Below, in pieces: positions 1-48,014 of a stretch of 48,014 bases of DNA. Where the stretch lies: positions 1 to 48,014 of the IMG/VR virus record IMGVR_UViG_3300048906_000023, one strand, 5' to 3'. Positions within the stretch are counted from its first letter, which is position 1. Each line of letters starts with the position of its first letter. The position numbers and the translations under genes were made by a program. Under the pieces are notes generated by a model, which had not been told where the DNA came from, did no database searches, and saw only the letters and a program-made list of their open reading frames with translations. This stretch comes from a virus.

Positions 1-127
1 ACCAATCCGGCGGCGACGCCAACACGTTCACCTACAGCTACATCGAGGATCGCGGCAACCGCCAGCGCTCGAAGCCGACGGACACGAACCCGGTGGTGCT
101 GACGTTCACGCTCGATCGTGATCCGAC
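1..127. repeat. terminal overlap, identical to 47888..48014 (circular-assembly redundancy)
   Basis: All 127 nt at the two window ends match exactly when read side by side. The overlap lies inside an ORF that stays in phase across the junction. Confidence 0.95.
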
Positions 128-347
128 GCTCCCGTGGTTCGATGCACTGGACAAGCTGACGAAGTCCAAGCAGCTCGTTGTCATGCGCGAGACGTTCGAA
201 ACCGGCGAGCAACTGCTGTACACCGGCTACGTCTCGTTCCAGAAGTCGCCGAGCCGCACGCGCAACGAGAACATGACCGTCGTGGCGACGTTCTCCGTCA
301 ACTCCGAAATCCTGGCCTTCCCGGCCACGTTCCCCAGCAGCTCGTAA
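1..347 (+). CDS. major tail (tube) protein, 3' part; same gene as 47575..48014 (219 aa once the overlap is collapsed)
   Basis: The frame of ORF 93..347 is open back to nt 3 and is in phase with ATG 47575 through the overlap. The gene sits between the DUF3168-type tail terminator and the G/GT chaperones. Confidence 0.7.
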   Translation, partial: QSGGDANTFTYSYIEDRGNRQRSKPTDTNPVVLTFTLDRDPTLPWFDALDKLTKSKQLVVMRETFETGEQLLYTGYVSFQKSPSRTRNENMTVVATFSVNSEILAFPATFPSSS

Positions 348-360
348 GAGCTTCCGGTTG

Positions 361-399
361 AGGGCCGCCAAGTCGTTAGTGGGACGACGCGGCGGCCCT
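361..399 (+). terminator. long hairpin after the major tail gene (possible attenuating terminator or RNA-stabilising structure)
   Basis: AGGGCCGCC (361-369) pairs with GGCGGCCCT (391-399), with an inner GTCGT/ACGAC stem. There is no clear U-tract. Confidence 0.35.
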
Positions 400-433
400 T
401 GTCATTCCCACTATCCCACCTGAGGTTACGGTT

Positions 434-799
434 ATGCTGACGAAGAAAACCCCCGATACGATCAAGGCAACGCTCACGGTCAAGGCCATGGGCGTGGACA
501 CCTCGCTGATCCTCACGTACCACAATCACTCGCCCGACGCGTTCGACGCGTTCGTGAAGAACCCGGAGAGCGTGAAGGCTCCCGACAACGTCGATCCGCA
601 GGACACGCGCCTGTTATGGGCGCACATGAATGCCGGCGTCGTCCTGTTCATCGTGAAGTCGTTCGATGACGGCACCGACGAGGCGTTTCCGCTGACGCGC
701 GAGGGTCTGGTGGAGCTGGAACGGACGTGGCCCGAAACGCTGCCCGGCATCATCGCGGGCTACCACAAGGCACGGGCGGCTAGCGTCGAAAAAAACTGA
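434..799 (+). CDS. tail assembly chaperone (G-like)
   Basis: 121-aa ORF directly between the major tail and tape measure genes. GAGG lies upstream of the ATG, and the ORF ends in a slippery A-run. Confidence 0.75.
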   Translation: MLTKKTPDTIKATLTVKAMGVDTSLILTYHNHSPDAFDAFVKNPESVKAPDNVDPQDTRLLWAHMNAGVVLFIVKSFDDGTDEAFPLTREGLVELERTWPETLPGIIAGYHKARAASVEKN

Positions 800-1110
800 C
801 TGAGGCGGTTGCTTCGTTCTTTTGGCAACCGCCTTCCGAAGAACAACAGAGAGTGTGGAAGGGTCGTAAGAAGTTTCCGGAACCCGTAATCGAAACCTGG
901 GAAGAGAACTACGAGTGCCTTAACTGGTTTCGATCGATGATGACGCAGTTTGTCTACAATGCGTTTGGCGCAACCGGCTTCAATTACGCAGTGGCTTATC
1001 GGGATTTCGACGACATGGGATTTACGGGTGTCGTGCTCGATGAGTGGAAGTGGAAACTCAAGGTGATGGAGTCCGAGGCTCTGCACCACCTCAACAAGAA
1101 GCCCGCCTAG
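434..1110 (+). CDS. tail assembly chaperone GT-like fusion made by a -1 frameshift near 790-796 (join 434..796,796..1110)
   Basis: The -1 frame is open from 787 through ORF 853..1110. The heptamer A_AAA_AAC lies at 790-796 and a hairpin starts 7 nt downstream. Confidence 0.65.
789..833 (+). promoter_or_regulatory. programmed -1 ribosomal frameshift signal (slippery A7C plus 9-bp stem-loop)
   Basis: AAAAAAAC occupies 789-796. GGCGGTTGC (804-812) pairs perfectly with GCAACCGCC (825-833) around a 12-nt loop. Confidence 0.65.
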
Positions 1111-1123
1111 TGCGGGCTTTTTC
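1099..1123 (+). terminator. rho-independent terminator overlapping the GT stop codon
   Basis: AAGCCCGC-ctagt-GCGGGCTT followed by TTTC. Confidence 0.6.
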
Positions 1124-1138
1124 ATTCGGAGTGACGAT

Positions 1139-4100
1139 ATGAGCGAAACCGTAGACATTGGCGCGGCACGCGTCCGACTGATCGTTGATGCGGCCGACTT
1201 CCAACCTGTGATCGATCAGGGGAAGAACGCGATTCGCGGTTTCGGCGACGCGGCGCAAGTCGCTTACGACAGGACGGAGAAGGGCACGCGTCGCGCTGCG
1301 GATGCGCTGCTGGACTACGTCAACGGCCTGGGCCGTGCCGACAGCACGATGGACAAGTACCTGCGCAATGCGAGTCGCATGGGCGTGGAAAAGCCGGTGC
1401 TCGATGCGGCAACGCTGGCGTGGGGAAAGTACACCGCGAGCGTTGAGGACGCAGCGCAGGCTCTCGCCGACGTGCAGGCCGCACAGAAGCGTGCGCAGGC
1501 CGGCATGCGCGAGTTGTCCACGCAGCAGGACGCCGACGCTGCCAAAGAGAAGGCGCGGGCCAATGCAGCCGCCGCGGAGCGTTTCGCGAACCTGCAGGCC
1601 GCGCGTGAAGCGCAGTCGCAAACGGACGTCAATACGCTGGTGGCTCCCGGCCTCGCGTTCGACAACAACGCGCAGGCCCGGCGTGAGGCTGCGGAACACG
1701 CCTTCCTCGGCGTGCTGCTGCAGGAGGAAGCGGCTGAGGCTGCGAAGAACCAGCAGCTCAAGGAACAGCTTGAGCTGGAAAATCTCATCAACGCTGCGCG
1801 CCAAGATCACCAGCAAACGCAGGCGCAACAAGATTTCAACCGCCTGCTCGGAATTCCGGAGCAGCAACAAGCCCTGCAGCTCGCGCAGCGGCGTCGCGAT
1901 GCTGAAGCAGCTTTCAGCGTGCAGCTCCAACGAGAAGCCGACCTCGAAGAACAAGCGTTCGCGCACAACGCCAACGTTGACTCGTTCATCAAGCAGTTGC
2001 AGAACCTGCAGACGACGGCGGGCAAGTCCTATTACGAGCTGCTGCAACTGAAGGCTGCAGAACTCGGCGTGTCGCAGTCCGCTGCGCCGCTCATCGCGCA
2101 AATCAAGGCGCAGAACCAAGCCATGGGCGCGGGCACCGTCAGCGCCAAGCAATACGAGTTCGCGCTGCGTGGCCTGCCTGCGCAGTTCACGGACGTGGTC
2201 GTGTCGCTGCAGGCCGGGCAAAACCCGCTGACGGTGCTGCTGCAGCAGGGCGGCCAGGTCAAGGATATGTTCGGTGGCGTGCGGTCGGCCGTCGGCGCTG
2301 TGGGCAAGGAGCTGGGTAAGCTCGCGACGAATCCGTGGTTCCTGCTGGCCGGTGCGATCAGCGCCGTGGCTTACGCTGCCTACACGACCACGTCGCGCAT
2401 GACGGAGCTGGCGATTGCCACGGCCAAAGGAAACCAAGTCGCCGGCAGCGCGCAGGGTTTGTCCACGCTGTCGGAGAGCCTGGCGAAGCTCGATCACATC
2501 ACGCTCGGCAACGCTGACGCCGCGGTGACGTCGCTGGCGATCGCTGGCAAGCTGACGGGTGACAACTTCCGCGCCGCTGCGCAGGCTGCAGCACGCTGGG
2601 CCAGCGTCACGGGCGAGGGCGTGGACGACATCATCGGCAAGTTCAACGAGCTGGCCGCGAACCCGATGGCGGCCGTGGAGAACGGCACGCTTCGCGTCAC
2701 CGCGGCTCAATACGCGCAGCTCGAAGCCCTCGACCGCGTGGGCGACAAGGTCGGAGAGGTACAGCTCGCGGTGAAGCTGTATCAGGCCCAAATCAACGAC
2801 AACAGCCAATCGGTGTTGAACAACCTCAGTGAAGGCGCGAAGGGCTGGCTCGACCTCAAGGACGCGATCAGCAGCGCGGGCCACTCGCTGGCCGAGTTCA
2901 TCACTGAAATGGCGGGCCTGTCGTTCGACAAGCTCAAGAGCATCAACTTCGGCGGCATCGCTGCGGGCCTGGCGCAGTTCGTGACCGATCCGGTGGGCGG
3001 TGCGAAATCGCTGTTCAACGGCGTGCAGCCGACGACGCCTGGCGGTGAAGTGACGCGCAGCGGGTTCGGCGGCGTGGGCACCGACGCGGCTTCGATTTCC
3101 ACGGCCACGAAGCTGACGCTCGATCAGGTCGCTGCGAACAAGGAGAACCAGAAGGCGTTCGATGAGCTGGGCACGAAGTCGCAGAAGTACGCCACGCAGC
3201 TCGCGCTGTTGAACGCGCAGCTCGGTCGCTCCAACGATGAGTTCCTGAAGCAACAGGGCGTCGTGCGCGGCTTGAATGGCACCTTCAGCGGCCCCGGTTA
3301 CGACAAGCTCGTGAACGGCCTCAAGCTGAAGGTTTTCGGCGAGAACCAAGGTGGTGATCCGACGAAGCCGATCAAGCAGTGGGAGAAGACCGCGCTCGAT
3401 TCGCTCAAGGCCGTACAGCAGGCTACCGATTTCAGTTACGCCGATCGCGCGACGTCGATTGAAGAATACTTCGCGAAGTCCACCGCGGTGGCCGACGCCG
3501 AGAAGCGCGTGCAGCTCGAATCGATCGACGAGCAAATTGCAGCGCTCAAGGGCCGCGCGAACAGCGAGAGCACGATCAGCGCGCTCGTGGAACAGCGCAA
3601 CACGATCGAAGTCCAGTACGCGTCCGCGAAGGCGCAGCGTGACCATGCGGAACTGACCGCCACGCAGGCGCGTGTCGCAGCGGCGCGCAACTTCTCGCAG
3701 AGCCTGGCCGACCAGAACATCGAGCTGTCTCGTGCGGGCGACGTCGCAGCGAAGGCCGTGGGAATGGGCGCGCAACAACTTGCGCTCGAGAAGTCGATCA
3801 GCGATGCGCGCTACAAGAACGACCTCCTGCTGCGCTCGATCAATCAACAGTACGCGGATCAGGCGATCACGTCGGCGGAAGCGGAGCAACGCCGGCAGGA
3901 CGCCACCGCAGCGTTGTCCACGCAGATTACGATTCTGCAGGGCAATTACACCAAGGTGAAGGCGGCCGAATCCGACTGGCTCAACGGCGCGCAGAAAGCG
4001 TGGGCGGATTGGTACGACAACGTCACCAACTACGCGCAATCGGCAGCGCAGGCGTTTACGACGGTCATGGACGACGCGGCTTCGAAGATCGCTGATGCTG

Positions 4101-4618
4101 CGATGACCGGGAAAGCCGACTTCGGTGGGCTGCTGAAGGACATCGAGCGCCAAATTATCGAATTCAGCGCGAAGCAACTGCTCGCTAATGCGCTCAAGGG
4201 GCTGATTGGCGGATCGGGTAGCACCAAGACCGGCGACACGGCCAGCGGCCTCGTCGGACTCGTGTCGCTGTTCTCCGGTTCCGGTTTCGCGAAGGGTGCC
4301 GCTTTCGGTGGCTCGTCGGGCTTGTCCGGGTACAGCAATCAGGTTGTCAGTCAGCCGACGTATTTCCCGTTCGCGCGGGGCGGCGTGCCGAACGTGGGCC
4401 TCATGGGCGAGAAGCCCGGCTCACCTGGCGAAGCTATCATGCCCCTGACCCGCACGAGCGGCGGTGAGCTGGCGGTCAAGGCCACCGGCAACCAGCGCAC
4501 GCGGGTTACGAACTTCACACAGAACATCATCATGCAAGGCCAGGTGAATCGTTCGACGCCCGATCAAATCGCATCCAAGACTCTCGGCGCCGCAACGCGC
4601 GCAGCACGCAGGGGATAA
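1139..4618 (+). CDS. tail tape measure protein
   Basis: 1159 aa, alanine/glutamine-rich coiled-coil composition with central hydrophobic segments. Position after the G/GT chaperones is canonical. Confidence 0.9.
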   Translation: MSETVDIGAARVRLIVDAADFQPVIDQGKNAIRGFGDAAQVAYDRTEKGTRRAADALLDYVNGLGRADSTMDKYLRNASRMGVEKPVLDAATLAWGKYTASVEDAAQALADVQAAQKRAQAGMRELSTQQDADAAKEKARANAAAAERFANLQAAREAQSQTDVNTLVAPGLAFDNNAQARREAAEHAFLGVLLQEEAAEAAKNQQLKEQLELENLINAARQDHQQTQAQQDFNRLLGIPEQQQALQLAQRRRDAEAAFSVQLQREADLEEQAFAHNANVDSFIKQLQNLQTTAGKSYYELLQLKAAELGVSQSAAPLIAQIKAQNQAMGAGTVSAKQYEFALRGLPAQFTDVVVSLQAGQNPLTVLLQQGGQVKDMFGGVRSAVGAVGKELGKLATNPWFLLAGAISAVAYAAYTTTSRMTELAIATAKGNQVAGSAQGLSTLSESLAKLDHITLGNADAAVTSLAIAGKLTGDNFRAAAQAAARWASVTGEGVDDIIGKFNELAANPMAAVENGTLRVTAAQYAQLEALDRVGDKVGEVQLAVKLYQAQINDNSQSVLNNLSEGAKGWLDLKDAISSAGHSLAEFITEMAGLSFDKLKSINFGGIAAGLAQFVTDPVGGAKSLFNGVQPTTPGGEVTRSGFGGVGTDAASISTATKLTLDQVAANKENQKAFDELGTKSQKYATQLALLNAQLGRSNDEFLKQQGVVRGLNGTFSGPGYDKLVNGLKLKVFGENQGGDPTKPIKQWEKTALDSLKAVQQATDFSYADRATSIEEYFAKSTAVADAEKRVQLESIDEQIAALKGRANSESTISALVEQRNTIEVQYASAKAQRDHAELTATQARVAAARNFSQSLADQNIELSRAGDVAAKAVGMGAQQLALEKSISDARYKNDLLLRSINQQYADQAITSAEAEQRRQDATAALSTQITILQGNYTKVKAAESDWLNGAQKAWADWYDNVTNYAQSAAQAFTTVMDDAASKIADAAMTGKADFGGLLKDIERQIIEFSAKQLLANALKGLIGGSGSTKTGDTASGLVGLVSLFSGSGFAKGAAFGGSSGLSGYSNQVVSQPTYFPFARGGVPNVGLMGEKPGSPGEAIMPLTRTSGGELAVKATGNQRTRVTNFTQNIIMQGQVNRSTPDQIASKTLGAATRAARRG

Positions 4619-4623
4619 CGGTT

Positions 4624-5247
4624 ATGACTCAGAACTACATCGATCACAAGATCAGCACGCAGGTAAGTCGCGACTTCCAACGGGTCGTGTCCGGGAAAAC
4701 CGACATCACGCCCTTGGCGAACGGCCGCGAGAACCGTAACGCGGCGTGGGCGTTCAAGAAAATGAAGTTCTCCGCGAATTACGCGATGCTCACGCCTGAG
4801 AGTCAGCTCGAAGTCGCGAGCGCGTTCTACGCGTGCAATGCGATGCTGTTCCTGTTCCGGTTCCGGGATGCGGGCGACTACGAGGTGACGGACAGCCCGC
4901 TGATCGTGCGAGCCGACGAGGTGGGCTTCCTCAGCCCGGTGCAGCTCACGAAGCGCTATACGTTCGGCCCGGTGTTCGCCGATCGCATGATTCAAGCCGT
5001 CACCAAGTGCGTCGTTAAGGACCATACCGGCACGGTCGTTCCCGGTGCCTTCGACGGCGCTTTGGGCCTGTTCACGCCGACGGCGGCGTGGGGATCGGGG
5101 ACGTATACGTGGTCGGGGCAGTTCGACGTGTGGGTGCGCTTCAACAGCGACGACCTCGACATGACCATGATGAACATCGATATGGCCACGAGCGACGTCG
5201 AGTTGATCGAACAGGTGGCGTACAACAGCGCTGTCCACGGGAGCTAG
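4624..5247 (+). CDS. distal tail protein, DUF2460 / RcGTA gp12-like
   Basis: 207 aa. The N-terminal ...ISTQVSRDFQRVVSGKTDI...NGRENRNAAW... pattern and the position right after the tape measure fit this family. Confidence 0.7.
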   Translation: MTQNYIDHKISTQVSRDFQRVVSGKTDITPLANGRENRNAAWAFKKMKFSANYAMLTPESQLEVASAFYACNAMLFLFRFRDAGDYEVTDSPLIVRADEVGFLSPVQLTKRYTFGPVFADRMIQAVTKCVVKDHTGTVVPGAFDGALGLFTPTAAWGSGTYTWSGQFDVWVRFNSDDLDMTMMNIDMATSDVELIEQVAYNSAVHGS

Positions 5248-5248
5248 C

Positions 5249-6208
5249 ATGCCGCGCGTCATTCCGATCCAAATCGCCGACCACATCGCAGGCGGCAGCA
5301 CGACCCTTTGCAGGCTGCTCAAGATCACGCCCGTGCAACCGGGTTACGCCCCGTTCGGCCTGACGAGCCTTGACCGTGACGTCAGGTATGACGACGGCAA
5401 CGGCCTGCTGGTCTACAGCGCGCCGATCGGCACCGAGCTGTCCACGCTCATCGCGGCGTCCGACATGACGGTAGCCGGCGGCGAGACGAAGCAGCTCATG
5501 CCCGTATACGACACGCCGACCGCGGAAGCGGACATCCGTGCGGGCGCTTACGATTACGCCGAGTTCGTGCTCTACGAGGTGAATTACAACGACCTGACGA
5601 GCGGCCGACACATCGTGATCCAGACGGGCACCACGGGTCGCAACACCGTGACCGATAGCGGCCTGTCGTGGATCACTGAGCTACGCGGCCTCACGCAAGT
5701 GCTCAAGCAGTCGATCACGGAAAAGTGGAGCCTGAGCTGCCGTGCGGTGTTCGGCTCGATGGTGCCCACGCCGCAGTCGCGCTATCCGTGCCTGTTCGAC
5801 GTCACCCCGCTGTGGCACACGGACACAGTCACCGCGGTGGGCGTGGACACCACGCAGGAATTCCACGCTGGCGCGTTCACGCCGACTTACGGTGGTGCGC
5901 CTGGCATGGTGGAGTGGTTGACCGGAGACAACGCAGGGCGCACGGACGAAACGGAGTCGTTCAACACCGAGAGTGGGCCTGGCAGCGTGCCGGTCATCAT
6001 CGGCTTGACGTTCGGGGCGTCCTACCCGATCAAGGTGGGCGACACATTCCGATTCCGCGACGACTGCCCCAAGACGCCCACGGCCTGCCACGCTCGCAAC
6101 AACTACCCGCACTATCGCGGCGAACCGTCGATCCCTGTATCCGACAATGGTGCGCTGAGCGTGGGCTTGATCGGCACGGCCGTTACCACGACCACCGGAG
6201 ACGATTGA
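5249..6208 (+). CDS. tail protein, DUF2163 / RcGTA gp13-like
   Basis: 319 aa. ...GGSTTLCRLLKITP...GLTSLDRDVRYDDG...Y motifs are typical of DUF2163. The gene abuts the neighbouring genes. Confidence 0.7.
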   Translation: MPRVIPIQIADHIAGGSTTLCRLLKITPVQPGYAPFGLTSLDRDVRYDDGNGLLVYSAPIGTELSTLIAASDMTVAGGETKQLMPVYDTPTAEADIRAGAYDYAEFVLYEVNYNDLTSGRHIVIQTGTTGRNTVTDSGLSWITELRGLTQVLKQSITEKWSLSCRAVFGSMVPTPQSRYPCLFDVTPLWHTDTVTAVGVDTTQEFHAGAFTPTYGGAPGMVEWLTGDNAGRTDETESFNTESGPGSVPVIIGLTFGASYPIKVGDTFRFRDDCPKTPTACHARNNYPHYRGEPSIPVSDNGALSVGLIGTAVTTTTGDD

Positions 6209-6657
6209 TGGGACAACTGGCTAACGCCGCACGCGGCTATATCGGAACCCGCTTCCGTCACCGCGGACGCAGCGCCGTGGGCGTGGACTGCGCGGGCCTG
6301 GGCGTGCTGGCCTACCGTGATTGCGGCGTGGAGCTGCCCGACTACACGCTGTATGGCCGCGAGCCGTACCGCGACGGCCTCGTCCAGTACATCACGCAAG
6401 CGCTTGGCGAGCCGGTGTGGCAGGCCGGACAGAGCGCGTATAGCGCGCACAGTGCCCTGCGCGACGATGACGTCATCGTGATGCGCTTCGACCGCGAGCC
6501 GCACCACGTCGGAATCGTGGCGGCAGCAACTTACGGTGGCACGCAGGCGTTCAACATTGTCCACGCCGACGGCAACGTGGGCCGCGTGATCGAACAGCGC
6601 CTGGCGCCCGACACAATCAATCGCATCACTCACGTTTTCAGGAAGGCGGTGGACTGA
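6208..6657 (+). CDS. NlpC/P60-family tail-associated cell wall peptidase (RcGTA gp14-like)
   Basis: Catalytic Cys context GVDCAGLG and His context PHHVGIV. TGATG overlaps occur at both ends. Confidence 0.75.
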   Translation: MGQLANAARGYIGTRFRHRGRSAVGVDCAGLGVLAYRDCGVELPDYTLYGREPYRDGLVQYITQALGEPVWQAGQSAYSAHSALRDDDVIVMRFDREPHHVGIVAAATYGGTQAFNIVHADGNVGRVIEQRLAPDTINRITHVFRKAVD

Positions 6658-9446
6658 TGTCCCGTCAAATCATCCCGATCGCTGGCGCAGTCGTTGGTGC
6701 AGTCGCCGGCTTCTACCTGGGCGGCCCCAGCGGCGCAGTTACCGGAGCGCAGTACGGCTACGTAGCGGGTGCTGTGGCGGCCCCGTACATCGATCCGGTG
6801 CTGTTGCAAGGCAACAAGATTGGTGACTCGCAGACTCAGGTGGCAGCGGAGGGCGGCGCCCGCGCCATCGTGTTCGGAAAGGCGTGCATCACCGCCACGT
6901 GCGTGATCGCGCGTGGAAATCGCGTCATCACCAAGAAGAAACAGAGCAACGGCAAGGGCACGACCAGCCGCACGCAAAACGAAACGGTGTCGTGGACGTT
7001 CGCGATCGGCCTGGGTGAAGCGATTCCGGGCGGCACCGTCACGCGCGTGTGGCAGGACGAGAACCTCGTGTTCGACCTGACGGAAGGGCATTCGATCAGC
7101 AACGAGGACAATTCCAAGTTCCATCAAAAGTTTCGGTTCCATGATGGCAGCGAAACGCAGCTTCCCGATCCGGACTTGCAGGTCTTTCTCGGTGACGAAA
7201 CCCCGTATTTCCGCGGCACGGCATACGTGGTCTTTCCGAATTTCGACCTGACGCAGACGGCCGAGCGCATCCCGACGTTTCGATTCGAGGTGATCGGCGC
7301 CCTGAGCTTCCTAACGCAAATCGAGAGCATCGACTTCCGGACGCACGGTGACGACGGACAGACGGAAGCGGTGACGCTCAACGGCGATCCGGGCACGGTC
7401 TACAACCTGACGCTCCAATTCACCGGACGTGTGCAGGCGCGCGCCTATTCCGACAACATCACGCGCGTGGGAGGCAACGGGCGTTTCGTCACAGCCACCA
7501 GTCAGGCGGCGACGCCTGAGCGCGGCGACGATATGTTCCAGCTCGTTATCAGCGATCCGCCGCAGACCTACTACCTCAACGCGTACCTGCCGGGCGAGGA
7601 CACCTCGACGTTCCCGATCATCGTGATGGACGGCAGTGCACAGTGGTCGCTGCCGATCCGCGTGCGTGGGAATGCCACGGTGACGATGAACACCGTAACG
7701 TTCGGCACGTCCGGCGGTGGCACCACCGAGTTCGCCACGAACACGACCCACTTCGCAGGGTTCTACGAGGGCGGCGCACCGATCGGCCTCGACCAAATCG
7801 TCAGCGCTCTGATGCAGCGTGTGGGCATGAGCCCCACGCAGTTCGACGTCACTGCATTGCACGACCACTCGGTGGCGGGCGTGTGCATCCAATCGACGGG
7901 CACAGCAGCCGACGCGGTGCAGAGCTGTGTCTCGCCGTTCATGGTTGACCCCACGGAGGTGGATGGCGTCGTTACCTTCGTCAAGCGTGGTGCGCCCGTG
8001 CTGCGGACGCTGACGATCGCCGACCTGACGGAAGAACCGGACGTCGCTGCGCGAGAGAACGTTATCGAGTACCCGGCGAAGGTGCATTTCTTCTACCAAT
8101 CGCCGATCACGGGTTACGCCAGCACGAAGGCCACGTCGTATCGATCGTCTCCACAAGTGGACAGTTCCGGCGAAGGCAGCGTCGTGTCTCCAATCACGTT
8201 CGCCGACAGCGTCGAGCCTGCCAATATCGCCAGTACGCTGCACAAAGTCATGTGGAACGAAGCGGGCGGCTCGTTCTCGTGGAAGGTCGGACAGCACTGC
8301 ATCGACCTCGTGCCGGGCGACGTCGTGGGCTTGTTCCTGCGCGGCCAGGTGACGCGGGCGCGGATCATCGGCGTGGAGAACGACGGCCTCACGATCGTGC
8401 TCACGCTCATCAAGGATCGGCAGAGCGCCTACACGTCCAACGTGACGGCGATTCCGCTCCCGTTCCCCACGCCGCCTGACCCCACGACCATGTCGAAGTC
8501 CGTGCTCGCGGTGCTGGACATCCCGGCGCTGCAGGACACCGACGACGCGCTGCTGTATTACACGGCGGTGAGCGGTGAAACGGCCACGTGGAGCGGCGCG
8601 CAGGTTCAACGCTCGCTCGATGGTGGCAGCACGTGGACGGTGATCGACGACGTCACCAGCGACGTGACGATGGGCCGCCTGACGGTAGCGATGACCGCGG
8701 CCAGCAGCTCCGTGACGGACACTACCAACACGGTGACGGTGCAACTGTTCGACGCGGCAAACGAGCTGCTGTCGTTCTCCGACACAGAGCTGCTGCAGGA
8801 GCAGGGTGGCATCGCGCTGCAGCTCGCCGACGGGACGTGGGAAATCCTGCAGTACCGTGACGCCGTGGACAACGGCGCGGGCCTGTGGACGCTGAGCTAC
8901 CTGCAGCGCGGCCGGCTCGATACCACCAGCGGCGCGCATGCGGTGGGTGCGTTGTTCGTGCTGCTGGGCGACGACCTCTCGAAGCACGCCGGGCAAGTCG
9001 CGTGGCTCGGCGGCGACCTGAAGCACCGCGCGATCAGCTACAGCACCAGCGCCGAGGATGCGGACATCGTCACCACGACCTACGTGGGCAACTCGCAGCG
9101 CGAGTGGAGCCCGGCAAGCGCAGTGGCCGAGTTTGACGGCACGTTCCTGTACGTCCACGACATCGTCGCGCGGCACCGCTTCGGCACGGAAGTCTCGCCA
9201 ATCGCCAGCGTCAATTATCAAGGCTTCCGAGTCACCTACAGCGATGGAACCACGACCATGACCGCAGACATTCCCGCGGGCGACAGCGCCCATATTTCCA
9301 CGGCCCCGCTGGTGGCCGTCACGTCGGTGAGCGTCGCGGAGCTGAATCGCTTCACGGGGCCTGGCGCTGGCCTGCCCGTGACCGTCACCACGGTGGCCGC
9401 CGGCTCGCTGACTCCGGTGGCGATCGTTGACGGTGGAGGCGCGTAA
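6657..9446 (+). CDS. host specificity / central tail fibre protein (RcGTA gp15-like)
   Basis: 929 aa, glycine-rich hydrophobic N-terminus, position after the NlpC/P60 gene. Confidence 0.75.
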   Translation: MSRQIIPIAGAVVGAVAGFYLGGPSGAVTGAQYGYVAGAVAAPYIDPVLLQGNKIGDSQTQVAAEGGARAIVFGKACITATCVIARGNRVITKKKQSNGKGTTSRTQNETVSWTFAIGLGEAIPGGTVTRVWQDENLVFDLTEGHSISNEDNSKFHQKFRFHDGSETQLPDPDLQVFLGDETPYFRGTAYVVFPNFDLTQTAERIPTFRFEVIGALSFLTQIESIDFRTHGDDGQTEAVTLNGDPGTVYNLTLQFTGRVQARAYSDNITRVGGNGRFVTATSQAATPERGDDMFQLVISDPPQTYYLNAYLPGEDTSTFPIIVMDGSAQWSLPIRVRGNATVTMNTVTFGTSGGGTTEFATNTTHFAGFYEGGAPIGLDQIVSALMQRVGMSPTQFDVTALHDHSVAGVCIQSTGTAADAVQSCVSPFMVDPTEVDGVVTFVKRGAPVLRTLTIADLTEEPDVAARENVIEYPAKVHFFYQSPITGYASTKATSYRSSPQVDSSGEGSVVSPITFADSVEPANIASTLHKVMWNEAGGSFSWKVGQHCIDLVPGDVVGLFLRGQVTRARIIGVENDGLTIVLTLIKDRQSAYTSNVTAIPLPFPTPPDPTTMSKSVLAVLDIPALQDTDDALLYYTAVSGETATWSGAQVQRSLDGGSTWTVIDDVTSDVTMGRLTVAMTAASSSVTDTTNTVTVQLFDAANELLSFSDTELLQEQGGIALQLADGTWEILQYRDAVDNGAGLWTLSYLQRGRLDTTSGAHAVGALFVLLGDDLSKHAGQVAWLGGDLKHRAISYSTSAEDADIVTTTYVGNSQREWSPASAVAEFDGTFLYVHDIVARHRFGTEVSPIASVNYQGFRVTYSDGTTTMTADIPAGDSAHISTAPLVAVTSVSVAELNRFTGPGAGLPVTVTTVAAGSLTPVAIVDGGGA

Positions 9447-10336
9447 TGGTGATCGACCTGGGCGAGCTGGCCGCTGCGATCAGCAAACTCGTTCTCCGCT
9501 TCGTCATGCGACGTGCGACGGCCGCGGCGTGGACATCCGCGAACCCCGTGCTCACCAGCGGCGAACCGGGCTACGAAACCGACACCAAGAAACTCAAGAT
9601 CGGCGACGGTGTCACGCCATGGGCCACGCTGACCTATTTCGCGGGCGGTGGTGGCGGTGGGACTGCCTACCCGTGGCCCGATGGCTGTATCGCGTGGTTT
9701 GGCACCGCAAAACGCGCTGGCGTGAGCGGCAAGCCCGTCCACTACCTCAACGCACCGCAAGACAGCCCGGCGCGCGGCCTGGTGGCCTCGGTGAGCGCTG
9801 GAACGCCGCTGTATTCGGCCAGCGGTGGCGTGGCCGGCGATGGCACGAGCTATTTCACGTGGGCGCCCGCGCTGCTGCTGAAAGACACCACGATCCTGGC
9901 TGTCGTGCGTACTCCCGCGGCCATGGCTGCAGGACGGATCAGCTCCGTGGTTTGTGGGAGCACGAGCAGTTCGCTGCAGCTCCGACTCAAGATGGTTTCC
10001 ACGTCTCTGGAGCTGGGCCTTGTGAAAACTGGCGTGATCGACATCGGCGTGGACACCGCGGCCGGTGCGCTTCCGCTCAACACGCTGATGGTCATCGGTG
10101 CGACGCTGAGCAGCGCTGGCGCCTGGCAACTGCTGCGGGGACTGACGGTGAGCGCTTCCGGAACGACGTCCACCGGCAATCTGCCGAGCGTGGCCGATTC
10201 TCTGATTGGCAACAGCCCGAACCCCAGCGAGACGGCGCTGCATGACCTTCACGAGCTGGTGATTTTCGATCGCGTTCTCGGATCGACCGACCTCGCGCAA
10301 GCGATCAACTATCTCAAATCAGAATACGGAATCTAA
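9446..10336 (+). CDS. tail fibre protein with hyaluronidase/Mtd_N-type N-terminal domain
   Basis: RRATAAAWTSANPVLTSGEPGYETDTKKLKIGDGVTPWATLTYF is the widespread phage-fibre N-terminal motif. It is followed by a poly-Gly linker. Confidence 0.7.
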   Translation: MVIDLGELAAAISKLVLRFVMRRATAAAWTSANPVLTSGEPGYETDTKKLKIGDGVTPWATLTYFAGGGGGGTAYPWPDGCIAWFGTAKRAGVSGKPVHYLNAPQDSPARGLVASVSAGTPLYSASGGVAGDGTSYFTWAPALLLKDTTILAVVRTPAAMAAGRISSVVCGSTSSSLQLRLKMVSTSLELGLVKTGVIDIGVDTAAGALPLNTLMVIGATLSSAGAWQLLRGLTVSASGTTSTGNLPSVADSLIGNSPNPSETALHDLHELVIFDRVLGSTDLAQAINYLKSEYGI

Positions 10337-10347
10337 GGAGCGACCAC

Positions 10348-12258
10348 ATGACTGCAGTTTCGATCTTCCCGATGGCTCAATGGCTGGAGGGCACCAACCA
10401 GAATTCGACGCCCGCCAACGACAACACGCTGCGCATGCAGGCCGCGGTGTCGCCTGCAAAGGGCTTCGCCGCGTCCGCGCCTGTCTCGCCGGCCGCAAAC
10501 GATATGTGGGTTGTCTCGACCACGTGGGGCGGCTTCACGTCGGGCAACGTCGTGATTTACACGGGCGGCGCGTGGAAAGAGTTCGCCGCTTACAACGGCA
10601 TGACGAAGGTGATCGGCGGCTCGAAGTACATCCGATCGGGTGGCTCGTGGACGGCCGATTCAAGCGGCGGTGGCGGCAGCGGCGCTACGATCGTGGATGC
10701 ACGCATGACGCTGACCGCGGTGGTGGACGGACACCCCGGCGCCGCCGGCACCGACAACGAGACGGTGATGGCCGCGGGCCTGGCGGTGCTGCAGAACGGC
10801 ATCCCGTACCGGACGGTCAATATCCAGAACGATGCGGGCCTTGATGTCCACGTCAGCGCCAAGACGCCGAACCCTTACGGTGTTCGCATGGGGCCGGGGC
10901 GTCTCCTGCAGACGGGCAATTTCCCTAGCGATCCGGGACGCGTGCAGTTGAATTCCGACGCCGACTGGCGTGGGCATACGTGCGGGATGGAATATCTCTA
11001 CTACGCCCAAAAGAAGATGCAGCTTCGCGCAGGGTGCGAGTGGCGCTTCATGGGCGACAGCACCACGGCTGGCGACTCGATCGTCAACAGCTACAACACC
11101 ATTGACCAAATGGTCAAGCAGCTCGTTCAAGACCACGGCTTCAAGATCACGGTGACGAACGCTGGGCATTCCGGCATCACGACGGAGCAGTGGCGCACCA
11201 CCTACCTGTCGGCCGACCTGGCTGCAGCCCCGGACGGCATGTGCATTCGCTACTGCGTCAACGATCCGGGATGGAAAAAGGACGGCACGGCCGGCACGCT
11301 CAACGCCTACGAAAGTGAATACGCGTTGCGTCGAGACATCGGTGATTTCGTCACGTCCATGCGTGCGGCGCTCACCACGATTCGCGCTGCTAAGGACGTC
11401 ACGGCCTTGTCGATCATCCTCATGAACGGCAACAGCACGGCCGACTCGCCGAACGGTCGCGACGAGAAGTGGTATGAGCTGACGGGTGCCGCGCTGCGCC
11501 AGTGCGCTCGCGATTTCCAGTGCGCATTCATCGACACTTACGCTATCTGGCGTGACTCGCGCAACGCTGCTGGCCGGTGGATGGACAACGCTGGCCTGCC
11601 GAGCGTGGACGGCCGCGCGATCCATCCTCTGGACATCATGAATCAGTGGATCGGCGGCGTTATCAGCGAACTCATCGTGCCGCGGGGCCTGGAGATTCGG
11701 AACACGATGGCCGCGCGTGCTGCGCCGAACATTTCGATTGCGCCTTCCCTGTTTCCGATCGGCTATTCGACGTTCGACGTCACCTGGACGATCAACGGCG
11801 TGGCAGTCACCGGAATGCTCATCAACTTCCGCAGCGTGGCGGGTGTCTCGTGGCAACGTCTGATCGACGGAAGCGGCGTAGCGCCTGTTAGTGAGCGCGC
11901 CGGCAACACCACGGGAGACGTGTGGTTCGACTGGATCAGCACGCCGAAGTCCACGGCGCCGCTCACGCTGTCCAATAGCTGGGTGGCCGGCTCGTGGGGT
12001 ATCACGTTCTACAAGGAGAACGGTGTTGTACGTCTCAGCGGGCGATTGAGCAATGGCACGACCACCGCAGGGACAACCGTCGCCACGCTGCCCGCTGGTT
12101 TCCGGCCGGCCTTCGATATCTTCTTTGTGGTCGCGTGCGGCGCGGGGGCGTCGAGCACGGGCGTGGTGACGATTTCGACCGCGGGGGTCATCACGATCGT
12201 CAACGTGGCGAACAACACGTACCTTGACCTGGGAAGCATTTCGTTCCCGATCTTCTAG
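10348..12258 (+). CDS. tail fibre/spike with central SGNH (GDSL) hydrolase domain
   Basis: 636 aa with a strong RBS (TAAGGAG). Block I motif FMGDSTTAGDS. The C-terminal region is beta-rich and fibre-like. Confidence 0.7.
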   Translation: MTAVSIFPMAQWLEGTNQNSTPANDNTLRMQAAVSPAKGFAASAPVSPAANDMWVVSTTWGGFTSGNVVIYTGGAWKEFAAYNGMTKVIGGSKYIRSGGSWTADSSGGGGSGATIVDARMTLTAVVDGHPGAAGTDNETVMAAGLAVLQNGIPYRTVNIQNDAGLDVHVSAKTPNPYGVRMGPGRLLQTGNFPSDPGRVQLNSDADWRGHTCGMEYLYYAQKKMQLRAGCEWRFMGDSTTAGDSIVNSYNTIDQMVKQLVQDHGFKITVTNAGHSGITTEQWRTTYLSADLAAAPDGMCIRYCVNDPGWKKDGTAGTLNAYESEYALRRDIGDFVTSMRAALTTIRAAKDVTALSIILMNGNSTADSPNGRDEKWYELTGAALRQCARDFQCAFIDTYAIWRDSRNAAGRWMDNAGLPSVDGRAIHPLDIMNQWIGGVISELIVPRGLEIRNTMAARAAPNISIAPSLFPIGYSTFDVTWTINGVAVTGMLINFRSVAGVSWQRLIDGSGVAPVSERAGNTTGDVWFDWISTPKSTAPLTLSNSWVAGSWGITFYKENGVVRLSGRLSNGTTTAGTTVATLPAGFRPAFDIFFVVACGAGASSTGVVTISTAGVITIVNVANNTYLDLGSISFPIF

Positions 12259-12422
12259 CGTGTCATGCGGGCAAGCTCGGTGCTCAGTTGCCGGGCTTGT
12301 TCCAACGTCAGCTCGTTGACGCACCGGCCCTCGCCGTTGTATAGGCTGAAGACCTGGCCCCATAGATCGATCCGCACCACCTTGCCCACGCGCACAGCCA
12401 CGAGAGGCACGCGCGTGGGCAT
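12255..12422 (-). CDS. hypothetical protein (55 aa; start uncertain)
   Basis: Inner ATG of ORF 12255..12509, chosen to avoid overlap with the upstream small ORF. No clear RBS. Confidence 0.35.
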   Translation of the reverse strand: MPTRVPLVAVRVGKVVRIDLWGQVFSLYNGEGRCVNELTLEQARQLSTELARMTR

Positions 12423-12457
12423 CACTTGCGTAGGCGGCTTGGCAAGCGGCGGCGGAC

Positions 12458-12628
12458 TCACGAGAACGCCCCCGCGATGATGACGATCAGCACAATGCCG
12501 AGAATCCACCAGTCGCTCGGTGCTTCGTGCGGTGCGCGGCCGGTGCCAGGTTGGATGCGACGAGAACGCTCAAGTTCCTGGTTCTCCCGAACCATCGTGC
12601 GAATCCATTCGTCCTCGTCGCCGCTCAC
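12458..12628 (-). CDS. small membrane protein (56 aa, C-terminal TM WWILGIVLIVIIAGAF)
   Basis: Translated by hand; the ORF is below the track cutoff. The GTG start overlaps the upstream stop as GTGA. Confidence 0.4.
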   Translation of the reverse strand: MSGDEDEWIRTMVRENQELERSRRIQPGTGRAPHEAPSDWWILGIVLIVIIAGAFS

Positions 12629-12843
12629 GACAGGGCCTCGCCGTCGATCGCTGCTTGGATGCTGTCGGCGATCTTGAGCACCTTCTTGCCGCGGAGCGAG
12701 TCGATCATGCCTGCGGCCATCGACGAATCGCTACGGGCGATGTCGTTGCCCATGAAGTTGAGCGCGTGGTAATCGAGCACCGCGGTGATGACGTTCGTGA
12801 TGAGCCACGCGCGGTCAGCGCTGGACAGTTCGGCCGCGCTCAC
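12625..12843 (-). CDS. hypothetical protein (72 aa)
   Basis: The GTG start overlaps the stop of the 12840..13094 gene (GTGA). The longer 118-aa version has an implausible H/R/G-rich N-terminus. Confidence 0.5.
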   Translation of the reverse strand: MSAAELSSADRAWLITNVITAVLDYHALNFMGNDIARSDSSMAAGMIDSLRGKKVLKIADSIQAAIDGEALS

Positions 12844-13094
12844 GACTTCACCGCCGCGCGTCGTTGCGACAGCTCTGCGAGCACCAGCGATTCGAGGTTC
12901 ACGCCCTTGATGCTGGCCGCGACCATGATGCTGATGATGGCGGTTGCCATGTGGTCGATCGTCAGTTTCTCCGCGGCCCACGCGTCGCCGACGTTGCCGA
13001 GGCGCGCGGCCTCGTTCTGCATTCCGGTGAAAGTGAGAATGTCGGAGGGCAGGCCGTTGTCGGGCTTGCCGGTGTTGGTGTCTGTGATGCTCAT
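12840..13094 (-). CDS. hypothetical protein, possibly an all-alpha MazG-like NTP pyrophosphohydrolase remnant
   Basis: 84 aa with RBS context aaccgTAAGGActcaccatcATG. The C-terminal ...IKGVNLESLVLAELSQRR resembles MazG-type helix ends, but the resemblance is weak. Confidence 0.55.
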   Translation of the reverse strand: MSITDTNTGKPDNGLPSDILTFTGMQNEAARLGNVGDAWAAEKLTIDHMATAIISIMVAASIKGVNLESLVLAELSQRRAAVKS

Positions 13095-13125
13095 GATGGT
13101 GAGTCCTTACGGTTGCGAGAGGTTG

Positions 13126-13506
13126 TCAGTACGCCACGCCGAGTTCGGCTTGCAGGAATTGGTCGAGGTTATCGTAATGGACGACCTGTTCCAGCTCGTG
13201 GAAGATGGTTTCACGCGGCCCCACGGCGATGACCTTTTTGCTGGTGGCAAGGGCCATGCCGAACTCGATGTGACGACCGCCACGACCGCCAGCAGCGCCG
13301 CGCGGTTCTTCCTGGATCGACACGAGCGTTTCGCACATCATGACATCACGGAAATCCACGAGGGCACATTCCGCCTTGGTGCCGTTGATGTGTTCTTCGC
13401 TCGTGATCCAGCGAGACGTGACCTCGTGCCCCAATTCGATCAGCAGCGCGGCCAGCTTCTTCGCGTCATCACGTCGTCCGTAACGCGCGGCAATGTAGAA
13501 CTTCAT
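13126..13506 (-). CDS. nucleoside 2-deoxyribosyltransferase-like (DUF4406/Rcl-like) protein
   Basis: 126 aa. MKFYIAARY... N-terminus and the RHIEFGMALA motif (conserved Glu context). RBS is GGAG. Confidence 0.6.
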   Translation of the reverse strand: MKFYIAARYGRRDDAKKLAALLIELGHEVTSRWITSEEHINGTKAECALVDFRDVMMCETLVSIQEEPRGAAGGRGGRHIEFGMALATSKKVIAVGPRETIFHELEQVVHYDNLDQFLQAELGVAY

Positions 13507-13539
13507 GTCGTAACTCCAAGTTGTGAACCGTAATCGTAA

Positions 13540-15534
13540 CTACCCGCCGATACCCATGTCAAGCAGCATTTTCTCGGCGTGCGCTTCGTAGAACTCGTAA
13601 TCGACATCGGGCGGGAGCTGCGTGGGCATCCGTAGGCACAGACGAGCGCCGTCGGAACCCGCAACCTTGTGACCCTCCTTGCAATCCACGATGTAGTCGC
13701 CTACTGCGTTCGTCGAGTAGTACCACCGCACCGCGCGGCCGTAATTCATGTCCGGCAAGTCGGTTGCCATGCGTGCGCCGCCCTTTGCTCCACGCACACG
13801 GATGAACTTGCGGATGTCCGCGCACGAGCGCACCGTCTGAGCGATCGGCGTGCCCTTGGACAGCTTGGCGATGACGGCCTCAGCGCAGATATCCAAGTCG
13901 GGATGCTTGCCTGCCGTGGCGTCCGGGCTGATGACGCCGCTGCGGCCGAACACGCCCTTACGCTTGACGGAGCCGTCGAACTGCAGCGACACGTAGTTGT
14001 TGACGTCGCGGCTGACGAGCGCTTGATACGGATGAACTTCGAGCGTGAGATTGCACGTCTTCTCCCACCACTTCAGGATCGCCTTAGCGGTGACTTCGCT
14101 GCCCCATGGCACGTGCATTTCGATGCCGTCGGTGTTGGCGCTCATCACGCGGATACCGGCCAGCGTCAGGCGTTCGATCAGCATCAACAGCGAGAGCTGT
14201 CCGCCGAGCGTCACGCTGATTCCCATTTGCGGGCTGTAGAAAATCGAGAAGCGCGAGAACAGCTTGCCAAACGTCCCGTTGTTCACGATCTTGAAGCCGC
14301 CCGTAACCGTCGTTATTTCCTCCCACAAGGGAGAGCCGACGATCAGCGTTTCGAGCTTGAGCTTCGCGTGATCGCGTTCGTACTTGAATTCGCTGTAAAT
14401 TTCTTGGAACAACGGGCCGAGCTGCGACGGGTAGAGCCCGCTATTGACGATCAGGGACGGGTAGTACGCGGCGACGTCGGCCGTCCACATCGTTCCGGAG
14501 CCTGGCACGCTGCGCGCAACCTGCTTTTTCTCCTGGCTGTGGAGGCCGCCGATCCCCATGCGGAACACGGAGCCGCCCATGTGGATGTTGAGTCCCTTCA
14601 GTTCCTTGGGCATCACCACGCCTGTGCGCAGCTTCTTGCCGTCAGGGCCGAGGACGTCCTCTCCGTCGGCGTCTTTCTCCGCTTCGTCCTTGTTCGTGAT
14701 GACGAAGTCGCAGTCGCGGACGAGCTGCAGGACGCTCTGCATGTACGGGGTTTCGAACGCGACGTACTCCGGAATGATCGCCTTGAACTTGGTGCCGTGG
14801 GGAATGTGCGGAATCCAAGGTTTCAACGAGCCGTCCCAGCCCACGTCGTAATCGCGCACGCTGGGAACGAGGTTGTCTAGCTGGGCGCGGAGCCGCCTCG
14901 ACCACTCGACTTTGACCATGGCTTCCGCCATTTGCGCATCGCTCTTGGAGCGAAGATCGACACCGTAACGAGCGCTGAGCGCCTCGCGCAGCTTGATGCG
15001 ACTGGCGATCGCCTTGCGCAGCTCCAACGTCACCTTGCGGTCGTTGCGGCAGTAGCTGATTTCCTGCGGCACGTGCGTGTAATCGATCGGCAACTTGAAA
15101 TCGACGGGGCTGTCCTGCACGAGTTCGGAGTGCATCCGACATGCGTACTGCTTCAGCGTGACGCGCACGCCTGGCGTGGGTTCCATCACGTCGATATGGT
15201 CGATCCAATCGGGGATGCGCAGGCCGTTGCGCTTGAGGATGTCCCACCACTTCACGCCGTGCACGATCATGGCGTCATTGGCCTCCTTGAGCATCGCGCA
15301 GTCGGCGCCGGCCAGCGCCAGCATGAGCATAGGGACGTCGTAGTTGACGCCGTTGAACGTCACGACCGTGAAGTGGCGCAACAGAGTTTCGATCGCAGGA
15401 ACGTCCAGCGTCGTCCACGGGAACAACTGAAAGTCCCACTCGGTTCCGGTCGTCGCGTCCGTGAACCCGATCAGGAACCAATTCGAAAAGCACTCGATGT
15501 CGAGTGCGGCTTCCGGGCGGCGTATGAGAGTCAT
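13540..15534 (-). CDS. family B DNA polymerase with N-terminal 3'-5' exonuclease
   Basis: ExoI is LDIECFSN. Pol motifs are A (DVAAYYPSL), B (KIVNNGTFGKL) and C (SANTDGI). ATG 15534 follows a terminator and an AAGG. Confidence 0.8.
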   Translation of the reverse strand: MTLIRRPEAALDIECFSNWFLIGFTDATTGTEWDFQLFPWTTLDVPAIETLLRHFTVVTFNGVNYDVPMLMLALAGADCAMLKEANDAMIVHGVKWWDILKRNGLRIPDWIDHIDVMEPTPGVRVTLKQYACRMHSELVQDSPVDFKLPIDYTHVPQEISYCRNDRKVTLELRKAIASRIKLREALSARYGVDLRSKSDAQMAEAMVKVEWSRRLRAQLDNLVPSVRDYDVGWDGSLKPWIPHIPHGTKFKAIIPEYVAFETPYMQSVLQLVRDCDFVITNKDEAEKDADGEDVLGPDGKKLRTGVVMPKELKGLNIHMGGSVFRMGIGGLHSQEKKQVARSVPGSGTMWTADVAAYYPSLIVNSGLYPSQLGPLFQEIYSEFKYERDHAKLKLETLIVGSPLWEEITTVTGGFKIVNNGTFGKLFSRFSIFYSPQMGISVTLGGQLSLLMLIERLTLAGIRVMSANTDGIEMHVPWGSEVTAKAILKWWEKTCNLTLEVHPYQALVSRDVNNYVSLQFDGSVKRKGVFGRSGVISPDATAGKHPDLDICAEAVIAKLSKGTPIAQTVRSCADIRKFIRVRGAKGGARMATDLPDMNYGRAVRWYYSTNAVGDYIVDCKEGHKVAGSDGARLCLRMPTQLPPDVDYEFYEAHAEKMLLDMGIGG

Positions 15535-15546
15535 GCTTGCCTTACG

Positions 15547-15577
15547 AAAAAGGCCGGCGCAGTTGCCCACGCCGGCC
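15547..15577 (-). terminator. rho-independent terminator between the SSB-like gene and polB
   Basis: On the minus strand, GGCCGGCG-tgggcaact-CGCCGGCC is followed by TTTTT. Confidence 0.6.
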
Positions 15578-15601
15578 GAACTTGCAACTTGACCCCTCAG
15601 C

Positions 15602-16777
15602 TTAGCCGAGGACGTAGTGGCCGGCGGCGAGGCCCGCTTCCTCCGTCCAGCCCTGGGCCTTGACGCCTTCGAACGTCAGGCCCTGCGCCGCCAGGTGCGG
15701 AGCGAGCTTGTAGGTCTTCACCGGAGGCGTCAGCACGGGCGGTGCCAGCGGCGCAGGAGCGACCGGAGCAGCCGCCTGCAGCACGAGGTAGCCCGCGGCC
15801 GCCGCAGCTTCCGCCGACATTTGGGCGGTGATGGACTGCAGGGTGTGACCCTGCTGCGCGTAGGCCGGCGCCACCACGTACACCGGAGCCACGGGCGGCG
15901 TGGGGATCGTCAGCGCGGGAGGCGTGGGCAGAGCCAGGCCCGGAGCAGCGGGAGCACCGAGAGCCAGGCCCGGAGCAGCGGGAGCACCGAGAGCCAGGCC
16001 CGGAGCAGCCAGCGGCGTCGGCGCGCCGGGCAGCGCGAGGCCGCCAGGTGCAGCCGTGCCCACCGGAGCACCGGGGATCGCGCTCAGGCCCTGCGGCATG
16101 TAGCCCACCTTCAGGTTGCCGAACGTGGCTTGCGCGTCCGGGCCGGACTTGATCTCGTCTTCTGCACGGCCGCCGAGGAACGTGATGAGCTTCGGGTAGA
16201 GGCTGATGCCCGGAACCTGCTGCTTGGACAGGTCGGCCATGTTCGACTTCACTTCGAGCGCAACCACGATCCAGAAACCGCGCTTGACCACGTCCGTGAC
16301 TTTCGGCGCGTTCGGGCCGATGCCGATTTCCTGGTCGGGCCGGTACTGGTTGAGGTGGTACACGCTCACCGGGAAGTTCGTGTCGAACTTGATGATGTGA
16401 TGGCCCTTGAAACCGGCCTTGCCCGCGACCGATTGGCCGTTGGTGTCCACGCCGTCGCCGTCCTGATACTTCCACGAGAACTTGGGATTCGTGCAGCCGC
16501 CGCCGATGACCGGCTGCGCACCGTTCGGGAAGAACTGCGGCCACGACGTGGCGGCGACTTGAACGAGCTGCATGTAGAACGCATTGAACTCGGCGTTCGT
16601 CGAGCCGTCGGGGAGCGTCTTGGGGAACGCGAGCGAGAAGAACATGCCCATGTCCGGAACGGTCTTGGCGGCGTCCTTCCACTGCAGTTGTTTCGTCAGC
16701 GAATCCTTGCGCTGCTGCATTTCGATCTTGCCTTGCACGATGCGGCCGGCGGGGGTTTGGAGTTCCATGATTGTCAC
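15602..16777 (-). CDS. putative ssDNA-binding protein (DUF2815/gp2.5-like) with P/A-rich C-terminal linker
   Basis: 391 aa, placed between the DUF2800 nuclease and the polymerase as in known modules. The start is either GTG 16777 or ATG 16768. Confidence 0.5.
   Translation of the reverse strand: MTIMELQTPAGRIVQGKIEMQQRKDSLTKQLQWKDAAKTVPDMGMFFSLAFPKTLPDGSTNAEFNAFYMQLVQVAATSWPQFFPNGAQPVIGGGCTNPKFSWKYQDGDGVDTNGQSVAGKAGFKGHHIIKFDTNFPVSVYHLNQYRPDQEIGIGPNAPKVTDVVKRGFWIVVALEVKSNMADLSKQQVPGISLYPKLITFLGGRAEDEIKSGPDAQATFGNLKVGYMPQGLSAIPGAPVGTAAPGGLALPGAPTPLAAPGLALGAPAAPGLALGAPAAPGLALPTPPALTIPTPPVAPVYVVAPAYAQQGHTLQSITAQMSAEAAAAAGYLVLQAAAPVAPAPLAPPVLTPPVKTYKLAPHLAAQGLTFEGVKAQGWTEEAGLAAGHYVLG
15931..16009. 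repeat. perfect 30-bp tandem repeat, 2.6 copies (encodes GLALGAPAAP units)
   Basis: gagccaggcccggagcagcgggagcaccga is repeated head-to-tail inside the SSB-like gene. Confidence 0.9.
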
Positions 16778-17916
16778 TTTCGATGTGTGAAGGCTCGTAG
16801 AGCCTGGAGAGGGTCAACTGCCTTGAGGGTCAGCTCGCCCGTGGGTTGTTCCGCGTACATGGCTTCGAGGTCGATGCCCGGTACGACGTTGCGCAGTTTT
16901 GCAGGAGACTTCAGCTTGGTTTCGGTTACCTCCACGTTCAACAGGCGGCCCATTTGTTCGACTTCGGCGCGGCGTTCTTCCGGCCACCGGAACCGCGTGG
17001 CCTTGCGCTCCAGAGCGAAGCCAGGTACACGACGGCCGCGACGGATCAACGACTCGGCTTGCGCGGAAAGGCCGGTGACGCGGTGCTCAATGCGCTCCGC
17101 GGCGAGCTGCAGTTGCAGCAGCTCGTAAGCGAGTTCCAATTCCGTCAGCTCGTGCGGCGTGCTGCCGTAGGCCGTGTCCACGCCCGCGCCGGCCGCAGCC
17201 TGCAGCGTGGTGCACGCATGCGCCGCCCCGCAGTTACGACAGGACGGGTTGACGGTGCACAGCGGATCGGGCGCGTGGGCATTGAGCGCCGCCTGCTGCA
17301 GTTCTTCGGCCAGCGGTCGCATTTCCTCACGCGAGACACGCCAGGTACGCACGGTTCCGTCGCGGTGCGCAGCACGCGGTTGAACGATGGTGCACACGAG
17401 TTCTCTCAGGTGAGGGAACAGCATGAACAGCGTCCAACCGTAGACCACGAGTTGATCGAGCCGCCACACTTCGACCAATCGAAACCCCATCTTGAGGTCG
17501 GCGAGGTAGCCGACATCATCGTGAGGAACAACGCGATAGGCGTCGGGCGTGCCATTCTGCGTGCCAGGAAAGATGGCCGCTGTTGGCAAGGGCGACTCAA
17601 TCTTCGTGAACGCGGGATAGCCCCACGAGCTGATGACGTCGAGGTATTCCTCAGCGCCACGGAACAGGTCTTCCGTTAGCTCGCGGTTGTTCGGCGACAG
17701 CGAGCCGACAACGGGCGGGGAGATTTCATAACCTCCCACGCGCCGCAAGTCCCATAGCGTGGCTGCGAGCCAGTGCGTGGCCGTGCCGTCCTCGCGCACC
17801 TCGTTATCCGCGGTGTCGGGGAGCGCCTTGACGGTAGACATGATGGCGGCGTAACCCGCGCATCGCTTCCACGTCGAGGCCGCCGACGGCCGTAGATAAA
17901 TGACACGCGAGGACAT
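16774..17916 (-). CDS. DUF2800-type PD-(D/E)XK (Cas4-like) nuclease
   Basis: N-terminal LRPSAASTWKRCAGY...EDGTATHWL motif and a C-terminal Cys cluster CTVNPSCRNCGAAHAC. Confidence 0.7.
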   Translation of the reverse strand: MSSRVIYLRPSAASTWKRCAGYAAIMSTVKALPDTADNEVREDGTATHWLAATLWDLRRVGGYEISPPVVGSLSPNNRELTEDLFRGAEEYLDVISSWGYPAFTKIESPLPTAAIFPGTQNGTPDAYRVVPHDDVGYLADLKMGFRLVEVWRLDQLVVYGWTLFMLFPHLRELVCTIVQPRAAHRDGTVRTWRVSREEMRPLAEELQQAALNAHAPDPLCTVNPSCRNCGAAHACTTLQAAAGAGVDTAYGSTPHELTELELAYELLQLQLAAERIEHRVTGLSAQAESLIRRGRRVPGFALERKATRFRWPEERRAEVEQMGRLLNVEVTETKLKSPAKLRNVVPGIDLEAMYAEQPTGELTLKAVDPLQALRAFTHRK

Positions 17917-17918
17917 GC

Positions 17919-18557
17919 TCAGGCCGCCGGGGTCAGAGCGGCCTGGAACGACGTGAGCCAGCCTTGCACCGTGGCGTCGTCAGCGGTCTTCAGCGCCTCG
18001 AGCGAGGTGTTGCCGGCGGCCAGGGAGGACGTCACCCACGTTTCGTCGGCGCGCTTGCCGGGGCCGGTGTTGGCCGCCAGGTAGGCCAGGAGCTGTTGAT
18101 ACTTCGTCGGCGGCGTCAGCGTCGGGGGCGCCAGCGCGGCGGGCGGCGTCAGGGCCGGCGGGGTCAGCGTGGCCGCGGGCAGGCCGAGCGCGACGCCGGG
18201 AGCCGCGGCGCCGGGCGTGCCCATCTTGGCGCGGAGTTCCGCCTCGACGGTGGCGACGACGGTCGGCGGCGTGTTCTTGCGCTTCGTCCACTTGCCGTCG
18301 CCCTTGATCGACTTCGCGCCCGAGTGGATGCGCTCGTCCCACGGCAGGCCGGCGGAATCGAATTCGGGCGGCGTCGCGGTGGTCGCGCCGGTGGTCGTGG
18401 TGTCGGTGGTGCCTTCGTCGCCGTCGTCATCGGGGGCACCGTTGCCCACGCCAGCGGGCACGTTCTCGGCGCTGTCCTTCAGCGACTCGCCGGCCTTCAT
18501 GAGCGCGGCAGCGAAGGAGTACAGGAGGTATTGCAGGTTCGTCATCGGCTTGGACAT
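17919..18557 (-). CDS. hypothetical protein with acidic/Thr-rich and PPALTPP low-complexity regions and a GLPWDERIHS motif
   Basis: Inner ATG (MSKPMTNLQ...) of ORF 17919..18638. It is the first gene of the leftward operon. Confidence 0.6.
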   Translation of the reverse strand: MSKPMTNLQYLLYSFAAALMKAGESLKDSAENVPAGVGNGAPDDDGDEGTTDTTTTGATTATPPEFDSAGLPWDERIHSGAKSIKGDGKWTKRKNTPPTVVATVEAELRAKMGTPGAAAPGVALGLPAATLTPPALTPPAALAPPTLTPPTKYQQLLAYLAANTGPGKRADETWVTSSLAAGNTSLEALKTADDATVQGWLTSFQAALTPAA

Positions 18558-18579
18558 GGTTTCTATCTCTTGAAGTGGG

Positions 18580-18635
18580 TTGTGGTGCGTCATTGCACGG
18601 GTGCATAATAGCACCGTAACCATAACCATTGTCAA
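18580..18635. promoter_or_regulatory. candidate overlapping divergent sigma70-type promoters
   Basis: Rightward: TTGTGG (18580-85), 18-nt spacer, CATAAT (18604-09). Leftward: TTGACA (complement of 18630-35), 19-nt spacer, TATTAT (complement of 18605-10). Confidence 0.4.
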
Positions 18636-18636
18636 C

Positions 18637-20358
18637 ATGCTTCGACACTATCAAACCGAAACCGTTACCGCGATCGATGCGGCGTGGGGATCAGGCTACA
18701 AGAACATCATTCCGCAGCTTCCGACAGGTGCCGGAAAGACGCGGATCATGGGGTTTTTCGCGAAACGTCACGTGGACGCAGGCGGTTACGGTGTCGCCAT
18801 CGCGCATCGCAGCGTGCTCGTCGGGCAACTTTCGATGGCGCTCGCTGAGCTGGGTGTTCCGCACGACATCATTGCGCAGAAGGAAGTCGTTCGCACGATC
18901 GTGGCTGAGCACATGGAAGACCTGGGGCGGTCATTCTATGTGCCAGGCGCACGCTTCAAAGTCTGCAGCGTCGATACCCTGCCCGGACGCTCCGCAGCGC
19001 TCGCACCGTGGATCGCTCAGTGCACCATGGGGTTCACGGACGAGGCCCATCACGTCCTCGCTTCGAACAAGTGGGGTAAAGAATGTTTACGGTTCACGAA
19101 CCCCGCGATGCGGTGGCTGCTGCCCACTGCCACGCCTGAGCGAGCGGACGGCAAGGGCTTGGGTGTTGATGCCCACGGCATCGCGGACTTGATCGTGCCG
19201 GGGCCGTCCATGCGATGGTTGATCGACAATGGCTACCTGACGAACTTCCAAATCAGGGCGCCGCTTCCGGCCGACCTGGACTTGTCGAAAGTCGATATCG
19301 GTGCGAACGGTGAGTACAACCTCACGCAGTTGCGCAAGGCCGTCCACCAGTCGAAAAAGATTCTCGGCAACGTCGTTGACACCTACAAGAAGTTCACGCC
19401 GGGACAGCTCGGCATCGCGTTCGCGGTGGACATCGAGCACGCGATTGCGCTCACGAAAGAGTTCAACGACAAGGGCGTCCCGTGCGAACTCATCACGGGC
19501 GAGGAAGACCAAGGATCGCGTACCAAGAAGCTGAAGCGCTACCGTGCGCGACAGACCCTCGTCCTCGTGAACGTGGACTTGTTCGGCGAGGGTTTCGACT
19601 TGCCGGCCATCGAAGTCGTAATGATGGCGCGGCCCACCGCGAGTTACGCCCTGTTCGCGCAGCAGTTCGGACGTGGCCTGCGCCTGGGTGTCTCGCGTGC
19701 GGATATCGAGCTGTGGGAGACGTACACCGTCGCTCAACGCCTGGCGATCATCGCGGCCAGCGTGAAGCCCATCGCGTCGATCCACGACCACGTCGGCAAC
19801 ATGCTGCACTTCGGCGGGCCGCCCACGATGCCGCGTGAGTTCTCGCTCGACGCTCGTGTGCGTGGCGGTGAACCCAGCGGCGCGCTGGCGCTGCGGGTGT
19901 GTCTCAACCCGAATTGCCTGCAGCCCTTCGAGCGCTATCACACGCACTGCCCGTACTGCGGTTTCAACGTGCCTCCGCCGCCACTCACGAGCCTGCCGGA
20001 ACAGGTAGACGGAGACATCATCCTGTATACCGAGGACATGCTGCGCAAGCTGTTCGGCGTGGGCACCGTGGCGGAAGCGCTGGCCCTGGAGCCGAATCGC
20101 ATCCTGCATTTCCCGACGAACATCCGCGATCAGGGGCAGGCCCGCGGCATGCAGGCCGACCATAACAAGAAGCTGCTTGCGCAACAGCGCCTGGCGATGC
20201 TCATGCCGCTGGTGATGCCGCCGAAGTACACGGAGCGCGAGAACGCTCGTCGGTTCTTCCTCAATTACGGTTACGACATCGTGCAGGCCCGGCTGCTGCT
20301 CGGCGCCGCGACGGAAGCGCTGGTCGAGAAGATCGAAAAGAGCCTGACTAAAGTATAG
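18637..20358 (+). CDS. DEAD/DEAH-box (SF2) helicase with C-terminal zinc ribbon
   Basis: LRHYQ, Walker A PTGAGKT, DEAH box FTDEAHH, and CLNPNC...CPYCG. Confidence 0.85.
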   Translation: MLRHYQTETVTAIDAAWGSGYKNIIPQLPTGAGKTRIMGFFAKRHVDAGGYGVAIAHRSVLVGQLSMALAELGVPHDIIAQKEVVRTIVAEHMEDLGRSFYVPGARFKVCSVDTLPGRSAALAPWIAQCTMGFTDEAHHVLASNKWGKECLRFTNPAMRWLLPTATPERADGKGLGVDAHGIADLIVPGPSMRWLIDNGYLTNFQIRAPLPADLDLSKVDIGANGEYNLTQLRKAVHQSKKILGNVVDTYKKFTPGQLGIAFAVDIEHAIALTKEFNDKGVPCELITGEEDQGSRTKKLKRYRARQTLVLVNVDLFGEGFDLPAIEVVMMARPTASYALFAQQFGRGLRLGVSRADIELWETYTVAQRLAIIAASVKPIASIHDHVGNMLHFGGPPTMPREFSLDARVRGGEPSGALALRVCLNPNCLQPFERYHTHCPYCGFNVPPPPLTSLPEQVDGDIILYTEDMLRKLFGVGTVAEALALEPNRILHFPTNIRDQGQARGMQADHNKKLLAQQRLAMLMPLVMPPKYTERENARRFFLNYGYDIVQARLLLGAATEALVEKIEKSLTKV

Positions 20359-20364
20359 GGCTTA

Positions 20365-20385
20365 TTACGGTTACGGTTACGACGG
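20365..20385. repeat. TTACGG-TTACGG-TTACGA hexamer array; the 19-mer 20367-20385 is identical to 34517-34535
   Basis: Direct reading of both spacers. Confidence 0.9.
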
Positions 20386-20441
20386 GGTTATAGTGCAACC
20401 ACTGGCCCCGTGTTGAGGGCTTCAGCGAAGGAGTTACGGTT

Positions 20442-20702
20442 ATGACGCACTTGAAGATCAATGATGCGATGTGCAACGCATTCGGAGTCATCACCAAGAT
20501 CATGACGGAAGCCAAGGCTACGTGCCTGTGGCGCGTCGGTGGCCCGAACGGATCGGCGTTGGAGGGCTGGACTGTCGGTAAGCGCGTGGTGATCGTGCAA
20601 GCTTTCAAGGAGGGTGGCTGGTCGCATTACCTGCAGAGCGAGAACGACAACAATCTCGCCGACGCGACCATCGAGCTGTTGACCCTTCGCGATCCGGAGT
20701 AA
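20442..20702 (+). CDS. hypothetical protein (86 aa)
   Basis: ORF with AAGGAG and the conserved GTTACGGTTATG start context. Confidence 0.6.
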   Translation: MTHLKINDAMCNAFGVITKIMTEAKATCLWRVGGPNGSALEGWTVGKRVVIVQAFKEGGWSHYLQSENDNNLADATIELLTLRDPE

Positions 20703-20709
20703 CAGCACC

Positions 20710-20931
20710 ATGAAGATCGCCACGCGCACTCTGCCGCCTCCCTTGCGTCCTGCGATGGACATCACGCTGACCGGCGATGAACTCGTCGGCGCCATCCTGG
20801 CCTACCTGGCTGCTCGTAACCTGAGCGTCATCGGCCCGCTCGCGATCAACGTGGATGGCGAGCGCCTGCGCGGCGTGGCACACGTGGTGATCCAGCTCGA
20901 CCCGGAATCCAACATCGTCATTACGGAGTGA
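20710..20931 (+). CDS. hypothetical protein (73 aa)
   Basis: ORF tightly packed in a co-directional series. Confidence 0.55.
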   Translation: MKIATRTLPPPLRPAMDITLTGDELVGAILAYLAARNLSVIGPLAINVDGERLRGVAHVVIQLDPESNIVITE

Positions 20932-20938
20932 CATCACC

Positions 20939-21313
20939 ATGAACACCCGATCGCTCATCACGCTGTGGAACCACACGCAGCAACACCCCGGCACCAGCGG
21001 CGCGCGTGCCTGCGCTGGCGTCCTCCTGAGCCTGTACAACGGCGCCCGATTCCCGATGGACTTGACCGACCTGCGGGTGATGGACGCGGCCCTGGTTGCC
21101 CACGCCATCGCGGTCATCACGGACGACGCGACGAACTGCAAGATGGAGGTTCACTCGTGGCTCAACAAGCTGAGCGGCCGGTGTGACTTCAGCGACCGCT
21201 TCGAGCTGCTGGCGTGGGAATACAAGGCGTTCGCGCGTGGCCGCGTCAAGGCACCGGAGCGCAAGGCGCTGGAACTGTCGGTCGTGCCCTCGCGTTACAA
21301 CGTGGGGTCGTAA
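20939..21313 (+). CDS. hypothetical protein (124 aa)
   Basis: ORF preceded by GGAG. Confidence 0.6.
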   Translation: MNTRSLITLWNHTQQHPGTSGARACAGVLLSLYNGARFPMDLTDLRVMDAALVAHAIAVITDDATNCKMEVHSWLNKLSGRCDFSDRFELLAWEYKAFARGRVKAPERKALELSVVPSRYNVGS

Positions 21314-21315
21314 CC

Positions 21316-21543
21316 ATGCTGTTCCAAGCCATCGAAAACGCGAACCTGCGCCTCATTGGCGACCCCGAGCACAACATCCTCGATGTCCACGCGCGCCGTG
21401 AAATCGTGAATGGCTATCAGGAAATCACGGTCGCATTCGAGCCGACGCCCGACGAGCTGCGCCGCCTCAACGAAGGCAAGCCGGTGTACGTCACGCAACT
21501 CGGCAACTCGTTCCATCCCATCCGTGTCGAGGTGAAAGCATGA
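21316..21543 (+). CDS. hypothetical protein (75 aa)
   Basis: Inner ATG of ORF 21214..21543, immediately after the upstream stop (tcgtaaccATG). Confidence 0.5.
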   Translation: MLFQAIENANLRLIGDPEHNILDVHARREIVNGYQEITVAFEPTPDELRRLNEGKPVYVTQLGNSFHPIRVEVKA

Positions 21544-21863
21544 TGAAACTCGTAACCACTGCTGAAAGAATCAAAACCGTTGCCGCTCGCTGGAAGGACG
21601 CCTATCCGGGTTCGAGATGGGGTGCGGACAAGCTCGCAATTTCTGCGGCCCTGGACGCCCTCGATCCGCTGACCGCCACTGCGGAGGACGTCGCCGCGAT
21701 CATCGGCAACACGTCATGGACGGATTTGAACGATTGCGACGACTGCGGCGCGAAAGGGGCTGCTGTCATTCAAGTCGGCGAAGAACCCCATTACGAGAGC
21801 TACACGGCGTACCTTTGCCCGGCCTGCGTGCGCAAAGCCTACAAGCTGTGCAAGGGGCTGTGA
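21540..21863 (+). CDS. hypothetical protein with CxxC...CxxC zinc-ribbon-like motif (107 aa)
   Basis: ATGA overlap with the upstream gene. Motifs CDDCG and CPAC. Confidence 0.6.
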   Translation: MMKLVTTAERIKTVAARWKDAYPGSRWGADKLAISAALDALDPLTATAEDVAAIIGNTSWTDLNDCDDCGAKGAAVIQVGEEPHYESYTAYLCPACVRKAYKLCKGL

Positions 21864-22024
21864 TGAAGCGCAGCGACTGCTATCTCACGTTCACGGAAGC
21901 GCTGGAGCGCTACCTGCTGGCACGTGACGCCGTGATCCATCACCCGGAAGGATCGCGCGAGCACGCCAAAGCGCTGGACGAGTTGGAAGTGGCGCGCGAG
22001 CACATGGAGGCCCTGACATCATGA
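21863..22024 (+). CDS. hypothetical protein (53 aa)
   Basis: TGATG overlap with the upstream gene; inner ATG of ORF 21617..22024. Confidence 0.45.
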   Translation: MKRSDCYLTFTEALERYLLARDAVIHHPEGSREHAKALDELEVAREHMEALTS

Positions 22025-22221
22025 CCCTCGACGAACACAACAAGCTGCAGGGCCTGCGCAAGAGCCTCAAAGGCTCCGGGCTGTTCTGCTTCGAGAAGTC
22101 CGGCCGGTTCTTCCTGTACCGCGAGGCCGACATCAAGGGCGAGCGAAACACGCTGGTGGTGAGCGCCGACAAGATCGACGACTTCGTAACCCGCGCGGTG
22201 AAGCATGCTCCGAGTCGCTGA
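22021..22221 (+). CDS. hypothetical protein (66 aa)
   Basis: ATGA overlap with the upstream gene. Confidence 0.55.
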   Translation: MTLDEHNKLQGLRKSLKGSGLFCFEKSGRFFLYREADIKGERNTLVVSADKIDDFVTRAVKHAPSR

Positions 22222-22274
22222 CGCTGGCGGCTGCACCTGTCAATACCGTAACTGGCCCTGGGGCCGCGAAGGAT

Positions 22275-22586
22275 GTGAACATGCCCGTGACACCGTGGCC
22301 CGAACAGGACTCGTTCGACCGAATGATGCTGAAGCTGGCGCTCAACAGCGGAACGTTCCCGACGTGGCCGCTCGAAAAGCTGTCTCCCGCATGCGCTTCG
22401 AGCCAGGCGAGCGACGCGGCGGCTTGCGGCAATGCGCCATCGCTTTGGCAGGACGGCGACTATAAGTTCTCGATGCGCTTTCACATGGACGCCAAACAGA
22501 GCCGATCGTTCTGGCAGTGGTTCGATTACGGTGGCTCTGACCTCGCGTACTGCCGCGACGTCGTGCTGCGCGGGGTGTGGGAATGA
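22275..22586 (+). CDS. hypothetical protein (103 aa)
   Basis: ORF preceded by GAAGGA. Confidence 0.55.
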   Translation: MNMPVTPWPEQDSFDRMMLKLALNSGTFPTWPLEKLSPACASSQASDAAACGNAPSLWQDGDYKFSMRFHMDAKQSRSFWQWFDYGGSDLAYCRDVVLRGVWE

Positions 22587-22726
22587 ACGTCCGCCCATGG
22601 ACTCACGCGCCGTCGGGCCGTGGGTATCGCGTCATGCTGGAGGACGGATCGCGGCTGTTCATCGCCATCTACCCGTCTCACATTGAAATCTTCAACGAGG
22701 CACGCCAGCGCGTGTATCCGAAATGA
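22583..22726 (+). CDS. hypothetical protein (47 aa; MNVRPWTHAPSGRGYRVMLEDGSRLFIAIYPSHIEIFNEARQRVYPK)
   Basis: Hand-translated (below the track cutoff). ATGA overlaps at both ends link it into the gene chain. Confidence 0.45.
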   Translation: MNVRPWTHAPSGRGYRVMLEDGSRLFIAIYPSHIEIFNEARQRVYPK

Positions 22727-22914
22727 CTGACCTTGACAAAGAGCGCGAAGGCTATCGGTACTACGCGAAGCACCGCAAGACCGTGCATCACGGTTCCCAA
22801 GTCCCTGAGAACAACCCGTACCCGGTCGATTCCGCGCAGTTCGTGTCGTGGCAAGACGGTTTCGACCTGGCTGCTTACGATGACAGCATTGGCGATTTGG
22901 AGGATGAGCTATGA
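22723..22914 (+). CDS. hypothetical acidic protein (63 aa)
   Basis: ATGA overlap with the upstream gene. Confidence 0.55.
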   Translation: MTDLDKEREGYRYYAKHRKTVHHGSQVPENNPYPVDSAQFVSWQDGFDLAAYDDSIGDLEDEL

Positions 22915-23330
22915 GTGTCAATCGCGAACAGCAGATCGCCAAAGCTGCCCGATTGATCTTCGAGGCATACAACATGCCCCGCGATCACTACCCTGACGAC
23001 TACAGCTATTCGATGTTCATCGCAGGCAAGGTACGCGAAGCGCATGGTGTCATGCAGTGCGTTCGCGGCGTGGCGACCTGGAGCGCTGACAACTGCGTCA
23101 CCCCTGCTCCCGCTCCGGTAGCAGTGGCGGTGGAGCCGGTGGCGCTGTCGTCCGAACAGATCGCAAAGGTGGCGCATGAAGCCATCGGCTACGACGGAAC
23201 TGGATTTCAGGAAGTGCACAGCGGCGACCTTCGTTGGTTCGCACAGTGCATCCTCCGCGCCGCCCAGCTTGCCACTCCTACGGTCGCCGCCAGCAGTGCA
23301 GCGGAACCGAGCGGGGAGTCCGAGCTGTGA
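22911..23330 (+). CDS. hypothetical protein (139 aa)
   Basis: ATGA overlap with the upstream gene. Confidence 0.6.
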   Translation: MSVNREQQIAKAARLIFEAYNMPRDHYPDDYSYSMFIAGKVREAHGVMQCVRGVATWSADNCVTPAPAPVAVAVEPVALSSEQIAKVAHEAIGYDGTGFQEVHSGDLRWFAQCILRAAQLATPTVAASSAAEPSGESEL

Positions 23331-23932
23331 TGTCCACGCCGTCGTCACTCGCCGAGCTGCTGAAGCGCTGGGCGCACGAACACCACGTCGGAAGCTCCGC
23401 GCTCGTCGCGCTGTCCCACGTCCTGGCGTCCTACGATGCCGCACCTGCGCCCGTGGACTCCGACAAGCTCAGCTCCGAGGCCCGCGTGCAGTCGCTCGTG
23501 CGGGTCGAGGCCGCGCAGGCGGGCTACTGGCTGACTCGTAACAACGTCGGCGCGTTCCAAGACCCGCGCAGCGTCATTTGCGTGCACTGCGGCAAACCGG
23601 CCATGGGCGCGCGGGCTACCGCGGGGCGCTGGATTCGTTACGGTCTTGCCAATGAATCGAAACAACAAAACGCCATCATCAAAAGCGCCGACTTGATCGG
23701 GTTTCGACGACGCGTTATTATCGGTTCCGATGTCGGTTCCGAAATCGCTCAGTTCGTGTCCCGTGAGTGCAAGGCCGAGGGGTGGCAACCGTCACCCAAC
23801 GACGCGCACGAACAAGCACAGAGCGCATGGCGGGACTTCGTCAACTCGAACGGGGGCGACGCCGCTTTCGTTAGCGGCCCCGGTTCTTTCCAACCACGCG
23901 TAGCGCTCCCGCTCGCAGTTCTCAAGAGGTGA
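23330..23932 (+). CDS. VRR-NUC-type PD-(D/E)XK nuclease (putative junction resolvase)
   Basis: TGATG overlap start. Motif SADLIGFRR...AQFVSRECKAEG (D...E.K). Confidence 0.55.
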   Translation: MSTPSSLAELLKRWAHEHHVGSSALVALSHVLASYDAAPAPVDSDKLSSEARVQSLVRVEAAQAGYWLTRNNVGAFQDPRSVICVHCGKPAMGARATAGRWIRYGLANESKQQNAIIKSADLIGFRRRVIIGSDVGSEIAQFVSRECKAEGWQPSPNDAHEQAQSAWRDFVNSNGGDAAFVSGPGSFQPRVALPLAVLKR

Positions 23933-23938
23933 TTTCAA

Positions 23939-24370
23939 ATGTCCAAGAAGACCATGTCCTACGATGAACGTCGCAATGCCGCGATCGCCATCGGTGTCCA
24001 GTTCGCCAAGAAGGTCGGCGCCGCCAATGTGTCGGTGGCGTCCGTCGCTGCGAAACAAGGCGTGAGCGGCCCGATGCTGTTCAACATCTTCGGTTCGCGC
24101 AAGGCGTTCACCGACGCGATCGTCAAGGCCGCCAAGAAGTCCGGCGCCACGCTGCCGGCGCTGGGCACCAAGAAGGCCGCTCCCGCGAAGAAGACTGCGC
24201 CGCCGGTCAAGAAGGCCGCTCCGGTCGCGGCCAAGAAGCCGGCGCCCGCCAAGAAGGTCGCGGCGCTGCTCAAGCCCAAGAAGGCCGCTGCCGCGCCCAA
24301 GAAGGCCGCCGAGAAGTTCAAGGCCCTGCCCACGCCCTTCGAGGCGTCCGTGGCTGCTGTCGCAGGCTGA
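23939..24370 (+). CDS. DNA-binding protein: TetR-like HTH N-terminus fused to a histone H1/AlgP-like Lys-Ala-Pro tail
   Basis: VSVASVAAKQGVSGPMLFNIFGSRKAF is HTH-like. It is followed by about 70 aa of KKAAP/AKK repeats. Confidence 0.65.
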   Translation: MSKKTMSYDERRNAAIAIGVQFAKKVGAANVSVASVAAKQGVSGPMLFNIFGSRKAFTDAIVKAAKKSGATLPALGTKKAAPAKKTAPPVKKAAPVAAKKPAPAKKVAALLKPKKAAAAPKKAAEKFKALPTPFEASVAAVAG

Positions 24371-24376
24371 GCGATC

Positions 24377-25294
24377 ATGAGTGCCCCACTCACTCATGAC
24401 CAGCTGATCCAACGATGTTTCGGGCATCGCCTGCTCGACCCGGTTGTCGGCGTGATCGAAGACCTGCAACGTCTCTGCTCCGAAGTCGCCGATCAAGCCT
24501 ACCAGCGCGGTAAGGATCGCGTCATGAAGCTGATGCTTCAAGAGCAGAGCAACCCGAGCACGCTCGACGAGCACGCAGCGGCAACCAACGAAGCTGAGCG
24601 CGTGGGCATGTCGTTCCTCGTGCATGGTGTCCACGTCAGCCCTGACCACGTCGTGATCGTCAGTGCCGGCCAGGGCACCGGCCCGATCGCTGCGATGCGC
24701 AACGAGAAGGACGAGGCGCGCGCCACGCTGGAGGAAGCACAGCGCGTGCTCGCAGAAGTCAAGGAAGCGAAGGCCGACAACACGTTCCTCGCGAACCGCG
24801 TGCGTCGCATGTGCAATCTCTGCAGCGTGCCGATTCCCGAGGGTGACGATGCGTTCGTCGCAGCCGTGGCCGGCACGCTGCTCGGCTCGTGCTGCTTCAA
24901 GCTGTCCAAGTTCCAAGAGGACATGAGCCGTCTACAGGGTGATGCCTTCGCCGCGCTCAAGAAGTTGGCGGACTCGTGGAAGCCCACGCTCGTGCGTGCT
25001 CCGACGTCCTGCAAGTTCACCAATCGCGGCGCGCCGTGCGTGAGCCACTGCGGTGATCCGGTGTGCATCGGCAAGCCGGCGCCCACGCTGGCCGACGTCG
25101 AGCCCGCTGGCCTGGCGCCCGTGGGTATCGACACCACCGATCCGACGCAGGTCGCCATCGTGTCCACGCTCGCGCCGGACAGCCCGCTGCTGAAGCCGAT
25201 CACGGACGAACCGGAACCCGGCGAGACGGCCGCTTGCGGTGTCTGTGGCAAGCTGTTCACTGGCGCGGGCCTGTTCTGCGCCGATCACTCGTAA
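24377..25294 (+). CDS. hypothetical Cys-rich protein (305 aa)
   Basis: ORF in the co-directional series, with several CxxC-like pairs near the C-terminus. Confidence 0.6.
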   Translation: MSAPLTHDQLIQRCFGHRLLDPVVGVIEDLQRLCSEVADQAYQRGKDRVMKLMLQEQSNPSTLDEHAAATNEAERVGMSFLVHGVHVSPDHVVIVSAGQGTGPIAAMRNEKDEARATLEEAQRVLAEVKEAKADNTFLANRVRRMCNLCSVPIPEGDDAFVAAVAGTLLGSCCFKLSKFQEDMSRLQGDAFAALKKLADSWKPTLVRAPTSCKFTNRGAPCVSHCGDPVCIGKPAPTLADVEPAGLAPVGIDTTDPTQVAIVSTLAPDSPLLKPITDEPEPGETAACGVCGKLFTGAGLFCADHS

Positions 25295-25314
25295 CCCTAA
25301 GGAGCACTACCACC

Positions 25315-26430
25315 ATGAAACGTTTCGTCCTCGCGCTGTCGCTCGCGCTGTTCTCCGCGCTGGGCATGGCGGTCGCCACCGACCCGGCCGCCGTCACGCT
25401 CGACATGCAAGTCCCCATCGCGGCGCCGACCGCGGCGCATCCCGCCAGCGTCCCCGCCGGCTCGTGGTTCACCAGCGGTCGCAACCTCTACAAGCCCGAC
25501 GGCAAGCTGTTCTATCCCGCTGGCGTGAATAACAACCACTGGGATCAGGCTCCCGCGGCCGTGGGAATCCCGCTGACCGGCGCGAACTCCGTGCGCCTGT
25601 CCGTCGTGTTCACGCAGAGCCAGGCCGTGAACTGGAAGGTGGTCGATCCCTACGTGGCCGCCGGCCTGTTCCCGATCATCGCGAACCTCTCGACGACGTG
25701 CAAGACGGACACGGCCTCGCTGCAATCGAACGTGGACAACTGGATCGCGCAGCTCGCCACGTGGACGAAGTACAACGGTGTTGGCGCCATCAACATCGCC
25801 AACGAGTGGGGGCCGCTGGGCCTGACGACCACCGGCAGCGGACGCACCGCGGTTACGGTTCCGAACTACACCTGGCGCGACAACTACATCACCGCGGTGA
25901 GCCGCATGCGCAGCGCCGGCTACAACGGCCTGCTGGTGATCGACGCCCCGTACTGCGGCCAGGACGCCGAGACGATCGTGCGTGACGGCCCGGCCGTGCT
26001 CGCCGCCGACCCGCAACACAATCTGCTGTTCGACATCCACATTTACGGGACGTTCCACTACCCGGCCACGAGCGCGAGCCAGGGCGACTACAAGGCCCGC
26101 ATGACCGCGATGTCCGCGTCCGGCCTGCCGATCCTCGTGGGTGAGTTCGGCCCCGCGCCCTACACCACCGACGACGGCGTGGTGCACACGATCGGCGCTT
26201 CCGCAACGCTGGTTCCGACGCTGCGACTGCTCGCCGACATCAAGCAGGCTGGCCTGGCGGGGTGGCTCGTGTGGGGGTACAACGACAACAACCTCGCCGG
26301 ATGCAAGACGGTGGACGTGGGCTGGTTCGGCATGACGAACTACTGCAGCACCTACACCGGCCTGGACAGCCAGTTGACCGCGTTCGGCCGGCTGATGGTT
26401 CCGATCCTCAAGGCCACCAACGGTAAGTGA
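25315..26430 (+). CDS. secreted glycoside hydrolase family 5 (mannanase/glucanase-like)
   Basis: Signal peptide MKRFVLALSLALFSALGMAVA. NIANEW (acid/base) and LVGEFG (nucleophile) motifs, plus GWLVWGYNDN. Strong RBS AAGGAGCACTACCACCATG. Confidence 0.75.
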   Translation: MKRFVLALSLALFSALGMAVATDPAAVTLDMQVPIAAPTAAHPASVPAGSWFTSGRNLYKPDGKLFYPAGVNNNHWDQAPAAVGIPLTGANSVRLSVVFTQSQAVNWKVVDPYVAAGLFPIIANLSTTCKTDTASLQSNVDNWIAQLATWTKYNGVGAINIANEWGPLGLTTTGSGRTAVTVPNYTWRDNYITAVSRMRSAGYNGLLVIDAPYCGQDAETIVRDGPAVLAADPQHNLLFDIHIYGTFHYPATSASQGDYKARMTAMSASGLPILVGEFGPAPYTTDDGVVHTIGASATLVPTLRLLADIKQAGLAGWLVWGYNDNNLAGCKTVDVGWFGMTNYCSTYTGLDSQLTAFGRLMVPILKATNGK

Positions 26431-26744
26431 GCGCCATGATCTTCGCCACCGATTACGAAGCGTTCGCGCAGGAAATCATCCAGACTGTGATCCAGTCGGG
26501 TGAGTACAAACCGACGCTCGCCCTCGTGCAGCGCGTGGGGAAGATGCTGGAGAACGGCCCGTTCATCACCGTTTGGCCGGTGGACGTGGCCGAGGCCCGC
26601 CAGCGTGCTCGCGACCGTGCCCACGCGCTCGCGACGCGCCGCCCTGAGCTGGTGTTGCCGCCGCTGCCTCGCGTGCTGCCACCGCCCCAGCTCCCGCGTG
26701 TCCTGCCGCCTCCGCAGCTCCCTCGCGTGCTGCCCCTGCCATGA
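26427..26744 (+). CDS. hypothetical protein with C-terminal PP(P)QLPRVL x3 proline-rich repeats
   Basis: Start is GTG 26427 (overlapping the upstream stop) or ATG 26436. Confidence 0.5.
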   Translation: MSAMIFATDYEAFAQEIIQTVIQSGEYKPTLALVQRVGKMLENGPFITVWPVDVAEARQRARDRAHALATRRPELVLPPLPRVLPPPQLPRVLPPPQLPRVLPLP

Positions 26745-26914
26745 GCTACGGTGCCCGCATCCTCACGTACCTGTACACCATCATGAGTTGCCTCACTGCC
26801 GTGCGCGTGGACACCCTGCTGATGTCCGACTACAGCCTGCTCGTGCGCGTGCTCAGCGCGCTGGTGTGCGGGCTGATGTGGCCCGTCTACTGGCTCATTC
26901 ACCTGTCGCAATGA
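26741..26914 (+). CDS. small hydrophobic protein (57 aa)
   Basis: Hand-translated as MSYGARILTYLYTIMSCLTAV...GLMWPVYWLIHLSQ. ATGA overlaps at both ends. Confidence 0.45.
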   Translation: MSYGARILTYLYTIMSCLTAVRVDTLLMSDYSLLVRVLSALVCGLMWPVYWLIHLSQ

Positions 26915-27075
26915 GCCACCACGACGTCACCGTAACCCCGCACCGTCAGGGATACTATCCGTGCTTTTTCAGTTGCGCCCCGTTCGTGCATCATCGCTGC
27001 TGGTGGTCAGGCCAGCGATGGGAGTTGAACGGCAGACCGCTGGACATGGCCGACATGGTGATGTGGCTCGGCTGA
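26911..27075 (+). CDS. hypothetical Cys/His/Trp-rich protein (54 aa)
   Basis: Inner ATG of ORF 26500..27075, coupled by an ATGA overlap. Confidence 0.4.
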   Translation: MSHHDVTVTPHRQGYYPCFFSCAPFVHHRCWWSGQRWELNGRPLDMADMVMWLG

Positions 27076-27126
27076 ATTTCTCGTAACCATTACCCACTGC
27101 GGGCGCCTCGTGCGCCCGTTATCGTT

Positions 27127-29673
27127 ATGACCGCCAATCAGTTCATGATTTACCACTTGTATGAGTGGGACGACGCAAAACAGAAGTTCAAAAAGAAGCC
27201 GGTGGGGCTGCAGGGACAGCCTCTCATGACCGGGGGAGGCATCGAAACCAGCAGCGACGTCAACGCCGTCATCGGAACCATCAACGCACTCAACGCCGAC
27301 AACCCCGTGCAGCCGTATCGGCTCGGCCTGTGGATCACGCCAGGCATGTTCTTCCTCGACATGGACGAGGACGCGGTGCAGGGCCAGCAGCTCACCGCCA
27401 GCGCCACGGAGTTCTGCAAAGAGCTGGTCGAAGCCGGCTGCTACTTCGAGGCCAGCACGTCCGGCCGCGGTGCGCACGTGATCGGCCGGTACACGGGCGA
27501 GCTGCCAGCGCACACGATCCAACGACCGCTCAACGAACCGTCACCGCACGCGCTCTACACGTCGGGCCGGGGCTGCGTGCTCTCCGATGTCCACGCTGGC
27601 TCGTGGGACGTGGACGCCACCGCGCCGCTGGTGCGCCTGCTCGAGAAGTTCTTCAAGCCCCGCACGTCGGCCGCCACGCTTCACGCGGTGACTGCAGGCC
27701 CGCGTCCGGAGTGGCGTGGCCCGACTGACGATGACGCGCTGATCCTGCGCATGCTGGGCGCGACCGGCAGCACGCTGGGCCGCCTGCGTGGTGCGGTGCC
27801 GCTCATCGACCTGTGGAACGGTCGCTGCGCCCACAACAACGAAACCGATTACGCGCTCGCTGCGCACCTGGCGTTCTGGACGGGGTGTGATGGCGAACGT
27901 ATGGAACGCCTGATGCGTCGCAGCCCGCTCGCGGCCCATCGCGTCGAGAAGTGGGACAGCCACTCGACGTACCTGCGCGAGCTGACGATCAATGGCGTTA
28001 TCGAAACCACCGACACGGTCTACGCTGAGCCGGTGCGCGTGGACACCGCGAGCGTGCTGCTGGGACGTGCGACGCCGCCACCGCTGGCAGGCGTGCCTCT
28101 CGGCGCTGCTGTCGTGACGCTGGGCGAGCAGCCGGCCACCGACTGGTTCGACTACGTGGAGCAGACCACCGCGGCCATCAACACCGCCGGCACCCTGCGT
28201 GAGCTGTACGAAACGATCTTTCCGGGCGTGGCCGCGATGTCGGTTCCGGTGGTGCACGCGAACACGCTGGCCCAGGTTGCCAATCGCAAGCTCGAATCCA
28301 TGGGCAGCAAGCAGCCAATCAGCACGATCAAGGCGCTGCTGAGCCCGCCACGTGACCTGGCCGCGCTGCTGTCGGTGGACGTCCCGGAGTGGGCGGCGAG
28401 CCTGGTCTACGTGCGCAAGTCCGACGAGTTCTATGACACGTCCAGCGGCGCGCATTTCAACCAGACCGGGTTGCGCATGTCGTACAGCCGGTTCATGCCG
28501 ATGAAGGCCAGCGGCGTGCGTGAAGACCCCGTCCAAAAACTCATGGACGTGTGGAACATCACCAACGTGGACGAACTGCAGTACCGGCCGGATCAGCCGC
28601 CAATTTTCGAGCACGCTGGGCGCACCGTCGCCAACGAGTTCCGCGCCTCCACGATGCCCACGCCCGTGGTCGGCTCCGCGGAGTGCTCGGCCTGCATCGA
28701 GCTGTTCACGCGGCACCTGGCGCAGCTCGTGAACCAGCGCGGCGACGTCTACGCGGCCCTGCTGGGATGGATCGCGTTCAACGTGCAACACCCCGGCTCA
28801 AAAATCGGATGGGCGCCGCTTATCAAGGGCGTGGGAGGCGACGGCAAATCGATCATCGGCGACCTCCTGTTCGCAGCGATGGGGGAAGCGAACGTCAAGA
28901 TCACGTCGCCGTCCACGATCAGCAACGGGGGCGGCTTCACCGATTGGGCCATGGGCGCCTGCGTGAATCTCATCGAAGAAATCCGGCTCGAAGGCAAGGA
29001 GCGTCGCAAGCTGTACAACGCCATGAAGACGATCACGGGCGATCGACGCATCAATCCGAACCGCAAGGGCAAGGCCAGCGTTGAAACCTACGCGAACACG
29101 ATGAACCACATGGCGTTCACGAACTACGAGGACGCGATGCCCATGGACAACGATGATCGCCGCTGGGGAATCATCTTCACCCCGTGGGCGAACGCTTCGC
29201 AGGCTGCTGTCGTCAAGGGCCTGCGCAACGCGGATGACCTCCCTGCGTTCTTCAAGAGGCTGGGCGCCAGCATGCGGGGGGAGCCTGGGGCGTGGCGATC
29301 GTGGCTGATGGGCATCGATTTGTCATCGTTCGATCCGGAGGGCCGCGCGCCGTGGACATCCGAGCGGGACGTGATGGTGAGTTCTTCGGAAGACTACACG
29401 GAGCAGACGATCCGAGATTGCATCGAGCGCGGATGCACGGGCGTGAACGTGCGTGCGTTCTCGTCGGTGCTGCTGATGCAACGTGTGAGCGTGGCGCTGG
29501 GCCACCAACCGGACACCCGTTCATGGAATCGGATGTTGACCGATCTTGGCTACCGTCAACATTCTGTGCAAATTTGGTGGAGCAACCGATCGCACCGTGT
29601 TTGGGTCAAAGAAGCGCTCACCAAAGATGAAATCTTGGAAATCTTGACTCGATCGGCGTTCGCGGCGACCTGA
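27127..29673 (+). CDS. bifunctional primase-polymerase / D5-type (SF3) helicase
   Basis: 848 aa. Prim-pol motifs FFLDMDED and STSGRGAHV. Walker A GVGGDGKS. Confidence 0.8.
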   Translation: MTANQFMIYHLYEWDDAKQKFKKKPVGLQGQPLMTGGGIETSSDVNAVIGTINALNADNPVQPYRLGLWITPGMFFLDMDEDAVQGQQLTASATEFCKELVEAGCYFEASTSGRGAHVIGRYTGELPAHTIQRPLNEPSPHALYTSGRGCVLSDVHAGSWDVDATAPLVRLLEKFFKPRTSAATLHAVTAGPRPEWRGPTDDDALILRMLGATGSTLGRLRGAVPLIDLWNGRCAHNNETDYALAAHLAFWTGCDGERMERLMRRSPLAAHRVEKWDSHSTYLRELTINGVIETTDTVYAEPVRVDTASVLLGRATPPPLAGVPLGAAVVTLGEQPATDWFDYVEQTTAAINTAGTLRELYETIFPGVAAMSVPVVHANTLAQVANRKLESMGSKQPISTIKALLSPPRDLAALLSVDVPEWAASLVYVRKSDEFYDTSSGAHFNQTGLRMSYSRFMPMKASGVREDPVQKLMDVWNITNVDELQYRPDQPPIFEHAGRTVANEFRASTMPTPVVGSAECSACIELFTRHLAQLVNQRGDVYAALLGWIAFNVQHPGSKIGWAPLIKGVGGDGKSIIGDLLFAAMGEANVKITSPSTISNGGGFTDWAMGACVNLIEEIRLEGKERRKLYNAMKTITGDRRINPNRKGKASVETYANTMNHMAFTNYEDAMPMDNDDRRWGIIFTPWANASQAAVVKGLRNADDLPAFFKRLGASMRGEPGAWRSWLMGIDLSSFDPEGRAPWTSERDVMVSSSEDYTEQTIRDCIERGCTGVNVRAFSSVLLMQRVSVALGHQPDTRSWNRMLTDLGYRQHSVQIWWSNRSHRVWVKEALTKDEILEILTRSAFAAT

Positions 29674-29876
29674 GAGGCGACCTGAGAGGCGACCTGAGAG
29701 GAATTTTGAAATCTTTTTTCCTATATAAATCAAGGACTTAGCCGATTTCCTATTCTCTCTCCTCTCACCTCTCAGGAAAAAAGAAGAGAGTGGAGGACAA
29801 GAGAGAAAGGGATATGTTTTAAATCGAAGCTCTCCAAATAGTGAGCTGAGAGGGCACCTGAGAGGCGAGCTGAGAG
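29664..29876. repeat. iteron-like CTGAGAGG repeats flanking an AT-rich, polypyrimidine/polypurine core (candidate replication origin)
   Basis: Three copies of a 12-bp unit GGCGACCTGAGA (29664-29699). Two inverted copies at 29761-29776. Three more copies with 12-bp phasing at 29845-29876. The AT-rich stretch is 29702-29750. Confidence 0.6.
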
Positions 29877-29884
29877 GAATTTCA

Positions 29885-30379
29885 ATGCGTTACTACGTTT
29901 ACGTTCACAAGAAGTTGACCGATGGTGAAATTTTTTACGTCGGTAAAGGACAAGATGACAGAGCATGGTCGATCGAAGGTCGAACCAGACAGTGGATCAA
30001 AATTGCCGCTGAATGCGGACGCGGCGTGGAAATCGTGGCTTGGTTCGATCTTGAGGCTGACGCACTGCGCCTCGAATCGATGCTGATCCTGCTGCACGGC
30101 GCCAAGCTAGCCAATGTTCTTCGTCAGGGCCATCCGAGTCGCAAAGGTAAGGGTCGTAAAGCTCTCGGAAGACCTCATGCGCCCGAAGTCATGATCGACG
30201 GAGAGCCGGCGTGGACATGGAAACAGCAAGGTTCCTACAAGACGTGGCAGACACGAACGATCACATTCATGATGCGCAACTACGGAGGTTCACGACAGGC
30301 TTGGCAAGACGTTGTTGATCGATTCACCGAAACCGGCCCTAAGGGCTGGAGACTCATCGTAAGGAGAAAGCAACCATGA
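29885..30379 (+). CDS. GIY-YIG homing endonuclease (free-standing)
   Basis: YVYVHKKLTDGEIFYVGKG...R...E motifs. GC content and codon usage are visibly lower than in flanking genes. Confidence 0.75.
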   Translation: MRYYVYVHKKLTDGEIFYVGKGQDDRAWSIEGRTRQWIKIAAECGRGVEIVAWFDLEADALRLESMLILLHGAKLANVLRQGHPSRKGKGRKALGRPHAPEVMIDGEPAWTWKQQGSYKTWQTRTITFMMRNYGGSRQAWQDVVDRFTETGPKGWRLIVRRKQP

Positions 30380-30966
30380 ACATTTTTCAAGCAGCAAATT
30401 GCGGTGCGTACACGACCGCTCTCGACGAAGCGACGCAACGGTGGGGGATCGTGATGCACGATGACCTCGCACGCTTCCTGGCTCAAGTCAGCGTGGAGTC
30501 CGCAGGATTCACGCGTGTGGTGGAGAGCTTGAACTACCGTCCGGAACGCCTGCTGGCGGTGCTCAATGGACGCAACGGGATCACGACGCTGGCGCAGGCC
30601 GTGGACATCGTCCAACAAGGGCCGCAGGCCATCGGCGAAGCGCTCTACGGCGGCGAATGGGGCGCCAAGCGGCTCGGTAATCGCACGAAGGGTGACGGTT
30701 ACGTCTACAGGGGTCGCGGCTTGATCCAGCTCACGGGCCGGGACAACTACGTCGCAGCGACGAAGGGCTGCGGTGTCGATTTCGTTTCCACGCCTGAGGC
30801 CGTGGCGGTGGCGAAGTACGCGGCCGACGTCGCGTGCTGGTTCTGGATGTCACGTCACCTCAACGGTGTTACGGACGTGGTAGCGGTGACGAAGGCGATC
30901 AACGGGGGCACGAACGCGCTCGCGGAACGCCAGGCGCTCACGATCAAGCTGCTGGCGGCGTTGTAA
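30376..30966 (+). CDS. endolysin, glycoside hydrolase family 19 (chitinase-like)
   Basis: FLAQVSVESAGF and YRGRGLIQLTGRDNY motifs. Confidence 0.85.
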   Translation: MNIFQAANCGAYTTALDEATQRWGIVMHDDLARFLAQVSVESAGFTRVVESLNYRPERLLAVLNGRNGITTLAQAVDIVQQGPQAIGEALYGGEWGAKRLGNRTKGDGYVYRGRGLIQLTGRDNYVAATKGCGVDFVSTPEAVAVAKYAADVACWFWMSRHLNGVTDVVAVTKAINGGTNALAERQALTIKLLAAL

Positions 30967-30997
30967 ACTGCCGACACAACTACACGGGAGCCCGTCC

Positions 30998-31366
30998 ATG
31001 ACGGAAGCAGCAACCATCACCGCTACCACCGTCTCTGTGCCCGTGCTGAGCCTGTTCGGCGTCAGTCTCGGATTGCATCCGGGACTACTGATTGCCGGTG
31101 CATTTGGCGCGTTCGTCGGCATCGTCCTGTTGAACACGGTTCCGGCTGAAGGGACGCCCTGGTGGTATGCAGTCTTGCGACGCATGCTGGTCATGGCGGC
31201 TTCGGCCGTAACTGCGGGCTACCTTACACCGGTAGTCATGTCCTGGGCTTCCTTCACGGAGCCGTTGCAATTTGCAGCAGCTTTCATCGTGGGAGGCTCG
31301 GCACAATGGACGATGCAGGCGGTCATCAAACGCGTGACCCGCACAGTGGAGGCCACCGCATCATGA
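30998..31366 (+). CDS. holin-like membrane protein (3-4 TM)
   Basis: Hydrophobic segments; position directly after the endolysin. Confidence 0.6.
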   Translation: MTEAATITATTVSVPVLSLFGVSLGLHPGLLIAGAFGAFVGIVLLNTVPAEGTPWWYAVLRRMLVMAASAVTAGYLTPVVMSWASFTEPLQFAAAFIVGGSAQWTMQAVIKRVTRTVEATAS

Positions 31367-31689
31367 TCGTCATCGCACATTGGTTCATGTCGTTTATCGT
31401 CCTGTCCGTCGTGCTCGCGCGACTGGAATCCATCGAGGTGCGACAGCACGCGTTCGCCACATGGGGGCCTCGTGCGTTCGGATGGACGCTCATCGGCCTG
31501 AGCGCTTTCGACGGCATCATTGCCCCGTTTTTCGGGGGCAACGGCTGCTTGCCGGACAAGCTGGCGATCATCGGCATGGGCGTACTCGCGGTTGCCTACA
31601 GGTGGGAGGGCGCTGGCCGGACGGACATCATGAGCCGACGTGCGAGCGATCGCCACACGGGGGCGCACCAACGGGCCGGGGACGCGTGA
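31363..31689 (+). CDS. second holin/antiholin-like membrane protein
   Basis: ATGA-coupled inner ATG of ORF 31162..31689, with 3 hydrophobic segments. Confidence 0.5.
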   Translation: MIVIAHWFMSFIVLSVVLARLESIEVRQHAFATWGPRAFGWTLIGLSAFDGIIAPFFGGNGCLPDKLAIIGMGVLAVAYRWEGAGRTDIMSRRASDRHTGAHQRAGDA

Positions 31690-32096
31690 TGATCTTCGCC
31701 ACGCTGCAGAGATACCTGCTGATTGCCGGGGGCGTGCTCGTCCTCGGCCTCGCGCTGTATGCGGCGTGGCTGTACGACCAGCGCAAAGACGACAAGGCCG
31801 CTGCGCTCGCGCTGCAGGGGCGCGTGGACACCCTGCAGGCCGACCTCTCTACGCTACAGCGGGGGCAGGCCGCGGACAGCGCTGCAATCGCCACATTGAC
31901 GGCTTCACAGGCCGCAGCGACGGCACGCGCGACGACGGTACGACAGCGGGTTACGACCCTGAAGGGGAACAACGATGCGATGCGCGTTTGGCTTGACACT
32001 GCTTTGCCTCTCAATGGTTGCTTGCTCGACGACACCTGCACCGCCGATAGTGAGCGTGCTCGCGCCGTCCCCGGCGCTGCTTCTTCCGTGCGATAG
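31689..32096 (+). CDS. i-spanin (Rz-like)
   Basis: N-terminal TM LLIAGGVLVLGLALYAAWL followed by a coiled-coil periplasmic domain. Confidence 0.7.
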   Translation: MIFATLQRYLLIAGGVLVLGLALYAAWLYDQRKDDKAAALALQGRVDTLQADLSTLQRGQAADSAAIATLTASQAAATARATTVRQRVTTLKGNNDAMRVWLDTALPLNGCLLDDTCTADSERARAVPGAASSVR

Positions 32097-32274
32097 CCCT
32101 GCGTTGGTTCCGTCCCGCACGAATGAGGACGTGGTGAACAACAGCAACGCGCGACAAGCCGCCTACGAGGCTTGTAATGCACGACACGAGGGGCTTTTGC
32201 AATGGCACAGGGATATCCGCGCGGGAGCGCCGCAAGCAGGGGTTACGACGCCCGATGGCGTAAGGCGAGACTGA
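31975..32274 (+). CDS. o-spanin (Rz1-like lipoprotein), overlapping the i-spanin in another frame
   Basis: Lipobox LSMVAC followed by a Pro-rich mature region. Confidence 0.7.
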   Translation: MRCAFGLTLLCLSMVACSTTPAPPIVSVLAPSPALLLPCDSPALVPSRTNEDVVNNSNARQAAYEACNARHEGLLQWHRDIRAGAPQAGVTTPDGVRRD

Positions 32275-32501
32275 GTTTTCTCGCGCTGCATCCGTGGTGC
32301 GAACTCAAGGGCAACGGATGCGGCATGCTCGCGTCCCTGGTTGACCATAAAACCCCGCACCGCGGCGACATGGCGCTGTTTTGGGATGAGACGAATTGGC
32401 AATCGCTCTGCGAGCATTGCCATAACGTCCATAAGCAGCGCGCCGAGAACGCTACGCTACACGGGGAACGGGATCATAGGGGGCGGCTAATACGGGGGTA
32501 G
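32202..32501 (+). CDS. HNH endonuclease (packaging-associated type)
   Basis: RGYDARWRKARLSFL...HPWCE...VDHKTPH...NWQSLCEHCHNVHK. Confidence 0.85.
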   Translation: MAQGYPRGSAASRGYDARWRKARLSFLALHPWCELKGNGCGMLASLVDHKTPHRGDMALFWDETNWQSLCEHCHNVHKQRAENATLHGERDHRGRLIRG

Positions 32502-32631
32502 GCTCTGCGGGACGCATGGGCCATCCAAAGCACTGAATCGGCACGTAGAACGGACTGCCCGGCATGGGGCATTGGTTGCCACACTGACGCCAATCGTCCC
32601 CGCTGCGGGCGTGACACTTCGGGCATTCCAT
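32452..32631 (-). CDS. small zinc-ribbon protein (59 aa; MECPKCHARSGDDWRQCGNQC...)
   Basis: Hand-translated (below the cutoff). The ATG lies 3 nt after the upstream stop. The 3' end overlaps the HNH gene convergently by 50 nt. Confidence 0.4.
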   Translation of the reverse strand: MECPKCHARSGDDWRQCGNQCPMPGSPFYVPIQCFGWPMRPAEPTPVLAAPYDPVPRVA

Positions 32632-32634
32632 GTC

Positions 32635-32829
32635 TCAGCGCTCCAACGGGCGGATGGGATGCGCATCGATAACGGTGCGGTAATTTTCCATCGCGAACAG
32701 GGCTTGATTCGCTGCGACGATCAATGCACCGTAAGTCGGTTCCTCAGAGGGGAGGCAGCGGCGCATGCCGGCTTCGTAGCTTTCAATCGAGGCTTGAAGC
32801 AGCTCGATATCGCGGTCGATGATTCGCAT
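32635..32829 (-). CDS. hypothetical protein (64 aa)
   Basis: TAATG coupling to the upstream gene. Confidence 0.55.
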   Translation of the reverse strand: MRIIDRDIELLQASIESYEAGMRRCLPSEEPTYGALIVAANQALFAMENYRTVIDAHPIRPLER

Positions 32830-32987
32830 TACGTTCTCTCCTTGCGTGCGGCGCGCAGGATCGCGTTTCGCAGGATTGTTGCGATGAAAAACAGGCGGGG
32901 TTCCATGGTGGTCATGATGCGGTCGTCATCACGCACCCACGCCCATGGAATCCACGCGTGACGGTCGATTGCGCGGCGCGTGGACAT
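32829..32987 (-). CDS. hypothetical protein (52 aa)
   Basis: Inner ATG coupled to the upstream gene by TGATG. Confidence 0.45.
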   Translation of the reverse strand: MSTRRAIDRHAWIPWAWVRDDDRIMTTMEPRLFFIATILRNAILRAARKERT

Positions 32988-33187
32988 CACGCCCAATCGA
33001 GCACGTCGTCTGGCGTGCGGCAAATCTTGTCGACTGTTTCGAAACGGACAGGTTCTTTGTACTGCGTTTCAATGAACGCACGCGCCCGTTTGACTGCGGC
33101 GATGCGGTTGCTCTCGCTAACGATCACAGGTTGCAAGCGATAGGGCATCGTGCGAAATTGGAACGTCACTTTGTACAGGTTGAGCAT
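32987..33187 (-). CDS. hypothetical protein (66 aa)
   Basis: GAGGA RBS upstream of the start. Confidence 0.55.
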   Translation of the reverse strand: MLNLYKVTFQFRTMPYRLQPVIVSESNRIAAVKRARAFIETQYKEPVRFETVDKICRTPDDVLDWA

Positions 33188-33196
33188 GATTGATCC

Positions 33197-33424
33197 TCAG
33201 AAGTCGAAACGGAAGCCTTGCGAGCGGAACCACTCGACAGCGGCGCCAACGGTAGAGAAACAACGCACTGCCGTCCCGTCGCGGTACGCTGCCCACGGCA
33301 TCGAGTGGACGTGCTCCGGTGGTTGCCACGAGAAACGCGGCGAGTAGGTTACGCGTGCGCGCTGGCACTTGCTACGGATGGTTTCACCATCCATGGGCGT
33401 ATTGATTTGGGCGGCGGTCAACAT
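33197..33424 (-). CDS. hypothetical protein (75 aa)
   Basis: Inner ATG with GGAG 9 nt upstream and a gtaaccATG context. Confidence 0.5.
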   Translation of the reverse strand: MLTAAQINTPMDGETIRSKCQRARVTYSPRFSWQPPEHVHSMPWAAYRDGTAVRCFSTVGAAVEWFRSQGFRFDF

Positions 33425-33486
33425 GGTTACAGCTCCAGTGGGGTGAACGGACAATAGAGGGGTGACTCGCACCCCTCGCAGTCAAC

Positions 33487-34464
33487 TCAGGCCGACAGCA
33501 AATCGAGCGCCTTGTTTTTCAGTTTCTCGCCCTGTCCCCACTGCGCGGCTACTGCGCGATGCTCGTCCGAGTAGGCACGCGCCTCGTGATCCACGTAGTC
33601 CGTGACAGCGTTCAGCCATCCCCACGACGTACCACGCGCCGTGTCCAGGTTCGCGCCCTTGCCCGCACCGGAGAATGACGCCATGATTTTCGCGAACGCG
33701 GCCGACTCGCGCGCCGCCTTTTCCTCACGGGCGCCCGTCGTCAACAGGCGGGCAGTCAGGTCGCCCGCTGCAGCGCTCGCCAGCTTGACGCCTGCCAGCA
33801 TGCGGGCGGTTTCGACGAACGCGCCGAACTCGCCATGAGCGGCTTCGCAGGCGGCGCGGGCTTCAGCAGGCTTGAAAACGCTGCGGTGCGTGGTGCGATG
33901 CGACGCCTTGGAATCCTTGCGCGCCATCGTCAGCGTGTTGTTGCACACAGTACGCACGGTCGTCCAACGGCATTCGGTCGCGAGCGAACCGTCGGCCGAC
34001 GTGGACAACAGCGCATAGGGGACGACCTTGTCGCCGGTGCCGATCATCACGCCATCGGCGAGTTTCGCGGTTGCGAAGTAGCGGCGCCCGCCGAACAGGA
34101 CGCCGGCCGACTCGATCGTCATTCCGCCCATTTCCGCCCACTCGCGGAAGAACTCCAGCACGTCGCGCGGCTGAACGATTTTGTAGCCTTCGCTCACGAT
34201 GCCCAAATCCGCTTTGGTGTCGTCACGGAACAGCACGACCTGTCCGGGAACCTTGCGGAACGCGTCCGGATGCTGGTCGTCTTCCGCGTGGCTGATTGCG
34301 TAGCGGACGGCCGCACGCTTGACGCGGTAGGACATGCCGGCGGCCGTGGCCCATTCCTCGATGCTGGCGCCCTGTTGCATCGTTTCGCCGAGCCCGTGCC
34401 ATTCGCGTTGCGTGCTGGCGTAGGAAGCGCGACCGATGCTGGTTTCGTCGATTTGGTGTGCCAT
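33487..34464 (-). CDS. DUF932 (phage/plasmid-like protein) family
   Basis: 325 aa. The N-terminus MAHQIDETSIGRASYASTQREWHGLGETM and the overall pattern are typical of DUF932. Confidence 0.65.
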   Translation of the reverse strand: MAHQIDETSIGRASYASTQREWHGLGETMQQGASIEEWATAAGMSYRVKRAAVRYAISHAEDDQHPDAFRKVPGQVVLFRDDTKADLGIVSEGYKIVQPRDVLEFFREWAEMGGMTIESAGVLFGGRRYFATAKLADGVMIGTGDKVVPYALLSTSADGSLATECRWTTVRTVCNNTLTMARKDSKASHRTTHRSVFKPAEARAACEAAHGEFGAFVETARMLAGVKLASAAAGDLTARLLTTGAREEKAARESAAFAKIMASFSGAGKGANLDTARGTSWGWLNAVTDYVDHEARAYSDEHRAVAAQWGQGEKLKNKALDLLSA

Positions 34465-34516
34465 GATTTCGATTCCTTGAAGTGGGAGAACGTTGATAGG
34501 GACAAGGGAGATTGTG

Positions 34517-34535
34517 ACGGTTACGGTTACGACGG
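34517..34535. repeat. second copy of the ACGGTTACGGTTACGACGG 19-mer
   Basis: Identical to 20367-20385. It lies in the spacer between two minus-strand genes. Confidence 0.9.
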
Positions 34536-34545
34536 TCAAGCGGTT

Positions 34546-34791
34546 TTAGAGTGCCGTGTTTTCGTTCTCAGGCAGCGAGCGAAGCGCCTTCAACGTGGGC
34601 TTGCCCTTGCCACCGATGGCGTGCCACGCTGCCGTGACTGCGTCCCCGTCGTGGTTCCATTCATTGCGTGCCGTGCTGATAGTCAGAGTGCACGCTGCCA
34701 TGAACTTGTCCAGTTTGGCGGTGTCGGATGCCCACGCGTAGAAAGCGACGAGCCGGGCACGATAGGCGATGAGAAATGCAGTGCGGTTCAT
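34546..34791 (-). CDS. hypothetical protein (81 aa)
   Basis: Inner ATG of ORF 34546..35046, with an AGGAAA RBS. Confidence 0.55.
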   Translation of the reverse strand: MNRTAFLIAYRARLVAFYAWASDTAKLDKFMAACTLTISTARNEWNHDGDAVTAAWHAIGGKGKPTLKALRSLPENENTAL

Positions 34792-34819
34792 TTTGAAATT
34801 TCCTGTAAGTGGTTGAAAT

Positions 34820-34969
34820 TCAGCGAACGCGGGCAGTCTTGCCCAGCACGTTGGCGATGAAATCTGCAGGCGTGTCCAGCGGGCGAACCTGCTGATAGAG
34901 AGCCACGGCAGCGGGCAGACCGCGCACCACGAGGGCGCAGCGGATACGGAAGATGGTTGCGAGCGACAT
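34820..34969 (-). CDS. hypothetical small protein (49 aa)
   Basis: Inner ATG with a GAGGAAA RBS. It is the first clear gene of the leftward cassette. Confidence 0.45.
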   Translation of the reverse strand: MSLATIFRIRCALVVRGLPAAVALYQQVRPLDTPADFIANVLGKTARVR

Positions 34970-35193
34970 AGTGATTTCCTCAGACGTTGAACAGACGGGC
35001 GAACAGGGAGCGGCGCACAGCACGCACCGGAGCGGGACGCATCCACGATGCAGGCGCAGTAGCGGCGCGCGTGGACAACAGAGCGTTAGCGGCGGATTCA
35101 GAGCGGATCATGTGGCGTGTCTCGTGTGGGCTGCGGTGTGCTCATTCATATGCAGTAAGCATGCCAACCCAAATTCCTACGATTACGGTTATG

Positions 35194-35266
35194 AAGTGAC
35201 AATCCTTGTCACTTTCGTGCGACCAAAATCGTCACAGTGACAATTAACGTCACTTACGAGGTGACG
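35194..35266. promoter_or_regulatory. cluster of three GTGAC/GTCAC palindromes (operator or terminase/cos recognition candidate)
   Basis: AAGTGAC-N7-GTCACTT (35194-35214), GTCACAGTGAC (35231-35241) and CGTCAC-N7-GTGACG (35248-35266), in an AT-richer spacer between divergent units. Confidence 0.5.
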
Positions 35267-35433
35267 AAATTTGGTACTCGCAAATGTCGTACCATCCCCG
35301 CCATGCGCTGGAGAGTTCGCGTCGTAATCGAAACTATAGACCGCCCCTTCTCCCATTCGCAAAAAATTGCCCACCGTAATCGTTAGTACACTACGCGGTG
35401 TACTTTTCAAAATCCTGTAGAGTCGAAAGCACT

Positions 35434-35937
35434 ATGGCAACCCCAAACACCTCCAAAGTCACCGCTTACATCGAGGCCCGAATCGGCGGGGCCGAACCGC
35501 TCGCGGCCGCTCGCCTGGCCGGCTATGCCGAAGGCGCCGGTATCAAGGTAGTGGCGAGTCGCAACGAGAGCCGGGCCGATGTCCGCGAGGCGCTGCGCAA
35601 AGCCAAGAGGCAACCCGGCTCCGTCGTAACCGCAAAGCGCGGGCCGGGCCAGAAGAAACCGGCGCGCGTCGAGGTTCCGATCGGAATCAAGGACAAGTCG
35701 CTGGCTCCGTGGAAGCTGAAGGATCATTACGATTCTCCGCTCGACCTGTTGCAAGACGTCATGAACAACCCGGATGCGCCAGGCGGCCTCCGCATCCAAT
35801 GCGCGAAGGACGCCATGCCGTATTGCCACGCCCGTAAGGAGGGCGGCAAGACGGAAGAGAAGGAACGGGCCGGCAAGAAGCCAGGCGGGAAGTTCCCGAC
35901 CATGGACGCGCCGAGCCACTTGCGTCGGGCGGCCTAA
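35434..35937 (+). CDS. terS: terminase small subunit
   Basis: N-terminal HTH-like AAARLAGYAEGAG, C-terminal AKDAMPYCHARK pattern, position directly upstream of terL. Confidence 0.65.
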   Translation: MATPNTSKVTAYIEARIGGAEPLAAARLAGYAEGAGIKVVASRNESRADVREALRKAKRQPGSVVTAKRGPGQKKPARVEVPIGIKDKSLAPWKLKDHYDSPLDLLQDVMNNPDAPGGLRIQCAKDAMPYCHARKEGGKTEEKERAGKKPGGKFPTMDAPSHLRRAA

Positions 35938-35940
35938 CCG

Positions 35941-37815
35941 ATGGCTGCAGCCGTCAAGAAGACTGCGCCGCCGAAGGTGGTAGCGCGCAAGGTGCCCGCC
36001 AAGAAGGTCGCCGGTAACCCCAAGAAGACGCCGGCCGCTCGGCGCCCGCGGGATCGTGAGGCCGTGGACATCGGCCAGCAGGCTCCGCTCAAGCTCGTGC
36101 GTCCGACGTGGACGACAGCGTGCCCCGACTGGCAGGAACGCATCGTCAACGACCAGACGATGACGCCTTGCGCGCCGCTGTTTCCCACGGCCGCGGCGAA
36201 GGGCATGGCGATCTTCGACGAACTCAACATCGTTGACGCGGGGATCAAGTTCGGCCAGTGCCGTCCGTGGTTCCGCGAGTTCGCGGAGCAACTTTATGGG
36301 GCGTACTGCGACGTGCCAGGACACCCGGACGAAGGGCGCCGGCTGATTCGCACGTTCTTCATGCTGATCCCCAAGAAGAACGCGAAGTCCACGCTCGCGG
36401 CCGGGATCATGCTGACGGCGATTCTGTTGAACTGGCGGCCGGAGGCGGAATACATCATCCTGTCTCCGACGAAGGAAGTCGCTGAAAATTCGTGGAAGCC
36501 GCTGCTCGCTGCCATCGAGTCCGACGATGAACTCAGCGCGAAATTCAAAATTCAGAAGGCGCAGAAGATCGTCACGCACATCGGGACGAACTCCACGCTC
36601 AAGGTCGTGGCCGCGGACAGCGCTACGGTCGTCGGCAAGAAGGCCACGGGCGTGTTCGTGGACGAGCTGCACGAGTTCGGCAAGGTGGCGAAGGCCGAGG
36701 ACATGCTGCTAGAGGCTACCGGCGGCCTGATGAGCCGCCCTGAGGGCTTCGTGATCTATGCCACCACGCAGTCGTCCGAGCCGCCCGCGGGCGTGTTCAA
36801 GAAGGAACTGAGCTACGCACGCAAGGTGCGCGACGGTGCGGCCAACGATCCGACGTATCTCCCCATCATTTACGAATTTCCGGACTCGTATCTCGCAAAA
36901 CCTGCGAAGCTGTACACGCTGCCTCAAAATTGGCACATCGTGAACCCAAATTTGGGAGCCACGGTTGACGTCGAAATCTTGACGCAAAAGATCAGCAAAG
37001 CCGGACAAGACGGCGAAGATTCGATCCAAGGTGTCTATTCGAAGCACCTAAACGTCCAAATCGGCCTCGATCTAGGCGCTGACGCGTGGCCTGCGGCTCA
37101 ATTGTGGGAAGAGAACCGGCATAGCTACGTTCGCACCCTCAAGGAGCTGCAGGAGGTATCGGAAGTCGTTACCGCGGGCATCGACGGCGGCGGCCTCGAC
37201 GACTTGTTGGCTCTCACGTTCGTGGGGCGGCTCAAGAAGGGGCACGAGTCGCAGCCCGATCGTTACGTGAGCTGGTCACACTGCTGGGCCAACGAAATCG
37301 TGCTGAAGCGCCGGCCTGAGATTGCCGATCGGCTCCGTGACTTCGAGCGCGAGGGCCACCTGACGATTCCCACGGTCATCGGAGAGGACGTCAAGCAGTT
37401 GGCAGAACTCGTAAAGGGTGTCCACGCCACCGACCTACTCGCGGGCGTGGGGATCGACCCGGCCCGCATCGCGAGCCTGCTTACCGCGCTGGAGGACGCC
37501 GGGATTCCGACCCACGACACCGAGTTCGTGGTGAAGGTGCGCCAGGGCTGGTCGCTCTACTCGGCCATGCTGTGGATGGAGCGCGCGCTAGGCGAGGGGC
37601 GCTTCTACCACGCCGGACAGCCGATCGTCGATTGGGCCGTGGGCAACGCGAAGGTGATCCCCCGCGGCAACGCCATGCTCGTTACCAAGGAAATCTCAGG
37701 CAAAGCCAAGATCGACCCTGTCATGTCGAACTTCAACGCTTCGGAGCTGATGAGCCATAATCCCGCGAGCAGAACCGGGGGCTATTCCCTAGACAAGCTC
37801 ACGATGATGGGGTAA
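35941..37815 (+). CDS. terL: terminase large subunit (HK97/Terminase_1 type)
   Basis: Walker A-like IPKKNAKST, Walker B VFVDELHEF, 624 aa. Confidence 0.9.
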   Translation: MAAAVKKTAPPKVVARKVPAKKVAGNPKKTPAARRPRDREAVDIGQQAPLKLVRPTWTTACPDWQERIVNDQTMTPCAPLFPTAAAKGMAIFDELNIVDAGIKFGQCRPWFREFAEQLYGAYCDVPGHPDEGRRLIRTFFMLIPKKNAKSTLAAGIMLTAILLNWRPEAEYIILSPTKEVAENSWKPLLAAIESDDELSAKFKIQKAQKIVTHIGTNSTLKVVAADSATVVGKKATGVFVDELHEFGKVAKAEDMLLEATGGLMSRPEGFVIYATTQSSEPPAGVFKKELSYARKVRDGAANDPTYLPIIYEFPDSYLAKPAKLYTLPQNWHIVNPNLGATVDVEILTQKISKAGQDGEDSIQGVYSKHLNVQIGLDLGADAWPAAQLWEENRHSYVRTLKELQEVSEVVTAGIDGGGLDDLLALTFVGRLKKGHESQPDRYVSWSHCWANEIVLKRRPEIADRLRDFEREGHLTIPTVIGEDVKQLAELVKGVHATDLLAGVGIDPARIASLLTALEDAGIPTHDTEFVVKVRQGWSLYSAMLWMERALGEGRFYHAGQPIVDWAVGNAKVIPRGNAMLVTKEISGKAKIDPVMSNFNASELMSHNPASRTGGYSLDKLTMMG

Positions 37816-37820
37816 CGATT

Positions 37821-39026
37821 ATGGCGATGATCCTCGGCGGATTGTGGAACCGCATCAAGGGCGGATGGAAGACCATCGGCGCGATGCCGGGCGATGGCGC
37901 TTTCGCTTCCGGCGACGGCGACTGGCGGCCCGACGTCGTCGGCGTCAACAACGCGATGCGTCTGTCGGCCTATTTCGCTTGCGTGCGGCTGCTGTCCGAA
38001 ACCATGGGGTCGCTCTCGTTGGAGCTGACCGATCGCCAGAACAATCCGGTACTGCAGCACGACCTATACGGCCTGATGGACGCGCCGAACCCCTGGCAGA
38101 CCGGCGACAGTCTCGTGGGTGCGATGGCTGCGAATCGCGCGGTCTACGGCAACGGCCTGGCGCACATCAAGCGCTTCAAGACTGGCGCCACGCAGGCTTA
38201 CGAGTTGGACTTCTACGCGACGGACAAATGGGAAATCGACTGCGACTTGCAAGGCCGTCCAACGTTCAAGATCAACGGCGAGGAAGTGCCTTACGGTGAC
38301 GTGCTGCATTGGCCCTCGATGTCGCTCAACGGATATTGGGGTGTCCCCACGCTCGCGGCGGCCGTGGAAGTCCTGGCGATGCAGACGGAGTCCAACCGCA
38401 GCGCTGGCCGCACGTTCGCGAATGGCCTGCGGGCCGGCGGGTTCTTCGAAATGCCGGTCGAGCGCCAGGCGTTCAACGACGCACAGTTGGACAAGTGGAA
38501 GATCGAACTCGCCAAGATGGCGTTGCCGCAGAACACGTCGAAATGGCTCACGATGCTGCCCGGCATGAAGGCCGTGGCGAACACGGGCTTTCGCATCGAT
38601 CCGGTGACGGCCGAACTGCTGCAGTCGCGCTATTTCGGCATCGAAGAAATCTGCCGGTTCATGGGCGTGCCCCCGCCGCTGATCGGCCACACGGACAAGG
38701 CATCGAGCTGGGCCAGCTCGCTCGACTCGCTCAACCAATTCCTCGTCACGTATACCGTGCTCCCGCAGGCCATCCGGCTGGAGAACGAAATCAAGCGCAA
38801 GCTGCTCGGTCGTAACCATCAAGGGCAACTCAAGGTCAAGTTCAACATGGACAGCCTGCTGCGCACCGACATCGCCAAGCGCTTCGAGACTTACAACACG
38901 GGCATTCCGAACGGTGTCCTCAGCCCGAACGAAGCGCGGGCCACCGAAGGACTTCCGCCGCGACCGGGCGGTGACGAATTTGCCAAGCCCGCCCCGAAAA
39001 CCACGCCTCAAGGAGCACCGAAATGA
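37821..39026 (+). CDS. portal protein (HK97 family)
   Basis: 401 aa, YFACVRLLSETMGSLSLEL motif, position after terL. Confidence 0.85.
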   Translation: MAMILGGLWNRIKGGWKTIGAMPGDGAFASGDGDWRPDVVGVNNAMRLSAYFACVRLLSETMGSLSLELTDRQNNPVLQHDLYGLMDAPNPWQTGDSLVGAMAANRAVYGNGLAHIKRFKTGATQAYELDFYATDKWEIDCDLQGRPTFKINGEEVPYGDVLHWPSMSLNGYWGVPTLAAAVEVLAMQTESNRSAGRTFANGLRAGGFFEMPVERQAFNDAQLDKWKIELAKMALPQNTSKWLTMLPGMKAVANTGFRIDPVTAELLQSRYFGIEEICRFMGVPPPLIGHTDKASSWASSLDSLNQFLVTYTVLPQAIRLENEIKRKLLGRNHQGQLKVKFNMDSLLRTDIAKRFETYNTGIPNGVLSPNEARATEGLPPRPGGDEFAKPAPKTTPQGAPK

Positions 39027-39712
39027 GCCGACTGATTCAACTGGACGACAGCCGCGTGGGCAAGAGCATCACGCGCGATTACACCTTCGTGATGGAAAAG
39101 GCCGTCGGTGAATCCGGCGTGTTCGAAGGCTACGCGAGCACCTTCGGCAACGAGGACTCGTATGGCGACACGATCGTTAAGGGCGCGTTCACCGCGGGCC
39201 TCAAGAAGTTGAAGGACAACAACCAGAAACTCAAGATGCTGTGGAACCACGATCGTCAGCAGCCGATCGGCGTGTTCACCGCGGCGTCCGAGGACAAATC
39301 GGGCCTCTACGTCAAGGGCAAGCTCACGAAGGGAGTACAGAAGGCCGACGAGGTGCTGCTGCTGATGCACGACGGCGCCATCGACTCGATGAGCATCGGC
39401 GGCTACGTCGTTAAGGAGCTGTTCGACAACAAGACGGGTAAGTCGGAGCTGCAGGAAATCGAGCTGCGCGAAATCTCGCCCGTCACCTTTCCTGCGAACA
39501 CGCAGGCTCGCATCAACACCGTCAAGTCCATCGAGGCTTTCGGTATGATGTCGGAACTGGAGGCCCACTTGCGCGATGTCGGGGGGTTCTCGGTGAAGGA
39601 GGCCAAAGCGCTCATCGCGAAGGCCAAGGGGCTGGTTCCGCAGCGTGATGTTGCGGCTGAAGCTGCCGAAATTCTCCGTCAAGCCATCAACAATCTGAAA
39701 CTCACCAAGTGA
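39023..39712 (+). CDS. prohead maturation protease (HK97 / S78 family)
   Basis: GYASTFGNEDSYGDTIVKGAF motif; ATGA coupling to the portal gene. Confidence 0.85.
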   Translation: MSRLIQLDDSRVGKSITRDYTFVMEKAVGESGVFEGYASTFGNEDSYGDTIVKGAFTAGLKKLKDNNQKLKMLWNHDRQQPIGVFTAASEDKSGLYVKGKLTKGVQKADEVLLLMHDGAIDSMSIGGYVVKELFDNKTGKSELQEIELREISPVTFPANTQARINTVKSIEAFGMMSELEAHLRDVGGFSVKEAKALIAKAKGLVPQRDVAAEAAEILRQAINNLKLTK

Positions 39713-39724
39713 AGGAGCACCACC

Positions 39725-40981
39725 ATGGAACTCGCTGAAGTTCAAGACATCGCCAAGAAGCTGAGCGACACGAACGCCGAGCTGCGCAAGCAGCAGACGG
39801 AACTCGTCGAGGCGCACAAGATCACCATGAAGGCGGTCGAGGACGTCAAGACGCTGGACAAGACCCACGCCGACAACATCGACAAGGCGCTGACCAAGGC
39901 CAACGAGACGGGCCTGCAGGTCAAGGAGCTGGCGCAACAGCTCGACGAAGCGCTCAAGAAGATGAAGGAAGCGCCCGTCGGCCCCGTCACGCTCAAGATG
40001 GAGCTGTCGAAGTCGATGGAGTCGGACGCGAACAAGGCCATGCAGCAACGCATCGCCAATCGCGAAGGCCCCGGCTCGCTGCGCCTGACCGCCAAGGCCA
40101 CGATCGGCATGGCGGCCACTGCCACGATCGCCGCGCGCCCGTACACGGACGACATCGTCAACCTGACGCGTCAGCCGCTGCGCATCCGCGACCTGTTGCC
40201 GGTCGTTCCGGTCGTCACCGAGAGCATCCGCTACGCGGTGCAGAACGTCCGCAACAACAACGCGGCCATCGTCGCGGAAGGTGCCTCGAAGCCGTACAGC
40301 GACTACGGCTGGACGGAAGCGACGATGATCGTCCAGGTGATCGCGCACCTGGCGAAGCTGTCGCTGCAGGCCATCGCCGACGTGCCGCGCCTGGTCGCGG
40401 AAGTCGAGAACGAGATGCGCTACGGCCTGGGCCTGAAGGAAGAGAGCGAACTGCTCAACGGCACCAGCACCACCGCTGGCGGCCAGGCCGGGCACTTCAA
40501 CGGCCTGCTGGCGAACGCAACCCAGTTCGCGATGCCCGCGGGCGTGGACACCTCGCTGGTCATCAACCAGCTCGATCGCCTGCGCATCGCACAGCTCGTC
40601 CTGCAGCTCGCCTACGCGCCGGCCGACGGCCAGGTGCTCAACCCGATCGACGTCGCGAACCTGGAACTCGTGCGCCGTGACCCGGATCGTGGCGGCGGCT
40701 ACATCTTCGGCAACCCCGACCAACAGCGTTCGATCGTGACGCTGTGGGGCGTGCCGACGGTGCAGACCCCGGCCATGGCGGTGGGCAACTACCTGATGGG
40801 CAATTTCGCGATCGCCGCGACGATCTACCAGCGCGAGGGCGTCACGGCGCTCATTTCGACGGAGAACGCCGACGACTTCGAAAAGAACCTGGCGACGATG
40901 CGCGTGGAAGAACGTCTCGGCCTGGCGGTGCGCCGTCCGTGGGCGCTGGTCAAGGGTGCGCTGGGTTCCGAAGGTTCCTGA
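39725..40981 (+). CDS. major capsid protein (HK97 fold)
   Basis: 418 aa with an N-terminal coiled-coil delta-like region. Strong RBS AAGGAGCACCACCATG. Position after the protease. Confidence 0.9.
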   Translation: MELAEVQDIAKKLSDTNAELRKQQTELVEAHKITMKAVEDVKTLDKTHADNIDKALTKANETGLQVKELAQQLDEALKKMKEAPVGPVTLKMELSKSMESDANKAMQQRIANREGPGSLRLTAKATIGMAATATIAARPYTDDIVNLTRQPLRIRDLLPVVPVVTESIRYAVQNVRNNNAAIVAEGASKPYSDYGWTEATMIVQVIAHLAKLSLQAIADVPRLVAEVENEMRYGLGLKEESELLNGTSTTAGGQAGHFNGLLANATQFAMPAGVDTSLVINQLDRLRIAQLVLQLAYAPADGQVLNPIDVANLELVRRDPDRGGGYIFGNPDQQRSIVTLWGVPTVQTPAMAVGNYLMGNFAIAATIYQREGVTALISTENADDFEKNLATMRVEERLGLAVRRPWALVKGALGSEGS

Positions 40982-41008
40982 TCCCCGCGGCTGAGGCCGC
41001 TGCAAACG

Positions 41009-41045
41009 AAAGCCCCGTCGTAACTGGCGGGGCTTTTTCTTTTCC
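41009..41045 (+). terminator. rho-independent terminator after the capsid gene
   Basis: AAAGCCCCG-tcgtaactgg-CGGGGCTTT followed by TTCTTTT. Confidence 0.75.
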
Positions 41046-41082
41046 GGTGTACACTTTCGTAATCGTAACCAGTGAGGTGAGA

Positions 41083-42429
41083 ATGGAAGTAACGATCGAC
41101 GGTGTCCGGTACGTTCCGGTTACGGGGAGCGTCGTCGCTCTCACAGTTCTTGTTCCGTCGGTGTCCACGCGCCGCGCAACGTTCGCTCCCAAGATCGCAG
41201 AAAGCCTATTCGGCCAGCATGAACGCCTCGTCCCTGAGCTGGGCGAGCGCGTGGAAATCCTGATCGTCACCGACACCGGTCGCAGCGGCGGCATGCTGAT
41301 AGGCGACAAGCGCAACGCGATGCTGCGCATGGCCCGTGGCGAGTACGTGGTGTTCGTGGACGATGACGACCGTGTCGCCGACGACTACCTCAGCACGCTG
41401 CTGGCGGCCACGAGCACGGGCGACGACTGCATCACGTTCGACTGTAGCGTGAGCCTCAACGGTGCCCCGCCCCGCACGTGCCATTACGACCTGAAATACG
41501 AGCGGGACGCGAACGTCGGAGAGCATTACGAGCGCCTGCCGAACCACATCACGGCGGTGAAACGGATGCTCGCGCTGTCCTGCGGATTCCCGTCCAAGCA
41601 ATGCGGCGAGGACAGCGACTACGCGGCCCGCCTGCGTCCCATGCTGCGCACGCAGCATCGCATCCCGCGAACGCTCTATTTCTACGATTCCAACAGTGCC
41701 ACGACGGAAACGCAGGGCCGCGCAGTCGCGACGTCGCCGATCGTGGACGTCGTAATTCTCTCGAAGGCTGCGAGCACCGAGCTGCGAGCGATGTGCCAAG
41801 ACGCGATCGACACGTGCATTGCCGGCGCGGGACGTGGGCAAGTCAACATCATCGTGGTGGAGCAAATCGAGGGCACGAAATACAACGGTGCAAACGAAAT
41901 TTTGTACGCGCCCGGAAATTTCAACTACAACAAATTTGCGAATCGTGGTGCCACGGCCGGTAAGGCTCCGTGGATCATGGTCGCGAACAGCGATTTGCAG
42001 TTCGCTGGAGGCTGGCTTGAGGCTCTGCTCGCCGCCAATCGCGATTGCGTGTCGCCGGTTGATCCGACGCACACGACGCAGCGCAACGTCCGCCATAACG
42101 AGGCTGGATGGCAGAACGGGCACCATTTCTCAGGTTGGTGCTTCATGGTGCGCCGAACGCTGTGGCAGTCCATCAACGGTTTCGACGACTGCGTGAGCTA
42201 TTGGTGTAGCGATGACGTCGTCATCGAGCAGTGTCGCCAAGTCGGCGTCATGCCGATGGTGGTTGCAGCCGCACGCGTGCGCCACCTCGGAAGCCGCACG
42301 CTGCGCGTCCCCAGCGATGATGAATCGTGGGGCCAGGTGATGATCTTCAATCAGAAATACAAGAAGGATCGTTTCTCCAACGATTCGCGTTTTCGCGCAT
42401 TCCTGCGCAAGAAAGGTGCCCTCGCATGA
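41083..42429 (+). CDS. two-domain glycosyltransferase (GT-A/GT2-like halves)
   Basis: Inner ATG of ORF 40744..42429. First half: LTVLVPSVS...EYVVFVDDDD (DxD). Second half: VDVVILSK...IMVANSDLQF. Confidence 0.7.
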   Translation: MEVTIDGVRYVPVTGSVVALTVLVPSVSTRRATFAPKIAESLFGQHERLVPELGERVEILIVTDTGRSGGMLIGDKRNAMLRMARGEYVVFVDDDDRVADDYLSTLLAATSTGDDCITFDCSVSLNGAPPRTCHYDLKYERDANVGEHYERLPNHITAVKRMLALSCGFPSKQCGEDSDYAARLRPMLRTQHRIPRTLYFYDSNSATTETQGRAVATSPIVDVVILSKAASTELRAMCQDAIDTCIAGAGRGQVNIIVVEQIEGTKYNGANEILYAPGNFNYNKFANRGATAGKAPWIMVANSDLQFAGGWLEALLAANRDCVSPVDPTHTTQRNVRHNEAGWQNGHHFSGWCFMVRRTLWQSINGFDDCVSYWCSDDVVIEQCRQVGVMPMVVAAARVRHLGSRTLRVPSDDESWGQVMIFNQKYKKDRFSNDSRFRAFLRKKGALA

Positions 42430-43037
42430 ACGTCATTCTCGTAAGCCATCCGAGCCGTCTCAACTACGTGGAGCAGTTGCAGCGCGTCATCCCCGTTGTC
42501 ACGACCGTGATCGATACCGTCAGCGCGTGGAGCGGCCACCTCATGGCTCTGCGCCTGGCGCTCGCGCATCAAAGCCGCGTGGTCATCATGGAGGACGATG
42601 CGATCCCTGTCGTCGGTTTCGAGAGGCTGGCGAAAGAGTGGGCCGACTTGCATCCGGACAACATGCTGTCGTTCTATCTCGGCACGTCGCGCCCTGCGGA
42701 CTTTCAACCGCTGGTGGACGAGCGGATGCGTATCGCCGACTTGCAAGGCCGACGCGAGTTGCAAATGCCCACGCTGCTGCACGGCGTGTGCTACTCGATC
42801 CCCACGCACGAACTTCCGCGTGTGGTCGCAGCGCTGGAGAAGCCGGGCCGCCAGCGCGAAGCTGATTACGCCGTGGGCGCGGCGTGGGGGCGATCGGTGG
42901 TCTACCCGATAGAATCCCTCGTACAGCACCGCGACGGTGCTCCGGTGGAGCGACACCCTGACGGGAAGCCACGCACCGAACCACGCGTCGCCCGACGTCT
43001 CGCCGGCCCGCTGATGTTCAACCCACTGGAGAAATGA
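42426..43037 (+). CDS. glycosyltransferase-like protein (GT25-like, tentative)
   Basis: ATGA coupling to the upstream gene. Motifs VILVSHPSRLNY...SGHLMAL...VVIMEDDAIPV. Confidence 0.5.
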   Translation: MNVILVSHPSRLNYVEQLQRVIPVVTTVIDTVSAWSGHLMALRLALAHQSRVVIMEDDAIPVVGFERLAKEWADLHPDNMLSFYLGTSRPADFQPLVDERMRIADLQGRRELQMPTLLHGVCYSIPTHELPRVVAALEKPGRQREADYAVGAAWGRSVVYPIESLVQHRDGAPVERHPDGKPRTEPRVARRLAGPLMFNPLEK

Positions 43038-43038
43038 A

Positions 43039-43416
43039 ATGGAAGCACTGTCCGGATTCGCAGTCATGGTGATCGCCGTAATGGCGGTCGTAATCGTCAT
43101 CATGGGCCTGGCGCTGTGGAAGCATCGCACGCCCGCGCAGGAGTTCCGCGCTGTCGGCGCGTGGGCAAAAGAGGAAGTCGAGCAGGCCGGCGACTGGCTC
43201 AAGAAGACCGAGCCGTCAGCACTCTCCGAAGCCGAGAAGCTGTTGGAGCGCGCACAGGCGTGGCTGACCGACACCACCAAGCAGGACGAGAAGATCGCCG
43301 AGCACCGTGATGCGATCGTCGCGCTGGAGGCTGAGAAGGCTCAACGCGCTGCGATGCTCAAGTTGCACGTAGAGAAGCTGCAGGCCCTCAGCACGCCGCC
43401 GGCTGCTAGTTCGTAA
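43039..43416 (+). CDS. membrane-anchored coiled-coil protein (125 aa)
   Basis: N-terminal TM FAVMVIAVMAVVIVIMGLAL followed by charged helical sequence. Confidence 0.6.
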   Translation: MEALSGFAVMVIAVMAVVIVIMGLALWKHRTPAQEFRAVGAWAKEEVEQAGDWLKKTEPSALSEAEKLLERAQAWLTDTTKQDEKIAEHRDAIVALEAEKAQRAAMLKLHVEKLQALSTPPAASS

Positions 43417-43434
43417 CCGTAAGGAGTCGTCATC

Positions 43435-43944
43435 ATGACTTTCGATCTTGCCACCGCTCGTAGGTATCTCAAGGCCGATGGCCCGGATGACGACGTCATC
43501 ACGAACATGCTTTCGCAGGTGCAAGCGATTTGCGAGGGCTATTGCAATCGCCGCTTCTACGCCACGGAGCAGGCGATGTCCGACGATTTCATCGAAGCGC
43601 TCACCGATCGTGCGGACGCACTCGCCGCCCGCGCGACGCAGCTTTCGGCAATCGTAGGAAGCGACGCCGACTCGATGGGAACCCGCGGCCTGATCCGCGA
43701 CCATTACATTGAAGTGCTCGGCCGGATCAGCCAGCGCATCCACGGCATTCCGATCGATTCGGATGTGGAGGCCGCGATGTTCCTCACGCTGGGCCACCTG
43801 TACGTCAACCGGGAAGACAACGTCGTCAGCGGCAACAACGCGGTGCAGCTTCCGGTCGGAGCGCAGCGCATCCTGCAGCCCAAGCTGTGGATCGGCGACC
43901 TGGCCGACGATTCCAGCGGCGACGTGTACCCCTGTGGGAGCTGA
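43435..43944 (+). CDS. head-tail connector (gp6-like)
   Basis: The N-terminus MTFDLATARRYLKADGPDDDVITNMLSQV...CEGYCNRRFY is typical of Phage_connect_1. RBS is TAAGGAG. Confidence 0.75.
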   Translation: MTFDLATARRYLKADGPDDDVITNMLSQVQAICEGYCNRRFYATEQAMSDDFIEALTDRADALAARATQLSAIVGSDADSMGTRGLIRDHYIEVLGRISQRIHGIPIDSDVEAAMFLTLGHLYVNREDNVVSGNNAVQLPVGAQRILQPKLWIGDLADDSSGDVYPCGS

Positions 43945-43946
43945 CC

Positions 43947-44300
43947 ATGCCGCAACAAGGCTACAAGACGCGTCAAATCGAGCTGTGGGTTCCGATCACC
44001 GCGCTCGATGGTGCCAACGAGCCCGTGGGCGACGATCCGTGGAGCCTGTACGCCACGCGCTGGGCGGAACCCAAGGGTGAGACGGGCATGGGGTCGATTC
44101 GATCGGCAGCGAGCGCGGGCGGCGTCAATACGCCCCTCAATCGCTACTCGTTCCGCATCAATTACGACCGCACCGTCAACACCACGATGCAGGTTCGCAC
44201 CACGGAAGGCGACCGCATGAACGTCGTAAGCGTTCTCCACGACCTGGCGCGTCGCACGTACACCGACGTCGTGTGCGAACTCGGTGGTTCGAATGGCTAG
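43947..44300 (+). CDS. head-tail adaptor / head closure protein
   Basis: Inner ATG of ORF 43887..44300. Size, order and the ...YKTRQIELW... pattern fit. Confidence 0.65.
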   Translation: MPQQGYKTRQIELWVPITALDGANEPVGDDPWSLYATRWAEPKGETGMGSIRSAASAGGVNTPLNRYSFRINYDRTVNTTMQVRTTEGDRMNVVSVLHDLARRTYTDVVCELGGSNG

Positions 44301-44841
44301 CACGCGCAACGCCGCCGTAACCGGAATCGACGATATCGTCAAAGGGCTGGACAAGCTCTCTGATATGGCCGCCCCGGTGATGCGCGCGATGGGTGCTGCG
44401 ATGGGTAACGAGGTGCGTGACGAAGCCATCGAGCGCGCGCCGATCCTGCAGCCCGGTAACGAGGGTTTCGACAACCAGCGTCGTAACCAGCTCAAGGAAG
44501 CGATCTATAACGCTTTCGACGGCCGCCGGTCGATCCTCGGCGCGCACGTCGTCTATGGTGTCTCGTGGAATCGCAGGAAGGCCCCGCACGGCCACCTGTT
44601 GGAGTTCGGTCACCGCATGCCATTCGAGCCCGCGCTCTCCCACGGGAAGTGGTTCACGCCGATTCGCGGCGTCCAGCGCGTTGACGGTCGTAAGAGGGGC
44701 GTGGGAACCCCGCACTCGAAGGCCGGATATTTCATCAAGGCTCAGCCCTTCCTCGGCCCGGCGTTCGATGCCAAGTTGCCGAGACTGAGCGCAATCGCCG
44801 CTGCTGCAGGCGCAGTAGCGTTTTCCGACGCCATGCGCTAG
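44293..44841 (+). CDS. HK97 gp10-family neck/tail-completion protein
   Basis: N-terminal ...AVTGIDDIVKGLDKLSDMAAPVMRAMGAAMGNEVRDEAIERAP pattern. Confidence 0.7.
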   Translation: MASTRNAAVTGIDDIVKGLDKLSDMAAPVMRAMGAAMGNEVRDEAIERAPILQPGNEGFDNQRRNQLKEAIYNAFDGRRSILGAHVVYGVSWNRRKAPHGHLLEFGHRMPFEPALSHGKWFTPIRGVQRVDGRKRGVGTPHSKAGYFIKAQPFLGPAFDAKLPRLSAIAAAAGAVAFSDAMR

Positions 44842-44879
44842 GTTTATCATGGCGTCCTCTAACTCAATGAGGTACTGCC

Positions 44880-45293
44880 ATGGCTTCCGATGTCAAACTG
44901 AGCGTGCTCGCCAAGAACGCGATTCTCGACGCGCTGACCGCGCAGCTCGGCGCGGGTGCGCTGATCGACCTGTACGACGGCACCAAGCCGGCGTCTCCTG
45001 ACACCGCGGTGTCCACGCAGAACAAGCTCGTGACGCTGACCGGCGCCACGCCGTTCGCGCCTGCTGCTTCCGGTGGCGTGCTGACCGCGGGCGCCATCGC
45101 CAACGGTTCCGGCAGCGTGGCGGCGGGCAGCGGCAAGACGGCCACGTGGGCGCGAATCAGCACCAGCGGCGGCACCGCGAAAATTGACGTCACCGTCGCT
45201 GCGGCCGGCGCCGACCTCAACATCAACAACCCGAACATCGCGACCGGGCAGACCGTGAGCGTGTCCTCGTTCACGATCACCGCTCCGAACTAA
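44880..45293 (+). CDS. hypothetical virion-module protein (137 aa)
   Basis: ORF with a GAGG RBS; Ala/Gly/Thr-rich. Confidence 0.6.
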   Translation: MASDVKLSVLAKNAILDALTAQLGAGALIDLYDGTKPASPDTAVSTQNKLVTLTGATPFAPAASGGVLTAGAIANGSGSVAAGSGKTATWARISTSGGTAKIDVTVAAAGADLNINNPNIATGQTVSVSSFTITAPN

Positions 45294-45303
45294 GGGGAAC
45301 GCC

Positions 45304-46242
45304 ATGAGTCTCGGCGGACAACGACTGAAACAGCATCTTGTCGAATTCGTCCCCGGCGTGGGGATGGTGATCGACGGCGTCACCGACGCCACCACGACCA
45401 CCGGCCCGTGGAATTTCACCGTTCCCCGAGACGTGGCAAGGCTGGAAGACCTCGGCGGCGTGGGCGGTGGCGGTGGCGGTGGCGGTGGTTTCGGTTCCAC
45501 CGTAAGCCGTGGCGGCGCGGGCGGCGGTGGTTCCGGCCACTGCTTCAAGCTGCTGAATGAATCCGTCGTCCCCGGCGCGGTGCTGACGATCACCGTCGGC
45601 GCAGGCGGCAACGGTGGCGCGGTGGGCGCCAACGGCACGTCGGGCGGAACCACCATCATCGCTGGTATCCAACGTCCGCTCGGCGGCTCCGGTGGGTCGA
45701 GCGGGGCGATCCGCTTCCCTGGTGGTCAAGGTGCCGTGGCGCCCGTTGCCACCAGCGTGGGCACCGCAGGCGGCCAGGCCGGCAACTTCACCGGCACGGC
45801 TGGAACCGCGGGTGCTGCCGGTGCTGCCGGTGGCGCCAGCTCTCCGCCTGCGAACTTCACGCTCGACGAACGCGGAAGCCTGGCCGGCGGTGGCGGCGGT
45901 GGCGGTGGCGCGAACGCTTCCGGTTCCGTCGCGGGCGCTTCGGGCGGTATTTCCAGCGGCCTCAACTCGGCGTGGATCAGCTCTATCGCGTTCAACAACA
46001 ACGCGGCGGCTTTCACTGCGCTGCAGGGCACCGGCAACACCGACGGCACCACCAGTTACGGTGGTGGCGGCATGGGCGGGATCAACTTTTTCGGCCTGGG
46101 CGGCAAGGGTGGCAACGGCAACAGCGCTGGCGCTGCTCCGACCGTCGGTTACGGTGGCGGTGGTGGCGGTGGTGGCGGCAACGCTGCGGGCGGCAACGGC
46201 AATGCCGGTTACCTGAAGTTCACGTACTGGAGCATGGAGTAA
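45304..46242 (+). CDS. glycine-rich protein (312 aa, poly-G and GxGG tracts)
   Basis: ORF with an AAGGGGA RBS. The non-repetitive N-terminus and the C-terminus (GYLKFTYWSME) argue for real coding. Confidence 0.6.
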   Translation: MSLGGQRLKQHLVEFVPGVGMVIDGVTDATTTTGPWNFTVPRDVARLEDLGGVGGGGGGGGGFGSTVSRGGAGGGGSGHCFKLLNESVVPGAVLTITVGAGGNGGAVGANGTSGGTTIIAGIQRPLGGSGGSSGAIRFPGGQGAVAPVATSVGTAGGQAGNFTGTAGTAGAAGAAGGASSPPANFTLDERGSLAGGGGGGGGANASGSVAGASGGISSGLNSAWISSIAFNNNAAAFTALQGTGNTDGTTSYGGGGMGGINFFGLGGKGGNGNSAGAAPTVGYGGGGGGGGGNAAGGNGNAGYLKFTYWSME

Positions 46243-46592
46243 TGGCCCTCACCATCCCCTATGAAAATTCCGCCTCGATCAGCTCGACGGAATACAGCCT
46301 CGTCGCAGGATCGACGAGCCTTGCCACCATCACGAACGCGCCCGGCATCTATCAGTGCTGGCTCGACCTCAGCGCGCTGACCGCGACCGAGCAATACGAA
46401 CTGCTCGTGTACGAAGCAGTCGCGGCCGGCGGCACGAAGCGCGTGGCCCATCGTGAGCAACTGGCCGGCGTGTACCCGAACCCGACGCATGTGCTGCCGG
46501 GGCTGCAGCTCGCCAACGGTTTCGATTTCACCTTGCGCAAGGTGCAGGGCACCGATCGCACCATCGCGTGGTCGATCCGCAAGGCGGCGTAA
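46242..46592 (+). CDS. hypothetical virion-module protein (116 aa)
   Basis: TAATG coupling to the upstream gene; inner ATG of ORF 45972..46592. Confidence 0.55.
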   Translation: MALTIPYENSASISSTEYSLVAGSTSLATITNAPGIYQCWLDLSALTATEQYELLVYEAVAAGGTKRVAHREQLAGVYPNPTHVLPGLQLANGFDFTLRKVQGTDRTIAWSIRKAA

Positions 46593-47543
46593 ATGTTCTT
46601 CTTCACCCCTCAGCAGTCTGCAGCCGCCGCGTCCTCGCTGTCGCCTGTCACGGGTGACATCGCGTTCACGCTGGGCGGGTTCGGCGTGGCGATCGTCGCG
46701 ACTGATCCGGAGTCGAGTTCGATCGCGTTCACGCTGGGCAAGTTCGGCGTTGCGGTCGCAGCCACGTCCAGCGTAACCGGAACCATCGCACTGACGCTCG
46801 GCGGTTTCGGGGTGTCGATCGCCGCGACCGATCCAGAAGCCAGCTCGATCGCGTTCGGACTCGGCTCGTTCGGCGTGGCTGCGACGGCCTCCGTCGAAAT
46901 CGCCGGGGACGCCGTGATCCACGTGGGCGGGTTCGGCGTGGACATCGAGGCGAGCCAACCCGGTTCGACGTACATCGCGTTCACGCTGGGATCGTTCGGT
47001 GTCGCAGCGCAGGCCAGCGTTGAAGTCAGCGGGGATGTCCACGCCTTCCTTGGCGGCTTCACGGTGGACATCGAGGCGACCGTAACCGAGGATGACGAGC
47101 GCGACGCCGACATCGCTTTCACGCTGGGCGGCTTCCAAGTTCACATCGCGGCGAGCACCGACGCGCCCGTGCACCGCTACCTCTCCGAAATCATCCCGGC
47201 GATCCTCAACGAGCTGGTGGACGGCCGCGTGTGGCAGAACGCCACGCCTGATGACCTGGCGCGCTCGTCCACGGATCGCATCCTCCCGTTCATCGTGTGG
47301 CGACGGGTGGGCGGCCAGGACAGCGAGTACGTCGATCAGACGGCCAGCAACAAGCGCCACGCACGTGTGCAGATTCACAGCAACCATCCGAGCAGTCTCG
47401 GCGCCGACATGCTCGTGGAGAGCGTGATGCAAGCCATGTTGGCCGCGCCTTATACTGTCGGGGTCTACGGTTCTCCTGTTGGAGACTACGACGGCCCAAG
47501 GAAGCTGCACGCACCGTTTCAGCAGTTTTCCGTGTGGTTCTGA
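46593..47543 (+). CDS. DUF3168-type tail terminator/completion protein with an N-terminal 8x ~19-aa repeat domain
   Basis: The C-terminal ~125 aa (HRYLSEIIPAILNELV...LPFIVWRRV...) looks like DUF3168. The N-terminus carries eight IAFTLGGFGV-x-I-x-A(T/S) units. Confidence 0.6.
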   Translation: MFFFTPQQSAAAASSLSPVTGDIAFTLGGFGVAIVATDPESSSIAFTLGKFGVAVAATSSVTGTIALTLGGFGVSIAATDPEASSIAFGLGSFGVAATASVEIAGDAVIHVGGFGVDIEASQPGSTYIAFTLGSFGVAAQASVEVSGDVHAFLGGFTVDIEATVTEDDERDADIAFTLGGFQVHIAASTDAPVHRYLSEIIPAILNELVDGRVWQNATPDDLARSSTDRILPFIVWRRVGGQDSEYVDQTASNKRHARVQIHSNHPSSLGADMLVESVMQAMLAAPYTVGVYGSPVGDYDGPRKLHAPFQQFSVWF

Positions 47544-47574
47544 CATCCATCGTAACCAAAAGGAGCAATCGACC

Positions 47575-48014
47575 ATGTCTTCCGATTTCATCAACGGCAC
47601 GCGCTACGCCTTCAGCACGATCCTCGGCCCGGCGCTGGCGATCACCGCCATGACGAACGCGGCGCCGCCCGCGCTCACCTCGACCACGATGCCCGCCAAC
47701 GACGACATCGTGCTGCTGTCCATGGCGAGCTGGACGGACTTGAACGAAGTCGCCACCTATGCCGACAGCATGGGCCACCTGTTCGAGCTGGACACCACGA
47801 ACACCAAGTTCTACCCGACTGGCGAAGGCCAGGGCACGTACCGCGACGTGAGCGGCTTCACGACGCTGTCGCAAGTCCGTTCGGTCGACCAATCCGGCGG
47901 CGACGCCAACACGTTCACCTACAGCTACATCGAGGATCGCGGCAACCGCCAGCGCTCGAAGCCGACGGACACGAACCCGGTGGTGCTGACGTTCACGCTC
48001 GATCGTGATCCGAC
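47575..48014 (+). CDS. major tail (tube) protein, 5' part (continues at nt 128 of the window after the 127-nt overlap is removed)
   Basis: ATG with AAAGGAG 8 nt upstream. The frame is open to the window end and in phase with 3..347. Confidence 0.7.
   Translation, partial: MSSDFINGTRYAFSTILGPALAITAMTNAAPPALTSTTMPANDDIVLLSMASWTDLNEVATYADSMGHLFELDTTNTKFYPTGEGQGTYRDVSGFTTLSQVRSVDQSGGDANTFTYSYIEDRGNRQRSKPTDTNPVVLTFTLDRDP
47888..48014. repeat. terminal overlap, identical to 1..127
   Basis: Exact match read by eye. Confidence 0.95.

Follow-up and report, generated by a model that had tools for sequence, protein, structure and literature searches.

We found that a virus DNA from IMG/VR (record IMGVR_UViG_3300048906_000023, positions 1 to 48,014) encodes two enzymes which, in the reading that we favor with a probability of roughly 0.66, act in the cytoplasm, at a late stage of infection, to glycosylate the particle proteins of the phage that encodes them, and would do so as a system homologous to that of the mycobacteriophages Che8 and Corndog. 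The whole 48,014-nt stretch is referred to below as the window. The particles are probably sugar-coated, since the enzymes are related to the mycobacteriophage ones and the proteins carry the same short serine tag. What is new here is that the -Gly-Ser ends of capsid, tail-tube and adaptor proteins are statistically tied to the presence of the enzyme pair. A previous sequence-only reading of this DNA had offered virion glycosylation as one of two alternatives, and it now appears to be the better of them, backed by homology to the mycobacteriophage enzymes and by the -Gly-Ser termini.

Gene Context of the Glycosyltransferase Block

The genes encoding the two-domain glycosyltransferase GT-A, the smaller enzyme GT-B and a third protein, ORF3, are packed tightly between the major capsid gene and the gene for the Ad1 head-tail adaptor (Table 1). 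They lie on the same strand as the head-connector operon, 3' of a terminator-like hairpin, and their start and stop codons are coupled: the GT-A and GT-B genes overlap by ATGA, while ORF3 starts one base past the GT-B stop codon. The sequence-only reading had described a three-gene block between the capsid and connector genes, with ATGA coupling of the 203-aa gene to the 448-aa gene; the ORF coordinates bear out both points, the former also by Pfam and PHROG assignments. Two further proposals, that the terminator is a sign of insertion and that TCGTAA elements mark the ends of an island, did not hold. Modules of this kind normally have a terminator right behind the capsid gene: one is annotated also in HK97, HK542 and Silvanus and is visible in the related locus L001. 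The TCGTAAYCGTAA elements are real (16 genome copies with at most one mismatch vs. 0.12 expected by chance), many of them situated between longer ORFs or at ORF ends. As a genome-wide repeat that is absent from relatives, the TCGTAA elements were ruled out as island borders or att-like sites. Recent horizontal insertion of the block was ruled out as well: GC and GC3 of its three genes match those of the neighboring genes, and the arrangement is common to a clade of contigs. Megablast of positions 39700–44300 against GenBank phages gave no match.

The window end is a circular join. The replication genes are T7-like and encode a DNA polymerase, a gp2.5-like single-strand binding protein, an exonuclease and a primase. 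PHROG annotation of the genes detected neither an integrase nor a repressor family, in agreement with the sequence-only reading. Because the genome encodes Rz-like spanins, the predicted host is Gram-negative (diderm).

Table 1. Features of the window discussed in the text.
Feature	Position	Strand	Evidence
Major tail (tube) protein, 3' part, ends ...FPATFPSSS; proposed substrate	128..347	+	Translation
207-aa tail-region protein just 3' of the tape measure gene, ends ...AVHGS; possible further substrate	4624..5247	+	phrog_2913
Major capsid protein (MCP), HK97 fold; proposed substrate	39725..40981	+	Pfam Phage_capsid 6.9e-35
Intrinsic-terminator-like hairpin and T-run 3' of the capsid gene	41008..41045	+	Stem 41008–41037, 13 pairs, 7 GC pairs
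TCGTAATCGTAA, single copy of the genome-wide YCGTAA repeat	41057..41068	+	Repeat count, sequence contexts
GT-A, 448 aa, ATG at 41083	41083..42429	+	phrog_8858 1.8e-90, Pfam GT2
GT-B, 203 aa	42426..43037	+	phrog_854 3.3e-40
ORF3, 125 aa	43039..43416	+	ORF call; N-terminal membrane helix
TCGTAACCGTAA, second repeat copy, immediately 5' of the adaptor gene's ribosome-binding site	43411..43422	+	Repeat search
Ad1 head-tail adaptor (gp6-like); proposed substrate	43435..43944	+	phrog_40 1.4e-13
Major tail (tube) protein, 5' part; gene crosses the circular join	47575..48014	+	Translation, 127-bp terminal repeat

Two Predicted Glycosyltransferases and a Third Protein

The halves of GT-A match separate PHROG glycosyltransferase families, phrog_14775 (residues 19–217) and phrog_22332 (residues 220–443), and the AlphaFold2 model of the protein (pLDDT 92) displays two Rossmann-type domains. 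The best PDB fold matches found by Foldseek are the two-domain transferases K4CP, PmHS2, LARGE1 and LH3. The two GT-A-like halves recognized in the earlier reading are confirmed. GT-A can be assigned to the GT2 family by a match to the Pfam model above its curated cut-off (PF00535, 42.9 bits vs. 23.3), a DxD-type motif and a GT-A fold in the predicted model. An alignment of 37 homologues revealed the invariant motifs DDDD (93–96), E176-D177 and N302-x-D304. The protein is about 50% identical to glycosyltransferases of Gordonia and Mycobacterium phages. Its N-terminal half shares 44% identity with Che8 gp108 (E 3e-41), and its C-terminal half is weakly similar to Corndog gp37 (hhalign E 2e-4) and marginally so to Che8 gp109 (E 0.04). 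We also noted a weak NCBIfam similarity of GT-A to PglI, a lipid-linked-glycan enzyme, and a PDB sequence match to the same protein (9jma).

GT-B is related to Che8 gp110 (29% identity over 195 aa, E 1e-15) and Corndog gp38 (31% identity, E 7e-11), with which it has in common an invariant EDDA motif; E56-D57-D58 is invariant among the GT-B homologues. Its AlphaFold2 model (pLDDT 91.5) adopts the GT-A fold. The label "GT25-like" given to it by the sequence-only reading fits only loosely: GT-B has no Pfam-A or NCBIfam match at E ≤ 0.1, the PDB sequence search was also empty, and the GT25 enzyme COLGALT1 (E 2e-4, TM ~0.5) is one among many neighbors with the GT-A fold, ranked below R655 of mimivirus, POMGnT1 and LH3. 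In PHROG, the family of GT-B is labeled "glucosyltransferase." Both enzymes are predicted to be soluble, having no hydrophobic segment (maximum 19-residue Kyte-Doolittle value of 1.6 for GT-A and 1.2 for GT-B), and their genes sit in the putative late structural operon. Since predicted glycosyltransferase folds and acidic motifs are present, the glycosyltransferase identity first proposed from the sequence stands, and the data support the prediction that the 448-aa and 203-aa genes are real glycosyltransferase genes inside an HK97-type head-connector module.

ORF3 possesses an N-terminal hydrophobic helix (residues 8–26, mean Kyte-Doolittle value 3.09), in accordance with the single transmembrane helix reported before; the rest of the protein is helical and charged, and its C-terminus reads ...PPAASS. 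It has no family match in Pfam, PHROG or NCBIfam. Weak homologues occur only in L001 (26% identity, ending VTGS) and L009 (ending GPTV), and the gene is missing from the other loci in which glycosyltransferase genes follow the capsid gene. Judging from this distribution, ORF3 is specific to the clade of the window and not a core part of the glycosylation system; we left it out of the core module because its homologues are confined to these two close relatives.

C-Terminal Serine Tags and Their Association with the Enzyme Pair

In the window, the capsid protein terminates with ...KGALGSEGS and the Ad1 adaptor with ...VYPCGS. The tail-tube protein, a homologue of the 218-aa Phage_tail_3 protein of L001, and ORF3 end with SS, not GS, and the tail-tube homologues in L001, L009 and L010 end with GS. 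The probable L009 counterpart of the 207-aa tail-region protein, matched by its same length and without alignment, ends with ...NFSGS. In L001 the capsid protein, the ORF3 homologue, the adaptor and the tail-tube protein are all GS-ending, while in coliphage HK542 such termini are confined to the capsid, adaptor and tail-tube proteins. Adaptors ending with GS are encoded by L001, L009, HK542, L200 and Phendrix, the latter having a tail-tube protein whose terminal residue is not serine. The capsid and tail-tube proteins terminate with TGS and DGS in Che8, and with VGS and GDS in Corndog. Silvanus, the closest isolate by capsid sequence, shows no match to GT-A or GT-B; its capsid, adaptor and tail-tube proteins end with GG, LL and AA (YKAA in the tail tube). 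In locus L169 the extension enzymes differ, yet GT-B and a GS-ending capsid protein are both kept.

In a survey, 216 loci were grouped into clusters at 90% identity, and the clusters were compared by Fisher test. GS termini were found on the capsid protein in 15/17 clusters with enzymes vs. 2/32 without (p = 1e-8), on the tail-tube protein in 11/13 vs. 0/8 (p = 2e-4) and on the adaptor in four of six vs. none of seven (p = 0.02), the enzyme-free class being imperfect because "without" means that none was detected within 10 kb of the capsid gene. The association was seen again in 56 bacterial genomes. No other C-terminal dipeptide is as frequent as GS on the coding strand of loci with the enzymes (207/4254 ends, vs. 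12/4129 on the opposite strand).

The enzyme pair itself is present in at least 572 IMG/VR contigs and in prophages of 50-odd mostly Gram-negative species, HK542 included. In 92 of the 135 loci surveyed for placement, the enzyme genes precede those for HNH, TerS and TerL at the cos end, and many of the large subunits in the HK97-like coliphages and enterobacterial prophages possess a third domain, PF02709. The sequence-only reading had called such a system unusual for a phage of a Gram-negative host. This is true of the accessible literature, where we found nothing relevant on glycosylated virions of Gram-negative phages or on the HK542 and mEp390 genes, but not of the gene pair, which is common in proteobacterial prophages.

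Alternative Explanations

The enzymes might instead remodel a glycan of the host envelope (LPS, O-antigen, capsule or EPS) late in infection, and thereby block superinfection or re-adsorption of progeny to cell debris, with ORF3 as a membrane partner. The O-antigen is the target of many phage glycosyltransferases, GT-A resembles the polysaccharide polymerases K4CP and PmHS2 and, weakly, PglI, and ORF3 has a membrane anchor and a gene coupled in translation to that of GT-B. Yet both enzymes are devoid of membrane segments, neither a GtrA-type flippase nor a GtrC-type partner turned up, and ORF3 is missing from most loci bearing the pair. Such remodeling would also leave unexplained the -GS ends of capsid, tail-tube and adaptor proteins in carriers of the pair, and the homologous enzymes of Che8 and Corndog reportedly act on virion proteins. 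We therefore regard this second alternative of the sequence-only reading as unlikely. Gtr-type seroconversion was ruled out, as no flippase or polytopic GtrC was found, GT-A and GT-B lack the membrane anchor of GtrB, ORF3 has a single helix, and no integrase or repressor was found.

A different intracellular target, either phage DNA (hypermodified bases serving restriction evasion) or a host protein (takeover), seems less likely still. The PHROG label of the GT-B family would fit it, as would the diversity of phage DNA glycosyltransferases (bioRxiv 10.1101/2023.12.21.572611). However, the genes are located in the structural operon or beside the terminase gene rather than among DNA-metabolism genes, and the closest fold neighbors of GT-B are protein- and glycan-modifying enzymes of the GT-A type. 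No hydroxymethylase, TET/JBP-type dioxygenase or other base-modification gene occurs among the annotated genes, although the absence of such a pathway is unproven because several ORFs have no family match; DNA modification was ruled out on the lack of the required partner genes among the annotated ones.

Equally improbable, in our view, is that the enzymes are active and the -GS termini have nothing to do with them, in that they serve assembly or proteolysis in particular head and tail modules and travel with the enzymes by linkage. Related enterobacterial prophages do make up many of the enzyme-bearing loci surveyed, and HK97, which has no GT-B match and whose capsid masses were reportedly unmodified, keeps GS ends on its capsid protein (SSGS) and adaptor (EEGS). 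The latter case implies that the tag can persist where the enzymes are absent, at least if modules were exchanged recently. Against mere linkage, the pattern recurs in several capsid and tail-tube families that fall in separate clusters, in actinophages (Che8, Corndog, Phendrix) and in alpha-, beta- and gamma-proteobacterial prophages, and it is independent of enzyme placement, holding both where the enzyme genes follow the capsid gene and where they precede the terminase gene.

Proposed Mechanism and Significance

For glycosylation of the particle's own proteins, the preceding sections show gene structure, protein folds, catalytic motifs, homology and the statistical tie of the pair to -GS ends; which proteins are modified, with which sugars, in what order and to what advantage of the phage we infer as follows. 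GT-B, a minimal GT-A-type enzyme of the gp110/gp38 family with an EDD metal-binding motif, would link an initial sugar, drawn from a host nucleotide-sugar, to a serine at the very end of targets that terminate with -Gly-Ser-COOH or -x-Ser-COOH. The window would supply three such targets, namely the capsid protein, Ad1 adaptor and tail-tube protein, with the 207-aa tail protein as a possible fourth. GT-A, whose two independent active sites recall those of bifunctional glycan polymerases, may then lengthen the chain by two or more sugars or by a disaccharide repeat. The outcome would be a glycan coat over head and tail, which could hide the particle from factors that bind or degrade it, or alter its stickiness. 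Against this reading speak the GS ends kept by HK97, the SS ends of the window's tail-tube protein and ORF3, and the tail tube of Phendrix. For mycobacteriophages, the Freeman study of 2023 reportedly places O-linked glycans on the C-terminal ends of the capsid and tail-tube subunits, and reportedly sees little evidence of virion glycosylation among other phages.

A broader proposition, which we hold to be evenly balanced, is that the C-terminal -Gly-Ser-COOH constitutes a portable tag directing gp110-family enzymes to capsid, adaptor and tail-tube proteins. Glycan-coated virions would then be common among phages of Proteobacteria, including the HK97-like coliphages HK542 and mEp390, and the window would represent one such phage, with the enzymes moved beside the main substrate gene.

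In the accessible literature, demonstrated virion glycosylation is limited to a few mycobacteriophages, whose particles it protects against antibodies. Our analysis finds that enzyme family in a phage of a predicted Gram-negative host and in hundreds of proteobacterial phages and prophages, together with a simple signature on the presumed substrates. If the reading is correct, virion glycosylation would widen to major phage groups, model coliphages among them, and a sequence rule would become available for predicting glycosylated virion proteins. It would likewise offer a small tag and enzyme pair for sugar-coating phage particles or other proteins, which is of relevance to phage-therapy pharmacology, and would prompt one to ask how phages that never encounter antibodies profit from a glycan coat.

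Comparison with Known Systems

The Gtr systems (GtrA/GtrB/GtrC) of temperate enterobacterial phages resemble that of the window in being phage-borne and in including a GT2-family member; unlike them, the window has no detected flippase, membrane-embedded transferase, integrase or lysogeny module. Chondroitin polymerase of E. coli K4, heparosan synthase 2 of Pasteurella and human LARGE1 are built, like GT-A, of two tandem GT-A domains, each with a metal-binding motif. Yet, identity reaches 10–12%, the whole-chain TM is ~0.3 because the domain arrangement differs, and these enzymes assemble polysaccharides on acceptors of lipid or glycan.

Closer to the window are HK542 (gp54/gp55), mEp390, ECP1 and Cronobacter ENT39118, HK97-like coliphages and enterobacterial prophages which encode a GT-A-type protein (blastp match) and a GT-B homologue with 40–44% identity. 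They share Gram-negative hosts with the window, and in HK542 also the GS ends described above, but they are temperate and carry the pair at the cos end, before the HNH, TerS and TerL genes. In Corndog (gp35–gp38; cluster O mycobacteriophages), the transferase genes lie within the structural operon (PMC4351075). Its gp38 is the GT-B homologue, gp37 is weakly similar to the C-terminal half of GT-A, and the capsid protein is GS-ending; the system differs in its tail tube, which ends with DS, and in the actinobacterial host.

Che8 gp110 and Corndog gp38 are essential glycosyltransferases for capsid glycosylation, as stated in PMC12363180, which cites Freeman 2023 (Cell Host Microbe 31:1216). In comparison with the virion O-glycosylation system of Che8 (gp108-gp109-gp110; cluster F mycobacteriophages), the gp108-like domain of the window forms a single chain of 448 aa with a second GT-A domain, and the C-terminal half proper to gp108 is not shared. 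The Che8 genes are positioned at the genome end before an HNH gene, those of the window between the capsid and adaptor genes. Furthermore, the window phage has a predicted Gram-negative host and a tagged adaptor, and its glycan coat is putative. What the two have in common is nevertheless considerable: GT-B is the homologue of gp110 and the N-terminal half of GT-A that of gp108, the domain order in the window (gp108-like, gp37/gp109-like, gp110-like) equals the Che8 gene order, the enzymes are soluble in both, and both have -GS-type ends on their capsid and tail-tube proteins.

Genome organization and lifestyle

The window, a JGI metagenome contig, carries an exact 127-bp terminal direct repeat, which indicates a phage genome of ~47.9 kb that is circular or complete. 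Rz-like spanins and a holin-endolysin cassette are present, pointing to a diderm host. The siphovirus-type genome has replication genes of the T7 type, namely a family A DNA polymerase, a gp2.5-like single-strand binding protein, an exonuclease and a primase-helicase. As the sequence-only reading had it, neither an integrase nor a repressor family was detected in the window; thus, the phage is probably virulent.

The three packed genes between the major capsid protein (MCP) gene and the Ad1 adaptor gene were correctly described before, except that the ATG of the first lies at 41083. They encode GT-A, a two-domain glycosyltransferase, GT-B, a small enzyme with a GT-A fold, and ORF3, a membrane-anchored protein. 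Their GC and GC3 are those of the neighboring genes. The terminator behind the capsid gene, previously taken as a sign of insertion, is standard in phages HK97, HK542 and Silvanus and in the related contig L001. Neither do TCGTAA-type elements delimit an island: TCGTAAYCGTAA is not a border, as the genome holds 16 copies where 0.12 would be expected by chance. Many copies are located between or at the ends of longer ORFs. The repeat consists of tandem YCGTAA hexamers (TCGTAACCGTAA and variants), some immediately 5' of ribosome-binding sites. The related contigs L001 and L089 lack this phage-specific motif, which probably serves regulation, as a regulator binding site or promoter element.

The connector region contains a second non-canonical insert, of three extra genes that separate the neck protein gene from the tail terminator gene. 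The terminator-like protein matches tail terminators (phrog_123) in its C-terminal third, and over its first ~190 residues a ~19-aa unit (IAFTLGGFGV...) recurs about nine times in degenerate form.

Features of the window
Feature	Position	Remarks
Terminal direct repeat	1-127 and 47888-48014	exact
T7-like replication set	13540-20358 and 27127-29673	
Tandem YCGTAA copies (examples)	13528-13539, 20265-20276, 20365-20382, 20434-20445, 34515-34532, 35177-35194, 35374-35385, 41057-41068, 43411-43422	
TerL	35941-37815	late operon, order TerS, TerL, portal, protease, MCP
MCP	39725-40981	Pfam Phage_capsid, 6.9e-35
Hairpin with T-run	41008-41045	13 pairs; directly 3' of MCP
GT-A	41083-42429	448 aa
GT-B	42426-43037	203 aa; ATGA overlap with GT-A
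ORF3	43039-43416	125 aa; starts one base past GT-B stop codon
Ad1 head-tail adaptor	43435-43944	phrog_40; then head closure and neck proteins
Extra connector-region genes	44880-46592	137-aa virion structural protein (phrog_3758); 312-aa, very glycine-rich (G runs), weak phrog_863 match (annotated tail fiber assembly); ~117-aa ORF
Terminator-like protein	46593-47543	316 aa
Tail-tube gene	47575-48014 plus 128-347	spans window join

Glycosyltransferases and the membrane-anchored protein

GT-A matches the phage glycosyltransferase family phrog_8858 over its full length (1.8e-90) and clears the Pfam GT2 cut-off, and each half matches a separate family. Its AlphaFold2 model (pLDDT 92, 37-sequence alignment) shows two Rossmann-type domains, with residues 210-216 as a disordered linker between them. 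Among PDB structures, the closest are bifunctional transferases with two domains (K4 chondroitin polymerase, heparosan synthase 2, LARGE1, LH3), all of which confirms the two GT-A-like halves proposed initially. Residues D93-D96, E176-D177 and N302-x-D304 are invariant, and tblastn revealed ~50% identity to proteins of Gordonia and Mycobacterium phages. Many proteobacterial homologs are ~680 aa long and possess a third domain (PF02709, Glyco_transf_7C; proteins P0028-P0069, and locus L003, 8001-10055). Large glycosyltransferases of the HK542 type, which adjoin GT-B in most surveyed loci, almost universally end in ...WWKHK.

As for GT-B, searches of Pfam and NCBIfam gave no match, and the earlier "GT25-like" label is only loosely true: the structures nearest to the model (minimal GT-A fold, pLDDT 91.5) are Mimivirus R655, POMGnT1, LH3, the GT25 enzyme COLGALT1 and STIV A197. 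Across 45 homologs, E56-D57-D58 is invariant, as are several His and Asp residues. No membrane segment was found in GT-A or GT-B, while ORF3 does have the single, strong N-terminal helix predicted for it. ORF3 homologs were found only in contigs L001 and L009; other loci with the capsid-enzyme order have no equivalent.

Distribution of the enzyme pair

The GT-A and GT-B pair is usually encoded just before HNH, TerS and TerL (92/135 loci), as in Che8. The capsid-enzyme order, for which a synteny survey had been suggested, is rarer, yet recurs in the clade of the window and in Rhizobiaceae and Methylophilaceae prophages. In a Methylophilaceae MAG (L169, 4693-5977), two other ORFs (200 and 231 aa) replace GT-A between the capsid gene and GT-B, and both GT-B and a GS-ending capsid protein are retained. 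This fits GT-B as the constant, protein-recognizing component and suggests that glycan-extension enzymes are interchangeable around it.

A C-terminal Gly-Ser tag accompanies the enzymes

In glycosylation systems of the Che8/Corndog kind, glycans reportedly decorate the C-terminal ends of the capsid and tail-tube proteins. We found that the presumed substrates commonly end in Gly-Ser (GS) where the enzymes are encoded.

C-termini of presumed substrates
Phage	Enzymes	Capsid	Adaptor	Tail tube
Che8	yes	...KTGS	n/a	...SDGS
Corndog	yes	...LVGS	...VEFL	...KGDS
Window	yes	...SEGS	...PCGS	...PSSS
L001 (GT-A 65% identical)	yes	GS	GS	GS
HK542	yes	GS	GS	GS
Silvanus (closest isolate by capsid, 40%)	no match	GG	LL	AA

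In the window, ORF3 ends in ...AASS and a 207-aa tail protein in ...VHGS; the ORF3 homolog of L001 likewise ends in GS. Of 26 HK542 proteins inspected, drawn from the structural genes and the glycosyltransferase/HNH region, only the three tabulated ones end in GS. Gordonia phage Phendrix (L005, 1587-5403) carries GS on four head-region proteins in a row (capsid gp74, gp75, gp76, adaptor gp77), which adjoin the gp79/gp80 glycosyltransferase pair.

We surveyed 80 GT-B-anchored loci from IMG/VR (among at least 572 relatives there), 80 loci surrounding relatives of the window's MCP, and 56 GT-B-anchored loci from species-representative bacterial genomes. Counted as 90%-identity clusters, with many enzyme-bearing loci related to one another, capsid proteins ended in GS, other Ser or other residues in 15/2/0 cases with enzymes and 2/1/29 with none detected within the 10 kb flanks (Fisher test, p = 1e-8); corresponding counts were 11/2/0 and 0/2/6 for tail tubes (p = 2e-4) and 4/2/0 and 0/0/7 for adaptors (p = 0.02). 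The bacterial set gave the same result, with GS at the end of 22/24 capsid proteins and 21/24 tail tubes; prophages from Rhizobiaceae, Martelella, Pseudomonas and the Methylophilaceae MAG are among these cases. In enzyme-bearing loci, no C-terminal dipeptide is as frequent on the coding strand as GS (207/4254, versus 12/4129 on the opposite strand). Capsid or tail-tube proteins account for 143 of these 207 ORFs, and most others belong to families that seem capsid- or tail-tube-like by size and sequence. The pattern spans capsid and tail-tube families that do not cluster together, whatever the enzyme position.

The tag can persist without the enzymes: HK97 (L225, 3000-9000), where no GT-B homolog was found, shares the head module of HK542 (L008), with identical capsid (SSGS) and adaptor (EEGS) C-termini. 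Their tail tubes differ (TIS in HK97, SGS in HK542), and tail-tube type and enzymes appear to travel together.

Proposed function and relation to known systems

We observed the folds, the motifs, the homology and the association of the enzymes with the tag; we infer which proteins are modified, in what order the enzymes act, which sugars they use and how the phage benefits. GT-B would use a host nucleotide-sugar to place the first sugar on a serine at the very C-terminal end of the capsid, adaptor and tail-tube proteins, and the two active sites of GT-A would add further sugars, giving a glycan coat over head and tail. Remodelling of the host envelope, the other function initially considered, finds little support, as no membrane enzymes or flippase were found and the tag would go unexplained. 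The same holds for DNA modification, for which the annotated genes showed no base-modification pathway and which equally leaves the tag unaccounted for.

Virion glycosylation agrees with the relatedness to mycobacteriophage systems. GT-B shows 29% identity to Che8 gp110 (E 1e-15) and 31% to Corndog gp38 (E 7e-11), named as two glycosyltransferases essential for capsid glycosylation where PMC12363180 cites Freeman et al. (2023); other papers, where they cite the same work, confirm capsid and/or tail O-glycosylation in these mycobacteriophages. The N-terminal half of GT-A is 44% identical to Che8 gp108, and the C-terminal half weakly resembles Corndog gp37 (E 2e-4) and, marginally, Che8 gp109. 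The two genes thus resemble Che8 gp108-109-110, in the same order but partly fused.

The gene set is real and, judged from sequence, probably encodes a virion glycosylation system like those of Che8 and Corndog, here in a phage of a Gram-negative host; the literature searched yielded no Gram-negative phage with demonstrated glycosylation. More broadly, this would point to a Gly-Ser tag and to virion glycosylation being widespread among proteobacterial phages, such as coliphages HK542 and mEp390. Compared with Che8, where gp108-109-110 are separate genes positioned just before HNH, TerS and TerL, the window appears to have the first two fused in the same order and has the enzymes after the capsid gene; Che8 and Corndog infect mycobacteria, whereas the host here is Gram-negative.
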